Shown here: piece by piece, positions 1-23,891 of the stretch
Position numbering within the stretch: the stretch's first letter is position 1
How the letters are laid out: every line of letters starts with the position of its first letter
Source of the DNA: a virus
Taxonomy: Duplodnaviria; Heunggongvirae; Uroviricota; Caudoviricetes
IMG/VR virus record: IMGVR_UViG_3300025896_000021
DNA: 23,891 bases
Reading direction: 5' to 3' (one strand)
Program-made: the position numbers and the translations under genes
Notes under the pieces: model-generated
What the model was told of the DNA's origin: nothing
The model's database searches: none
The model's input: the letters and a program-made list of their open reading frames with translations, nothing else

Positions 1-563
1 TGTTGCCTGTATACTGATTGTCTACGTGCTTCTACTTTTTCTTCATATATTCTTTTATCTTCTATCGCACCGTATATTCCGACACCTGCCATAATAGTAC
101 AAAATGCAACAATAGAAAATCCTATAAAATACATAGCAATCATAAATTGATTTGCCATTTTTTTCTTATGTTCTAGTTGTCTTTCTTCTTCTTCACGTCT
201 GGCCTGTGCTCTTTCCTTGAATAGTCGGTTACGTTCTTTAATCATATCCTCCCATATTTGCGGCTTACCCAGTTGCCAAATAATCATATCTTTCAACTCT
301 CGTTCGGCTTCACGCAATGAGTTACTGTGCATTGCTATCTGTAATGCCTCTTTACCCAACTCAGCATCAGTCTTTCCGAGCAATGCTGCCTTTACTTTTG
401 CTTCGGTTCTAGCACGATGCACACTATCAGCCGAATCAAAGAAGGTGTTAAACTGGCCAGCAAGGCTATTGATATCCTTACCTAGAGCAATGGCTTGCTT
501 GATGTGACTGACTGCGGATTGTGCTGCTGTAAAAGCCAAACCAATGGTGATAGGATCAAGCAT
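1..563 (-). CDS. Hypothetical coiled-coil membrane protein, 3' end beyond window (MLDPITIGLAFTAAQSAVSHIKQAIALGKD...)
   Basis: Manual translation from ATG at 563 stays open to the window edge. Charged helical middle (ERAQARREEEEKRQLEHKKK) is followed by a hydrophobic TM segment (FMIAMYFIGFSIVAFCTIMAGVGIYGAI). The start overlaps the upstream stop (ATGCTTGA). Missing from the track because it has no in-window stop. Confidence 0.8.
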   Translation of the reverse strand, partial: MLDPITIGLAFTAAQSAVSHIKQAIALGKDINSLAGQFNTFFDSADSVHRARTEAKVKAALLGKTDAELGKEALQIAMHSNSLREAERELKDMIIWQLGKPQIWEDMIKERNRLFKERAQARREEEERQLEHKKKMANQFMIAMYFIGFSIVAFCTIMAGVGIYGAIEDKRIYEEKVEARRQSVYRQ

Positions 564-759
564 TTTTCTTTTGATCCTTCTTAGTAGTATCAGGCTTAGA
601 CCACTCTAAACACCATACTGTACGATTGTATACGTCCCCACTCCAAGCCCAACGTAAGCACTGAGGACGATCTCTTAGCATTTCTGCTAGTATAGTCCCG
701 GGGACTACTGTAGTGGTAATTGAACTGAGCAATAGGGTACTTAATATACCTCTTATCAT
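556..759 (-). CDS. Small hypothetical protein with signal-peptide-like N-terminus
   Basis: GGAG Shine-Dalgarno 6 nt upstream of the ATG; stop overlaps the start of the next gene; TAAATA motif upstream. Confidence 0.6.
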   Translation of the reverse strand: MIRGILSTLLLSSITTTVVPGTILAEMLRDRPQCLRWAWSGDVYNRTVWCLEWSKPDTTKKDQKKNA

Positions 760-789
760 TAGTTGCTCCGATATGTATAGTTATATACA

Positions 790-797
790 TATTTAGT
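790..797 (-). promoter_or_regulatory. Late-promoter-like motif ACTAAATA
   Basis: Matches the T4-type late -10 element (TATAAATA) core TAAATA; intergenic, 30 nt upstream of the 759 start. Confidence 0.5.
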
Positions 798-831
798 TGA
801 CTTAGATCAAAAGATATATGTCGCTAGATAG

Positions 832-1038
832 CTAGACAGTGTTTTTTGCTATGTAGTCTTGAATTTTTTGTTCCGCTTCGGTAAAACTAGTAGCAAAGAC
901 TTTAAATTTACCCCTGTTCTCATTGATAGTAGCGTTGAACGGAATGATGCCTGGAAGATGGCATCCTTCGGGAATATCTACTTCAATGTCAAATTCCCGT
1001 AATTTGTTCAACTGATCTAAAATGAAAGTGGTTGCCAT
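832..1038 (-). CDS. Hypothetical protein
   Basis: ORF with strong AGGAG RBS and upstream AATAAATA motif. Confidence 0.75.
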   Translation of the reverse strand: MATTFILDQLNKLREFDIEVDIPEGCHLPGIIPFNATINENRGKFKVFATSFTEAEQKIQDYIAKNTV

Positions 1039-1057
1039 GGTTTCTCCTAATGTCTTG

Positions 1058-1065
1058 TATTTATT
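1058..1065 (-). promoter_or_regulatory. Late-promoter-like motif AATAAATA
   Basis: TAAATA core in a 60-bp divergent intergenic region, 19 nt before the ATG at 1038. Confidence 0.5.
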
Positions 1066-1074
1066 AAAATATAC

Positions 1075-1093
1075 TGCTATAATAAGATAAATA
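1075..1093 (+). promoter_or_regulatory. Extended -10 (TGcTATAAT, 1075-1083) plus late motif GATAAATA (1086-1093)
   Basis: Both motifs read directly upstream of ATG 1099; no RBS between them and the ATG. Confidence 0.55.
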
Positions 1094-1098
1094 TTTTA

Positions 1099-1656
1099 AT
1101 GAGGATACGAGACATTATGGAATCAGCTACAGACAAGATGCCCCATCTATACCTGGATATGGATGGAGTACAAGCCGACTTTTTTCAAGCATGGGCAGAC
1201 TACGAGAATGTGCACCACTATAAGCACATCACTGACCACGAAGCGTCAATTGTAAAATTGGCTAGTGCAGGACCAGAACAAGTGTACAAATTCTTCCGTG
1301 ATTTGAAACCATTACACGGTGGCAATGCTATAGTAGAATGGCTACAGAAGAACAACATCCCATATACTGTACTGAGCGCTCCTATCAGAATTGAACCCGA
1401 AGCAAGTAAGCAGGGCAAGCGAGAGTGGTTAGATGCACACAATCCAGGCACAAGTAAAGACGCAATCTTCACTAGCGCCAAATACAAGTATGCAACCGCA
1501 GGTGGTCAACCCAATGTGCTAGTTGATGACTATGACAAGTACCTAAATGCATGGTCTGAACATGGTGGCATTGCCGTGAAGCACATTGATGAGACCACAC
1601 AAAACACTATCCAGCAATTGGAAAAGATTTACGCTCCCTATCTAGGACAACAATAA
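1099..1656 (+). CDS. HAD-family 5'(3')-deoxyribonucleotidase (NT5C-like)
   Basis: Motif I YLDMDGVQADF, VLSAP, and C-terminal LVDDY, typical of the phage NT5C family. Confidence 0.85.
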   Translation: MRIRDIMESATDKMPHLYLDMDGVQADFFQAWADYENVHHYKHITDHEASIVKLASAGPEQVYKFFRDLKPLHGGNAIVEWLQKNNIPYTVLSAPIRIEPEASKQGKREWLDAHNPGTSKDAIFTSAKYKYATAGGQPNVLVDDYDKYLNAWSEHGGIAVKHIDETTQNTIQQLEKIYAPYLGQQ

Positions 1657-1657
1657 C

Positions 1658-1852
1658 ATGAGCAATGAATTACCCGAAGGTCATATTGACAGCTATGAGG
1701 TCATCACTCAGAAAGATGATATAACCGGAGACATACTATTACCCATTCCCCCTCACTTGCTGAAAAAGCTAGGATGGAAAACTGGCGATGATATTCAGTT
1801 TGGGTTAGATGATGAAGGTCAGTTTGTACTGACGAAAGCAATTAAAGAATGA
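1658..1852 (+). CDS. AbrB/MazE/SpoVT-like swapped-hairpin protein
   Basis: GDILLPIPPHLLKKLGWKTGDDIQFGLDDEGQFVLTK fits the AbrB pattern (hxIPxxhxxxLGhxxGDxh). Confidence 0.7.
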   Translation: MSNELPEGHIDSYEVITQKDDITGDILLPIPPHLLKKLGWKTGDDIQFGLDDEGQFVLTKAIKE

Positions 1853-2238
1853 CTTATACAATTAACAATACTATGGCATCCGTTCCGGTATACACTACCT
1901 CTATTAGTAATGGCACATACCTCACCGTTGGTGCAACTGGTACAACTGGTACTAATAGCATAAATTGGTCTAATCTCAGTTCTATTACCGGTAGCACTAA
2001 TCTCGCTGGCCAGTCATTAGAGGTAAAAGGTGATGCAAACTTTGACGGTGAAATTACTATTAAGGGTAAGAAGTTGTCCGAATTACTAGAAAACATAGAA
2101 TCACGACTAGCTATCCTTCACCCAAACGAAAAGCTAGAAGAAAAATGGGAAAATCTACGAGGCTTACGTGAGGCTTACGTAGCATTGGAAAAAGAAATCA
2201 TTGAAAAAGAAGCAATGTGGGCAATATTAAAGCGATAA
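1849..2238 (+). CDS. Hypothetical phage protein (Thr/Gly/Ser-rich N-terminus, coiled-coil C-terminus)
   Basis: ATGA overlap with the upstream gene; AAAGAA purine-rich upstream; plausible composition. Confidence 0.8.
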   Translation: MTYTINNTMASVPVYTTSISNGTYLTVGATGTTGTNSINWSNLSSITGSTNLAGQSLEVKGDANFDGEITIKGKKLSELLENIESRLAILHPNEKLEEKWENLRGLREAYVALEKEIIEKEAMWAILKR

Positions 2239-2241
2239 TGC

Positions 2242-2269
2242 TTGACTTTTAATCAGATCCGTGTATAAT
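2242..2269 (+). promoter_or_regulatory. sigma70-type promoter TTGACT-16-TATAAT
   Basis: Intergenic near-consensus hexamers upstream of ORF 2302. Confidence 0.65.
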
Positions 2270-2301
2270 AGACTCATATCAACTATGACTAAAGCTAAGC
2301 C

Positions 2302-2697
2302 ATGACTATGCATCTGATGCACCCTTCACTAACTATGGGTGGTAAGCGCAAGGGTAAAACTAAATTCAAGAATGCTGTTGAGGCCCAACGTGCCCGCGAA
2401 CTTGATGCCTCTTGGAAAGACTTGCAAAATAAATGGGGCGTAGAGCAAGAAGAAAAGAAGCGTAATCGTGCGCTCAAAGCTGCTCCATTGCAGTATAGTA
2501 TTACTACGCCTACTCAACGAACAACTAAGCACTTCCCTTCTCTTAATACAGGTGAAGCAGGTGCTGGCACGTACAAAGAATCTCCTAAATACACAGGTAC
2601 AAAAATGCTAGGTATCGGTCAACTGCATAAGAGCAATGCAGTTCCAGTATTCTGTGACCAAGATGCAATTGATATCGCAAGGATGCGCCGTGGCTGA
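2302..2697 (+). CDS. Basic hypothetical phage protein (C-terminal YTGTKMLGIGQLHKSNAVPV...ARMRR motif)
   Basis: ORF downstream of the sigma70 promoter; the C-terminal motif is recalled from T4-like phage hypothetical proteins. Confidence 0.8.
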   Translation: MTMHLMHPSLTMGGKRKGKTKFKNAVEAQRARELDASWKDLQNKWGVEQEEKKRNRALKAAPLQYSITTPTQRTTKHFPSLNTGEAGAGTYKESPKYTGTKMLGIGQLHKSNAVPVFCDQDAIDIARMRRG

Positions 2698-2959
2698 TTT
2701 TACATATTACTGTGAGGTCACACTTGACCGTGCTGATATTAGGCCTGGCACCTATTCATTCACAACTGACGGGCCTCGTTCTTTATTGAGATTCAATAGA
2801 CTTACCACAGTTAGCGACAAAGTTTGGCGTCAAGGTCCACGTGGTGGTGTAAAGATTATCAAAGAGCGTACTACTGGCATATATCAGTATGTAACCAAAG
2901 ATGAAGAAGAAATGAAGAAATTCATGTGGGCAAAGTTGCAAGCCCGAGTATTTAAATAA
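2690..2959 (+). CDS. Hypothetical protein (start re-assigned to GTG 2690)
   Basis: In frame with track ORF 2636..2959; AAGGA RBS before GTG 2690, which overlaps the upstream stop. Confidence 0.65.
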
Positions 2960-2978
2960 GGAGCTTAAGGCAAATAGT

Positions 2979-3194
2979 ATGGCAAAAGAAGAAGGTGTTA
3001 GAATGGACGGTACGGTAACTGATGTGTTGCCCAATGCTGTTTTTAGAGTAGTATTAACCTCAGGTCCTACGGTGACCGGGTATATATCAGGTAAAATGCG
3101 TCAACATGCAATCAAAATATTGCTAGGTGATGTAGTTGAGATTGAGTTCAGTCCATATGACTTGAGCAAGGGTCGTATTACACGTCGCCGATAA
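2979..3194 (+). CDS. infA: Translation initiation factor IF-1
   Basis: 71 aa; [37 protein letters not shown] align position by position with bacterial IF-1. Confidence 0.95.
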
Positions 3195-3205
3195 TCGTTA
3201 GCCAC

Positions 3206-3233
3206 GTTCATACACACTAAATACTGTATGAAC
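3206..3233 (+). promoter_or_regulatory. 9-bp hairpin GTTCATACA/TGTATGAAC with late motif ACTAAATA (3216-3223) in the loop and the erpA ATG in the 3' arm
   Basis: Perfect inverted repeat read from the sequence. Confidence 0.65.
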
Positions 3234-3554
3234 ATCACAATATCAGACTCTGCCCGCAATAAAATTGCAGATATCCTAGCGGAAGAAAATAATCCAGCAA
3301 TACACCTACGTATGTTTGTACAAGGTGGCGGTTGCAGTGGATTTAGTTACGGCTTTACCCTAGATGAAGAAATAAATGAAGATGACTGGCAGATTCCGGC
3401 CGGTAATAGTAGTGTATTAGTTGACAGTATGAGCGCACAATATCTAGAGGGTGCTGAGGTTGACTACGTAGAAGAACTAATGGGTGCTAGTTTCAAGATA
3501 AAGAATCCCCAAGCACAATCAACGTGCGGCTGCGGTAGCTCATTTAGTGTTTGA
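3228..3554 (+). CDS. erpA: A-type Fe-S cluster carrier, ErpA/IscA/HesB family
   Basis: [43 protein letters not shown] with the three conserved Cys; most like ErpA. Confidence 0.9.
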
Positions 3555-3569
3555 GATAAATACTAAATA
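3555..3569 (+). promoter_or_regulatory. Tandem late-promoter motifs GATAAATA/ACTAAATA
   Basis: Two overlapping TAAATA cores followed by an AGGA RBS before the structural gene at 3581. Confidence 0.6.
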
Positions 3570-3580
3570 AGGATGAATAT

Positions 3581-5296
3581 ATGGCTATTTCAGGACAACA
3601 ACACATACAAGTAGGGGTAGAAAATCAAGCAACAGGCGCAGATAGTCTATTTTCTGCATTTACCAAAACAGAAGAAAACTTCACTACACTATTTTCAACA
3701 GCTAGTCCTTATCAAAATTTTACAGCAGGTAATGGCATACTTACTGAAAAATCCGGAAATACAGTTACTATTACCAATACAGGAGTACTAAATGTACTTG
3801 CAGGAACAGGCGTTACTGTATCGAACACAGCCGGTAACGTTACTATCTCTGCATCGGGTAACGGAAATACAGGTGTTACTAGCGTTGGCGTAACATCAAG
3901 CACACTCACTGTCTCAAATAGTCCAGTTATCAGTGCAGGTATCATTGGTATTGAATTGCCTATGATAGAACAAGGACTACAATTTAGTCCGGGTCAATAT
4001 ATTGCACCCACAATGACCGTAGACGCATACGGTAGAATCACTAGCATCACAAACACTGCATCAGCCGGTACAGTAACTAGTGTAGCAATGCAAGCGTTCG
4101 GCAATGGAATCGCAGTTACCGGTAGTCCTATTATCGGTAACGGAACAATTGTAATTACCAATACAGGTGTGACTCGTCTTACAGCTGGTACTGGTATTGA
4201 GCTAAGTGGAATCACTGGTGAAATTACTATCTCATCTACACTGAAAGCGGCTGGCACAGTAACTCGTGTTGATGTAGCGAGTAATACGTTGACTGTATTA
4301 AACAGTCCAATCACCCAATCAGGAACTATCACAGTAGAGATTCCTAATGATATTACGTTAGTCGGCAATCTAGTCGCAGCAAAGATTCTTAGTAACACTA
4401 CTGCGAATGTAACGGGTAATGTAAACGCAGGCAATTTAGTTACAGCAGGAGTTGCCAATGTAACAGGTAACGTAATTGGTGGTAATTTGACCACTGCCGG
4501 ACAAGTTGTTGCTACTGGTAACATCACTGGTGGTAATCTCATTACAACCCGTACCGTACAGGGTGTAACGGTGACAACTTCAGGTGCTAAGATAACTAGT
4601 GCATGGGGAACAACTGGTATAGGCTTTATTGCAACAGGTGCGACATATACTGATAATTCAACTCTTGCATCAGGCAATGTAGCAAATGCACATATTCATA
4701 CTATTGCTAGACCAACAATTGCTGCTGCAAATTATACTGTCACGGTGACAAAAGCTGCATCATTCTATGTTGCAGGCGCACCGATCGCAGGTGGCAATAT
4801 CACACTCACAAATCCGTATGCGATACAAGTTGCAGCAGGAAATGTACAAGTGGACACTTTGACCACATCAACTAATTCTACAACCGGCGCATTAAGGGTT
4901 GCGGGTGGCGTAGGTATCGGTGAGAACTTAAACGTTGGTGGCAATGTTTCAGTGATTGGATCAGTTACTACTGATACTCTAGTAGCCAATCTAGTGTCAC
5001 AATCAGTAGCTGCATCAGTATCAAGTACAGGAGCAACTCAATCAGCGGCAGTTGCATTGACCAAACAGTTGAATGTTATTACTGCCTCAATCAACGGAGC
5101 TAATAGTGCAGTACTGCCTACTCCAACTACAGGTGTTTCAATCAAAATAGTAAACACCAGTGCAAACAGTGTAAACGTTTTTCCTGCTGCAGGTGGCACA
5201 ATTAATTCATTGGCTGCAAACGCTGCGTTTGTACTAACGTCAAACAGTAGGGTAGAATTTAGTGCGTCATCAAGTACGCAATGGTACACATTCTAA
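3581..5296 (+). CDS. Virion structural / tail-fibre-like protein with T4 gp9/gp10-like N-terminal segment
   Basis: N-terminus QQHIQVG...GADSLFSAFTKTEENFTTLF resembles the gp9/gp10 N-terminal motif (INIG...GDxLxxxxxKxNxNFxxLY). The body is T/G/V/N/S-rich with GTVTSV and GNVxGGNLxTAG repeats; late motifs upstream. Confidence 0.75.
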   Translation: MAISGQQHIQVGVENQATGADSLFSAFTKTEENFTTLFSTASPYQNFTAGNGILTEKSGNTVTITNTGVLNVLAGTGVTVSNTAGNVTISASGNGNTGVTSVGVTSSTLTVSNSPVISAGIIGIELPMIEQGLQFSPGQYIAPTMTVDAYGRITSITNTASAGTVTSVAMQAFGNGIAVTGSPIIGNGTIVITNTGVTRLTAGTGIELSGITGEITISSTLKAAGTVTRVDVASNTLTVLNSPITQSGTITVEIPNDITLVGNLVAAKILSNTTANVTGNVNAGNLVTAGVANVTGNVIGGNLTTAGQVVATGNITGGNLITTRTVQGVTVTTSGAKITSAWGTTGIGFIATGATYTDNSTLASGNVANAHIHTIARPTIAAANYTVTVTKAASFYVAGAPIAGGNITLTNPYAIQVAAGNVQVDTLTTSTNSTTGALRVAGGVGIGENLNVGGNVSVIGSVTTDTLVANLVSQSVAASVSSTGATQSAAVALTKQLNVITASINGANSAVLPTPTTGVSIKIVNTSANSVNVFPAAGGTINSLAANAAFVLTSNSRVEFSASSSTQWYTF

Positions 5297-5302
5297 CCAA
5301 AT

Positions 5303-5327
5303 AAAAAGCCCCTTTCGGGGCTTTTTT
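5303..5327. terminator. Bidirectional rho-independent terminator
   Basis: AAAAA-GCCCC-tttc-GGGGC-TTTTTT between convergent genes. Confidence 0.9.
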
Positions 5328-5532
5328 ATTTTACTTTCATTAGCATGTAATTTGTAAATTTATGATCACACATTGCAGGCACTTCAATGTAGGGGTCTTC
5401 CAAATAGAAGGGGCAACCCTGTTTCCATTTACCATTTACCTTAAAGTATTTCAATTCAGCTAAATCTTTTTTGTCAGCTGGATTGAACTCTCGGCGTTCA
5501 GCAAACGCTTTACGGAATGTGGTTAAGATCAT
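5326..5532 (-). CDS. Hypothetical phage protein
   Basis: Abuts the upstream gene (TAA then ATG); last gene of the minus-strand run before the terminator. Confidence 0.8.
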   Translation of the reverse strand: MILTTFRKAFAERREFNPADKKDLAELKYFKVNGKWKQGCPFYLEDPYIEVPAMCDHKFTNYMLMKVK

Positions 5533-5721
5533 TTATTCGCGGGGCATGTCGGTAGCGTCTTTGATAACTGCGTAGACTTCATCCAATGTAGTACACATGA
5601 CCTTTGCAGTCTTCCAGTCGTCTTTATCGTCACGACCGGACACTTCAACCATGAAGCCGTTGTCGTACATGTTGACAGTCAGGCTATCACCGCACTTTGC
5701 AAGTTTAGTAGAGAGTTTCAT
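5533..5721 (-). CDS. Hypothetical phage protein
   Basis: TAATG overlap with the upstream gene; tightly packed operon. Confidence 0.8.
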   Translation of the reverse strand: MKLSTKLAKCGDSLTVNMYDNGFMVEVSGRDDKDDWKTAKVMCTTLDEVYAVIKDATDMPRE

Positions 5722-6113
5722 TATGCTGGGTCCACGTTGTGCAATGCTTGTGCAAGCACTTGTTCGGGGGTCAATTCTTTCTTAGCACGTGCCTTGATTG
5801 CATCAATGCTAGGCTTTGCTTTTGCCTTAGTCACTTTGACCTTGACGATACCTTTGTTTGCTTCCTTAGAACGGTCCTCAATCGCATCATTGATCGTAGC
5901 CTGATCGGACGGGGATTGAAAATCAGCGTGTGCTTGCAGATACGCAAGTGCCTCAAGTTTTGTCATTGAAGTAGGCAACTCCATCAAGTCAATGCGTGAT
6001 GCACCACCTTTAGAGAATTGTTTCACCCGACGAACGAGGTCATCCGTGAAGCGAACTTTTGTAGAAGTACCATGTGTAGTGATACCAGCGACTTTGAAAG
6101 ATTGATTAGCCAT
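5721..6113 (-). CDS. Hypothetical phage protein, Lys/Ala-rich C-terminus
   Basis: AAGGA RBS; own sigma70 promoter. Confidence 0.85.
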   Translation of the reverse strand: MANQSFKVAGITTHGTSTKVRFTDDLVRRVKQFSKGGASRIDLMELPTSMTKLEALAYLQAHADFQSPSDQATINDAIEDRSKEANKGIVKVKVTKAKAKPSIDAIKARAKKELTPEQVLAQALHNVDPA

Positions 6114-6174
6114 TGTGTTCCTTATAGATAAGAGCTAAGTTTAAAAATGTGCCGATATCATCAGCACTGTTACA

Positions 6175-6203
6175 ATGATAACACAGTTTGGCATTATTGT
6201 CAA
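6175..6203 (-). promoter_or_regulatory. sigma70 promoter TTGACA-17-TATCAT, extended -10
   Basis: Consensus -35, 17-nt spacer, TGn before the -10. Confidence 0.75.
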
Positions 6204-6221
6204 GCAGTGTGTTACCCATTA

Positions 6222-6473
6222 TTAGTTGCGAACAAGTTTCGGGTGCGTTCCCGGAACCAATACATAATCGTTACGTGTGCCCCAACTTCCCATTATGGCT
6301 GTCATTTTAGGTCCAGGGATAGTTTTGGGATTTTCTGTCCCTTCAACTACACTCATTAGGGCTTTGGCGCCGGCAGATACATTAGTTCTTGGAATTTCTT
6401 GCGTTTTTCGCAAAGCAAAACCATCAAGTACACCTTCAATCATACCTGCATAGTACTCATCATTAGTTGTCAT
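6222..6473 (-). CDS. Hypothetical protein
   Basis: AAAGGA RBS; directly downstream of a promoter. Confidence 0.75.
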   Translation of the reverse strand: MTTNDEYYAGMIEGVLDGFALRKTQEIPRTNVSAGAKALMSVVEGTENPKTIPGPKMTAIMGSWGTRNDYVLVPGTHPKLVRN

Positions 6474-6503
6474 ATCATTTCCTTTAAGGAAGTTTAAAAA
6501 TTA

Positions 6504-6532
6504 ATTATAACACCAAACACTTTTTGTGTCAA
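6504..6532 (-). promoter_or_regulatory. sigma70 promoter TTGACA-17-TATAAT, extended -10
   Basis: Perfect consensus. Confidence 0.85.
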
Positions 6533-6542
6533 GCCGTTTTTA

Positions 6543-6686
6543 TTAGGCTTCGCCCAAAAAGATTGCCTTACCGATTGGGCTCATACCTCGCCCCATACCT
6601 TCTGCAACCCAGCAAGTATCACCTGAAAGGACCATATCCTGATAGTAGGATTCACTCATAAAAACTCGGACCCGATAACTGTTCAT
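6543..6686 (-). CDS. Small hypothetical protein (MNSYRVRVFMSESYY..., 47 aa; start re-assigned)
   Basis: ATG 1 nt after the stop of 6688..7098, in frame with track ORF 6543..6725. Confidence 0.6.
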   Translation of the reverse strand: MNSYRVRVFMSESYYQDMVLSGDTCWVAEGMGRGMSPIGKAIFLGEA

Positions 6687-6687
6687 A

Positions 6688-7098
6688 TTATGCACCAACT
6701 GTGTAAGGTTTGTTCCATTGACCAACGTTCACGTCAACGTACCAGCCCACGTCAAAGTAGTCGGTTTGAATGTCGCTGCGGTCGTGATTGCCACCATTCA
6801 TAACTGCAAAAACTTCTTGCATGAATGCTTTAGCGTCACCGCTGAAATGATTTTGATAGTGATAAGGATTCACGTCCAGAGACTTTTCCGCTTTATTGAA
6901 ACCTCGTGCAGAGAGATACGGATCAGCACTAACGGTATCGTTGAAGTTGCCGATAAAATCAATAGAACCACTCTTGATGTTCAAAACCAAAGTCATGTGA
7001 TTGCGCACAGCAAGCGAACCTTTGACGTTGTACTTTTTCAAAATTGCTTTGATAGCTGGGGCACGTTCTGCTTTGCGTTCTTGATTCATGTAAGCCAT
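6688..7098 (-). CDS. Conserved hypothetical phage protein (SDIQTDYFDVGWY motif)
   Basis: AGGA RBS inside the conserved leader cassette; sequence type recalled from other phages. Confidence 0.85.
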   Translation of the reverse strand: MAYMNQERKAERAPAIKAILKKYNVKGSLAVRNHMTLVLNIKSGSIDFIGNFNDTVSADPYLSARGFNKAEKSLDVNPYHYQNHFSGDAKAFMQEVFAVMNGGNHDRSDIQTDYFDVGWYVDVNVGQWNKPYTVGA

Positions 7099-7131
7099 TT
7101 GATAGTCCTGTTCTTTACTGTTTAAGATTCT

Positions 7132-7160
7132 ATTATATCACCGAAACCATTTAATGTCAA
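7132..7160 (-). promoter_or_regulatory. sigma70 promoter TTGACA-17-TATAAT (cassette copy)
   Basis: Perfect consensus, TG extension, followed by leader AGAATCTTAAACAGTAAAGAACAGGA. Confidence 0.9.
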
Positions 7161-7163
7161 CCT

Positions 7164-7385
7164 TTAAAATGCTTCACACATGTTAGGGAAGACACCGGTT
7201 TCTTCAAGAATATCAAGGGCACGAGTTCCGCCTGCGTATGCTTCGTCTTCTGTAGCAAAAACCGCAGCACTTTCAACCTCAGAGCAGACATATTCTTGTC
7301 CGGGAATACCCTTGTAACTTACTAGGGTAATACTCCACTTATTGTTGAATTTGCTTTGAGCCACTTGTCCGAGTTCTGTACGCAT
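7164..7385 (-). CDS. Hypothetical protein
   Basis: AGGA RBS in the cassette leader. Confidence 0.75.
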   Translation of the reverse strand: MRTELGQVAQSKFNNKWSITLVSYKGIPGQEYVCSEVESAAVFATEDEAYAGGTRALDILEETGVFPNMCEAF

Positions 7386-7418
7386 TTCAATGTCCTGTTC
7401 TTTACTGTCTATGTATGT

Positions 7419-7447
7419 ATTATAGCAGAATATCCATTTAATGTCAA
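7419..7447 (-). promoter_or_regulatory. sigma70 promoter TTGACA-17-TATAAT (cassette copy)
   Basis: Perfect consensus, TG extension. Confidence 0.9.
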
Positions 7448-7449
7448 AT

Positions 7450-7587
7450 TTAGGCTAGAACGGTAAGCACTGCGAAGGTGTTGAAAATGACTCCGATTCC
7501 GCTTATCCACCATGCAAGACTCCAAGTTCTGTCTATAGCTACAAAGTAGGCACAGGCTATGAGGCACAATAAATTGAGGATAAGCAT
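7450..7587 (-). CDS. Small two-TM membrane protein, 45 aa (MLILNLLCLIACAYFVAIDRTWSLAWWISGIGVIFNTFAVLTVLA)
   Basis: Manual translation; fills the gap exactly; AAGG upstream; below the track cut-off. Confidence 0.6.
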   Translation of the reverse strand: MLILNLLCLIACAYFVAIDRTWSLAWWISGIGVIFNTFAVLTVLA

Positions 7588-7594
7588 AGGAACC

Positions 7595-7759
7595 TTAAGA
7601 GTTGACAGTTTTGAATGGACTCAGTTCTTCATCCGAAGACTCGGAAACTTCGTACACCCATTTGATGGGCACTTGTAGATATTGAGCGATTTTGACAGGT
7701 GAATCGCCCTGTTCCAGCATCAGTTCAATATCGTAGTAGAGTTCAGACATTCGGCTCAT
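7595..7759 (-). CDS. Small acidic hypothetical protein, 54 aa (MSRMSELYYDIELMLEQG...EELSPFKTVNS)
   Basis: Manual translation; ATGA overlap with the upstream gene; below the track cut-off. Confidence 0.7.
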   Translation of the reverse strand: MSRMSELYYDIELMLEQGDSPVKIAQYLQVPIKWVYEVSESSDEELSPFKTVNS

Positions 7760-7971
7760 TTTGATTTGCTCACGGTAGATTTAAACAAGAAACCACTCAG
7801 TACGGTCAAGCCCCATGCTTGCAACCAAGTCACTTCGGCCACTCCTGCGATGGCGCCGACCAAGCAACCGTTCCACAACATGTACACCGGCCAACTCAGC
7901 AAGAAACTGAGAAACAGAATGCCCATGATACCAAGAACAACTGCACCAACGACAACGACAACTTTTTCCAT
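7756..7971 (-). CDS. Small membrane protein
   Basis: Two long hydrophobic segments; AGGA RBS. Confidence 0.8.
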   Translation of the reverse strand: MEKVVVVVGAVVLGIMGILFLSFLLSWPVYMLWNGCLVGAIAGVAEVTWLQAWGLTVLSGFLFKSTVSKSK

Positions 7972-7993
7972 GATTTTTCCTAGAGTTTAAAAA

Positions 7994-8266
7994 TTAAGCA
8001 GCAGACAACATGTTTGCAGGGACACGCCAGTTGGTCATACCAGACTTGACGATAATGAATTTACGATTCACCTTTTCAACTGAACCAATCACAGTCTGAC
8101 CGGAGCGTGAGCTAGTGAATTTTACTTGTGAGCCCTTGACTAGGGTGAATTTGTTTTTCGTTGCGATTTGACCACGAGCAAATTTGATTGCATCATTGAT
8201 TGAATTCAGGTCTTCGTTAGAGAAAGTGCCTGCGATGATAGAACGATTGATTTCTTGCAAAGTCAT
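7994..8266 (-). CDS. Hypothetical protein with SH3/KOW-like beta-barrel C-terminus
   Basis: KGSQVKFTSSRSGQTVIGSVEKVNRKFIIVK...WRVP pattern; AAGGA RBS. Confidence 0.8.
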   Translation of the reverse strand: MTLQEINRSIIAGTFSNEDLNSINDAIKFARGQIATKNKFTLVKGSQVKFTSSRSGQTVIGSVEKVNRKFIIVKSGMTNWRVPANMLSAA

Positions 8267-8298
8267 TTTGATTCCTTGTTTCGACTGTTTAAGATTCT

Positions 8299-8327
8299 AT
8301 TATATACCCAAAGTGATTTATTGTCAA
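8299..8327 (-). promoter_or_regulatory. sigma70 promoter TTGACA-17-TATAAT (cassette copy)
   Basis: Perfect consensus; leader AGAATCTTAAACAGT. Confidence 0.9.
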
Positions 8328-8611
8328 CCTTTTTTAACAGGTTTCACCCCATCAAAAGTCCATTCATTTGCTATCTCCTCATAGAAGTCGTTGCAATCAC
8401 CTTCAGTGCCATCATCCGCTAGATAGTAGTAGGCAGACTCTGTATTGCCTGCGCGGTCAATCTCGTCCTCATCGTAGCCGCACTGGTCATAACCTTCAGG
8501 GTCATAGATAAACCAAGCAACCGGTTGATTGTCGTAGTCGCTATACTTTTTGAACCACTTCTTGTCCTTGATGTATGCTGCACTGATTGTTGGACTGTGT
8601 TTTTCACGCAT
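8324..8611 (-). CDS. Acidic hypothetical protein
   Basis: AGGA RBS in the cassette leader; the TGA stop lies inside the next -35 box. Confidence 0.75.
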   Translation of the reverse strand: MREKHSPTISAAYIKDKKWFKKYSDYDNQPVAWFIYDPEGYDQCGYDEDEIDRAGNTESAYYYLADDGTEGDCNDFYEEIANEWTFDGVKPVKKG

Positions 8612-8643
8612 TTTAGTTCCTGTTCTTTACTGTCTAAGATTCT

Positions 8644-8672
8644 ATTATAGCACCGAAACCATTTACCGTCAA
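8644..8672 (-). promoter_or_regulatory. sigma70 promoter TTGACG-17-TATAAT (cassette copy)
   Basis: Near consensus, TG extension, leader AGAATCTTAGACAGTAAAGAACAGGA. Confidence 0.85.
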
Positions 8673-8677
8673 CCTTT

Positions 8678-8926
8678 TTATAGGTTCTTCAATAGGTGCA
8701 TTGTTAGGTCAGGGCCGCCGATCAGTACGCATTGACACGTGTACTTTAGGTAACCAGTATCATCACGGTATTTTGATAGCATATCAACGACACGAACTTG
8801 CTTGGGTGTGATTTTGATAACCTTACCCACATAAAGGCTATTGTGATGGGTGTATGCGACTGCATCACCCTCTGCCACAGTACGACCCAGAAGGTCTCGG
8901 TGATCTTCTGGAATAGTCTTACTCAT
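8678..8926 (-). CDS. Hypothetical protein, SH3/KOW-like
   Basis: DLLGRTVAEGDAVAY...VGKVIKITPKQVRV; TAATG overlap with the upstream gene. Confidence 0.8.
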   Translation of the reverse strand: MSKTIPEDHRDLLGRTVAEGDAVAYTHHNSLYVGKVIKITPKQVRVVDMLSKYRDDTGYLKYTCQCVLIGGPDLTMHLLKNL

Positions 8927-9168
8927 TATTTGGAAGTAATTTTGTTGATATTTGCAGAGATTTCGTCAATTTTTTTATCATGTTCCAACTTAGAAAGGAT
9001 TAATCCATACACGGTGTACAATAGTACACTCATTATACCGACTGAAAATGCAGTTTGAATTGTCTCCACAGAGACATTGTGTGCAATGTAATGTACTAGG
9101 CCTGCTGCGGCGACTGTACCAGCCATGAATCCAGCCAGAATGAGTAGAGCTTTGAGTTTAAGAGACAT
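8926..9168 (-). CDS. Small membrane protein (start re-assigned to MSLKLKAL at 9168)
   Basis: AAGGA RBS before ATG 9168; two hydrophobic helices. Confidence 0.75.
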   Translation of the reverse strand: MSLKLKALLILAGFMAGTVAAAGLVHYIAHNVSVETIQTAFSVGIMSVLLYTVYGLILSKLEHDKKIDEISANINKITSK

Positions 9169-9301
9169 TTTGAATTTCCTTTTGTGTGAGAATTGTGTTT
9201 GTGACGATAACACCACCGTATGCTTGCTGATACGTTTCAGCTACGGCTTTGACGAAAAATGTGAGAACTTTACCATTTGATGTAATCAGCGTGAAGTTCA
9301 T
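9158..9301 (-). CDS. Small hypothetical protein, 47 aa (MNFTLITSNGKVLTFFVKAVAETYQQAYGG...)
   Basis: Manual translation; AAGGA/TGGA RBS; directly downstream of promoter 9331-9359. Confidence 0.75.
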   Translation of the reverse strand: MNFTLITSNGKVLTFFVKAVAETYQQAYGGVIVTNTILTQKEIQNVS

Positions 9302-9330
9302 TTCCAGTTCCTTATCGTTTCAATACATGT

Positions 9331-9359
9331 ATTGTATCACGGAAACCATTTAATGTCAA
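9331..9359 (-). promoter_or_regulatory. sigma70 promoter TTGACA-17-TACAAT
   Basis: Spacer TTAAATGGTTTCCGTGA differs by 1 nt from the 7132-7160 copy. Confidence 0.85.
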
Positions 9360-9363
9360 CCTT

Positions 9364-9516
9364 TTAGGTCTCAGGGCGATTGCAGTGCTTATTCTTACGA
9401 CGGTACTGCACTTTGGATTGGACAACCTTAGGTTTGAACGGGGTGTTCTCGCAGAAAAGCACCCTATGTGCCCGATGTTTGGGCTGTTCAACAGTGAAAG
9501 ATATTACCTTTTTCAT
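9364..9516 (-). CDS. ArfA-like small basic protein, 50 aa (putative alternative ribosome-rescue factor)
   Basis: MKKVISFTVEQPKHRAHRVLFCENTPFKPKVVQSKVQYRRKNKHCNRPET; PF[KR]x[KR]V...YxRKxKH resembles E. coli ArfA. It sits exactly between two promoters. Confidence 0.6.
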   Translation of the reverse strand: MKKVISFTVEQPKHRAHRVLFCENTPFKPKVVQSKVQYRRKNKHCNRPET

Positions 9517-9523
9517 AACTCAT

Positions 9524-9552
9524 AGTATAACACAATGAGTATTTATTGTCAA
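9524..9552 (-). promoter_or_regulatory. sigma70 promoter TTGACA-17-TATACT, extended -10
   Basis: ATG 9516 follows 7 nt after the -10, so the transcript would be leaderless. Confidence 0.8.
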
Positions 9553-9785
9553 CCTTGGCGACCAGTGGTGTAGTGTTTACCTTTTGGACCTTTGCTGATA
9601 AAAGTTCTTCCATACAAATCTCCCTGGTACTCGTCACTTTTAACATTGTACTTCAACACCAATTTGATGCTCCGATCAAGGCTGATGCTGAGTAGCACAT
9701 TAGGTTTAAAGTCAAGTACCTCAGCAGTTACAGTTTGGTTGTTGTCAACACATTTGACTGACGTAGTTTCATCATACCGGATCAT
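9549..9785 (-). CDS. Hypothetical phage protein
   Basis: AGGAG RBS; the stop lies inside the next -35 box. Confidence 0.8.
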   Translation of the reverse strand: MIRYDETTSVKCVDNNQTVTAEVLDFKPNVLLSISLDRSIKLVLKYNVKSDEYQGDLYGRTFISKGPKGKHYTTGRQG

Positions 9786-10104
9786 TACTTTCTCCTAATG
9801 AGAATTCAATGCGTTTGATATTTTTGATAGTGAATGCGCGCCACTCATTTTTTTCTAAGTCAAAGACACGCAATGCCTTTGTACTATCAGATTGTTTGCG
9901 GGGCTTTGCACCTTCTTTCAATTCAACTACAGGTAGCTTGCTTGCTTCCAATGTGCATTTCATTACTCGCTCCGTGCCATCAACTTTAGTGAAAGTAATA
10001 GTTGCTTCACCGATTGCTAGCATTCCCTTAAGCCACTCGTGCAGTTTAGGTTCCATCTCATCAGTAATCGCAACATCTGTATTAACCCAGTTACCAGTTT
10101 CCAT
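9772..10104 (-). CDS. Sm-like/SH3 beta-barrel phage protein (WYL_2/DUF2693-like)
   Basis: ITFTKVDGTERVMKCTL...VFDLEKNEWRAF motif of the T4-like WYL_2 family. Confidence 0.8.
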   Translation of the reverse strand: METGNWVNTDVAITDEMEPKLHEWLKGMLAIGEATITFTKVDGTERVMKCTLEASKLPVVELKEGAKPRKQSDSTKALRVFDLEKNEWRAFTIKNIKRIEFSLGESNDPV

Positions 10105-10427
10105 TATTTTGATACTCCTAAAATTGTTTTTGCTCGGGCGACAAGTTCCTCATCACTGTCAGTGAATCGGTAACCTTCTTCGATAAGTCGCAATGTGTAG
10201 AATTTGTTAAAGAACAACCCGAACATCAATGCAGTAAGCATCCACAGTGGTAATGTGAACATGTGAAAGATTAGACAAATCAATGACATTACGAGATTAC
10301 CACGATAAAGCGGTACAATCCATCCTAGACTAAAGATGCCTAGAAAGAAATAGCTATAGCTAAAACCAATGTATCCGTCTTTGACGATACCAGTTTTAGT
10401 ATGGGTCATTTGAATTGCTTGTGCCAT
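10104..10427 (-). CDS. Membrane protein (GFSxxxFFxG...PLxRG family)
   Basis: Hydrophobic helices; motif GYIGFSYSYFFLG...VPLYRG, FNKFYTLRLIEEGY. Confidence 0.8.
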   Translation of the reverse strand: MAQAIQMTHTKTGIVKDGYIGFSYSYFFLGIFSLGWIVPLYRGNLVMSLICLIFHMFTLPLWMLTALMFGLFFNKFYTLRLIEEGYRFTDSDEELVARAKTILGVSK

Positions 10428-10898
10428 TTATTGCCCTTGTTCTTTCCAAGTTGTAAAGAAGTTTTTGATCTTAGTTTCTTCATCCCAAGAAGTAGTGTAG
10501 TCATTATCTTTGTCACACAAGGTCAGTGCCTCTGCCTTAGTAACAACACGATGCGACACAATTTGTTCACCTAAATGCTCTGAACTGAATGTCTTGGCTT
10601 CTTCCATCGTTACGGTATCCAATGCCCATGTAGATTTATCTTTACCGAAATCATCAACACCAATAGGAACTTCGACCATATAGCGGTCGCGGAACGTACT
10701 AACGCATTCAACGAGAACCCATTGAGTTTCTACCTTCTTAGACAGAGTAAACGAACCATCATCATTGGGTTCCCAGTTGAGAGTATCATCAATTTCCCAG
10801 CCCAGCTGATCACACAGACCTTCGGGGAAGGGAAGAATTAGATCACCTGTCTCAGGATCTTCCTCAACGATAACTGTAAAAGTTTTATTTTCATTCAT
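10428..10898 (-). CDS. Protein with N-terminal AbrB/SpoVT-like domain
   Basis: GDLILPFPEGLCDQLGWEIDDTLNWEPNDDGSFTLSK parallels 1658..1852. Confidence 0.75.
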   Translation of the reverse strand: MNENKTFTVIVEEDPETGDLILPFPEGLCDQLGWEIDDTLNWEPNDDGSFTLSKKVETQWVLVECVSTFRDRYMVEVPIGVDDFGKDKSTWALDTVTMEEAKTFSSEHLGEQIVSHRVVTKAEALTLCDKDNDYTTSWDEETKIKNFFTTWKEQGQ

Positions 10899-10899
10899 A

Positions 10900-11190
10900 T
10901 TAATTTACCAACATTCTAATTAAACCAATGCTGTCAATAGTGACAAGCAACAAATAATTTGCAATCATACCAAACGATTTACGAGTATAAGCAGCCCAAC
11001 CGTACATAGCGCAGCCACAAATCCATATAGGATAAAGATAGATAAGAGGCGGATTGGGTACAGTGAGCGCCATTGTGATCGAACACGCGATTGAAATAGC
11101 CCAAGCCATAATTTCAACGACAAAACGAACAGGGTAAGTTTTATAGTCATCTTTGATCCAAGTAAAAATACTAGCTACCGCATCATTCAT
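10900..11190 (-). CDS. Three-TM membrane protein (start re-assigned to ATG 11190)
   Basis: Three hydrophobic segments; ATGAATGA overlap with the upstream stop. Confidence 0.8.
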   Translation of the reverse strand: MNDAVASIFTWIKDDYKTYPVRFVVEIMAWAISIACSITMALTVPNPPLIYLYPIWICGCAMYGWAAYTRKSFGMIANYLLLVTIDSIGLIRMLVN

Positions 11191-11680
11191 GTTTATCAAT
11201 CACTGCTTGTAAAATTTCAACCACTAACTCATTGAGTGTGATATCTTTCTCGTGCGCAAGTTGCATCATAGTAAACAATTCATCTTTGGATAAATTGATC
11301 GGCACACTAACACGTTTGTCAAAGTCTTCACCTTTGAAAATAGCACTTGCTTTTTCTAGGAAGTCTTCTTCTGTCTCCAAGTCAATCCACTTAACATCAT
11401 CCCATGCTTGGTCTGCATCTATTGTACGGTACGATGCTTCCTCATACATAACATTCTTAAACAGAGGATTCAACCAACGATAAGGCTTTTGTTCTGAATC
11501 TTTGATTTCAACATGAATTTCGTAGACTACTTGATCTGTCGTATCAAATACGCATGACCCAGTTGCATAAGCACTTTCATAATCTAGAAAGCGGGCGTTA
11601 GGACCGTAACACTTCCAGCCATATTCGCTGCCGCCATTGATACGATGTTCAAGACTTTCGTTTACGTCTTTTAGTTGCAT
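11183..11680 (-). CDS. Hypothetical protein with C-terminal ribbon-helix-helix-like segment
   Basis: AAAGGA RBS; RVSVPINL-SKDELFTMMQLAHEK-DITLNELVVEIL fits the RHH strand-helix-helix pattern. Confidence 0.75.
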   Translation of the reverse strand: MQLKDVNESLEHRINGGSEYGWKCYGPNARFLDYESAYATGSCVFDTTDQVVYEIHVEIKDSEQKPYRWLNPLFKNVMYEEASYRTIDADQAWDDVKWIDLETEEDFLEKASAIFKGEDFDKRVSVPINLSKDELFTMMQLAHEKDITLNELVVEILQAVIDKHE

Positions 11681-11882
11681 TTTGTTTTCCTTTAAGGGTT
11701 TGTAAGTCTGCTAATTTGATAATTTCATTATAGATGAATTCCATTACACTGTAAAGTATTTTGGCATCACGCTCTGTCATCCCTGCTTCCCAAGAAGGGT
11801 CAGTAGGTTGTTTTCGCAATCCAAAATCATGCCTGTACTCTAGGCACATCATGTGGATTACTTCTTCTTTAGTCATTGTCAT
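11649..11882 (-). CDS. Hypothetical protein
   Basis: Packed into the operon with overlaps on both sides. Confidence 0.65.
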   Translation of the reverse strand: MTMTKEEVIHMMCLEYRHDFGLRKQPTDPSWEAGMTERDAKILYSVMEFIYNEIIKLADLQTLKGKQNATKRRKRKS

Positions 11883-12147
11883 GTTTCACCCAAGTATTTG
11901 TTCCACTGTTCCAGTGTCGGTTGTCATAAATTTGTGCACCGATTGTGTATCCCAAAAACCCCATCTCTATGCAGAGTCCTCCGTGGTCTCTACGGAAAGT
12001 CATCTCAAAGCTAAAACTAATTAACACACCACATCGGTAACATTCAATTTCCCAAGACTTGTTTTTAGTTAGTTGGCCGGCTTTAACAAACACAGTTTTG
12101 AATGTGTTACTCCATGGATTTTGAATTGTGAGGTTAAGATGGATCAT
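11869..12147 (-). CDS. Hypothetical phage protein (YDNRHW motif; start re-assigned to ATG 12147)
   Basis: The track start at 12300 overlaps 12215..12433; ATG 12147 follows promoter 12166-12195. Confidence 0.7.
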   Translation of the reverse strand: MIHLNLTIQNPWSNTFKTVFVKAGQLTKNKSWEIECYRCGVLISFSFEMTFRRDHGGLCIEMGFLGYTIGAQIYDNRHWNSGTNTWVKHDND

Positions 12148-12165
12148 ATATATTTCTCTAGCGTC

Positions 12166-12195
12166 ATTATAACACTCAATACAATAATGAAGCAA
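12166..12195 (-). promoter_or_regulatory. sigma70 promoter TTGCTT-18-TATAAT, extended -10
   Basis: TGtTATAAT with a weaker -35, in the gap between genes. Confidence 0.55.
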
Positions 12196-12214
12196 GTACT
12201 TTCGGGCAGATAAA

Positions 12215-12433
12215 TCATCGTTTGGTCTGTCCGATCCGACTAGCCTTATTCCAGTCGTATGCAACCCCATCTGGACATTTGCCGTCTTTGATAGTATCAA
12301 CTCCGAACATACCTACGATTTCAAAGTCTGGACCGGTGATGGTCACAAACTCGTTCATTACTTTAGCGGTGTGCATTGCTTCATCCAATGTCATTGCATC
12401 AAATGAAACAGTCTTACCTTTTACTTTAAACAT
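12215..12433 (-). CDS. Hypothetical phage protein
   Basis: Packed operon; start follows the stop of the phosphatase gene. Confidence 0.75.
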   Translation of the reverse strand: MFKVKGKTVSFDAMTLDEAMHTAKVMNEFVTITGPDFEIVGMFGVDTIKDGKCPDGVAYDWNKASRIGQTKR

Positions 12434-12897
12434 TAAAAATCATTCTTAAAAGTTCGCCAATCATCTAAGTTTGGCTTTTCGTTTTCATCATATGTCCAAC
12501 CCAATGCCTTCATCATACGATGCTTGACTAACAAGTTAGGGCTACGAAATCTTCCAGTGTCTTCAAATCCCATCATTACACCGACTTCGCAAACTGCACC
12601 ACTACGGCAAATGCCCATAGTACAGTGAACAACCACGTTCATGCGATTGTCTTTTGCATGTTGCAGCAATCGAACCAACTCGTTAGCTTGTTCTTGGCTG
12701 CAACGCATTTCTTCTTCCAATGCATAGTCATGCAATTCAATGTCAAGGAACTCAAAGTTATGACGTTCCTTGAACACGTGCTTTGCTTCTGGCTTCCAAC
12801 CTGCAGGATCTGTAATGCTAATCAGCATAGAGTTCTCACCTGCTTCATGATGGAAGCGAGTTGGGATATCACTAGCAGCTACATTCTCAATCCACAT
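12433..12897 (-). CDS. CX5R (PTP/dual-specificity-type) phosphatase-like protein (start re-assigned to MWIENV at 12897)
   Basis: VVVHCTMGICRSGAV = HCxxGxxRS P-loop; LISITDP and FLDIE motifs; GAGG RBS. Confidence 0.8.
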   Translation of the reverse strand: MWIENVAASDIPTRFHHEAGENSMLISITDPAGWKPEAKHVFKERHNFEFLDIELHDYALEEEMRCSQEQANELVRLLQHAKDNRMNVVVHCTMGICRSGAVCEVGVMMGFEDTGRFRSPNLLVKHRMMKALGWTYDENEKPNLDDWRTFKNDF

Positions 12898-13351
12898 ATC
12901 GTACCTCAATAAATCCTTCATCCTTAGTTGGTTCTTGCCAACCTGCAATCATACTATCAACAACATTTTTCGGAATGTGTTTACCAAAGCGACCACTCAA
13001 TCGCACATCTAACTCGTCACGTACGGGTGTGCGGAACACCACAGCAACATGCTCATAATCACGCAACATATTAAACTTCTTTTTACGGCTATTAACTGTA
13101 GTAGAAGTTTGGTCCCATATGATATCTCGGCCCAGGTCCCGAGCATTCTCAACTTGAATAGCCATTAGCTTTACGGCTTGTGGCATATAGTCTTTGAACA
13201 CTTCGTTATAGGTTAGTCCAAGTCGTTCGGCTTCCATGTCAACCCACATGTCGGTAGATACAATAGTACAATCACTAGCCCAGGCTTGGTTCTTGATCCA
13301 AGTACTTTTACCTGCTGCGGGCACTCCGACTAATTGATAACATTTTGCCAT
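12887..13351 (-). CDS. P-loop polynucleotide-kinase-like protein (AAA_33); alternative GTG start at 13360
   Basis: Walker A GVPAAGKST, IVSTD, IIWDQTS, RxxR lid LDVRLSGR...HIPKNVVDSM. Confidence 0.8.
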   Translation of the reverse strand: MAKCYQLVGVPAAGKSTWIKNQAWASDCTIVSTDMWVDMEAERLGLTYNEVFKDYMPQAVKLMAIQVENARDLGRDIIWDQTSTTVNSRKKKFNMLRDYEHVAVVFRTPVRDELDVRLSGRFGKHIPKNVVDSMIAGWQEPTKDEGFIEVRYVD

Positions 13352-13356
13352 TTTCT

Positions 13357-13752
13357 TCACCGTGTACTGTTTGCTAATTCTTTGTAACCATTTGTTGTAG
13401 GATGAACTTTGTCTTTTGAAAGTTGAGGAATGAACAAAATCTTATCCTCAAACTTGCCAGCAACAATTTTCACTGCCTCTTGTGCGTTTGCATTTATTGC
13501 AGGGACGATCCAATATACTCTTTTTGCATCAACCACTTCTCTAAGTACAAACAACTCTGCAAGAGTTTTCATGTTTTTGGAATCATTTGACCCCAAACTG
13601 ATAATTACTGTTTTGGCTGCAAGATCCTTTGTGATATTTCTATCAACATAGTTGCGACTATTAATTCCCACCTTAGCATGAACTTCACACTCAGGGCGAT
13701 ACTGTGCTACGCCAACTGCAATACTATCACCTAACAGTAAACACTCAATCAT
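13357..13752 (-). CDS. SGNH/GDSL hydrolase (start re-assigned to MIECLLLGDS at 13752)
   Basis: Block I GDS, block III ISLGSND, block V DKVHP. Confidence 0.85.
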   Translation of the reverse strand: MIECLLLGDSIAVGVAQYRPECEVHAKVGINSRNYVDRNITKDLAAKTVIISLGSNDSKNMKTLAELFVLREVVDAKRVYWIVPAINANAQEAVKIVAGKFEDKILFIPQLSKDKVHPTTNGYKELANSTR

Positions 13753-14032
13753 TAGATTCGTCTTCCTCTTCGGGAATTGCTGCTTCAAGCTGCCGGATCA
13801 GAGATCGGACTGCACTTGTACTCATTGTCAGTGTAGATGCGGTGTAGCCATCGCCGGTCATACGCAGTTGAATATAGCCGGCAGGGTTACGTCCGATTGT
13901 GTACACTGCATCATCCTTCATCGGGTCGCGAGGAGCAACTACCTTAGGTATAACTGGAATTGCAGTTGGTTCCTCGTTAATAGCTGCATCAACCGTGTTG
14001 GCAATTTGCCGTTTACGCCATCCAAAAATCAT
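13745..14032 (-). CDS. Hypothetical protein (start re-assigned to ATG 14032)
   Basis: AAGGAG RBS before 14032. Confidence 0.7.
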   Translation of the reverse strand: MIFGWRKRQIANTVDAAINEEPTAIPVIPKVVAPRDPMKDDAVYTIGRNPAGYIQLRMTGDGYTASTLTMSTSAVRSLIRQLEAAIPEEEDESND

Positions 14033-14042
14033 ACTAACTCCT

Positions 14043-14228
14043 TTATTGAATGGTAGCAGTTTGATAACCACTACCACCCGTTTTAATCATAGCAACATGC
14101 GTTACCAACTTTAGAAACTCATCCATTTCCTCTGAACTTGCTGCCGCATGGGGTAGTTCCCCTTGCATCACTTTCCACAAACGTTCAACGTCTGTATCAG
14201 AAAGCCAAGTATCAAATTCATCTGTCAT
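14043..14228 (-). CDS. Hypothetical protein
   Basis: AAGGA RBS, directly after a promoter. Confidence 0.75.
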   Translation of the reverse strand: MTDEFDTWLSDTDVERLWKVMQGELPHAAASSEEMDEFLKLVTHVAMIKTGGSGYQTATIQ

Positions 14229-14246
14229 TTATGTTCCTTAAATTGT

Positions 14247-14275
14247 ATTATAGCATGGTATCCATTACTTGTCAA
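14247..14275 (-). promoter_or_regulatory. sigma70 promoter TTGACA-17-TATAAT, extended -10
   Basis: Perfect consensus. Confidence 0.85.
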
Positions 14276-14276
14276 C

Positions 14277-15296
14277 TTAGTCGCCGCCCTTGAGCAAAAA
14301 CTTGTTAGAAATTGCCTTGAAGGACACTTGTTTTTCGTTACACTTGAACACAAGACCTTCACGTTCTGGTCCATTGATATCGCCCATTACAGACTTACCT
14401 TCTGCAAGTTGCAGCAATGATTCAACTGATTCAATTAGCTCAGTGTTGCGGTGAAGCACAGGGCAGTGATTCAATCCAAACACTTCTACAAACGCCTTAC
14501 GTTCAGCAGGAGTGTAGTAACGTCCTGCATCAATATCGTAAATGTCGTAAACATAAAAGTCTTGGTCACGCATCTTGTACTTGTTACCTTGAATACCGTT
14601 GCCAATCAGTTCACCTTGAACTGCAAGGTTACCACCTGCAATCTTCAACTTTTCTTCTAGGTCGTGCTTAAGAGCAGCACGCCACAGTGAATTATCTTCG
14701 TTGCGTTTGAGGTCAAGGTTGCGTGAACACACACCAACATAGTCATCAATACGATAAACAGTCATTGACGAACCATCTAACTTTTCAGTCACTTCCCAAG
14801 ATAGATTCTCAGTCTTCCACACTTCCAACTCTACTGACAAGTTTTGAATACGCTCTTGGTCAGTCTTGGGAATCACTGAAGGGAACATGCCCTTGACTTC
14901 GCCTGCAAGTGCTGCGGGGATTGGTGCTTCGTACTTGGTGATACCGAGAAATTCAGATACATCATCACCGATCGCCATATCATTTGGAAATAACTTCACA
15001 GATTCTGGAGACAGTAACAGCCCTTGCGACAATTGACCACGCAACTTCACAGTACGGAGACGTTCGCCTTCAACACCTTCAAAAGTCTTAGCATAGTGTC
15101 CGGACTTGGTCAAGAACGGTGCGATAGTAGAGGGGATGAACGAATCAATTTCGCAATATACTGCCAGATCACCAGCAGTATATTCACCCTTCTTTACTAC
15201 GCAGGTCCAGCCACCTACGATAGCGCATTCAATTGCATCAGCGCCCACAATAGGACGCAGTGCATCAATCTTTCTAATAGTTGCCATCTTACGCAT
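14277..15296 (-). CDS. RNA ligase, DRB0094/Rnl2-like family with N-terminal OB module
   Basis: Motif I VTEKLDGSS, VCSRN, VQGELIG, FYVYDIYD, motif IV REGLVFK, motif V SFKAISN; N-terminal PIVGADAIECAIVGGWTCVVKKG and LRTVKLRGQLSQGLL. Confidence 0.9.
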   Translation of the reverse strand: MRKMATIRKIDALRPIVGADAIECAIVGGWTCVVKKGEYTAGDLAVYCEIDSFIPSTIAPFLTKSGHYAKTFEGVEGERLRTVKLRGQLSQGLLLSPESVKLFPNDMAIGDDVSEFLGITKYEAPIPAALAGEVKGMFPSVIPKTDQERIQNLSVELEVWKTENLSWEVTEKLDGSSMTVYRIDDYVGVCSRNLDLKRNEDNSLWRAALKHDLEEKLKIAGGNLAVQGELIGNGIQGNKYKMRDQDFYVYDIYDIDAGRYYTPAERKAFVEVFGLNHCPVLHRNTELIESVESLLQLAEGKSVMGDINGPEREGLVFKCNEKQVSFKAISNKFLLKGGD

Positions 15297-15645
15297 TTTT
15301 AATTTCCTTTACACTAAAGAGATGTTGTGGTACCGAACCAAACATCGAATATAAAACTTTACTTGAGGTTGACGCTACTGCAAGTTTGATTCCTCGTTTG
15401 GCTACTACCATTTTGTAATAATCTCGGGCAATGCGATTTCGTTTTGCACCTCGACTATTGTTACATTGAAAACAAGCCGCAACTAAATTAGATGCAACGT
15501 CAATTCTCCTGTGCTTCGGGCTTGACCATTTATCCACAAGATGTTCAACTGTTGCCAATTGCGGAGACTTTTTCTCACGATTCATTTCACAATTGCAGTA
15601 ATGACACTTGCTACTTTGACGATTAATCAAACTATCCAAGGTCAT
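15289..15645 (-). CDS. HNH endonuclease-family protein (start re-assigned to ATG 15645)
   Basis: CHYC zinc knuckle, ATVEHL, NLVAACFQCNNSRG. Confidence 0.8.
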   Translation of the reverse strand: MTLDSLINRQSSKCHYCNCEMNREKKSPQLATVEHLVDKWSSPKHRRIDVASNLVAACFQCNNSRGAKRNRIARDYYKMVVAKRGIKLAVASTSSKVLYSMFGSVPQHLFSVKEIKNA

Positions 15646-15646
15646 T

Positions 15647-15835
15647 TTATTTCCTTCCAATTCGTTCTGCAATTTTCATTTTGACCCACTCAAGATGTTC
15701 ATTGAACATTTTAGGGCCTTGCGGGTGATTAATTACTGCCAACTCAAACTGAGTACGGACAGCGATCAATTCTGTCATGGACTTTTTAGCATACTCTGCT
15801 TCTTGGTCGTACTGATTTCCATTGTTGTAAGACAT
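15647..15835 (-). CDS. Hypothetical protein
   Basis: AGGAG RBS in the cassette leader. Confidence 0.8.
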   Translation of the reverse strand: MSYNNGNQYDQEAEYAKKSMTELIAVRTQFELAVINHPQGPKMFNEHLEWVKMKIAERIGRK

Positions 15836-15858
15836 ACAGTTCTCCTGTTTAAGATTCT

Positions 15859-15887
15859 ATTATATCACCAAAGTGATTAAATGTCAA
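15859..15887 (-). promoter_or_regulatory. sigma70 promoter TTGACA-17-TATAAT (cassette copy)
   Basis: Perfect consensus; leader AGAATCTTAAACAGGAG. Confidence 0.9.
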
Positions 15888-16105
15888 TCTTTCTCAACCA
15901 TTACGAATGCTTCCATGATGCTATCGGCCACTTCATCGTAGTCCTCTTCCTTGACACCTTCTTCAGAAGCATAGCCATAGCCACCATAGAATGTGCGAGT
16001 GTGTTGGCTAATGACCTTGATAATCCGTTCACGCATATCGTGTTCTTCACGGGTCATTGTGTTGGTCCCAAACTCTTCGCCAATTTCGCTGTACCATTTT
16101 GCCAT
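15884..16105 (-). CDS. Acidic hypothetical protein (start re-assigned to MAKWYSE at 16105)
   Basis: The track N-terminus is a translation of the promoter cassette; TGGAG RBS before 16105; stop inside the next -35. Confidence 0.7.
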   Translation of the reverse strand: MAKWYSEIGEEFGTNTMTREEHDMRERIIKVISQHTRTFYGGYGYASEEGVKEEDYDEVADSIMEAFVMVEKD

Positions 16106-16138
16106 CTTATGCTCCAGTTCTCTACTGTCTAAGATTCT

Positions 16139-16167
16139 ATTATAGCAGAATACCCATTTAATGTCAA
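16139..16167 (-). promoter_or_regulatory. sigma70 promoter TTGACA-17-TATAAT (cassette copy)
   Basis: Perfect consensus; nearly identical to 16637-16665. Confidence 0.9.
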
Positions 16168-16178
16168 CTTTTGGACAC

Positions 16179-16604
16179 TCACTCAATAGCTCTACGTAAT
16201 ACAATTTCTTGACGGGCAAACGCATCAAGTTCCCAGGGCATGTCTAAGTATTTTGTCTTTTTGCTGTAAGTCTTGCCCATCCACATTCTAGCATTCTTTG
16301 GCAAGAACTTCATTTGGCCCTTAGCAAGTTGACGCACATGTACCATTTCGTGTGAAAGAGTCAGTGCCATATTCAGTAGTGAGAATTTTGTCAAACGTTT
16401 AGCTGGCTTGATTAGTACTAGATAACAATCTGCCATTTCTACATTGAGGGTTGCACCTTCCATACCATCAAGCATGTCATCGGTCACTTTGACTAAGACT
16501 GCTTTTCTGCTATTAGTCAAACCCAACTGGTCAATGATTGAGGGCATCAATGCACTAAGAAACTTTTTGCTTTTTTGATTGCTAGCTTCAACTGCGTATT
16601 CCAT
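16179..16604 (-). CDS. Zincin-like (HExxH) metallopeptidase-family protein
   Basis: LSHEMVHVRQ plus downstream PWELDA third-ligand motif. Confidence 0.75.
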   Translation of the reverse strand: MEYAVEASNQKSKKFLSALMPSIIDQLGLTNSRKAVLVKVTDDMLDGMEGATLNVEMADCYLVLIKPAKRLTKFSLLNMALTLSHEMVHVRQLAKGQMKFLPKNARMWMGKTYSKKTKYLDMPWELDAFARQEIVLRRAIE

Positions 16605-16636
16605 TACAACTCCAGTTCTTTACTGTCTAAGATTCT

Positions 16637-16665
16637 ATTATAACAGAATACCCATTTAATGTCAA
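16637..16665 (-). promoter_or_regulatory. sigma70 promoter TTGACA-17-TATAAT (cassette copy)
   Basis: Perfect consensus; leader AGAATCTTAGACAGTAAAGAACTGGAG. Confidence 0.9.
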
Positions 16666-16991
16666 ATTTTGAATGTAGCCCAGAAGGCTGTCTTTTCTAG
16701 GTCCTGTTGGAACTCGGGGTACACTTCATGCAGTTCATCAATTTCAATTGACCGATAACCATTGTGCTGCTTCTTTTCAAACATTTGAATAGCGTCCCAA
16801 TCACTACCCTTAAACATTTTAGTTTGAAGTTTTGCGCCACGGCGCCCCCAGAATGAAATATAGTCATTGTCTACATACTTGAACCCGAGTCCACTAAAAT
16901 CCATAGAATTATCTTGTAATAGAATCACGCCCCACACTTTATCAGTGTTAGTCTTTTCATTCTTCTGCCAACAAATGTGTTTGAATTTCAT
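16662..16991 (-). CDS. WGR-domain-like protein
   Basis: TDKVWGV...ISFWGRRGAKLQTK...FEKKQHNGY matches the WGR pattern (WGR, then KxxKGY-like end). Confidence 0.65.
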   Translation of the reverse strand: MKFKHICWQKNEKTNTDKVWGVILLQDNSMDFSGLGFKYVDNDYISFWGRRGAKLQTKMFKGSDWDAIQMFEKKQHNGYRSIEIDELHEVYPEFQQDLEKTAFWATFKI

Positions 16992-17272
16992 TGAGCAGAC
17001 CTTATTTTAATTGTATCCAAATTATCTTCCACTAAGGCAATCAATGCGTGAGTAAGAAATTTAACCTGTTCCTCGTTCATCTTTAAATTGTACGCATCAC
17101 TTAGTATGTGCAGGGTCTCATGCCACAATGCAATTTTTTGAGTTTGTTCTGAGAAATTATTTCCAATCCAAATCTCTTGGTCATTGAATCTAGCAAGACC
17201 AATAGTGCCCTGCATTTCCTCAGGTGTCTTGTACAATACTTCGTAAGTAATTCCGCAAATTTTCAATTTCAT
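16988..17272 (-). CDS. Small HExxH (ImmA/IrrE-like zincin) protein
   Basis: IALWHETLHILSD; ATGA overlap with the upstream gene. Confidence 0.65.
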   Translation of the reverse strand: MKLKICGITYEVLYKTPEEMQGTIGLARFNDQEIWIGNNFSEQTQKIALWHETLHILSDAYNLKMNEEQVKFLTHALIALVEDNLDTIKIRSAQ

Positions 17273-17541
17273 TCTTCAACTCCGAAATGTTCTTTTACTC
17301 GTCTTGCTGCATTTTGAATAGCATTGGAACTTTCAAATTCATCTTTATCCCAGTACCACTTTGATTCGTTAAGCACAGTGGTCATACATTCTGCTACAAT
17401 CAACTCGGCAAACTTTTGTAGTTCACTAACTCTAAACCCATAGAAGTCATATGGTTCTTTTTTCAGAGCCTCAATAAATTCATCTATTGAAAGTTTTTCT
17501 GTAATAGCCTGTTCAGCAAGTTCTTTAATTCGTTCGTTCAT
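17269..17541 (-). CDS. MNERIKEL...FAELIV...HFGVEE family protein, copy 1
   Basis: Shares three motif blocks with 21065 and 21443; ATG 17541 is 1 nt after the upstream stop. Confidence 0.85.
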   Translation of the reverse strand: MNERIKELAEQAITEKLSIDEFIEALKKEPYDFYGFRVSELQKFAELIVAECMTTVLNESKWYWDKDEFESSNAIQNAARRVKEHFGVEE

Positions 17542-17542
17542 T

Positions 17543-17629
17543 TTAGAATCCATCCTTGATTAGGATTGCCAGGCCCATGATGATAACTGGCAACATAACG
17601 ATAATCAAATTAGTAATTGCTTGTATCAT
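17543..17629 (-). CDS. Single-TM mini-protein, 28 aa (MIQAITNLIIVMLPVIIMGLAILIKDGF)
   Basis: Manual translation; ATGA overlap upstream; fills the gap exactly. Confidence 0.65.
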   Translation of the reverse strand: MIQAITNLIIVMLPVIIMGLAILIKDGF

Positions 17630-17877
17630 TTTAATCCCAATACTTTCTTTTCTGCTTCTGACAATTTAGCCAGGGCTCGTTTGCGGAGTTCACCGTTTTC
17701 ATATTCTGTCAATTCATCCAAACTGTCAAGGATGACAAATTCTTTTTCATAGACTTCATCATACTTGTTCTTTGCCTTCCATGCATCGGCAGCTTCTTTC
17801 GTTGCTACATAATACTTGTGGTTGTGACGATCACCACCGTCCCAAGTTTGAATATCCCAGCATTTAATGATTTGCAT
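17626..17877 (-). CDS. Hypothetical protein
   Basis: GGAG RBS; TAATG overlap with the upstream gene. Confidence 0.8.
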   Translation of the reverse strand: MQIIKCWDIQTWDGGDRHNHKYYVATKEAADAWKAKNKYDEVYEKEFVILDSLDELTEYENGELRKRALAKLSEAEKKVLGLK

Positions 17878-18215
17878 TATTTGACTCCAAAAGTGTTAAG
17901 TGCGGGTTGCACAGTGTTGATTAGAATTGTCTCGCGGGCGTGAGCGGGGCGCTTGCCACGTACAACTTCAAGCAAGCCGAATGTGAATACTTCGGCTCCA
18001 AACTCACGCAAGTTTTTGCTCAGGCCCCAATCTTTGTTCTCAGTCATAGCCCGTTGCATATGCTTTTGCATACGGCGATTCAGTGTACGCTTGACGTTGC
18101 CACCGAATGACACTGCGGTGATACCAACATATTGCTCACTAGTCAAAACATTGGTGATGACATAGATAGCATGATTGCGATCTGTTCTGCGCTTACGGAC
18201 GATTTTCGAGTTCAT
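17877..18215 (-). CDS. GIY-YIG nuclease-family protein
   Basis: HAIYVITN...QYVGIT, conserved R and H (RRMQKH), E (ARETILI) and terminal PALN. Confidence 0.75.
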   Translation of the reverse strand: MNSKIVRKRRTDRNHAIYVITNVLTSEQYVGITAVSFGGNVKRTLNRRMQKHMQRAMTENKDWGLSKNLREFGAEVFTFGLLEVVRGKRPAHARETILINTVQPALNTFGVK

Positions 18216-18221
18216 AAGTGT

Positions 18222-18250
18222 ATTATATACCCAAAACCATTTAATGTCAA
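18222..18250 (-). promoter_or_regulatory. sigma70 promoter TTGACA-17-TATAAT
   Basis: Perfect consensus; ATG 18215 follows 6 nt after the -10. Confidence 0.85.
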
Positions 18251-18762
18251 CCGTACGTTTCCAGTAAGTTTGTCACAAAATCGTCATCACTATCCCCGAG
18301 GTCCTTATCTGTTGTAAAAACACAACAGTCTCCGAACTTGGCTAGCTTTCGGCCAGCTGTATCATTGTCACAAACTGCTACAACCCTGCGATTCAGACAC
18401 TGCAACCAGTTCTTCAAGTCACTATTTGGGTTGTTAGATAGCACGGCCAACGCACTAAATCCACGCTCAGTGAGTCTGGCCGCATCGAACAGACCCTCAC
18501 ACACAAACACGACTGAGGGGCTTAAATCCAAGCTCTCAACGCCCCAAACAGTGTGGGTGGGCTGCTTTCTGTATGTAAAATACTTACCTTCTTTGGGGTT
18601 ATTTTGGGGCTTTTTCTCTCCGGTTGGGCGATATTGTTGGTATCCTACAAGCTGACCGCTGAGATTCCACAAGTAAAATGTGGCTACTCCCTCAACTTCG
18701 TCTAGCATAGGACGGTGAAGTTCTAAGTTTAAGTGACGACTGACCAGGTGTTCTTTAAGCAT
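18247..18762 (-). CDS. Stand-alone Toprim (DnaG primase-like) domain protein (start re-assigned to ATG 18762)
   Basis: VFVCEGLFDA and VCDND (DxD) Toprim motifs; LVGYQQYRP. The track ATG at 18768 abuts the -10 box, so it cannot be transcribed from this promoter. Confidence 0.8.
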   Translation of the reverse strand: MLKEHLVSRHLNLELHRPMLDEVEGVATFYLWNLSGQLVGYQQYRPTGEKKPQNNPKEGKYFTYRKQPTHTVWGVESLDLSPSVVFVCEGLFDAARLTERGFSALAVLSNNPNSDLKNWLQCLNRRVVAVCDNDTAGRKLAKFGDCCVFTTDKDLGDSDDDFVTNLLETYG

Positions 18763-18768
18763 ACCCAT

Positions 18769-18797
18769 ATTATACTACAATATGGATTAAATGTCAA
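18769..18797 (-). promoter_or_regulatory. sigma70 promoter TTGACA-17-TATAAT
   Basis: Perfect consensus. Confidence 0.85.
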
Positions 18798-18798
18798 A

Positions 18799-19233
18799 TT
18801 ACTTGCAGACTAGGGCTAATGCTTCACGGAAGATTTCTTGTTGTTTTTGTGCAACATCTACTTCCCAGGGAAGACTATTGTATTCTTCGTAGGTCATATC
18901 TTCTGGTAGTTTCTTAGTATAGGGTATACCATGCCAATAACACATCCCATTTGATTTCATTGATAGTATACCAATATGTTTCTGGTGAACGTGAATCAGT
19001 TCGTGAGTTAGTATCTTTGGTAGTAGATTGAAGGGTAAGTCGTAGTTAATGCCGATGCGATTAACATGATTCATATCTATACCACCATATACATTATCTG
19101 GTAGTGGATATAAACATACTTCAAGTGATTTTGGTAACTCAATAATTTTAGCTACTGCATCGGCGAATGAAGTTATTATAACTTCGTGCTTGTAACTATG
19201 TTGATTATTCTGGTAATAGAACTTTATTTCCAC
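18799..19233 (-). CDS. Zincin-like (HExxH) metallopeptidase-family protein; start uncertain (GTG 19233 or ATG 19269)
   Basis: LTHELIHVHQ plus PWEVDV; paralogous to 16179..16604. Confidence 0.75.
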   Translation of the reverse strand: MEIKFYYQNNQHSYKHEVIITSFADAVAKIIELPKSLEVCLYPLPDNVYGGIDMNHVNRIGINYDLPFNLLPKILTHELIHVHQKHIGILSMKSNGMCYWHGIPYTKKLPEDMTYEEYNSLPWEVDVAQKQQEIFREALALVCK

Positions 19234-19693
19234 TGTCTTCTTCTTTAGGAATAGCATGTGCATATTCATAGTTAACAGTATCTACATTTTCACGAAATAC
19301 AATGGCACCGTTCTTCAAATGAAAACGTCTAGCCAATTCAGTTTTAGGACTTAATGTGACAAAGCGAGTTACACTAGGGTGAGATTTTTGAATCTCTTTA
19401 ACTGCACGAATTAATAACTCTCTACCCTTGCCTGCTTTATAACTCCAGATAGTATAGAATACTGCTGTAGTCGGAACTAATGTAGTGCTACTCAAATCAG
19501 TAACATCTTGTGGGACAAAATCATGAAAGCTAATGCACACCATTGCTTCAGGTGATGTTTCAGTTTCGTCAGTTAATGCTGCCACTATTCTACCATCACT
19601 TACCCTAAAGTCAGCGGGAATCTCAGGACGAACCGGATCATCTTTTATAAATTCTAGAAGTTTGTGTGTGAGGTCTTTGATGAAGTGGAACAT
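19205..19693 (-). CDS. GNAT-fold protein resembling a minimal malonyl-CoA decarboxylase catalytic core
   Basis: TTAVFYTIW, RFVTLSP and RRFHLKNGA echo the MCD motifs AVFYSIS, TLSP and ARFHLxNGA. Confidence 0.6.
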   Translation of the reverse strand: MFHFIKDLTHKLLEFIKDDPVRPEIPADFRVSDGRIVAALTDETETSPEAMVCISFHDFVPQDVTDLSSTTLVPTTAVFYTIWSYKAGKGRELLIRAVKEIQKSHPSVTRFVTLSPKTELARRFHLKNGAIVFRENVDTVNYEYAHAIPKEEDSGNKVLLPE

Positions 19694-19701
19694 AGTAAAT
19701 G

Positions 19702-19709
19702 TATTTATA
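19702..19709 (-). promoter_or_regulatory. T4-consensus late promoter TATAAATA
   Basis: Exact match 8 nt upstream of ATG 19693. Confidence 0.7.
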
Positions 19710-19731
19710 CGTAGTGCATTAAATGCGTATA

Positions 19732-20493
19732 TTATGTGCTATATATTTGAGCTAATGATTTTAGGATAATGGCTTCTCGTTGCTGCTTAGTTTTAGCTCC
19801 AAGAATAGTGATATTGTATAGTTGGTTATTTGCATTGATTAGCATAGTTATACAATAACCAGCAGCATTAGTAAACCCAGTCTTGATAGTGATTATACCT
19901 TGCTGACCAAAGTACTTTATGGTAGGACTAGTAGACAATTTAGTATCACGTTTGCCCCTTGAATAATGAGTAACTAGATTATGAGATTGTGCTGCTGTTT
20001 GCACTATATCAAATGCACTTACCGCTTTAGTGAGTTTTACAATATCATCTACTGTACTAAAGTTCATTGCACTTAGTCCAGTTGGTTCTACAAACCCAGT
20101 ATGTGACATATTCAACTCGGTTGCATGTTTGTTCATAGTTTCAACAAACTTTACTTTGCCACCGGGGAAGTTTTCAGCTAGAGTTATCGCAGCTAGGTTA
20201 TCGCTACTGATTAATGATAGCTTGACTAAATCCATTCTGGTTAGAATCATTCCTTTACTAATCTTGGTATTAGTAATTCTATTGCCAGTAACGGTCAATC
20301 GTTCATCTAACGATTGGTGCTGTGTTAGTACAGTATAAACTGTCATTAACTTGCTGATACTAGCTATACTAACTTTCTCACCTTGCTGGTTACTGCTTAC
20401 TACTTGATTGCTGGTTAAATTATAGATAATCGTGCTGGTGTCTGCCAAAGCTAGTAATGGCAACAATAACAGTATTAAAATAATTTTACGCAT
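19732..20493 (-). CDS. D-alanyl-D-alanine carboxy/endopeptidase, peptidase S11 (PBP5/PBP7-like), secreted
   Basis: Signal peptide; SxxK (ASISKLMT), SxN (SSDN) and KTG (IKTGFTNAAG); GMSHTGFVEPTGL-like segment. Confidence 0.9.
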   Translation of the reverse strand: MRKIILILLLLPLLALADTSTIIYNLTSNQVVSSNQQGEKVSIASISKLMTVYTVLTQHQSLDERLTVTGNRITNTKISKGMILTRMDLVKLSLISSDNLAAITLAENFPGGKVKFVETMNKHATELNMSHTGFVEPTGLSAMNFSTVDDIVKLTKAVSAFDIVQTAAQSHNLVTHYSRGKRDTKLSTSPTIKYFGQQGIITIKTGFTNAAGYCITMLINANNQLYNITILGAKTKQQREAIILKSLAQIYST

Positions 20494-20497
20494 AGAC

Positions 20498-20505
20498 TAT
20501 TTAAC
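20498..20505 (-). promoter_or_regulatory. Late-promoter-like motif GTTAAATA
   Basis: 4 nt upstream of ATG 20493; no RBS. Confidence 0.5.
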
Positions 20506-20728
20506 CCACCCGTAGTCGTTCTATCTCGTTAGCTGCTTCTTCCAATAAGTCAGCGATACGATCTGGTTTGCCTTCTTCTACTGACTTGCGTCCTTGAATC
20601 TGCCTGCGAATCTCCGCCCGCTTGCGAAGGCGAAAGACTAGGCTTTGTTCTGCTACGGGTAAATGGCTTTCATCTTTTAAAATTTCATTTGCCATATGCT
20701 CCTCAAATCTATCAAATTCTTCGTTCAT
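20501..20728 (-). CDS. Hypothetical phage protein (RLRKRAEIRRQI...DRIADLLEEAANEI; start re-assigned to 20728)
   Basis: AAGGAG RBS before ATG 20728. Confidence 0.8.
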   Translation of the reverse strand: MNEEFDRFEEHMANEILKDESHLPVAEQSLVFRLRKRAEIRRQIQGRKSVEEGKPDRIADLLEEAANEIERLRVG

Positions 20729-20738
20729 TGCTAACTCC

Positions 20739-21068
20739 TTAAAAAGGGATGTCATCATCCATATCAGCAAACACTACTGGTTCACGCTTGGGTGCTACAT
20801 AGTTTTCATTGTGGAAATTGTCAAACACATCTTGGTACTCTCCGTTCCAATCACTGCTACGCAACCTGTCTTGATTATTGCACAAAATTTCAACTTTGTC
20901 AAGACTTGAGTGAGGGTTCCAAGGATGATGTACAGTGACGTATCCATTATAGAATGTACCTTCCCAGGCACCGTTGACTACCCAAAAGTCAAAGTGCGTA
21001 GGACTGTGCTCTTGCTTAACGTTGACAAGCAAACTTGGTCGTTCTTTGGTGCCTAGCATCAATCTCAT
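20739..21068 (-). CDS. Hypothetical protein ending in the SSB-like tail DMDDDIPF
   Basis: ATGA overlap and GGAG RBS supplied by the upstream gene end. Confidence 0.8.
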   Translation of the reverse strand: MRLMLGTKERPSLLVNVKQEHSPTHFDFWVVNGAWEGTFYNGYVTVHHPWNPHSSLDKVEILCNNQDRLRSSDWNGEYQDVFDNFHNENYVAPKREPVVFADMDDDIPF

Positions 21069-21280
21069 TCTTCAACTCCGAAATGTTCTCGTGTGGGTTT
21101 ATTCAAATGCCAAGCATTGTGTCCATCAGCAATAAATTTCTCCTGAACTGCTAATACTTCTGCCACAATCAACTCGGCGAAACAATCAAGGCGTGTCATT
21201 TCTGCGAATTCAGGAAACGTGCCTGTCTCATCGACAGTAAACCCTGACATACGGGCAAGCTCTTTAATTCGTTCGTTCAT
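21065..21280 (-). CDS. MNERIKEL...FAELIV...HFGVEE family protein, copy 2
   Basis: Motif blocks shared with copies 1 and 3; ATG 21280 is 1 nt after the upstream stop. Confidence 0.85.
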   Translation of the reverse strand: MNERIKELARMSGFTVDETGTFPEFAEMTRLDCFAELIVAEVLAVQEKFIADGHNAWHLNKPTREHFGVEE

Positions 21281-21281
21281 T

Positions 21282-21446
21282 TCACTTACCTTCAAACAGA
21301 TAGACTACAACTCGACCAAAGGATGCAGCAATGCTCACAAAGATAAAACATTGAAACCAAAACACAGGATCTTGCCAGGCGCTGTGTGCGGAAAATATAA
21401 AAAGAACGACTGCGGACAGCCAAACACTTACGGGTACTGATTTCAT
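21282..21446 (-). CDS. Small two-TM membrane protein, 54 aa (MKSVPVSVWLSAVVLFIFSAHSAWQDPVFWFQCFIFVSIAASFGRVVVYLFEGK)
   Basis: Manual translation; ATGA overlap with copy 3, GGAG RBS; fills the gap exactly. Confidence 0.7.
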   Translation of the reverse strand: MKSVPVSVWLSAVVLFIFSAHSAWQDPVFWFQCFIFVSIAASFGRVVVYLFEGK

Positions 21447-21673
21447 TTTTTAACTCCAAAATGTTCTTTAATCTCTTGAATAGGATGTAAGTATTCTTCA
21501 CCTGGTCTACTCATTCTAACAGAATAAGGAGCAATAATATCAATACACTCCTGCACAATCAACTCGGCGAACTTTTCAAGGTTATAGTCATACTCGCCAG
21601 CAGTACACTTGCCAGGGCGAGGCCAGAGGCTCTGAGCACCGTCTAACCAAAGTTGTTTAATTCGTTCGTTCAT
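21443..21673 (-). CDS. MNERIK...FAELIV...HFGVKK family protein, copy 3
   Basis: Motif blocks shared; ATGA overlap with the ligase gene. Confidence 0.85.
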   Translation of the reverse strand: MNERIKQLWLDGAQSLWPRPGKCTAGEYDYNLEKFAELIVQECIDIIAPYSVRMSRPGEEYLHPIQEIKEHFGVKK

Positions 21674-22566
21674 ACCATCTCCAAATAGTTACGCACCCAT
21701 GATAGGCGTGATTGTTCGTCCAAGGCAGTGTAGTCAACAATGTTAGCCCGAATAGCATCCACTAGTGGATAATATTCTTCATCAAGATTTTTCTTGATAT
21801 CTGCTTCCATGTTCACTAACTTGTCAGTACGAGGATTGCGGGCAACCCACTTGCTGGTCAAGTAGTATGGACTTTTGATCTTTGCAGATACTTTAAAGTC
21901 CTCAGTGTAGAATACAAAGCCTTCGTGCTTAACAGTCTTAACTTCTTTCAACACTTCACCCAATGTGCAACGCTTCCATTCCACTTGGTGATCCGACAAT
22001 GCATATTGGTGATACAAGCTAAGTCCATCGTTTTGACTACGGCTTTCCCAAGTCTTTTCACGATAGCCCAGCAAATACAGTCCTGGCTTTTCTACAATGA
22101 TATGTGGGTCATTTTCATGCACACATTCAAACATAAAAGTTAGGGTAGGAAAACCACTTACATATCGTTCAAAAGTTTCACGCCGACGGTCGATAAAGGA
22201 GTTAGCCATATCAACATAGTCGTTAGCAGTTGATCCAGTTGTGGACACTAACAACTTTCCGTTGTACCAAGTCACTGCAACCATAAAGCCATTGACCTTA
22301 CGAAAGCATTCCACTATGGTATCTTCACTTAACACAGGAGCCTTAGCTTCTACGCCATAGTTGTAGATTTTAGTGAATGGACGTTGCACCACATTGAAGT
22401 CAGCATCTACGATAGTACCGCGGCATTCTTCCAAGTAGTCGTTCCACAAGTTATCGTAGAACACACGCTTGGAATACTTTAGCACATAGATACCATCGCC
22501 GGCAGACTTCATAGAAACCAACTTTGGGTTAGCTAATACAAACTCTTTCAATTCATCCTTGTTCAT
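21670..22566 (-). CDS. rnlA: RNA ligase, T4 Rnl1 (RnlA) family
   Basis: ECRG...RPFTKIYN N-terminal motifs, motif I FRKVNGFM, FMFEC, motif IV HEGFVF, motif V AKIKSPYY. Confidence 0.85.
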   Translation of the reverse strand: MNKDELKEFVLANPKLVSMKSAGDGIYVLKYSKRVFYDNLWNDYLEECRGTIVDADFNVVQRPFTKIYNYGVEAKAPVLSEDTIVECFRKVNGFMVAVTWYNGKLLVSTTGSTANDYVDMANSFIDRRRETFERYVSGFPTLTFMFECVHENDPHIIVEKPGLYLLGYREKTWESRSQNDGLSLYHQYALSDHQVEWKRCTLGEVLKEVKTVKHEGFVFYTEDFKVSAKIKSPYYLTSKWVARNPRTDKLVNMEADIKKNLDEEYYPLVDAIRANIVDYTALDEQSRLSWVRNYLEMV

Positions 22567-22724
22567 CGTAATTCCTCTAATGCTCGTTTAACATGTTTCT
22601 TTTTGTAGTGTGAAAAGACTTTGATGATATCCTCATCAAACAGATAGTGAGGATTGCTACGGTTGTGTTCACCAATGAATTCTTCAACCTCGTCAAGCAA
22701 CTTAGCAAACTTTTCTTCTTTCAT
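22563..22724 (-). CDS. Hypothetical protein (start re-assigned to ATG 22724)
   Basis: ATG 1 nt after the upstream stop; ATGA overlap with the ligase start. Confidence 0.7.
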   Translation of the reverse strand: MKEEKFAKLLDEVEEFIGEHNRSNPHYLFDEDIIKVFSHYKKKHVKRALEELR

Positions 22725-22725
22725 A

Positions 22726-23268
22726 TTAGTGGTGAGAACGAATCTCACCCTTCAATGCGTCTTTAACCATCATATCAAAATCTGATACGACACGACCAGT
22801 ACTGTCAAAAGCTACATCACGGGCACGATACTTTTCCATGCCAGTCACTGCTCCATGAACGTGGCCATAAAAGTGAACTGAACCGCGGTGCATTTGATCC
22901 CATTCCCAGATAGGGTAATGCATCATAATGACCATTTGACCATCGTGATTGTATCTCAGGTACTGATGCACTTCTTTGAACTCTGCACGGAATGCAGGGT
23001 CGTTCAACAGTTTGCGGTCGTGATTACCTTCAATCAGAATCTTAGTGCCGTTCAGTCTACGCAGAATTGCAACTGCATCCTTGGCTGACAAGAATGCAAA
23101 GTCACCCAAAATGAATGTTTCATCTTCTGGAGCAACGTCACGGTTCCACTCATGTATCATTTGCTCTCGCATATGATCGGTGTCAGTAAAGCCTGCTCGG
23201 GTTACTGGGCAGAACTTCATAATATTTGCGTGACCAAAGTGTAAGTCACTAGTGATAAATTTTCTCAT
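22726..23268 (-). CDS. Calcineurin-like metallophosphoesterase
   Basis: DxH (SDLHFGH), GD (ILGDF), GNHD, HYP and GHVH motifs. Confidence 0.9.
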   Translation of the reverse strand: MRKFITSDLHFGHANIMKFCPVTRAGFTDTDHMREQMIHEWNRDVAPEDETFILGDFAFLSAKDAVAILRRLNGTKILIEGNHDRKLLNDPAFRAEFKEVHQYLRYNHDGQMVIMMHYPIWEWDQMHRGSVHFYGHVHGAVTGMEKYRARDVAFDSTGRVVSDFDMMVKDALKGEIRSHH

Positions 23269-23291
23269 GGTATTTCTCTGTTTATGCTGTT

Positions 23292-23320
23292 ATTATAGCA
23301 CACCATGCAATTAGTGTCAA
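23292..23320 (-). promoter_or_regulatory. sigma70 promoter TTGACA-17-TATAAT, extended -10
   Basis: Perfect consensus upstream of the phosphoesterase-Rnl1 operon. Confidence 0.9.
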
Positions 23321-23410
23321 GTAAACACCCTAGTTGCTCTGATATAAATTAATGTAATAAAATAAAGAACGTAAGGTATGCGAATGTTCGTCTAGGGTGT
23401 TTAATTGACA
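23315..23410. repeat. 19-bp inverted repeat (18/19) flanking a 58-bp A/T-rich spacer
   Basis: TGTCAAGTAAACACCCTAG (23315-23333) versus CTAGGGTGTTTAATTGACA (23392-23410). Confidence 0.85.
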
Positions 23411-23435
23411 ATAGGTCACCAAGTGACCTATTTTT
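23410..23435 (+). terminator. 10-bp hairpin AATAGGTCAC-caa-GTGACCTATT followed by a T-run
   Basis: Perfect stem; T-tract on the plus side. On the minus strand it could cap the 3' end of the candidate ncRNA. Confidence 0.6.
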
Positions 23436-23440
23436 ATAGA

Positions 23441-23810
23441 ATTAGTGTTAGGCTACTCACACCACATGAGCCCCTAACTGAGCAGTTACTCTGTCCACAA
23501 CATTTATTCTTCTGGAGTAGGCGTTATACCTCACCCAATGCGTTCCCGCTACTCCTTAATGGGAGACGGATGGTCAATGCACTGCACACCTAGCACTCTC
23601 TTTGGTGACTGCCCCACCCCCGTTGATTACGTGTACGGGATCACGGGTTTTTAATTTGATACATCAACAAGTGCTTACCCTGAGAAAGGATTTACGGCTA
23701 GCCAGCACCTCGATGTTGTTAAGAAGGATGTCTCCATTGCTATCTTTTAAACTTCAATATATCAAAAAGAGAACAGATACGTAATTGCTCAGAGGTATCT
23801 GCCGTGTTAC
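23441..23810 (-). ncRNA. Candidate large structured non-coding RNA (family not identified)
   Basis: No credible ORF; serial helices that pair better on the minus strand (G-U pairs); late motif upstream and hairpin downstream. Confidence 0.55.
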
Positions 23811-23813
23811 AAC

Positions 23814-23821
23814 TATTTAGC
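23814..23821 (-). promoter_or_regulatory. Late-promoter-like motif GCTAAATA
   Basis: Immediately after the upstream stop codon and before the candidate ncRNA. Confidence 0.55.
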
Positions 23822-23890
23822 TTATTCAGCCAAATCGTAGCGACTGTTCATCACTGCCTTAAGCATGATAGCTTCTGGAGTGAAAGCGTC
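23822..23890 (-). CDS. 3' end of a gene entering from the right (...DAFTPEAIMLKAVMNSRYDLAE*)
   Basis: Open frame from the window edge to TAA 23822-23824. Confidence 0.5.
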   Translation of the reverse strand, partial: DAFTPEAIMLKAVMNSRYDLAE

Positions 23891-23891
23891 T

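What the first reader, a model, noticed from the sequence alone, without database searches (positions are those of the whole stretch)
9364..9516. Unannotated leaderless ArfA-like ribosome-rescue protein
Seen: a 50-aa basic ORF with its own promoter, where the ATG falls at the expected start site. LFCENTPFKPKVVQSKVQYRRKNKH aligns with E. coli ArfA [26 protein letters not shown]. Known: ArfA recruits RF2 to ribosomes stalled on non-stop mRNA; in E. coli it is made in active truncated form only when tmRNA is limiting. Inference: the phage makes a ready-truncated, stop-terminated version early, rescuing ribosomes when host RNases cut mRNA. The KGKGS segment is shortened, so function may differ.
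Basis: partly seen in the sequence, partly recalled or inferred. Interest (0 to 1): 0.75.

Follow-up and report, generated by a model that had tools for sequence, protein, structure and literature searches.

The report
Phage ArfA-like ribosome-rescue peptide, leaderless
A T4-like lake phage carries a tiny, well-conserved early gene whose 50-residue basic product is a distant, already shortened relative of bacterial ArfA (the peptide that calls release factor RF2 to ribosomes stuck on broken messages), so the phage probably brings its own ribosome-rescue tool, although its activity is untested.

Summary
ORF 9364-9516 (-) encodes a real 50-aa basic protein under purifying selection. It has 74 close homologues, 232 clusters at 50% identity, and is almost only viral. 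A consensus extended -10 promoter ends 7 nt before its ATG, with no Shine-Dalgarno. That arrangement recurs in all 53 distinct upstream regions of the window and its near relatives, but not in three distant members.

The ArfA reading is supported by remote homology, not by a direct Pfam hit:
- The window protein does not hit PF03889. It scores only 17.5 bits on DUF7230 (cut-off 27).
- Family profile against 14 diverse ArfAs: hhalign 84%, E 8e-6. In a separate local run the score was 24.8, against a maximum of 14 in 200 column shuffles.
- Family profile against an ArfA-annotated protein of Pseudoalteromonas phage J2-1: 94%, E 1.6e-7. That protein passes PF03889 and has the same shortened loop.

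The ArfA F25, strand, Y-x-R-K and KH positions are kept. KGKGS, the hydrophobic tail and a regulatory hairpin are absent. RF2 docking gave only weak support.

Phage ArfAs are already annotated in a few isolates, and this scan noted the same peptide on other genomes. It is a new variant of a known kind; its function is inferred.

The parts
9364..9516 (-). CDS of the 50-aa basic ArfA-like peptide (ATG 9516-9514, TAA 9366-9364). Core motifs: R15-x-H17, L20-F21, P26-F27-K-P-K-V-V, Y38-x-R40-K, K43-H44.
   Evidence: conservation; synonymous bias; homology to ArfA.
9524..9552 (-). Sigma-70-type promoter. The -35 is TTGACA (9552-9547), the spacer is 17 nt, TG lies at 9532-9531, and the -10 is TATACT (9529-9524).
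   Evidence: 11/12 match, TG present; all 53 distinct upstream regions have a -35 of at least 5/6, and 49 have TG.
9516..9523 (-). Seven nt between the -10 and the ATG, plus the A of the ATG. The predicted transcription start is at 9517 or 9516, so the mRNA is leaderless or has a 1-nt leader. No Shine-Dalgarno.
   Evidence: The spacing is 7 nt in 34 relatives, 9 nt in 13 and 6 nt in 6. The start site is predicted, not mapped.
9331..9359 (-). Next promoter (TTGACA-17-TACAAT), starting 5 nt after the stop codon. It drives the 47-aa ORF 9158-9301 through a 29-nt leader containing AAGGAA. No terminator lies between the two units.
   Evidence: No terminator-like site on this strand.
9772..10104 (-). 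Upstream neighbour: a WYL_2 / Sm-like SH3 barrel protein (110 aa). It lies upstream of the ArfA-like gene in 68 of 80 related viral loci. This is context only; no functional link is shown.
   Evidence: PF10902, E 4.9e-14; synteny.

Best explanation
The gene encodes a divergent, virus-specific homologue of the alternative ribosome-rescue factor ArfA. Host RNA polymerase would transcribe it from a strong extended -10 promoter as a leaderless mRNA. It is translated to a natural stop, so the active-length peptide is made constitutively. In E. coli, by contrast, ArfA comes from a cleaved non-stop mRNA and appears only when tmRNA is limiting. By analogy with ArfA, the basic C-terminal part (Y38-R-R-K-x-K43-H44 plus tail) would thread into the empty mRNA entry channel of a ribosome stalled at the 3' end of a broken message. 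The P26-F27-K-P-K-V-V segment would add a beta-strand to domain II/IV of host RF2 and put the Phe into its hydrophobic pocket. RF2 would then release the peptide without a stop codon and so free the ribosome. That would keep ribosomes available when mRNAs are being cut during infection. Shown: the gene is real, conserved, viral and related in sequence to ArfA; the promoter-to-ATG geometry is conserved. Inferred: the transcription start, ribosome binding, RF2 recruitment, and the benefit to the phage.
For: Homology. The family profile A2 against E. coli ArfA alone gives 71%, E 3.7e-5. Against 14 diverse ArfAs it gives 83.7%, E 8.1e-6, aligning ArfA 10-54. A local run scored 24.8, against 7.7+-1.7 (max 14) for 200 column shuffles, and 7.7 for the reversed alignment. 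15 of 146 family representatives hit Pfam ArfA below threshold (best E 1.8e-4).

Bridge. The 51-aa protein of Pseudoalteromonas phage J2-1, annotated as ArfA, passes PF03889 (41.3 bits, cut-off 25.5, model positions 2-44 of 44). It has the same 3-residue-shorter loop and matches A2 at 93.9%, E 1.6e-7, without a gap in that loop.

Functional positions described for ArfA in PMC8012679 and PMC6299226 are the conserved ones here. F25 corresponds to F27 (F in 134 and Y in 12 of 146). The strand Q27-E30 corresponds to P-K-V-V. Y39-x-R41-K42 corresponds to Y38-x-R40-K41 (R40 invariant). The KH pocket motif corresponds to K43 (145/146) and H44 (128/146).

Length. At 50 aa the protein roughly matches the 46-48 ArfA residues seen on the ribosome.

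Other phages also carry stop-terminated canonical ArfAs of 40-60 aa: Arash, pf16, RsoM2USA and RXM.

Complex prediction with E. coli RF2 gave weak support: score 0.32 against a best control of 0.01. The runs agreed in at least 46% of contacts and the partner's pLDDT was at least 49. That mark was reached by 58 of 80 solved complexes and 2 of 110 mismatched pairs. At scores of 0.60 or less, only 7 of the 80 solved complexes reached it, and so did both passing mismatches. The pass may also come from memory of solved ArfA-RF2 structures.

Leaderless geometry.
Against: The window protein gives no hit to Pfam ArfA even at E<=10. The family profile finds no PDB chain, ArfA included, at E<=10. The KGKGS motif, invariant in my ArfA sample, is absent. 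The N-terminal half differs: this family has its own near-invariant R15 and H17, which ArfA lacks. In the hhalign register, the residue aligned with ArfA A18 is mostly Val or Ile. A18T inactivates E. coli ArfA by steric hindrance, so RF2 activation is not assured. The host and its RF2 are unknown. Sequences this short leave room for convergence.
Confidence: 0.6

Rival explanations
1. It is an ArfA-derived ribosome binder that does not rescue. The peptide would plug the empty mRNA channel of non-stop ribosomes, or recruit RF2 without activating it. That would compete with tmRNA-SmpB (so phage or host peptides are not tagged) or sequester RF2 as part of host takeover.
For: It shares the channel-binding tail and the RF2-strand features of the best explanation. 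The position aligned to A18 is beta-branched Val or Ile in 90 of 146 members. The A18T mutant of E. coli ArfA binds and recruits RF2 but cannot activate it (PMC8012679). The loop that blocks the channel is altered.
Against: The alignment register in the helix region is uncertain, with a one-residue indel. 27 of 146 members do have Ala at that position. Blocking stalled ribosomes would also cost the phage its own translation capacity. No precedent is known to me.
Confidence: 0.15
2. It is a small basic nucleic-acid-binding or regulatory peptide unrelated to ribosome rescue. On this view the resemblance to ArfA comes from convergence or composition in a short Lys/Arg-rich sequence.
For: There is no direct Pfam ArfA hit and no PDB sequence hit. 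The Foldseek search found nothing. The only direct Pfam hit of the window protein, to DUF7230, covers just its C-terminal half (residues 27-48), and the J2-1 DUF7230 hit covers just residues 26-50. Five bacterial DUF7230 proteins are not significantly similar to this family (8.6%) or to ArfA (0.1%) by hhalign.
Against: The shuffle and reversal controls show that the match depends on residue order, not composition. The same ordered string of motifs occurs in both families: LF, P-F-basic-x-basic-V, K, Y-x-R-K-x-K-H. The J2-1 protein passes Pfam ArfA over the full model and also matches this family at 94%.
Confidence: 0.15
3. It is not a gene: a chance ORF lying between two promoters.
For: It is very short, it is overlapped by other small ORFs in other frames, and the exact sequence is not in the protein collection.
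Against: There are 232 representative clusters and 275 viral loci. The synonymous bias is strong in this frame only. Eleven columns are invariant among the 39 close homologues aligned.
Confidence: 0.01

Closest known systems
E. coli ArfA (YhdL, b4550; Pfam PF03889), the RF2-dependent alternative ribosome-rescue factor
   Same: Both are small basic peptides. The ordered motifs correspond: a hydrophobic pair (L19-L20 / L20-F21), F25 / F27, the RF2-pairing strand (QRVE / PKVV), Y-x-R-K, and a KH pocket motif at almost the same distance from the N terminus. The active length is about 50 aa. hhalign gives 84%, E 8e-6.
   Different: The KGKGS loop is replaced by a stretch three residues shorter. The N-terminal 18 residues are unrelated and carry the family's own conserved R15 and H17. 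The gene ends at a real stop codon, with no hydrophobic tail and no significant mRNA structure, so tmRNA-coupled control is absent. The mRNA is leaderless. The family is viral rather than chromosomal. It does not reach the Pfam threshold.
ArfA-annotated 51-aa protein of Pseudoalteromonas phage J2-1 (ATN93434.1, MF988720.1)
   Same: It is phage-encoded, stop-terminated, about 50 aa, and has the same shortened loop (D-K-T-K-Y-R-R-K-K-K-H). It matches this family at 94%, E 1.6e-7.
   Different: Its N-terminal half is ArfA-like (K-D-N-K-L-K-Q-I-V), so it passes PF03889 at 41.3 bits. Its start sits in the end of the upstream gene with an ordinary ribosome-binding region, so it is not leaderless.
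Canonical ArfA genes annotated or detectable in other phages: pelagiphage HTVC027P gp30 (PMC12753301), Citromicrobium phage RXM g10 (PMC8953757), Salmonella phage Arash gp99c, Pseudomonas phage pf16, Ralstonia phage RsoM2USA
   Same: They are phage-borne ArfA relatives. The four whose sequences I read (RXM, Arash, pf16, RsoM2USA) are stop-terminated at 40-60 aa. HTVC027P gp30 is reported as expressed during infection.
   Different: RXM, Arash, pf16 and RsoM2USA keep the KGKGS-type loop and pass PF03889. HTVC027P gp30 is reported to carry the PF03889 domain; I did not see its sequence. None has been tested biochemically as far as the searched literature shows.
Pfam DUF7230 (PF23876)
   Same: It is the best direct Pfam hit. 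67 of 146 family representatives match it (best E 1.8e-8). They share the C-terminal Y-x-R-K-x-K-H type tail.
   Different: The window protein scores 17.5 bits against a cut-off of 27. Bacterial DUF7230 proteins have a different N-terminal motif (N-P-V-A-K-H-A) and are not significantly similar to this family by hhalign. The function is unknown.
BrfA (Bacillus) and ArfT (Francisella), independent RF-dependent rescue peptides
   Same: Same logic: a short basic peptide with its tail in the mRNA channel that recruits a release factor. BrfA also has a KH motif. [quoted passage not shown]
   Different: No sequence relationship was detected or claimed. ArfT lacks the Phe and can use RF1 or RF2.

Membership tests
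ArfA (Pfam PF03889) | Scores above the Pfam gathering threshold (25.5 bits) | tested here: not met
   No hit for the window protein at E<=10. 15 of 146 family representatives hit only below threshold, best E 1.8e-4.
ArfA (Pfam PF03889) | Detectable common ancestry by profile-profile comparison | tested here: met
   hhalign gives 83.7%, E 8.1e-6, against 14 ArfAs. A local run scored 24.8, against a maximum of 14 in 200 column shuffles. It gives 93.9% against the PF03889-positive J2-1 protein.
ArfA (Pfam PF03889) | Conserved KGKGS loop | tested here: not met
   KGKGS is invariant in the 14 ArfAs of A3. Here it is S-K-V-Q, three residues shorter; some relatives have S-K-K-G-x.
ArfA (Pfam PF03889) | Phe that enters the RF2 pocket (F25), followed by the strand that pairs with RF2 beta4-beta5 | tested here: met
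   This is met in sequence only. F27 is F or Y in 146 of 146 members and is followed by K-P-K-V-V, aligned to R-Q-R-V-E. The roles of these residues are taken from PMC8012679 and PMC6299226.
ArfA (Pfam PF03889) | Basic C-terminal tail with a KH motif for the mRNA entry channel | tested here: met
   K43 is present in 145 of 146 members, H44 in 128 of 146, and R40 is invariant.
ArfA (Pfam PF03889) | Recruits and activates RF2 on non-stop ribosomes | not testable with these tools
   The only test was a docking prediction with E. coli RF2 as a stand-in. It gave weak support: 0.32 against a best control of 0.01.
ArfA (Pfam PF03889) | Expression from a truncated non-stop mRNA (hairpin / RNase III site, hydrophobic C-terminal extension) under tmRNA control | tested here: not met
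   There is an in-frame TAA after codon 50. There is no hydrophobic tail. The mRNA fold has z -0.74.
DUF7230 (Pfam PF23876) | Scores above the gathering threshold (27 bits) | tested here: not met
   17.5 bits, E 0.0045, covering residues 27-48 only. 67 of 146 relatives match at E<1. hhalign against 5 bacterial DUF7230 proteins gives 8.6%.
Leaderless mRNA | Transcription start at or within a few nt of the start codon, with no Shine-Dalgarno | tested here: inconclusive
   The geometry is met and conserved: 6, 7 or 9 nt from the -10 to the ATG in 53 of 53 regions, with an SD-like string in 1. The 5' end is not mapped, because RNA data were unavailable.

The most novel reading that the evidence does not exclude
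The viral short-loop clade may be more than a copy of host ArfA. It could be a specialised counter-defence factor. With the channel-blocking KGKGS loop trimmed and a new R-x-H N-terminal module, it might rescue ribosomes that canonical ArfA handles poorly. Examples are ribosomes with several mRNA nucleotides still beyond the P site after cleavage by host toxin or abortive-infection RNases. It might also use either release factor. A leaderless message could keep it being made when normal initiation is impaired.
Probability: 0.15. Interest if true: 0.8.

Novelty: new variant of a known kind. Interest (0 to 1): 0.5.

Why it matters
Ribosome rescue is essential in bacteria, and many anti-phage systems work by cutting mRNA or tRNA, which strands ribosomes. 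This is a large, almost purely viral family of pre-truncated ArfA-like peptides: 232 clusters at 50% identity and 275 loci in IMG/VR, some on contigs of 170-525 kb. That suggests big phages routinely bring extra rescue capacity that escapes the host's tmRNA-coupled control. The family also offers a natural experiment on which ArfA parts are needed, since it has no KGKGS loop and a different N terminus. It is small enough for direct tests with synthetic peptide. The conserved leaderless promoter gives a compact example of leaderless expression in T4-like phages. The idea is not new in kind, because phage ArfA genes are already annotated, and no function has been shown here.

Tried and rejected
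- Nucleotide searches (megablast and blastn) of 8900-10200 and a tblastn of the peptide against 50,697 phage records found nothing.
- A profile search of PDB sequences found nothing at E<=10. A Foldseek search of the AF2 model against PDB found nothing either. The model is an extended peptide (pLDDT 84.7, pTM 0.29, one short helix at 18-21), so a fold search is not informative.
- I looked for Pfam RF-1 and peptidyl-tRNA hydrolase domains and for tRNA or tmRNA genes in the 73.7-kb record and found none. The record is only about 21% complete.
- I tested whether DUF7230 is a bacterial short-loop ArfA branch that would tie everything together. Five bacterial DUF7230 proteins are not significantly similar to this family or to ArfA by hhalign. 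The J2-1 hit to DUF7230 (28.6 bits) covers only the basic tail. I dropped the idea.
- I considered whether DUF7230 is ArfT. ArfT's described KKGGSTNKK tail does not fit.
- I tested whether leaderless expression is a property of the whole family. Three distant members have ordinary leaders with a Shine-Dalgarno, or translational coupling, so it is clade-specific.
- The protein atlas returned only unnamed clusters with a partial DUF7230 label.
- Complex prediction with E. coli RF2 gave weak support only (0.32 against 0.01). It uses a stand-in host, and the pass may come from memory of solved ArfA-RF2 structures.

Full report
**What is in the sequence**

On the minus strand, ORF 9364-9516 starts with ATG and ends with TAA. 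It encodes 50 residues, with 8 Lys, 5 Arg, 3 His and 3 Glu by my count. Directly upstream is a near-consensus sigma-70 promoter: TTGACA, a 17-nt spacer, TG, then TATACT (9552-9524; 11 of 12 matches). Seven nucleotides separate the -10 from the ATG, and there is no Shine-Dalgarno. Five nucleotides after the stop codon the next promoter begins (9359-9331). That one drives a 47-aa ORF through a 29-nt leader containing AAGGAA. No terminator-like site lies between the two units.

The window is one end of a 73.7-kb IMG/VR virus record that CheckV rates 21% complete. The record carries rIIA, nicotinamide phosphoribosyltransferase, a DNA ligase and two RNA ligases. It is therefore a T4-like large phage. 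The closest RNA-ligase matches come from freshwater and cyanobacterial phages.

**Is it a gene?**

Yes.
- The peptide has 74 homologues of about 50 aa in the 90%-clustered collection.
- It has 232 representative clusters at E<=1e-3 in the exhaustive search.
- 275 confirmed loci occur in IMG/VR, some on contigs of 170-525 kb.
- Only one hit occurs in 185,579 bacterial species genomes, on a 6.9-kb MAG contig.
- Among 43 distinct relatives, 62% of differing codons are synonymous in this frame, against 11% and 4% in the other two frames.
- Across 146 representatives the near-invariant positions are R15, H17, L20, F21, P26, F27, K30, K35, Y38, R40, K43 and H44.
- Several members are only 35-40 aa and begin just before R15, so the first dozen residues are dispensable.

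**Is it leaderless?**

I lined up the 60 nt upstream of the ATG in the window and in the 80 best viral loci. That gave 53 distinct sequences.
- All have a -35 with at least 5 of 6 matches, and the spacer is 17 nt in 50 of them.
- 49 have the TG of an extended -10.
- The -10 is TATACT in 28, TATAAT in 24 and TAAACT in 1.
- The distance from the -10 to the ATG is 7 nt in 34, 9 nt in 13 and 6 nt in 6.
- Only one has an SD-like string.

So the geometry that puts +1 on or just before the ATG is conserved across relatives down to about 66% identity.

It is not a property of the whole family. Three distant members have 20-30-nt leaders with AGGAG or AGGAA, or are translationally coupled.

In this window most of the roughly 18 consensus minus-strand promoters have 18-33 nt between the -10 and the ATG, with an SD. 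Two other units look leaderless (see Noticed in passing).

The first 25 nt of the predicted mRNA are mostly unpaired, and the whole message has no unusual structure (z -0.74).

**Is it ArfA-like?**

Direct tests are negative or weak.
- Pfam ArfA (PF03889) does not hit the window protein even at E<=10.
- The only Pfam hit is DUF7230, at 17.5 bits against a cut-off of 27.
- A PHROG of unknown function hits at E 0.0015.
- A profile search of PDB sequences finds nothing.

Remote-homology tests are positive. I fetched the real E. coli ArfA and diverse ArfAs from other genomes.
- The 146-member family profile against E. coli ArfA alone gives 71%, E 3.7e-5.
- Against 14 diverse ArfAs it gives 83.7%, E 8.1e-6, over ArfA residues 10-54.
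- In a local control run the real score was 24.8. Two hundred column-shuffled ArfA alignments scored 7.7+-1.7 (maximum 14), and the reversed alignment scored 7.7. Basic composition therefore does not explain the match.
- 15 of 146 representatives hit Pfam ArfA below threshold, and 67 hit DUF7230.

The best bridge is an isolate phage. A tblastn with ArfA residues 1-55 found ArfA relatives in a handful of phage records. The 51-aa protein of Pseudoalteromonas phage J2-1 is annotated as ArfA and passes PF03889 over the whole model (41.3 bits). Yet it has the same three-residue-shorter loop as this family. It matches the family profile at 93.9%, E 1.6e-7, without a gap in that loop.

**Mapping onto what is known of ArfA**

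The facts below come from the review PMC8012679 and from PMC6299226.
- ArfA residues 15-24 form a short helix at the decoding centre.
- F25 enters a hydrophobic pocket of RF2 (V198/F217).
- Q27-E30 add a strand to the RF2 domain II/IV sheet.
- The basic C-terminal part sits in the empty mRNA entry channel, and a KH motif binds a pocket there.
- Only 46-48 residues are ordered on the ribosome.
- A 40-residue truncation is inactive.

In the hhalign register these map to R-A-H-R-V-L-F, F27, P-K-V-V, Y38-x-R40-K41 and K43-H44. These are the most conserved columns of the viral family.

The family differs in several ways.
- It lacks KGKGS, which is invariant in my ArfA sample.
- It has an unrelated N terminus with its own conserved R15 and H17.
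- At the position aligned to A18 it has Val in 71 members, Ile in 19 and Ala in 27. A18T inactivates E. coli ArfA sterically. The register there is uncertain, but this keeps a non-activating reading alive.

**Structure predictions**

AF2 with the family alignment gives an extended chain with one short helix at 18-21 (pLDDT 84.7, pTM 0.29). That is what one expects of a peptide that folds only on its target. Foldseek found nothing.

Complex prediction with E. coli RF2 as a stand-in gave weak support.
- The score was 0.32 against a best control of 0.01.
- The runs agreed in at least 46% of contacts, and the partner's pLDDT was at least 49.
- That mark was reached by 58 of 80 solved complexes and 2 of 110 mismatched pairs.
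- At scores of 0.60 or less, only 7 of the 80 solved complexes reached it, and so did both passing mismatches.
- The pass may reflect memory of solved ArfA-RF2 complexes.

I treat this as a statement of likeness, not of binding.

**Regulation**

E. coli ArfA is made from an RNase III-cleaved or prematurely terminated non-stop mRNA, and it accumulates only when trans-translation is limiting. This gene has a normal stop codon six residues after KH, no hydrophobic tail and no significant hairpin. The other phage ArfAs whose sequences I read are also stop-terminated at 40-60 aa.

**Context**

The WYL_2 / Sm-like barrel gene lies upstream of the ArfA-like gene in 68 of 80 related loci. A 156-aa ORF lies upstream in 55 loci and a 90-aa ORF downstream in 53. 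These loci are close relatives, so shared ancestry is enough to explain the synteny.

The two RNA ligases and a dual-specificity-phosphatase-like protein lie 3-13 kb away. They fit an RNA-damage theme but prove nothing. No release factor, peptidyl-tRNA hydrolase, tRNA or tmRNA was found in the partial record.

**Prior knowledge and novelty**

Phage-encoded ArfA has been reported at annotation level. Pelagiphage HTVC027P gp30 carries PF03889 and has expression data (PMC12753301). Citromicrobium phage RXM g10 is also annotated as ArfA (PMC8953757). I found no functional study, and no paper mentions DUF7230.

Earlier notes of this scan describe the same kind of peptide on other genomes, and one follow-up reached the same verdict.

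- the size and viral restriction of the short-loop clade;
- the bridge through J2-1;
- the shuffle control;
- the finding that the leaderless promoter is conserved within the clade but is not family-wide.

**Verdict**

This is a new variant of a known kind. I put the probability of common ancestry with ArfA at about 0.8, and of a true RF2-dependent rescue function at about 0.6.

Noticed in passing
window 18215-18250 (-) and 18760-18797 (-): Two more candidate leaderless units. The first is TTGACA-17-TATAAT, then 6 nt, then the ATG at 18215 of the 112-aa ORF 17877-18215. In the second, a TATAAT abuts the annotated ATG at 18768 of the Toprim-like 173-aa ORF, so the predicted +1 falls on its second ATG at 18762. 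About 3 of the roughly 18 consensus promoters in the window would then give leaderless mRNAs.
   Followed up: partly
window 7107-16665 (-), e.g. 8299-8327, 8644-8672, 7160, 7447, 16167, 16665: Many accessory genes are headed by a repeated promoter-plus-leader cassette: TTGACA-17-TATAAT, then AGAATCTTA(G/A)ACAGTAAAGAAC..GGA, then ATG about 32 nt after the -10. The ArfA-like gene uses the promoter but not the leader.
   Followed up: partly
window 14277-15296 (-), 21670-22566 (-), 12433-12948 (-): These look like parts of an RNA-repair-like set: an Rnl2/PHA02142-type RNA ligase (PF09414, E 4.7e-34), a T4 Rnl1-like ligase (phrog_562, E 3.9e-49), and a dual-specificity-phosphatase-like protein just at the Pfam threshold. 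They may be connected with the ribosome-rescue theme.
   Followed up: no
window 9772-10104 (-): The WYL_2 / Sm-like SH3 barrel protein (PF10902, E 4.9e-14) lies upstream of the ArfA-like gene in 68 of 80 related viral loci. Its function is unknown.
   Followed up: partly
window 19732-20493 (-): A phage-encoded D-Ala-D-Ala carboxypeptidase / class A beta-lactamase-fold protein (Peptidase_S11, E 2.8e-35).
   Followed up: no
L106 1477-1635, L107 1477-1641 (bacterial genomes G033, G245): Bacterial DUF7230 proteins were found in 6 of 300 genomes sampled from the class of the one bacterial MAG that carries a family hit (G001), against 3 of 300 for ArfA. They are ~40-60-aa basic peptides with an N-P-V-A-K-H-A motif. 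Two of them (L106, L107) carry a Y-x-R-x-x-K-H tail followed by a hydrophobic end. That layout recalls ArfA, but I could not show homology. They may be another unrecognised rescue-factor family.
   Followed up: partly
L098 217-441 (Salmonella phage Arash gp99c, OQ632216.1): This gene is annotated 'ribosomal protein L2', but it is a clear ArfA (PF03889, 68.9 bits). It is probably a misannotation.
   Followed up: partly

Follow-up and report, generated by a model that had tools for sequence, protein, structure and literature searches.

The minus strand of the window, i.e., the entire 23,891-nt stretch of viral DNA analyzed here, carries a gene for a 162-aa protein, and sequence and structure comparisons support this protein as a stripped-down homologue of the catalytic GNAT domain of malonyl-CoA decarboxylase (MCD). 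The chances are about even that the protein acts as a minimal malonyl-CoA decarboxylase (Table 1). The ORF proposed in the first-pass annotation was confirmed on the minus strand, and all three peptide strings quoted there occur in the translation. The annotated ATG start is right, since close homologues of the protein align from residue 1, and residues 145-162 form a non-conserved, low-confidence tail whose coding sequence shares 65 nt with the next ORF. The window comes from an IMG/VR virus record of 73.7 kb (~21% complete by CheckV), and because close relatives of the gene are located on complete genomes of phages, 349 and 364 kb in length, the source is regarded as a jumbo phage, most likely an aquatic one. 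The protein has no family in PHROGs or NCBIfam, and a megablast search of cultured phages with the region returned no match. By tblastn, the sole match among cultured phages was in Pelagibacter phage Mosig (38% identity), where it is annotated as hypothetical, and our literature search turned up no publication dealing with MCDs of phages or with short-form MCDs.

Table 1. Positions of the gene, its conserved motifs and the upstream box in the window.
Feature	Position	Strand	Remarks
Stand-alone MCD-core GNAT gene, 162 aa	19205..19693	-	ATG start; stop codon included
DDPVRP motif, residues 18-23	19625..19642	-	D19 invariant; P20 and R22 conserved in at least 90%
Cys53	19535..19537	-	Kept in 112/113 family representatives
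β4 and Gly-rich CoA-pyrophosphate loop, residues 77-91, AVFYTIWSYKAGKGR	19421..19465	-	Y80 invariant; W83, S84, G88 and G90 conserved in at least 90%
TLSP motif	19346..19357	-	Ser115, equivalent of human MCD Ser329 (catalytic Ser)
FHLKNGA motif	19304..19324	-	His125, equivalent of human MCD His423 (catalytic His)
VNYEY motif	19262..19276	-	Invariant Tyr144, aligned with MVNYxY of MCD (human Tyr456)
TATAAATA box	19702..19709	-	Ends 8 nt before ATG; no Shine-Dalgarno between

The closest known system is MCD (MLYCD or MatA; EC 4.1.1.9; PF05292 + PF17408; PDB 2ygw, 4f0x, 4ksa, 4ksf and 4ks9). The resemblance greatly exceeds chance. The match to Pfam family PF05292 reached 29.5 bits (E = 7e-7), where the gathering score is 23.2, and spanned only profile positions 63-138 of 253. 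Searches of all PDB sequences by phmmer and by hmmsearch with the family profile gave five MCD sequences as the only significant matches (E down to 8e-8). These matches come in two stretches, residues ~19-122 (covering the catalytic domain from its beginning through (T/S)LSP) and 123-137 (FHLxNGA), between which 65-90 MCD residues are skipped. Alignment of the family with six canonical MCDs by hhalign reached a probability of 96% (E = 3.6e-9).

An AlphaFold2 model built on a 113-sequence alignment (pLDDT 94, pTM 0.87) has the canonical GNAT order of strands and helices. With this model as query, MCDs were top-ranked by Foldseek (query TM up to 0.77) and were also the best matches in VIA, with Z of 16.3-15.1 and rmsd of 2.2-2.4 Å over 148-150 residues at 25-31% identity. 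The decarboxylating GNATs SxtA, GphF and CurA came with Z of 14.9-13.8 (11-14% identity), and ordinary acetyltransferases reached Z of up to ~14 (8-16% identity); the Z gap between MCD and other GNATs is modest, while the identity gap is clear. Superposition on MCD structures had been set beforehand as the refuting test, and with both programs it was better than on any other GNAT. Residues 1-150 of the model map to human MCD 196-463, a range that includes the Tyr456 region, and the mini-MCD begins at the start of the catalytic domain because model residue 1 aligns to human residue 196. In the BFVD viral structure library, only generic GNATs were retrieved (TMq ≤ 0.60, 8-17% identity), with no annotated viral MCD.

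In human MCD, Ser329 and His423 form the catalytic dyad, the S329A substitution lowers kcat 110-fold, His423 replaces the general-acid Tyr of ordinary GNATs, and Tyr456 holds the catalytic His by a hydrogen bond; the roles of these three residues were established by mutagenesis and structure (PMC3701320). The first-pass annotation described the viral protein as an MCD-like GNAT in which the Ser/His dyad is kept, and this description was borne out, in that Ser115 and His125 align with Ser329 and His423 and the PF05292 match lies above the gathering score. As in MCD, His125 stands where ordinary GNATs have their general-acid Tyr, and the correspondence between VNYEY and MVNYxY was obtained from a MAFFT alignment with canonical SAR11 MCDs. 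Superposition of the model on MCD would place Ser115 and His125 next to each other in space. The same annotation held that the two motifs are directly joined, and they are: the Ser-His spacing is 10 residues, compared with 94 in human MCD and ~73-77 in the bacterial MCDs examined (73-94 over these MCDs). The β5-β6 segment of MCD has been described as a poorly conserved insert of three to five helices (PMC3701320).

Residue conservation was evaluated in 113 family representatives sharing 33-54% identity with the query. D19, Y80, T113, F124 and Y144 are invariant among them, and P20, R22, R30, C53, P61, W83, S84, G88, G90, S115, P116, A121, H125, N128, G129, A130 and N141 are conserved in at least 90%, with S115 and H125 each kept in 112/113. 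The mini-family and MCD have in common P20, V21, R30, Y80, N128-G129-A130, N136, the dyad and Y144, the first two falling in the 'HPV' of MCD, and the window's protein also shares F79 with MCD. Motif A of the mini-MCD, Y-K-A-G-K-G, fits the GNAT (Q/R)xxGx(G/A) pyrophosphate loop. Position 123, two residues before His125, is basic in 73/113 representatives (Arg123 in the window's protein) and matches the CoA 3'-phosphate-binding Arg of CurA, and RpMCD also has Arg there; together, the GxG loop and the basic residue at 123 point to an acyl-CoA substrate. Cys53 and Trp83 are specific to the family and lack an equivalent in MCD, Cys53 being aligned to a polar β3 position occupied by E, Q or H in canonical MCDs. 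F79 aligns with Phe288 on β4 of human MCD, which is strictly conserved in MCD (PMC3701320), and this position is Phe in 68/113 representatives and Ala in the SAR11 short forms.

Like MCD, the mini-MCD has the Ser-His dyad, the His-holding Tyr, the β4 Phe/Tyr, FHxxNGA, (T/S)LSP and an N-terminal PV...R, and its GNAT core superposes on MCD at 2.2 Å over 149 residues. Unlike MCD, it is without the N-terminal helical oligomerization domain (~160-190 aa in MCD), the helical insert (α5-α7, β5-β6; 65-90 aa in MCD), the β6-β7 loop and the C-terminal extension, and its motif-A loop is shorter and nearer to the canonical GNAT GxG. The mini-MCD comprises ~150 aa compared with 430-460 aa in MCD, and it forms a clade separate from canonical MCDs. 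MCD_N (PF17408) had no match in the 162-aa protein and is present in the canonical SAR11 MCD. The same fold is found in the GNAT-like decarboxylase domains of PKS/NRPS loading modules (CurA GNAT_L 2ree/2ref, GphF 6mfc and SxtA 7uci), in which, as in the mini-MCD, a decarboxylation dyad of His and Ser/Thr replaces the GNAT Tyr/Glu. However, these domains use Thr and sit in ACP-dependent megasynthases, whereas the mini-MCD uses Ser and is free-standing, nearly all relatives having 140-160 aa. Canonical GNATs such as GCN5, AANAT and RimI resemble the mini-MCD in size, topology and the Gly-rich pyrophosphate loop, but they have the general-acid Tyr where the mini-MCD has His, and identity is 8-16%. 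The malonyl-ACP decarboxylases MadA/MadB (YiiD) share the proposed malonyl-thioester chemistry, but the proteins are unrelated. MadA/YiiD was ruled out as a relative, since in MadA/MadB it is a hot-dog domain, equipped with a catalytic Asn, that carries out the decarboxylation, and the MadA GNAT domain has no decarboxylase activity (PMC8666670).

The mini-MCD family is large, has no name in curated libraries, and occurs in aquatic phages and SAR11 chromosomes. At E ≤ 1e-3 it contains over 6,500 members, 89-284 aa in length, a precomputed PF05292 match exists for 120/120 of the relatives listed, and NCBI labels one family member "hypothetical protein". An exhaustive search of 50%-identity representatives yielded 380 clusters, and the only longer relatives were two proteins of 359 and 370 aa. 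These two fused relatives were set aside as a functional clue, their ~220 extra residues having no Pfam match and only a marginal match to a GPI-transamidase chain (E = 0.01). A quick maximum-likelihood tree sets the short family apart from canonical SAR11 MCDs by a long branch with full support, and the SAR11 short forms make up one tight clade (98) inside metagenomic, largely phage, diversity, with canonical SAR11 MCDs as a narrow outgroup and the phage origin of the metagenomic rows confirmed for few. This topology hints at phage-to-SAR11 transfer of the short form.

SAR11 is the ocean's most abundant bacterium. A collection of species-representative genomes was scanned with a degenerate DNA pattern that requires TLSPxTxxAxxFHxxNGA, i.e., directly joined motifs, and at least 120 loci were obtained. 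Among the matches listed, ~114 belong to Pelagibacteraceae/Pelagibacterales, including complete chromosomes, and the small remainder consists of short MAG contigs, perhaps phage sequence binned wrongly. The SAR11 short forms keep all motifs, have a basic N-terminal extension and are ~35% identical to the window's protein. Co-occurrence was then tallied in 151 Pelagibacteraceae genomes at least 80% complete. An intact short form is present in 57/151, plus one cut by a contig end, and canonical MCD (~436 aa, PF05292 + MCD_N) is present in 42/151, a set that includes an unpublished genome (G053) whose MCD contains stops and on which no individual claim depends. Neither form was found in ~51/151, and both occur in one genome (G001), where the short gene is decayed: the A-run of the Gly motif carries a frameshift, DPDRP and NFGY stand in place of DPVRP and NFEY, and the N-terminal part contains stops. 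The frameshift taken by itself may be a homopolymer sequencing error. With shared ancestry ignored, Fisher's exact test of the exclusivity gives p = 4e-11, and the exclusivity is phylogenetically structured. The distribution of canonical mlycd has been reported to differ between coastal and offshore Pelagibacteraceae genera (PMC12636525). The near-perfect mutual exclusivity of the short form with canonical MCD backs the decarboxylase reading.

Canonical MCD in SAR11 is part of a cluster encoding a family-III CoA-transferase, DctP, DctQ, DctM and MCD, together with Dus and TauE, which is plausibly a module for malonate uptake and activation. The orthologous CoA-transferase is present in 41/42 canonical genomes and nine others. 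Four of these nine (G003, which is isolate HIMB2226, G019, G117 and G144) keep the whole cluster without canonical MCD and possess the short form; in G144, a pair of TauE and the short form directly follows the cluster, in the slot that MCD occupies in G148. In the CoA-transferase tree, the four genomes nest in a 100/99-supported clade that is otherwise canonical, where they are placed as one clade (97/94) plus G117, corresponding to one or two independent switches. A lineage with neither form belongs to the same CoA-transferase clade, and it has also lost the TRAP genes, at least in G090. This pattern is what functional substitution predicts, and it comes from few events. Most SAR11 genomes with the short form are without the malonate uptake cluster, so the main role of the short form would not be malonate catabolism. 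The neighborhood with isocitrate lyase and a ScfR acyl-CoA regulator was rejected as a clue, as it is an indel at a fixed chromosomal position that alternates with a GNAT-fragment/TauE pair. A more far-reaching reading is that the ~150-aa protein is a fully active MCD that was diversified by phages and captured once by SAR11, displacing the 436-aa enzyme in many lineages. Diversification in phages and a single capture are suggested because the quick tree nests one SAR11 clade in phage/metagenome diversity, and we hold this reading tentatively, as possible but somewhat doubtful. If it is true, the protein would be the smallest MCD known, a third of the canonical size.

In the window, the gene follows a gene for an S11 DD-carboxypeptidase with a signal peptide and is followed by genes for a DUF6782-like metallopeptidase, a Toprim-only primase fragment and a small GIY-YIG protein. 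Gene context was discarded as a functional clue, because only the small GIY-YIG gene (74) and a phosphoesterase gene (51) recur in 80 related viral loci, and the S11 peptidase and the metallopeptidase are present in 19 and 28 of the 80, respectively. The distant family members examined lie in typical phage settings with no common metabolic partner, and no consistent metabolic neighbor of the short gene was seen in the phage or SAR11 loci examined. Pelagibacter phage Mosig is the sole cultured carrier that turned up; its homologue, Mosig_00145, is located between ThyX and a gp59-like gene and surrounded by replication and nucleotide-metabolism genes. The phage lineage does manipulate lipid metabolism, since genes for fatty-acid desaturases are present in two complete relatives (G152 and G153), the former of which also carries DUF6492, desaturase, flavin monooxygenase, β-ketoacyl synthase and SDR genes in a cluster. 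This cluster is ~35 kb from the mini-MCD gene, and a cluster of this type was not found in the window's own fragment.

We infer the substrate, activity and physiological role of the mini-MCD as follows. The GNAT fold of ~145 residues would bind malonyl-CoA along β4, with the G88-x-G90 loop holding the pyrophosphate and Arg123 holding the 3'-phosphate of CoA. Ser115 and His125, the latter held by Tyr144, would then polarize the thioester carbonyl, so that CO2 is released and protonation of the enolate yields acetyl-CoA. Such a mini-enzyme would dispense with the N-terminal helical oligomerization domain, the β5-β6 insert, the β6-β7 loop and the C-terminal extension. Malonyl-CoA is the committed precursor of fatty-acid synthesis, and during phage infection the host malonyl-CoA pool would be lowered and carbon returned as acetyl-CoA. 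A β-ketoacyl synthase needs malonyl-ACP, and simple depletion of malonyl-CoA fits poorly because a complete relative encodes such a synthase. If the protein is active, the helical domain and the insert of MCD would be dispensable for catalysis, and a minimal scaffold would be at hand to study or engineer cofactor-free thioester decarboxylation. An active protein would also represent a hitherto unannotated auxiliary metabolic gene of aquatic phages, aimed at the committed precursor of host lipid synthesis, and would assign a function to a "hypothetical protein" that over a third of the SAR11 genomes sampled here encode.

Several features speak against a malonyl-CoA decarboxylase. The conserved Cys53 and Trp83, which are without an MCD counterpart, hint at a modified pocket, the Phe288 equivalent is not conserved in the family, and only one or two switches are resolved in SAR11. 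The phylogenetic structure of the exclusivity, the ~51 genomes with neither form, the absence of the malonate uptake cluster from most short-form genomes, the lack of a consistent metabolic neighbor and the phage ketoacyl synthase count against it as well. With Phe79 not conserved, Cys53 and Trp83 also suggest a remodeled acyl pocket that could serve the same Ser/His decarboxylase chemistry on another substrate, such as malonyl-ACP, methylmalonyl-CoA or another carboxyacyl thioester. Acting on malonyl-ACP, the protein might generate an acetyl-ACP primer for a ketoacyl synthase, like the GNAT-like loading domains of PKSs, and the desaturases of the two complete relatives, the desaturase/flavin monooxygenase/ketoacyl-synthase/SDR cluster of one of them, and the rank of SxtA, GphF and CurA as next-best structural matches are in keeping with this. 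We nevertheless consider another substrate unlikely: identity to MCD is about twice that to the PKS domains, the CoA-specific contacts (the GxG loop and the basic residue at 123) are retained, and SAR11 exclusivity is specifically with malonyl-CoA decarboxylase. Moreover, no ACP gene (PF00550) was found in five related phage records, and the lipid cluster stands apart from the mini-MCD gene.

Two further explanations do without decarboxylation. An acyl-CoA-dependent acyltransferase, in which His125 or Cys53 would take part in the transfer and the target would be a small molecule, a tRNA or a host or phage protein, would account for the canonical stand-alone GNAT size and topology, for an xxGxG motif A more canonical than that of MCD, and for the location of the gene among non-metabolic genes, including those for RNA repair; an acyl intermediate could be carried by Cys53, and acetyltransferases do reach Z of up to ~14 in VIA. 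We judge it decidedly improbable, because no acetyltransferase Pfam family (PF00583, PF13508 and others) was matched even at E ≤ 1, His stands in for the general-acid Tyr just as it does in the decarboxylases, and the conserved Ser and the His-holding Tyr are not transferase features. As well, the Arg proposed for S-acetyl transfer in CurA has no conserved counterpart, and sequence identity to transferases is low. The absence of the oligomerization domain and of an operon partner would also suit a non-catalytic acyl-CoA-binding or regulatory protein on an MCD scaffold; this is very improbable indeed, as the triad-like set is near-invariant among representatives of only 33-54% identity, which is hard to explain without catalysis. 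Decarboxylation of malonyl-CoA is the reading that we prefer.

As claimed in the first-pass annotation, an exact TATAAATA lies upstream on the gene's strand, whereas the suggestion that the gene acts late in infection was not supported: the window has one copy of TATAAATA compared with 1.5 expected by chance, and the Mosig homologue is found among replication and nucleotide-metabolism genes. A T4-type late promoter was not adopted on the same grounds. In 79 upstream regions (the window's own and those of 78 orthologous loci), the exact octamer occurs within 60 nt upstream in 29. Many other orthologues have [CA]ATAAATA at the same distance, the related box overall being [TCA]ATAAATA or GCTAAATA, and a second group of orthologues has GCTAAATA and then GAGG upstream. 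In the 73.7-kb record, 7/15 copies of ATAAATA are followed within 40 nt by a gene start on the same strand, compared with ~4% expected. Since the box is conserved before orthologues and enriched before gene starts, it is not random, and the TAAATA-type box is probably a real expression signal.

Directly upstream of the mini-MCD gene, the window carries a Peptidase_S11 gene, whose product begins with a segment resembling a signal peptide and is predicted from its sequence to be a phage-encoded secreted cell-wall enzyme. This neighbor was found in only 19 of the 80 related viral loci. The TATAAATA box of the mini-MCD gene is directly preceded by an element with the pattern CGCATATAATATGCG / CACATAATATACGC, some 25–45 nt ahead of the gene's start; this element could be a terminator of the upstream gene or an operator. 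Downstream of mini-MCD, a GIY-YIG gene is present in most related loci (74/80), and therefore the GIY-YIG-only protein is unlikely to be a freely mobile homing endonuclease. The adjoining Toprim-only protein aligns to the middle of phage DNA primase alone (phrog_849, positions 149–326 of 435).

Features of the window, of a complete phage relative and of SAR11 loci
Feature	Location	Strand	Remarks
Peptidase_S11 D-Ala-D-Ala carboxypeptidase, PBP5-like, 253 aa	window 19732-20493	-	E 3e-35
Toprim-only protein (173 aa) and adjoining GIY-YIG-only protein (112 aa)	window 17877-18768	-	
Conserved, partly palindromic element	window about 19712-19745	-	equivalent stretch in orthologous loci L002-L011
RNA-repair-type gene set	window 12887-15296 and 21670-23268	-	
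Small protein, one of a paralogous pair	window 18799-19269	-	phrog_10499 and phrog_16532 matches
Small protein, other paralogue	window 16179-16604	-	phrog_10499 and phrog_16532 matches
Multi-copy small-protein family	window 17269-17553, 21065-21295, 21443-21673	-	common N- and C-terminal sequences
Co-oriented gene cluster	L248 (G152:C1:240000-254000), ORFs at 2863-12030	+	complete 364-kb relative
Canonical MCD cluster, SAR11	L210 2577-9815; L211 658-7916		
Decayed short-form gene	L089 3930-4440	-	G001, Candidatus Pelagibacter sp. Uisw_106

The co-oriented cluster of the complete relative encodes DUF6492, a fatty-acid desaturase, an FMO-like flavin monooxygenase and several unknowns, with a beta-ketoacyl synthase (FabF/B-like) and an SDR (FabG/FabI-like) on the same strand, and is predicted to be a biosynthetic module of lipid or polyketide type in a jumbo phage.

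In SAR11, canonical MCD clusters with a family-III CoA-transferase, a TRAP transporter (DctPQM), Dus and TauE, likely forming a malonate uptake and activation module which has the CoA-transferase instead of a MatB-type synthetase. The short form, the chromosomal homologue of mini-MCD, accompanies canonical MCD in G001 alone among the sampled genomes, where its gene has decayed through a frameshift, changed conserved motifs and stops in the N-terminal part.

The RNA-repair-type set includes an RNA ligase (phrog_968), a second ligase of the Rnl/tail-fibre-attachment type (phrog_562), a polynucleotide-kinase-like ATPase and a phosphoesterase, which suggests countermeasures against host anticodon nucleases. 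Of the two small paralogues, the one listed first also matches DUF6782, a putative metallopeptidase family, weakly, and contains an HExxH-like THELIH. Members of the multi-copy family start with MNERIKEL and end with EHFGVEE or EHFGVKK.

What the first reader, a model, noticed from the sequence alone, without database searches (positions are those of the whole stretch)
23441..23810. Candidate ~370-nt structured ncRNA expressed from a late-type promoter
Seen on the minus strand, after GCTAAATA: GGCAGATAC/GTATCTGTT (23795-23803 with 23772-23780, two G-U); AGGTGCT/AGCACTT closing a junction with GGCTAGCC and TCCT/AGGG; CCCGT/ACGGG; GGTGG/TCACC; GGAGTAG/CTACTCC (23549-23555 with 23514-23520); GACAG/CTG(C)TC; GTTAGG/CCTAAC (23473-23478 with 23447-23452) enclosing CTCAT/GTGAG; then a 10-bp terminal hairpin. 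The G-U pairs become A-C mismatches on the plus strand. It is the only long non-coding stretch in an otherwise gene-packed window. Known: aquatic phages carry large ornate RNAs of unknown function (GOLLD, ROOL and others). Inference: a member or new class of these. The first stem plus U-run may instead terminate the upstream gene, making the RNA shorter.
Basis: partly seen in the sequence, partly recalled or inferred. Interest (0 to 1): 0.8.

Follow-up and report, generated by a model that had tools for sequence, protein, structure and literature searches.

The report
New four-pseudoknot phage RNA family
The gene-free stretch after a Ro60-like gene of this uncultured giant freshwater phage encodes a real, intricately folded non-coding RNA whose 207-base core of four consecutive pseudoknots recurs in at least 67 distinct versions in uncultured phages, mostly glued to the end of a tRNA or protein gene, and matches no described RNA family; its function is unknown.

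Summary
Window 23444-23650 (minus strand) is a full-length member of an RNA family absent from Rfam 15. Its 207-nt core has four consecutive H-type pseudoknots and two 3' hairpins; the last hairpin shows a nearly constant UGUGGUG loop. Across 60 homologues, 94% of cells in 43 nested pairs form standard pairs, 42 of the 43 pairs show compensatory changes, and the pseudoknot stems covary too.

In the window the core carries two optional 5' parts. One is a 112-nt accessory domain (23655-23766), also supported by covariation, with an 8-mer that stays self-complementary in four spellings. The other is a hairpin (23772-23803).

Two are not supported, and all the pseudoknots were missed.

The upstream gene (DUF2828/DUF7788) is a full-length structural homologue of Ro60. 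However, the RNA lacks Y-RNA hallmarks, also follows tRNAs or an unrelated ~190-aa protein gene, and occurs in a 99%-complete phage genome with no Ro60-like gene.

It is not GOLLD or ROOL, though it is the same kind of thing: an ornate phage RNA of tRNA islands. Function is inferred only. The scan noted likely relatives on other DNA before.

The parts
23821..23891 (-). 3' end of the upstream gene (cut by the window end; stop TAA at 23821-23823). It is a DUF2828/DUF7788 protein, a Ro60-like ring plus vWA domain.
   Evidence: The C-terminus aligns with L002:2-631. Pfam gives DUF7788 and DUF2828. An AlphaFold model of the full-length relative (pLDDT 88) has Ro60/TROVE structures as its top 13 PDB matches, E 1.6e-8 to 3.7e-5.
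23814..23820 (-). CTAAATA, a T4-late-promoter-like heptamer directly after the stop codon. A possible own start signal; not shown.
   Evidence: The motif is not enriched in the window (5 against 4.1 expected), but every copy is in an upstream, sense position. The same motif starts 10-18 nt before the core in L018, L114, L097 and L007.
23772..23803 (-). 5' hairpin GGCAGAUAC/GUAUCUGUU (two G-U pairs, 14-nt loop), followed by CUCUUUUU. Either a 5' cap hairpin of the RNA or a leaky terminator of the upstream gene.
   Evidence: Compensatory changes in relatives: GGCAGAUGC/GCAUCUGUU in L087 and L002, GGCAAAGAC/GUCUUUGUU in L145 and L122. The terminator scan did not call it because the loop exceeds 8 nt.
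23655..23766 (-). Optional 5' accessory domain ('module A'). Closing stem 23757-23766 with 23655-23664; GAAG/CUUC stem; three-way junction GAGGUGCU/AGCACUU holding GGCUAGCC (23696-23703) and hairpin UCCUUUCUCAGGG (23678-23690).
   Evidence: Found in about 10 distinct sequences. RNAalifold predicts 26 pairs, 10 of them with compensatory changes. The 8-mer is a perfect palindrome in four spellings: GGCUAGCC, GGUGCACC, GGCAUGCC, GGUAUACC.
23444..23650 (-). Conserved core RNA, 207 nt: four H-type pseudoknots, an extended hairpin, and two 3' hairpins.
   Evidence: Full-length covariance-model match: R1 E 7e-13; R2 122.6 bits, E 8.6e-32. Covariation.
23619..23645 (-). Pseudoknot a. Stem 1 CGUG (23642-23645) with CACG (23630-23633). 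Stem 2 CCCGU (23635-23639) with ACGGG (23619-23623).
   Evidence: Stem 2 is helix 1 (97.7% paired, 6 of 6 pairs with double changes). Stem 1 is helix 1, with variants CGGU/ACCG, CAGU/ACUG and CCGG/CCGG.
23592..23618 (-). Pseudoknot b. Stem 1 GGUGG (23614-23618) with UCACC (23604-23608). Stem 2 GGCA (23610-23613, in the loop of stem 1) with UGCU (23592-23595).
   Evidence: Helix 2 and helix 2. The same loop-to-downstream topology was seen in every sequence type inspected by eye. Window-type sequences are poorly aligned here by the model.
23536..23590 (-). Pseudoknot c with inserted hairpin. Stem 1 GGU (23588-23590) with ACC (23572-23574). Stem 2 CAGUGC (23579-23584) with GCAUUG (23536-23541). 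Hairpin CCGUCUCC...GGAGUAGCGG (23546-23569).
   Evidence: Helices 3 and 4; helices 3 and 4 (92.5% and 83.9% paired). Stem 2 occurs as CUAGG/UCUAG, UAGGAU/AUCCUA, UACUGU/ACAGUA, AGCAAU/AUUGCU and CAGUGC/GCAUUG.
23496..23535 (-). Pseudoknot d. Stem 1 GGUG (23532-23535) with CGCC (23520-23523). Loop UAUAA (23524-23528) pairs with UUGUG (23496-23500) across an A-rich linker.
   Evidence: Helices 5 and 6; helix 5. Stem 2 variants: ACG/CGU, ACGCA/UGCGU, ACCUU/AAGGU, GUAGUU/AACUGC, CAAGGGC/GCUCUUG, UGCGA/UCGCA.
23447..23495 (-). 3' hairpins. A short irregular hairpin (A23492-U23481, G23491-C23482, loop with GUAAC). Then the terminal hairpin GUUAGG/CCUAAC plus CUCA/UGAG with loop UGUGGUG (23460-23466).
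   Evidence: Helix 6 (95.8% paired, 19 and 7 double changes). Helices 7 and 8 (100% and 99.6% paired). The loop is kept in 6 of 7 copies retrieved without using it.
23410..23432 (-). 10-bp hairpin AAUAGGUCAC/GUGACCUAUU after the core. No U-run on this strand; the U-run lies on the plus strand. A likely 3' boundary or bidirectional terminator.
   Evidence: Relatives carry a different ~100-nt module here.

Best explanation
The stretch encodes a member of an undescribed family of phage structured RNAs.

Shown:
- A 207-nt core (23444-23650, minus strand) folds into four consecutive H-type pseudoknots, one of which carries an inserted hairpin. Two 3' hairpins follow, the last presenting a nearly constant UGUGGUG loop.
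- In this phage the core carries an optional 112-nt 5' domain and a 5' hairpin.
- The family occurs in many uncultured large phages. It almost always lies on the same strand as a tRNA gene or a protein gene and directly after it.

Inferred:
- The RNA is transcribed together with its upstream neighbour. Here that means read-through from the Ro60-like gene and/or a start at the CTAAATA motif.
- It is cut free by the host enzymes that process tRNA precursors.
- It persists as a compact, nuclease-resistant, trans-acting RNA of the same kind as the tRNA-island 'ornate' RNAs GOLLD and ROOL.
- It binds a conserved partner through the UGUGGUG loop.
- In the window's variant it pairs with a second copy through the self-complementary GGCUAGCC.
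For: Structure:
- On 60 homologues, 43 nested pairs are 94.2% paired, against 35-44% when partners are slid.
- 42 of the 43 pairs show changes on both sides. The covariation score is 0.63, against at most 0.10 for slid versions; 0 of 500 shuffles reach it.
- 20 further pairs (pseudoknot stems and a small hairpin), to which the alignment was not fitted, are 77% paired against 20-42% slid, with score 0.27 against at most 0.053.
- Module A has 26 predicted pairs, 10 of them compensatory.

Strand: G-U pairs outnumber A-C, 197 to 103, and all copies are co-oriented with flanking tRNAs.

Fourteen more full-length matches came from metagenome loci and re-fetched genome loci, seven of them new distinct cores, and others came from protein-anchored loci.

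Processing and co-transcription: of 67 distinct cores, 22 start -1 to +7 nt after a tRNA 3' end, and 20 start -4 to +14 nt after an ORF stop. Several are followed by a tRNA within 4-8 nt, so the RNA exactly fills the spacer (L112, L137, L118, L169).

Kind: GOLLD and ROOL are phage RNAs 'often near tRNA islands'. GOLLD has a conserved 3' region and a variable 5' region, and both form homo-oligomers (PMC12286853). Here too the 3' core is conserved and the 5' part variable. The 8-mer in module A stays palindromic in four spellings.
Against:
- Single-sequence folding energy is not unusual (z = -1.75).
- Part of the homologue set was retrieved with a pattern inside the terminal hairpin. The constancy of that hairpin is therefore partly built in, although 6 of 7 copies found through a neighbouring protein keep the loop.
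- The alignment was fitted to the nested structure, and the sequences are related, so shuffle counts are not probabilities.
- The partner of the UGUGGUG loop is unknown.
- One module A sequence (L093) breaks the palindrome.
- The tight abutment to upstream genes fits a cis-acting role at least as well as a trans-acting one.
Confidence: 0.55

Rival explanations
1. Y-RNA-like partner. The RNA is the cognate non-coding RNA of the adjacent Ro60-like (DUF2828/DUF7788) protein. It would bind the protein's ring and tune or tether its RNA-quality-control activity, as bacterial and phage Y RNAs do with Ro60/Rsr and PNPase.
For: - The upstream protein is a full-length structural homologue of Ro60; the top 13 PDB matches include phage phiLo Ro60 and Deinococcus Rsr.
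- In one phage clade the RNA follows this gene directly, 0-200 nt away on the same strand, in more than 20 distinct variants.
- Y RNAs are typically encoded within 4 kb of Ro60 on the same strand, and also in phages (PMC4201824; PMC12135203).
- The window is an RNA-repair neighbourhood with two RNA ligases and a phosphoesterase.
Against: - G008, a 99%-complete 343-kb phage genome, has the RNA but gives no match to the protein, to DUF7788 or to TROVE.
- About two thirds of distinct cores follow a tRNA or an unrelated ~190-aa protein instead.
- All Ro60-adjacent cases come from one clade, with protein at least 69% identical to the L084 query, so they count as roughly one evolutionary event.
- No match to Rfam's YrlA model (accession RF02553, as named in an earlier scan note) or to any other Rfam family; no tRNA-like arms.
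- The GNCGAA motif is absent from the RNA. Its only copy in the gap lies in a different element at 23387-23392.
- Ten loci (six distinct spacer types) have this gene followed by a spacer of only 81-112 nt that shares no detectable core sequence.
Confidence: 0.2
2. Cis-acting 3'-end element. The RNA works on the transcript it is attached to. It could be a large ribozyme or processing signal that cuts at its own 5' edge and so makes the 3' end of the upstream tRNA or mRNA, as HDV-like theta ribozymes do beside phage tRNAs. Or it could be a compact knot that stops 3'-to-5' exonucleases.
For: - Position is the most constant feature. 42 of 67 distinct cores begin within a few nucleotides of the end of the upstream tRNA (at least 10 anticodon types) or ORF (two unrelated proteins), always on the same strand.
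- The 5' edge AAACCC is highly conserved and appears unpaired.
- There is precedent: 1753 theta ribozymes lie with their cleavage site next to phage tRNAs (PMC10879173).
- Stacked pseudoknots are a known way to block exonucleases (established knowledge of xrRNAs).
Against: - No resemblance to any known self-cleaving class: no Rfam hit, and the topology is four simple H-type knots rather than a nested double pseudoknot.
- 207 nt is large for a self-cleaver.
- In the window and about 18 other variants the core is separated from the upstream gene by other structured modules, so there is no 3' end to make there.
- When a tRNA follows within 4-8 nt, RNase P would free the RNA's 3' end anyway.
Confidence: 0.2
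3. Not an RNA gene. The conservation would reflect a DNA-level element (recombination cassette, origin, protein-binding array) or a decayed or small protein-coding gene.
For: The region lies in a mosaic, hyperplastic part of the genome. Modules come and go between close relatives, and an inverted repeat plus a strong early promoter lies next to it, resembling the PeSL shuffling cassettes of T4-type phages (PMC2839356). Plus-strand ORFs of 60-62 aa overlap it.
Against: - Sequence varies while pairing is kept, in 42 of 43 pairs plus the pseudoknots. No DNA-binding or coding model predicts this.
- G-U pairs are tolerated on one strand only.
- Indels between homologues are not multiples of three.
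- Placement inside tRNA operons, with ends coinciding with tRNA ends.
Confidence: 0.03
4. A divergent member of GOLLD or ROOL.
For: The same habitat and neighbourhood (aquatic phages, tRNA islands), multiple pseudoknots, and a conserved 3' part with a variable 5' part.
Against: - No match to any Rfam 15 model even at E<=10 with relaxed filters. This holds for the window and for a tRNA-flanked relative, and at gathering thresholds for nine relatives.
- The core is 207 nt, against more than 800 nt for many GOLLD RNAs and roughly 580 nt for ROOL (from memory).
Confidence: 0.02

Closest known systems
GOLLD and ROOL RNAs (large 'ornate' RNAs of phages and prophages)
   Same: - Phage-encoded, of unknown function, and often next to or inside tRNA islands.
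- Many pseudoknots.
- Like GOLLD, a conserved 3' region with a variable 5' region, and copies directly downstream of tRNA-Met (PMC12286853).
- A covariation-preserved self-complementary 8-mer in the window's 5' domain hints at self-association, which GOLLD and ROOL are shown to do.
   Different: - No sequence or model similarity.
- Two to four times smaller.
- The architecture is a linear string of four small H-type pseudoknots rather than large multi-branched domains.
- Oligomerisation here is only inferred.
Bacterial and phage Y RNAs (YrlA, Yrn1; Yrl1 and Yrl2 of Thermus phage phiLo) with Ro60/Rsr
   Same: In the window the RNA lies directly downstream of, and co-oriented with, a Ro60-fold protein gene. 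Y RNAs also occur in phage tRNA arrays and are processed by tRNA enzymes (PMC4201824).
   Different: - No GNCGAA/CGAA motif in the RNA.
- No tRNA-like T and D arms, and no match to Rfam's YrlA model or any other family.
- Roughly twice as long (size of Y RNAs from memory), and pseudoknotted.
- Present in a near-complete genome without any Ro60-like gene.
Phage T4 'species 1' and 'species 2' stable RNAs (rnaC, rnaD) of the T4 tRNA gene cluster (my own knowledge, not checked here)
   Same: Stable non-tRNA RNAs of unknown function, co-transcribed with the tRNAs of a T4-type phage and released by tRNA processing.
   Different: The model R2 finds nothing in the whole T4 genome. The T4 RNAs are shorter (about 120-140 nt) and are not known to be multi-pseudoknotted.
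HDV-like theta ribozymes beside phage tRNAs (Kienbeck et al. 2024, PMC10879173)
   Same: A structured RNA placed with its 5' edge against the 3' end of a phage tRNA.
   Different: Theta ribozymes are minimal (roughly 50-60 nt, from memory) nested double pseudoknots with proven self-scission. This RNA is 207 nt with a different topology, gives no HDV-family match, and its activity is untested.
tmRNA
   Same: A string of small H-type pseudoknots (four in tmRNA; my own knowledge); also encoded by some large phages near tRNAs.
   Different: - No tRNA-like domain.
- No conserved tag reading frame: stops fall at different places, and the region covaries as helices.
- ARAGORN and the Rfam tmRNA models find nothing.

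Membership tests
GOLLD / ROOL (Rfam models) | Significant match to the family covariance model | tested here: not met
   cmscan found no hit at gathering score. At E<=10 with relaxed filters it found no hit on window 23250-23891 or on the tRNA-flanked relative L112.
GOLLD / ROOL (Rfam models) | Very large size (ROOL roughly 580 nt, from memory; many GOLLD over 800 nt) | tested here: not met
   The core is 207 nt. With all the window's add-ons the RNA is at most about 410 nt.
GOLLD / ROOL (Rfam models) | Encoded by phages or prophages, often near tRNA islands | tested here: met
   22 of 67 distinct cores abut a tRNA 3' end, and many sit inside arrays of 10-45 tRNAs.
Y RNA (YrlA type) | Encoded near a Ro60 orthologue on the same strand | tested here: met
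   In the window the upstream gene is a Ro60-fold protein. This is not general for the family.
Y RNA (YrlA type) | GNCGAAN0-1G (CGAA) Ro60-binding motif near the 5' end | tested here: not met
   The pattern search finds no GNCGAA between 23410 and 23822. The only copy in the gap is at 23387-23392, in a different element.
Y RNA (YrlA type) | tRNA-like domain (T and D arms), or a match to Rfam's YrlA model | tested here: not met
   No Rfam match. ARAGORN finds no tRNA-like gene in the window.
Y RNA (YrlA type) | Physical binding to the Ro60 protein | not testable with these tools
   Needs a gel shift or co-purification. The complex-prediction tool handles proteins only.
tmRNA | tRNA-like acceptor/T-arm domain plus a tag-peptide reading frame | tested here: not met
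   ARAGORN finds none and there is no Rfam tmRNA hit. The candidate frame is not conserved between subtypes.
HDV-like (theta) self-cleaving ribozymes | Nested double pseudoknot (P1, P1.1, P2, P3, P4) with self-scission at the 5' edge | tested here: not met
   The topology found is four sequential H-type pseudoknots, with no Rfam HDV-family hit. Cleavage activity itself is not testable here.
Ro60 / TROVE protein family (for the upstream gene) | HEAT-repeat ring followed by a vWA domain with a MIDAS motif | tested here: met
   Foldseek aligns about 500 columns over the whole length to Ro60 structures (TM 0.43-0.63, E down to 1.6e-8). The DxSxS motif is invariant (D274, S276, S278). The Pfam TROVE model itself does not match, so this is a distant branch.
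T4-type late promoter | TATAAATA-like element about 6-8 nt before the transcript start, enriched before late genes | tested here: inconclusive
   CTAAATA lies at 23814-23820. There are 5 copies against 4.1 expected, all upstream of genes on the sense strand. The motif starts 10-18 nt before the core in four relatives but is absent in most. No transcript data are available.

The most novel reading that the evidence does not exclude
The core is a new class of large ribozyme or processing module that acts at its own 5' edge, defining the 3' ends of whatever tRNA or mRNA lies upstream. That would make it a phage-borne substitute for host 3'-end processing. Its UGUGGUG loop, which contains UGGU, would grip the NCCA end of tRNAs as T-box and RNase P RNAs do.
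Probability: 0.08. Interest if true: 0.92.

Novelty: new variant of a known kind. Interest (0 to 1): 0.72.

Why it matters
Large natural RNAs with intricate, covariation-proven folds and no known function are rare, and they have repeatedly led to new biology (riboswitches, ribozymes, and the RNA-only cages formed by GOLLD and ROOL).

This family is compact at 207 nt and very well supported. Its unusual build, four tandem pseudoknots, makes it an attractive target for cryo-EM or crystallography.

It recurs, in at least 67 distinct versions found here, in uncultured giant freshwater phages. There it sits in the genome's translation and RNA-repair neighbourhood: tRNA arrays, RNA ligases and a Ro60-like protein.

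Two further points follow:
- DUF2828/DUF7788 proteins, a family of more than 6000 sequence clusters, have the Ro60 fold. That opens the question of what RNAs they bind.
- The scan has now met pseudoknotted RNAs in phage tRNA islands several times, which suggests an under-described layer of phage RNA biology.

Tried and rejected
- Rfam 15 gave nothing relevant: at gathering score on the window; at E<=10 on the region (only chance miRNA, sRNA and snoRNA hits); at gathering score on nine relatives (tRNAs only); on the Ro60 locus of L084; and on a tRNA-flanked copy.
- blastn of two variants against 50,697 isolated phage genomes found no match.
- Model R2 searched against T4, KVP40, Agrobacterium phage Atu_ph07 and two large relatives found none.
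- Single-sequence folding z-scores were uninformative.
- MAFFT plus RNAalifold on 10 or 58 sequences recovered only part of the fold because the helices were misaligned. I replaced this with a hand-derived structure and Infernal realignment.
- tmRNA-type reading. A frame GCA UUG GAU CUA ... UAA exists in one subtype, but stops shift between subtypes and the region covaries as helices. Rejected.
- Mimicry of the 16S rRNA 3' end (shared UUGGAUC and GUAACA words). Expected by chance and absent in other subtypes. Rejected by inspection.
- K-turn, T-loop and anticodon-loop readings of the terminal hairpin. The patterns do not fit; rejected by inspection.
- Hits of the hairpin pattern in two bacterial MAGs were not confirmed by the model. 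Five metagenome hits match only the hairpin.
- Co-occurrence with the Ro60-like gene in five fragmentary contigs was uninformative, because they are only 14-39% complete.
- The ~190-aa upstream protein has no Pfam or PHROG assignment. It is absent from G006 and present in G007, which lacks the RNA, so it is not an obligatory partner either.
Full report
**Setting.** The window is the end of a 73.7-kb IMG/VR contig. CheckV puts it at 21% complete, which implies a phage of roughly 350 kb. The window's minus strand is the contig's plus strand. Genes run on the minus strand.

The finding lies between two genes:
- Upstream is the truncated 3' end of a gene whose stop is at 23821-23823.
- Downstream is a phosphoesterase gene (22726-23268), preceded by a perfect sigma-70 promoter, TTGACA-17-TATAAT, at 23292-23320.

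The neighbourhood holds two RNA ligases and a phosphoesterase.

**The observation.** No minus-strand ORF of 30 aa or more lies in 23441-23810. Rfam 15 finds nothing at gathering score, and nothing relevant at E<=10. ARAGORN finds no tRNA or tmRNA.

The folding energy of the single sequence is ordinary: z = -1.75 on the minus strand and -2.18 on the plus strand. Sequence alone therefore cannot decide, and I turned to relatives.

**Relatives.**
- Anchoring on the phosphoesterase protein fetched 80 related viral loci.
- The spacer after the upstream gene varies from 81 to 733 nt and is a mosaic of shared blocks.
- Three relatives align with the window across about 400 nt and already show compensatory changes.
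- Two short DNA patterns brought in more loci.
- An HMM of the shared part found 92 hits, 58 of them distinct.

This showed that the unit common to all is a core of about 207 nt. The window's first ~170 nt are optional extras.

**Structure of the core.** I read the helices from the 58-sequence alignment and wrote a nested subset of 43 pairs on one representative. From it I built a covariance model (R1) and realigned all homologues.

The window matches full length at 23444-23650 (R1 E 7e-13). A second model, built from the 60-sequence alignment, gives 122.6 bits and E 8.6e-32.

On that alignment:
- 94.2% of cells form standard pairs, against 69% in shuffles and 35-44% when partners are slid by 1-3 columns.
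- 42 of 43 pairs show changes on both sides.
- The covariation score is 0.63, against at most 0.10 for the slid versions.

Twenty further pairs were not part of the model, so the alignment was not fitted to them. These are the second stems of the four pseudoknots and a small hairpin. They are 77% paired against 20-42% when slid, with a score of 0.27 against at most 0.053.

The fold, from 5' to 3':
1. Pseudoknot a.
2. Pseudoknot b.
3. Pseudoknot c, whose third loop holds an extended hairpin.
4. Pseudoknot d, with a long A-rich third loop.
5. A short irregular hairpin around GUAAC.
6. A terminal hairpin with an internal loop and the heptaloop UGUGGUG.

Window coordinates of every stem are listed under 'parts'.

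G-U pairs outnumber A-C mismatches, 197 to 103. Every copy is co-oriented with its flanking tRNAs or genes. The RNA strand is therefore the window's minus strand.

**Caveats.**
- Many homologues were fetched with a 15-mer inside the terminal hairpin, so that hairpin's constancy is partly built in.
- However, in seven copies retrieved through a neighbouring protein the inner stem covaries (CUCU/AGAG, CUCC/GGAG, CUCA/UGAG, CUUA/UAAG) and six keep the loop. One, like L066, has a different hairpin tip.
- The sequences are related, so shuffle counts are not probabilities.

**The window's extras.**
- Module A (23655-23766) occurs in about 10 distinct sequences, all downstream of the same upstream gene.
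- RNAalifold, run with no input structure from me, predicts 26 pairs, 10 of them with compensatory changes.
- The 8-mer GGCTAGCC appears in relatives as GGTGCACC, GGCATGCC or GGTATACC. All are perfect palindromes; L093 is the one exception.
- An 8-nt palindrome cannot fold on itself. Preserved self-complementarity in four spellings therefore points to pairing between two RNA molecules. This is an inference.
- The 5' hairpin (23772-23803) keeps its stem through double changes in relatives.

- GGAGTAG/CTACTCC is a perfect 7-bp match in the window. In relatives, though, GGAG changes together with the nearby CTCC (CUUG/CAAG in L113, UCCC/GGGA in L150), while the distal CTACTCC does not follow. The conserved fold uses the local hairpin.
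- GACAG/CTG(C)TC is in the wrong register. The covarying pairs are A23492-U23481 (A-U 37, G-C 19) and G23491-C23482.

**Genomic context of the family.** For 67 distinct cores:
- 22 begin -1 to +7 nt after the 3' end of a tRNA, of at least ten anticodon types.
- 20 begin -4 to +14 nt after the stop codon of a protein gene.
- About 19 are preceded by accessory hairpins or domains, as in the window.
- The rest are cut by contig ends.

Several copies exactly fill the spacer between two tRNAs, for example L112 4507-4712 between tRNA-Met and tRNA-Asn, and also L137, L118 and L169. One array (L181) holds two copies.

The upstream protein genes are of two unrelated kinds. One is the window's gene. The other is a ~190-aa protein with no family assignment. 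Of 22 loci fetched through that second protein, 12 carry the RNA, and 11 of those have it 4-7 nt after the gene.

This placement argues for co-transcription with the upstream gene and release by tRNA-processing enzymes. Both steps are inferred.

**The upstream gene.**
- A full-length relative (473 aa) has Pfam DUF2828 plus DUF7788 and a sub-threshold Ro60 vWA hit.
- The family is very large: 6083 clusters at 50% identity.
- An AlphaFold model built on a 36-sequence alignment (pLDDT 88, pTM 0.87) was searched against the PDB.
- Its 13 best matches are all Ro60/TROVE structures: Xenopus and human Ro60, Deinococcus Rsr and Thermus phage phiLo Ro60. They align over about 500 columns with E 1.6e-8 to 3.7e-5 and TM 0.43-0.63. 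Below them come only generic vWA domains.
- The gene therefore encodes a distant Ro60-like ring-plus-vWA protein.

**Is the RNA its Y RNA?** The adjacency is suggestive, since Y RNAs lie near Ro60 on the same strand, in phages too. Several tests go against it:
- The Ro60-binding motif GNCGAA is absent from the RNA.
- There are no tRNA-like arms and no Rfam match, Rfam's YrlA model included.
- All Ro60-adjacent copies come from one clade.
- Ten loci (six distinct spacer types) have the gene followed by only 81-112 nt that share no detectable core sequence.
- In complete genomes the two do not travel together. G006 (364 kb, 100% complete) has both, side by side. G008 (343 kb, 99%) has the RNA after the 190-aa gene and before tRNA-Gly, but gives no match to the protein, to DUF7788 or to TROVE. 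G007 (364 kb, 100%) has neither.

I keep this reading at about 0.2.

**Distribution.**
- No blastn match in 50,697 isolated phage genomes.
- No model hit in T4, KVP40 or Atu_ph07.
- Two hairpin-pattern hits in 185,579 prokaryote genomes were not confirmed by the model.
- Twelve metagenome loci and two re-fetched genome loci gave full-length matches, seven of them new distinct cores.
- The family thus appears confined, so far, to uncultured large phages.

**What it is like.** The nearest kind is the tRNA-island 'ornate' RNAs GOLLD and ROOL. They are phage-borne and pseudoknotted, have no known partner, and form homo-oligomers. GOLLD has a conserved 3' region and a variable 5' region.

Membership fails on the model match and on size. 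What is shared is the kind of RNA, not homology.

The strict 5' abutment also recalls the HDV-like theta ribozymes that sit against phage tRNA 3' ends. I therefore keep a cis-acting ribozyme or 3'-end role as a rival at 0.2.

Tandem small pseudoknots recall tmRNA. However, there is no tRNA-like domain and no conserved tag frame.

**Earlier notes of this scan.**
- A sequence look-up found an unassigned ~205-nt structured RNA between tRNA-Thr and tRNA-Gly in another genome that shares 10 of 65 short words with this core.
- It also found several other 'gene-free islands' that share a few short words.
- A word search showed that other pseudoknotted RNA families have been reported beside phage tRNAs and Ro60-like genes.

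I did not verify those records. They supplied leads: the theta-ribozyme paper, the PeSL paper, and the fact that YrlA is in Rfam.

**Not done.** No function was tested, and the mechanism given is inference from anatomy and context.

**Verdict.**
- A real and well-supported member of an apparently undescribed RNA family: confidence about 0.95 for 'structured RNA gene'.
- Trans-acting stable RNA: about 0.55.
- Partner of the Ro60-like protein: about 0.2.
- Cis-acting 3'-end element: about 0.2.

Noticed in passing
window 23322-23403 (minus strand), with promoter 23292-23320: A 12-bp perfect inverted repeat (UAAACACCCUAG / CUAGGGUGUUUA) encloses a 58-nt AT-rich loop and ends 2 nt before the -35 of a perfect early promoter. 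Relatives keep the stem through double changes (GCAUCC/GGAUGC, GUACCC/GGGUAC) and keep GACGAAC just inside it. That is the only GNCGAA in the gap, and GNCGAA is the Y-RNA motif. The element could be a PeSL-type terminator-promoter shuffling cassette (PMC2839356) or a small Y-like RNA.
   Followed up: partly
L084 8643-9254 (minus strand), upstream of the Ro60-like gene in the complete 364-kb relative: A second stretch of about 600 nt with no listed ORF of 60 aa or more lies in front of the Ro60-like gene, ahead of a TTGACA-17-TACAAT promoter. It gives no Rfam match apart from a chance hit. It could hold further RNA genes, including a true Y-RNA partner.
   Followed up: partly
L203 1709-2275 (-); also L066 338-910, L181 5674-6243, L147, L103: A ~190-aa phage protein family starting MNI(T/S)LRK..., with no Pfam or PHROG assignment, lies directly upstream of the RNA in many phages. 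In 11 of 22 loci the RNA starts 4-7 nt after its stop. It is a candidate second protein partner, or simply the gene at the head of the tRNA operon.
   Followed up: partly
L006 about 1300-1410; the same ORF sequence recurs in L084, downstream of the RNA: The ORF following the RNA in these relatives starts MKRVIEIRAAEGGDDSKLF..., which resembles the N-terminal part of class-I release factors (PrfH/RF-like). It appears short or truncated. Together with the RNA ligases and the Ro60-like gene, it suggests a ribosome and RNA-repair island.
   Followed up: no
L025 772-848, L056 767-843, L048 1661-1737, L007 1923-1999: Relatives carry a 77-nt tRNA called Leu (anticodon GAG or AAG) about 200-250 nt after the RNA. 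That is short for a tRNA-Leu, which normally has a long variable arm. The window lacks this tRNA; its promoter drives the phosphoesterase gene directly.
   Followed up: no
L181 6248-6452 and 8380-8583: One phage tRNA array holds two divergent copies of the core RNA. One follows the 190-aa gene and the other follows tRNA-Gly.
   Followed up: no
L209, L210, L217 (metagenome loci): The terminal hairpin with the UGUGGUG loop occurs alone, without the rest of the core. The model matches only positions 171-198. It may be a module shared with other RNAs.
   Followed up: no
L233 1776-1982 and L066 916-1114: A minority variant of the core replaces the UGUGGUG hairpin tip with CGG-AACAGGGAA-CCG (L233) or CGG-GACGGGAA-CCG (L066), while the outer stem and internal loop are kept.
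   Followed up: no
window 23845-23891: The last 47 bases of the window lie beyond the end of the IMG/VR contig held as the window's genome. The window therefore comes from a slightly longer version of the record.
   Followed up: no

What the first reader, a model, noticed from the sequence alone, without database searches (positions are those of the whole stretch)
23441..23810. Candidate ~370-nt structured ncRNA expressed from a late-type promoter
Seen on the minus strand, after GCTAAATA: GGCAGATAC/GTATCTGTT (23795-23803 with 23772-23780, two G-U); AGGTGCT/AGCACTT closing a junction with GGCTAGCC and TCCT/AGGG; CCCGT/ACGGG; GGTGG/TCACC; GGAGTAG/CTACTCC (23549-23555 with 23514-23520); GACAG/CTG(C)TC; GTTAGG/CCTAAC (23473-23478 with 23447-23452) enclosing CTCAT/GTGAG; then a 10-bp terminal hairpin. 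The G-U pairs become A-C mismatches on the plus strand. It is the only long non-coding stretch in an otherwise gene-packed window. Known: aquatic phages carry large ornate RNAs of unknown function (GOLLD, ROOL and others). Inference: a member or new class of these. The first stem plus U-run may instead terminate the upstream gene, making the RNA shorter.
Basis: partly seen in the sequence, partly recalled or inferred. Interest (0 to 1): 0.8.

Follow-up and report, generated by a model that had tools for sequence, protein, structure and literature searches.

The report
New phage tRNA-island structured RNA
The non-coding stretch is real structured RNA: its conserved part is a roughly 205-base, doubly pseudoknotted RNA gene found in more than a hundred lake jumbo-phage contigs, usually slotted between tRNA genes and here placed right after a Ro60-like RNA-binding protein gene; it matches no catalogued RNA family and its job is unknown.

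Summary
Comparative data support most of them, but the element is composite, not one 370-nt RNA.

**Conserved unit.** It is a ~205-nt core at window 23651-23444, minus strand. A covariance model finds it full-length in about 90 viral contigs (81 distinct sequences). Of 34 modelled pairs, 30 show compensatory changes. Cells are 83% paired, against 65% in shuffles and 37-54% when partners are slid. Two pseudoknots co-vary (z -8.5 and -11.7).

**Accessory parts in the window's subfamily.** These are a 5' hairpin, a ~110-nt 5' domain, a hairpin, and a 3' domain closed by a 10-11-bp stem with a GACGAA motif.

**Context elsewhere.** The core usually sits inside same-strand tRNA arrays. Often a tRNA ends 0-3 nt before it and another starts 4-19 nt after it.

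**Upstream gene.** It is DUF2828/vWA, and its model folds like Ro60 (top 12 PDB hits). Even so, RNA and Ro-like gene can each occur without the other.

**Family membership.** Rfam gives no match to YrlA, GOLLD, ROOL, RNase P or tmRNA.

**Verdict.** This is a new class of phage tRNA-island RNA, probably cut out by tRNA processing and acting in the tRNA and RNA-repair sphere. The "late promoter" remains untested.

The parts
23822..23889 (-). 3' end of the Ro60-like (DUF2828 + vWA) gene, cut by the window end; stop codon TAA at 23824-23822
   Evidence: The frame reads ...FTPEAIMLKAVMNSRYDLAE*, matching the C-terminus of full-length homologue P0003. P0003 hits PF11443, PF25043 and PHROG 850 'RNA-binding protein'. 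The top 12 Foldseek PDB hits of its AF2 model are all Ro60/TROVE.
23814..23819 (-). TAAATA motif, a possible promoter element 2 nt after the stop codon
   Evidence: The motif is conserved after the stop codon in L002, L007, L018 and, as TTTAAATAA, in L025, L013 and L056. In the window, 11-12 of its 13 copies lie 4-35 nt upstream of ORF starts. Genome-wide the enrichment is not unique to this hexamer.
23772..23803 (-). P1, a 9-bp 5' hairpin (23803-23795 with 23780-23772)
   Evidence: Read directly from the sequence. L002 provides one compensatory A-U to G-C change. L025-type relatives carry a different hairpin after their TAAATA.
23655..23766 (-). 5' accessory domain. Closing stem Pa is 23766-23759 with 23662-23655. 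Pc is 23710-23704 with 23675-23669. The 8-nt palindrome GGCTAGCC lies at 23703-23696.
   Evidence: Found in only 7 distinct sequences, always directly 5' of the core. Pa shows U-A, U.G and C-G exchanges. Pc shows G.U/G-C/A-U and G-C/A-U exchanges.
23444..23651 (-). Core RNA, the conserved ~205-nt gene. P2: 23639-23635/23623-23619. Pseudoknot S1: 23618-23615/23607-23604. P4: 23613-23610/23595-23592. P5: 23590-23588/23574-23572. Pseudoknot PK2: 23584-23579/23541-23536. P6: 23565-23562/23555-23552. P8: 23536-23529/23521-23514. P9: 23492-23491/23482-23481. P10: 23478-23473/23452-23447. P11: 23470-23466/23460-23456, with loop GUGGU.
   Evidence: Model R1 scores the window at 137 bits, E about 1e-44. 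Covariation was counted on A5 and A6. The pseudoknots were tested by cognate versus permuted duplex energies. The unit boundaries come from flanking tRNAs in relatives.
23411..23431 (-). 9-bp hairpin (ATAGGTCAC / GTGACCTAT, 3-nt loop) between the core and the 3' domain
   Evidence: Read directly from the sequence. Relatives have a longer conserved hairpin with a GAUAAGA loop at the same position. The scan does not call it a terminator.
23323..23402 (-). 3' stem domain (model R2). An 11-bp closing stem pairs 23402-23392 with 23333-23323. GACGAA (23392-23387) lies next to the stem, followed by GAAC/GUUC and an A/U-rich interior.
   Evidence: On A4, 10 predicted pairs include 3 with compensatory changes and none broken in 8 sequences. 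R2 hits occur only directly 3' of the core, in 13 loci.
23292..23320 (-). Consensus sigma-70 promoter (TTGACA, 17-nt spacer, TG, TATAAT) for the downstream phosphoesterase gene
   Evidence: One search reports 12 of 12 consensus matches. Relatives have the same arrangement ahead of tRNA-Leu.
22726..23268 (-). Metallophosphoesterase (P0001), the downstream neighbour
   Evidence: PHROG 547 'phosphoesterase'. It is 41-44% identical to annotated phosphoesterases and phosphohydrolases of large (about 110-130 kb) Vibrio phages.
21670..22566 (-). T4 Rnl1-like RNA ligase (P0002), part of the RNA-repair neighbourhood
   Evidence: PHROG 562, E 4e-49. The sequence has a KxNG motif.

Best explanation
The locus encodes a stable, trans-acting non-coding RNA of a previously uncatalogued family.

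**What is shown.**
- Its conserved unit is a ~205-nt RNA (window 23651-23444, minus strand).
- It folds into hairpins P2, P5, P6, P8, P9 and a P10/P11 arm.
- It has two pseudoknots. In one, the strand after P2 pairs into the loop of P4. In the other, the P5 loop pairs with the strand after P6.
- In most relatives the unit occupies a slot in a same-strand tRNA array.
- In the window's subfamily the gene sits directly behind a Ro60-like gene. There it has acquired a 5' hairpin, an extra 5' domain and a 3' domain closed by a long stem with a GACGAA motif.

**What is inferred.**
- The RNA's ends are made by the host's tRNA-processing enzymes. Its 5' end comes from 3' processing of the preceding tRNA. 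Its 3' end comes from RNase P cutting the following tRNA.
- In the window's subfamily it may have its own TAAATA start signal.
- The 3' stem domain looks Y-RNA-like.
- The RNA most likely works in the phage's contest over tRNAs and RNA damage. It would bind a protein or RNA of that sphere as scaffold, decoy or cofactor. The Ro60-like ring is the leading candidate partner in phages that have it. Two RNA ligases and a phosphoesterase lie nearby.
For: **Homology and structure.**
- nhmmer and CM hits cover the whole region in L025, L056 and L013, and the core in many more loci.
- On 81 distinct sequences, 82.9% of cells are paired versus 65.3% in shuffles (0 of 500 shuffles reach it). Of 34 pairs, 30 have compensatory changes. 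The covariation score is 0.488, against at most 0.155 for slid partners.
- Pseudoknots S1 and PK2 give z -8.5 and -11.7, while control segment pairs give about 0.

**Not coding.**

**Discrete unit in tRNA arrays.**
- 68 of 92 hits have a same-strand tRNA within 300 nt.
- In 28 hits a tRNA with encoded CCA ends 0-3 nt before the core.
- In 11 hits a tRNA starts 4-19 nt after the core.
- Both flanks are tRNAs in L212, L181, L199, L172, L192 and L207.

**Phage-specific.** About 78 of 80 pattern matches in viral contigs are full-length hits. None of 80 matches in prokaryotic genomes is.

**Copy number.** The genomes checked hold one copy each.

**Ro60-like neighbour.**
- Fold search.
- The same protein family in a mycobacteriophage is followed by a YrlA match.
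- The Ro-like gene is immediately upstream of the RNA in 18 distinct loci and 1-8 kb away in 16 more.

**RNA-repair neighbours.**
Against: - No transcript data exist, so expression, ends and stability are inferred.
- The Ro link is not obligate. G004 (99% complete) has the RNA inside a tRNA cluster but no Ro-like gene. G014 (complete, terminal repeats) has the Ro-like gene but no RNA.
- The Ro-like gene itself lives in the tRNA and repair island, so adjacency may reflect shared location only.
- The core lacks Y-RNA hallmarks. It has no terminal 5'-3' stem, no GNCGAA motif and no T or D arms, and the YrlA model does not match.
- The window's contig (73.7 kb) has no tRNA gene, so tRNA-type processing cannot be argued for this copy directly.
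- The TAAATA evidence is weak.
Confidence: 0.6

Rival explanations
1. It is a bona fide Y RNA (YrlA/Yrl type), the dedicated RNA partner of the upstream Ro60-like protein. It would tether that ring to an effector, as bacterial Y RNAs tether Rsr to PNPase.
For: - It lies on the same strand directly after a Ro60-like gene. This position meets the 4-kb, same-strand criterion of PMC4201824.
- A mycobacteriophage homologue of the protein has a YrlA match in the equivalent gap.
- The 3' domain (23402-23323) has a covariation-supported 5'-3' stem with GACGAA beside it. These are the features used to call Yrl1 and Yrl2 in Thermus phage phiLo (PMC12135203).
Against: - The YrlA model finds nothing in the window at E up to 10, or in 7 relatives at E up to 1.
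- The core has no T or D arms and no terminal stem.
- The core occurs in a near-complete genome without the Ro-like gene, and the Ro-like gene occurs without the core.
- The GACGAA domain is confined to one subfamily. It follows the core, not Ro-like genes, in other loci.
- GACGAA lacks the trailing G of GNCGAAN0-1G.
Confidence: 0.15
2. It is a ribozyme or tRNA-handling RNA, for example one that docks tRNA 3' ends through the conserved UGUGGUG loop. Its UGGUG is complementary to CACCA, as UGGN is in T-boxes and GGU is in RNase P L15.
For: - The fold is compact and doubly pseudoknotted, with invariant single-stranded blocks: CCCG at the 5' end, GGACAG.GUAAC, and the GUGGU loop.
- It is obligately associated with tRNA arrays.
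- The complementarity to tRNA 3' ends was noted by inspection only.
Against: - No Rfam ribozyme or RNase P model matches.
- The loop is GUAGU in L007 and L087, and is replaced altogether in L066 and in the divergent paralogues.
- The search pattern used to enlarge the family required this loop, so its apparent invariance is partly ascertainment.
- There is no biochemical evidence.
Confidence: 0.1
3. It is a cis-acting element: a 3' UTR or terminator of the Ro-like gene, or a leader or riboswitch for the phosphoesterase gene.
For: - It lies between two same-strand genes.
- In L008 and L006 the core starts 2-3 nt after the stop codon with no promoter-like motif.
- A hairpin and an A/U-rich run lie near its 3' end.
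Against: - The core keeps its structure whatever flanks it: tRNAs on both sides, a PrfH-like gene, a methyltransferase-like ORF, or the phosphoesterase.
- The phosphoesterase has its own consensus promoter downstream of the RNA.
- No terminator is called, and P1's U-run is not conserved.
Confidence: 0.05
4. It is a divergent member of GOLLD or ROOL, the large ornate phage RNAs.
For: It shares their ecology and context: lake metagenomes, phages, tRNA islands and pseudoknots (PMC12286853).
Against: - No match to RF01998 or RF03087, or to any other family, even at E up to 10.
- The core is ~205 nt, against 600-800 nt for those RNAs.
- The helices differ.
Confidence: 0.02

Closest known systems
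GOLLD and ROOL RNAs (Rfam RF01998, RF03087)
   Same: They are phage or prophage RNAs of unknown function, often next to tRNA islands, with multiple pseudoknots. GOLLD was first seen in lake metagenomes, and tRNAs can be embedded in or adjacent to it (PMC12286853).
   Different: The core here is three to four times smaller. It shows no sequence or covariance-model similarity. It sits as a tRNA-sized slot inside arrays with tRNAs abutting both ends. There is no evidence of multimerisation, apart from conserved 8-nt palindromes in the accessory 5' domain.
Bacterial and phage Y RNAs (YrlA RF02553; Yrl1 and Yrl2 of Thermus phage phiLo)
   Same: They are encoded beside a Ro60-type gene on the same strand and are linked to RNA-repair genes. 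The window's 3' domain has the stem-plus-CGAA look of Y RNAs.
   Different: The core has no tRNA-like T or D arms, no terminal stem and no YrlA model match. It has two pseudoknots. It also occurs in genomes that lack the Ro-like gene.
Phage T4 species 1 and species 2 stable RNAs (rnaC, rnaD) in the T4 tRNA cluster (from my own knowledge, not tested here)
   Same: They are small stable RNAs of unknown function, encoded within a phage tRNA gene cluster and released by processing of the tRNA transcript.
   Different: No sequence comparison was made here. The T4 RNAs are shorter (about 120-140 nt) and are not known to be pseudoknotted.

Membership tests
YrlA / bacterial Y RNA | Encoded within about 4 kb of a Ro60 (TROVE + vWA) gene, on the same strand | tested here: met
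   The Ro-like gene's stop is at 23824-23822 and the RNA follows on the same strand. The Ro60 fold is supported. The link is not universal in the family.
YrlA / bacterial Y RNA | tRNA-like module with conserved T and D stem-loops, as captured by Rfam RF02553 | tested here: not met
   No YrlA hit in the window at E up to 10, or in 7 relatives at E up to 1. As a positive control, the mycobacteriophage Clautastrophe gap scores 39 bits, E 2.5e-7.
YrlA / bacterial Y RNA | GNCGAAN0-1G motif near the 5' end, plus a stem formed by the 5' and 3' ends | tested here: inconclusive
   The core has neither feature, and the covariation scan finds no partner for its 5' end. The accessory 3' domain has an 11-bp terminal stem with GACGAA beside it, but without the trailing G.
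YrlA / bacterial Y RNA | Binds Ro60/Rsr | not testable with these tools
   This needs EMSA or co-purification with the phage protein.
GOLLD / ROOL | Match to the family covariance model; length 600-800 nt | tested here: not met
   No Rfam hit at gathering or permissive thresholds. The core is ~205 nt, and the whole non-coding locus is about 520 nt.
GOLLD / ROOL | Phage-encoded, near tRNA islands, with multiple pseudoknots | tested here: met
   Searches show the tRNA arrays. Searches show the two pseudoknots.
tRNA / tmRNA | Cloverleaf or tRNA-like domain detectable by ARAGORN or Rfam | tested here: not met
   ARAGORN finds nothing in the window or on the whole contig. The 'overlaps' in relatives are flanking tRNAs that abut the model's 12-nt flanks.
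RNase P RNA | Match to RNase P models; P4 helix with conserved regions CR-I and CR-V | tested here: not met
   No Rfam hit. The 5' A-rich-CCCGGCU block resembles CR-V by eye only, and no conserved partner strand was found.
Protein-coding gene | A conserved open frame, with indels in multiples of three | tested here: not met
   Lengths range from 221 to 242 nt and spread over all residues mod 3. The longest stop-free frame differs in strand and frame among the 78 sequences.

The most novel reading that the evidence does not exclude
The ~205-nt core may be a phage-encoded tRNA-handling RNA, either a ribozyme or an RNA cofactor. It would dock tRNA 3' CACCA ends through its near-invariant UGGUG loop. 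It would then work with the phage's Ro60-like ring, RNA ligases and phosphoesterase to process, protect or repair tRNAs under host attack. That would make it a new functional class of RNA made by viruses.
Probability: 0.1. Interest if true: 0.9.

Novelty: new variant of a known kind. Interest (0 to 1): 0.68.

Why it matters
Phage tRNA islands are now seen as weapons in the fight over the translation machinery, yet the non-tRNA RNAs inside them (GOLLD, ROOL, the T4 stable RNAs) remain unexplained.

This family has features that make it useful for that problem:
- It is compact and abundant, with at least 120 viral contigs and 81 distinct sequences.
- Its structure is well constrained, with two pseudoknots and sharply defined ends.
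- It has a plausible set of protein neighbours: a Ro60-like ring, Rnl1- and Rnl2-type ligases, a phosphoesterase and a PrfH-like factor.

At ~205 nt it is far more tractable for structure probing, cryo-EM and binding assays than the 600-800-nt ornate RNAs. It also shows that DUF2828-type phage proteins have the Ro60 fold, which widens the set of phages expected to carry Ro-type ribonucleoproteins.

Tried and rejected
- **Rfam.** Searches at gathering and permissive thresholds on the window and 21 related loci gave only tRNAs and noise.
- **Cultured phages.** blastn of the region against cultured phages gave no match.
- **Folding energy.** Single-sequence MFE z-scores were unremarkable on both strands.
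- **RNAalifold.** On the raw MAFFT alignment it recovered only 9 pairs because the loops were misaligned. This was fixed with a hand-set structure and CM realignment.
- **Long-range 5'-end pairing.** GUUACACU/AGUGUAAC is perfect in the L008 type but is not kept in other subfamilies, so it was rejected (reasoning).
- **P2 loop pseudoknot.** A pseudoknot between the P2 loop (CGUU) and the downstream AACG was not supported: z -1.3, 105 of 1000 permutations.
- **Partner for the 5' CCCG block.** None was found.
- **Model R1 on cultured Ro-like loci.** Synechococcus phage BUCT-ZZ01, Serratia phage BF and a mycobacteriophage gave no hit.
- **Model R1 on distant Ro-like loci.** L092-L140 with 1.5-kb flanks gave hits only in L107, L111 and L112.
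- **Model R2 near other Ro-like genes.** No hit.
- **Pattern scan of prokaryotic genomes.** It returned only chance matches: 0 of 80 were full-length.
- **TAAATA as a specific late promoter.** Genome-wide, its start association (12 of 41) equals that of ATAATA and ATATAA. The genes it precedes are not recognisably late.
- **Literature.** Searches found no description of this RNA.

Full report
**Setting**

The window is the reversed first 23.8 kb of a 73.7-kb IMG/VR contig. CheckV rates the contig 21% complete, which implies a jumbo phage of roughly 350 kb. The finding lies at the contig's very end, on the minus strand.
- Upstream is a truncated ORF whose stop is at 23824-23822.
- Downstream is a metallophosphoesterase gene (23268-22726).
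- After that comes a T4 Rnl1-like RNA ligase.
- A second RNA ligase, of Rnl2 type, lies at 15296-14277.
- The window and the whole contig contain no tRNA gene.

**Observation**

Thermodynamics alone does not single the region out. The MFE z-score is -1.8 on the minus strand and -2.0 on the plus strand. Rfam finds nothing, at gathering thresholds or at E up to 10. The case therefore rests on comparison with relatives.

**Homologues**

The phosphoesterase protein pulled in 80 related viral loci. nhmmer aligned the whole 520-nt non-coding region to longer non-coding regions in L025, L056 and L013. Parts of it aligned to about 20 more loci. Three modules emerged.
- **5' module.** It consists of hairpin P1 plus a ~110-nt domain closed by UUUGAUAU/GUAUCAAA. 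It is found in only 7 distinct sequences.
- **Core.** It spans window 23651-23444 and is shared by all relatives.
- **3' domain.** An 11-bp stem closes it. On alignment A4, 10 predicted pairs include 3 with compensatory changes, and none is broken in 8 sequences. It carries GACGAA next to the stem.

**Core structure**

I set seven helices by eye on an 18-sequence alignment and built a covariance model, R1. The model realigned 20 distinct sequences.

A pattern from the 3' hairpin then found at least 120 viral stretches. Nearly all were full-length R1 hits at 80-217 bits, giving 81 distinct sequences.

On that larger set:
- 82.9% of cells form standard pairs, against 65.3% in column shuffles (0 of 500 shuffles reach the observed value).
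- With partners slid by 1-3 columns, only 37-54% pair.
- 30 of 34 pairs show changes on both sides.
- The covariation score is 0.488, against at most 0.155 for slid partners.
- Some single pairs are striking. One P11 pair reads A-U 29, U-A 26, C-G 22 and G-C 3, with none unpaired.

Two pseudoknots lie outside the nested model. I tested them by comparing duplex energies of cognate segments with segments permuted among sequences.
- The strand after P2 pairs with the interior of the P4 loop: -4.14 versus -2.49 kcal/mol, z -8.5.
- The P5 loop pairs with the strand after P6: -5.37 versus -3.10 kcal/mol, z -11.7.
- Three control segment pairs gave z between -1.0 and +2.6.
- A third candidate pseudoknot failed.

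Its strands belong to P6 and P8.

The abundant conserved G.U pairs fix the minus strand as the RNA strand. The sequences are not coding.

**Context**

Across about 85 distinct loci, the core almost always lies inside same-strand tRNA arrays.
- 68 of 92 hits have a tRNA within 300 nt.
- In 28 hits a tRNA with encoded CCA, most often tRNA-Thr(UGU), ends 0-3 nt before the core's first conserved bases.
- In 11 hits a tRNA, often Met or Gly, starts 4-19 nt after the core's last helix.
- In six loci both flanks are tRNAs.

This fixes the unit at about 205 nt. It implies, by inference, that the unit is released by the nucleases that mature tRNAs.

Genomes checked hold one copy each. Two contigs also carry a divergent second copy between tRNA-Glu and tRNA-Tyr.

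The same pattern in 596 Gb of prokaryotic genomes gave only chance matches: 0 of 80 were full-length. On present evidence the family is viral.

**The upstream gene**

A full-length homologue, P0003 (473 aa), comes from a complete 364-kb phage with terminal repeats.
- It carries DUF2828 and DUF7788 (vWA with a MIDAS motif) and PHROG 850 'RNA-binding protein'.
- Its AlphaFold model has pLDDT 74.5 and pTM 0.76.
- All twelve matches with E <= 0.001, which are also the top twelve, are full-length Ro60/TROVE structures. They come from Thermus phage phiLo, Deinococcus, Xenopus and human, with E from 2e-8 to 7e-5.
- The family is widespread in cultured phages. It includes the mycobacteriophage 'Ro-like RNA binding proteins'.
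- In one such phage, the gap just after the gene holds a YrlA match, which serves as a positive control for the Rfam model.

So the window's arrangement, a Ro60-like gene followed by structured RNA on the same strand, mirrors known Ro/Y-RNA loci (PMC4201824, PMC12135203). Ro/TROVE proteins have been noted in some jumbo phages as parts of RNA-repair systems (PMC7824862).

**Limits of the Ro reading**

- The core has none of the YrlA hallmarks.
- The Ro-like gene is immediately upstream only in the closest subfamily (18 distinct loci). It is 1-8 kb away in 16 others and not seen in the rest.
- A 99%-complete 343-kb genome has the core in a tRNA cluster but no Ro-like gene.
- A complete 165-kb genome has the Ro-like gene but no core.
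- The GACGAA stem domain is Y-RNA-like in appearance. However, it follows the core rather than Ro-like genes, and it is confined to one subfamily.

I therefore treat Ro as the leading candidate partner, not as an established one.

**Promoter**

TAAATA sits 2 nt after the stop codon and 10 nt before P1. It recurs at that place in several relatives. In L025-type loci it is likewise followed by a hairpin.

In the window, 11-12 of 13 copies lie just upstream of ORF starts. Over the whole contig, though, its start association (12 of 41) is matched by other A/T hexamers. The genes it precedes are not recognisably late.

Where the core follows a tRNA or a stop codon directly, there is no such motif. 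The promoter idea is plausible for this subfamily but unproven.

A consensus sigma-70 promoter downstream of the RNA (23320-23292) serves the phosphoesterase gene. This argues against a leader role for the RNA.

**Conclusion**

The finding is a genuine, conserved, pseudoknotted non-coding RNA of a family absent from Rfam 15. I found no description of it in the searchable literature.

In kind, it is closest to the unexplained RNAs of phage tRNA islands (GOLLD, ROOL, the T4 stable RNAs). In this phage, by position, it is also close to Y RNAs. It is a member of none of these.

Its function is inferred only from context. Most likely it is a stable RNA acting with proteins of the tRNA and RNA-repair sphere.

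Noticed in passing
window 23696-23703 (minus strand); L025, L056, L165, L086: An 8-nt perfect palindrome in the 5' domain (GGCTAGCC) stays a perfect palindrome in relatives with different letters (GGTATACC, GGCATGCC, GGTGCACC). In L086 it is instead a GGT-AAA-ACC hairpin. This could be a kissing or dimerisation loop, or a DNA-level protein site.
   Followed up: partly
window 14277-15296 (-), 21670-22566 (-), 22726-23268 (-): The window holds two different RNA ligases: PHROG 968 (which I take to be Rnl2-type) and PHROG 562 (T4 Rnl1-like). It also holds a metallophosphoesterase. Together they form an RNA-repair gene set next to the RNA.
   Followed up: partly
L083 925-1152 and 361-792 (minus strand), in the complete 364-kb phage G002; also L006: Directly after the RNA core lies a PrfH/release-factor-like gene with a GGQ motif. 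It appears split into two ORFs (75 aa and 143 aa) separated by about 130 nt. This could be an intron, a frameshift or a broken gene.
   Followed up: no
L192 5854-6077; L207 14232-14457: A second, divergent copy of the core (26-30 bits) lies between tRNA-Glu and tRNA-Tyr, about 6.5 kb from the main copy. It keeps CCCG, P2 with a CGUU loop, GGACAGAGUAAC and the P10/P11 arm, but its middle part differs.
   Followed up: partly
L074/L075 1570-1735: A short variant of ~166 nt (20 bits) follows the Ro-like gene. It lacks the P10/P11 arm and ends in a T-run.
   Followed up: no
window 23292-23320 (minus strand): A perfect sigma-70 promoter (TTGACA, 17-nt spacer, TG, TATAAT; 12 of 12) sits just after the 3' stem domain. 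The same module precedes tRNA-Leu in relatives.
   Followed up: partly
L145 (Synechococcus phage BUCT-ZZ01) 4480-4815: The unannotated 484-nt gap after this cyanophage's Ro-like gene (50% identical to P0003) holds three tRNA-model matches. Two of them span 113-114 nt, so they may be interrupted or unusually long tRNAs.
   Followed up: no
window 19732-20493 (minus strand): A phage-encoded D-alanyl-D-alanine carboxypeptidase (Peptidase_S11, E 3e-35) has TAAATA 5 nt before its start codon.
   Followed up: no
window 23845-23891: The last 47 bases of the window lie beyond the end of the IMG/VR contig held for this genome. They nevertheless read in frame as the Ro-like protein's C-terminus.
   Followed up: no
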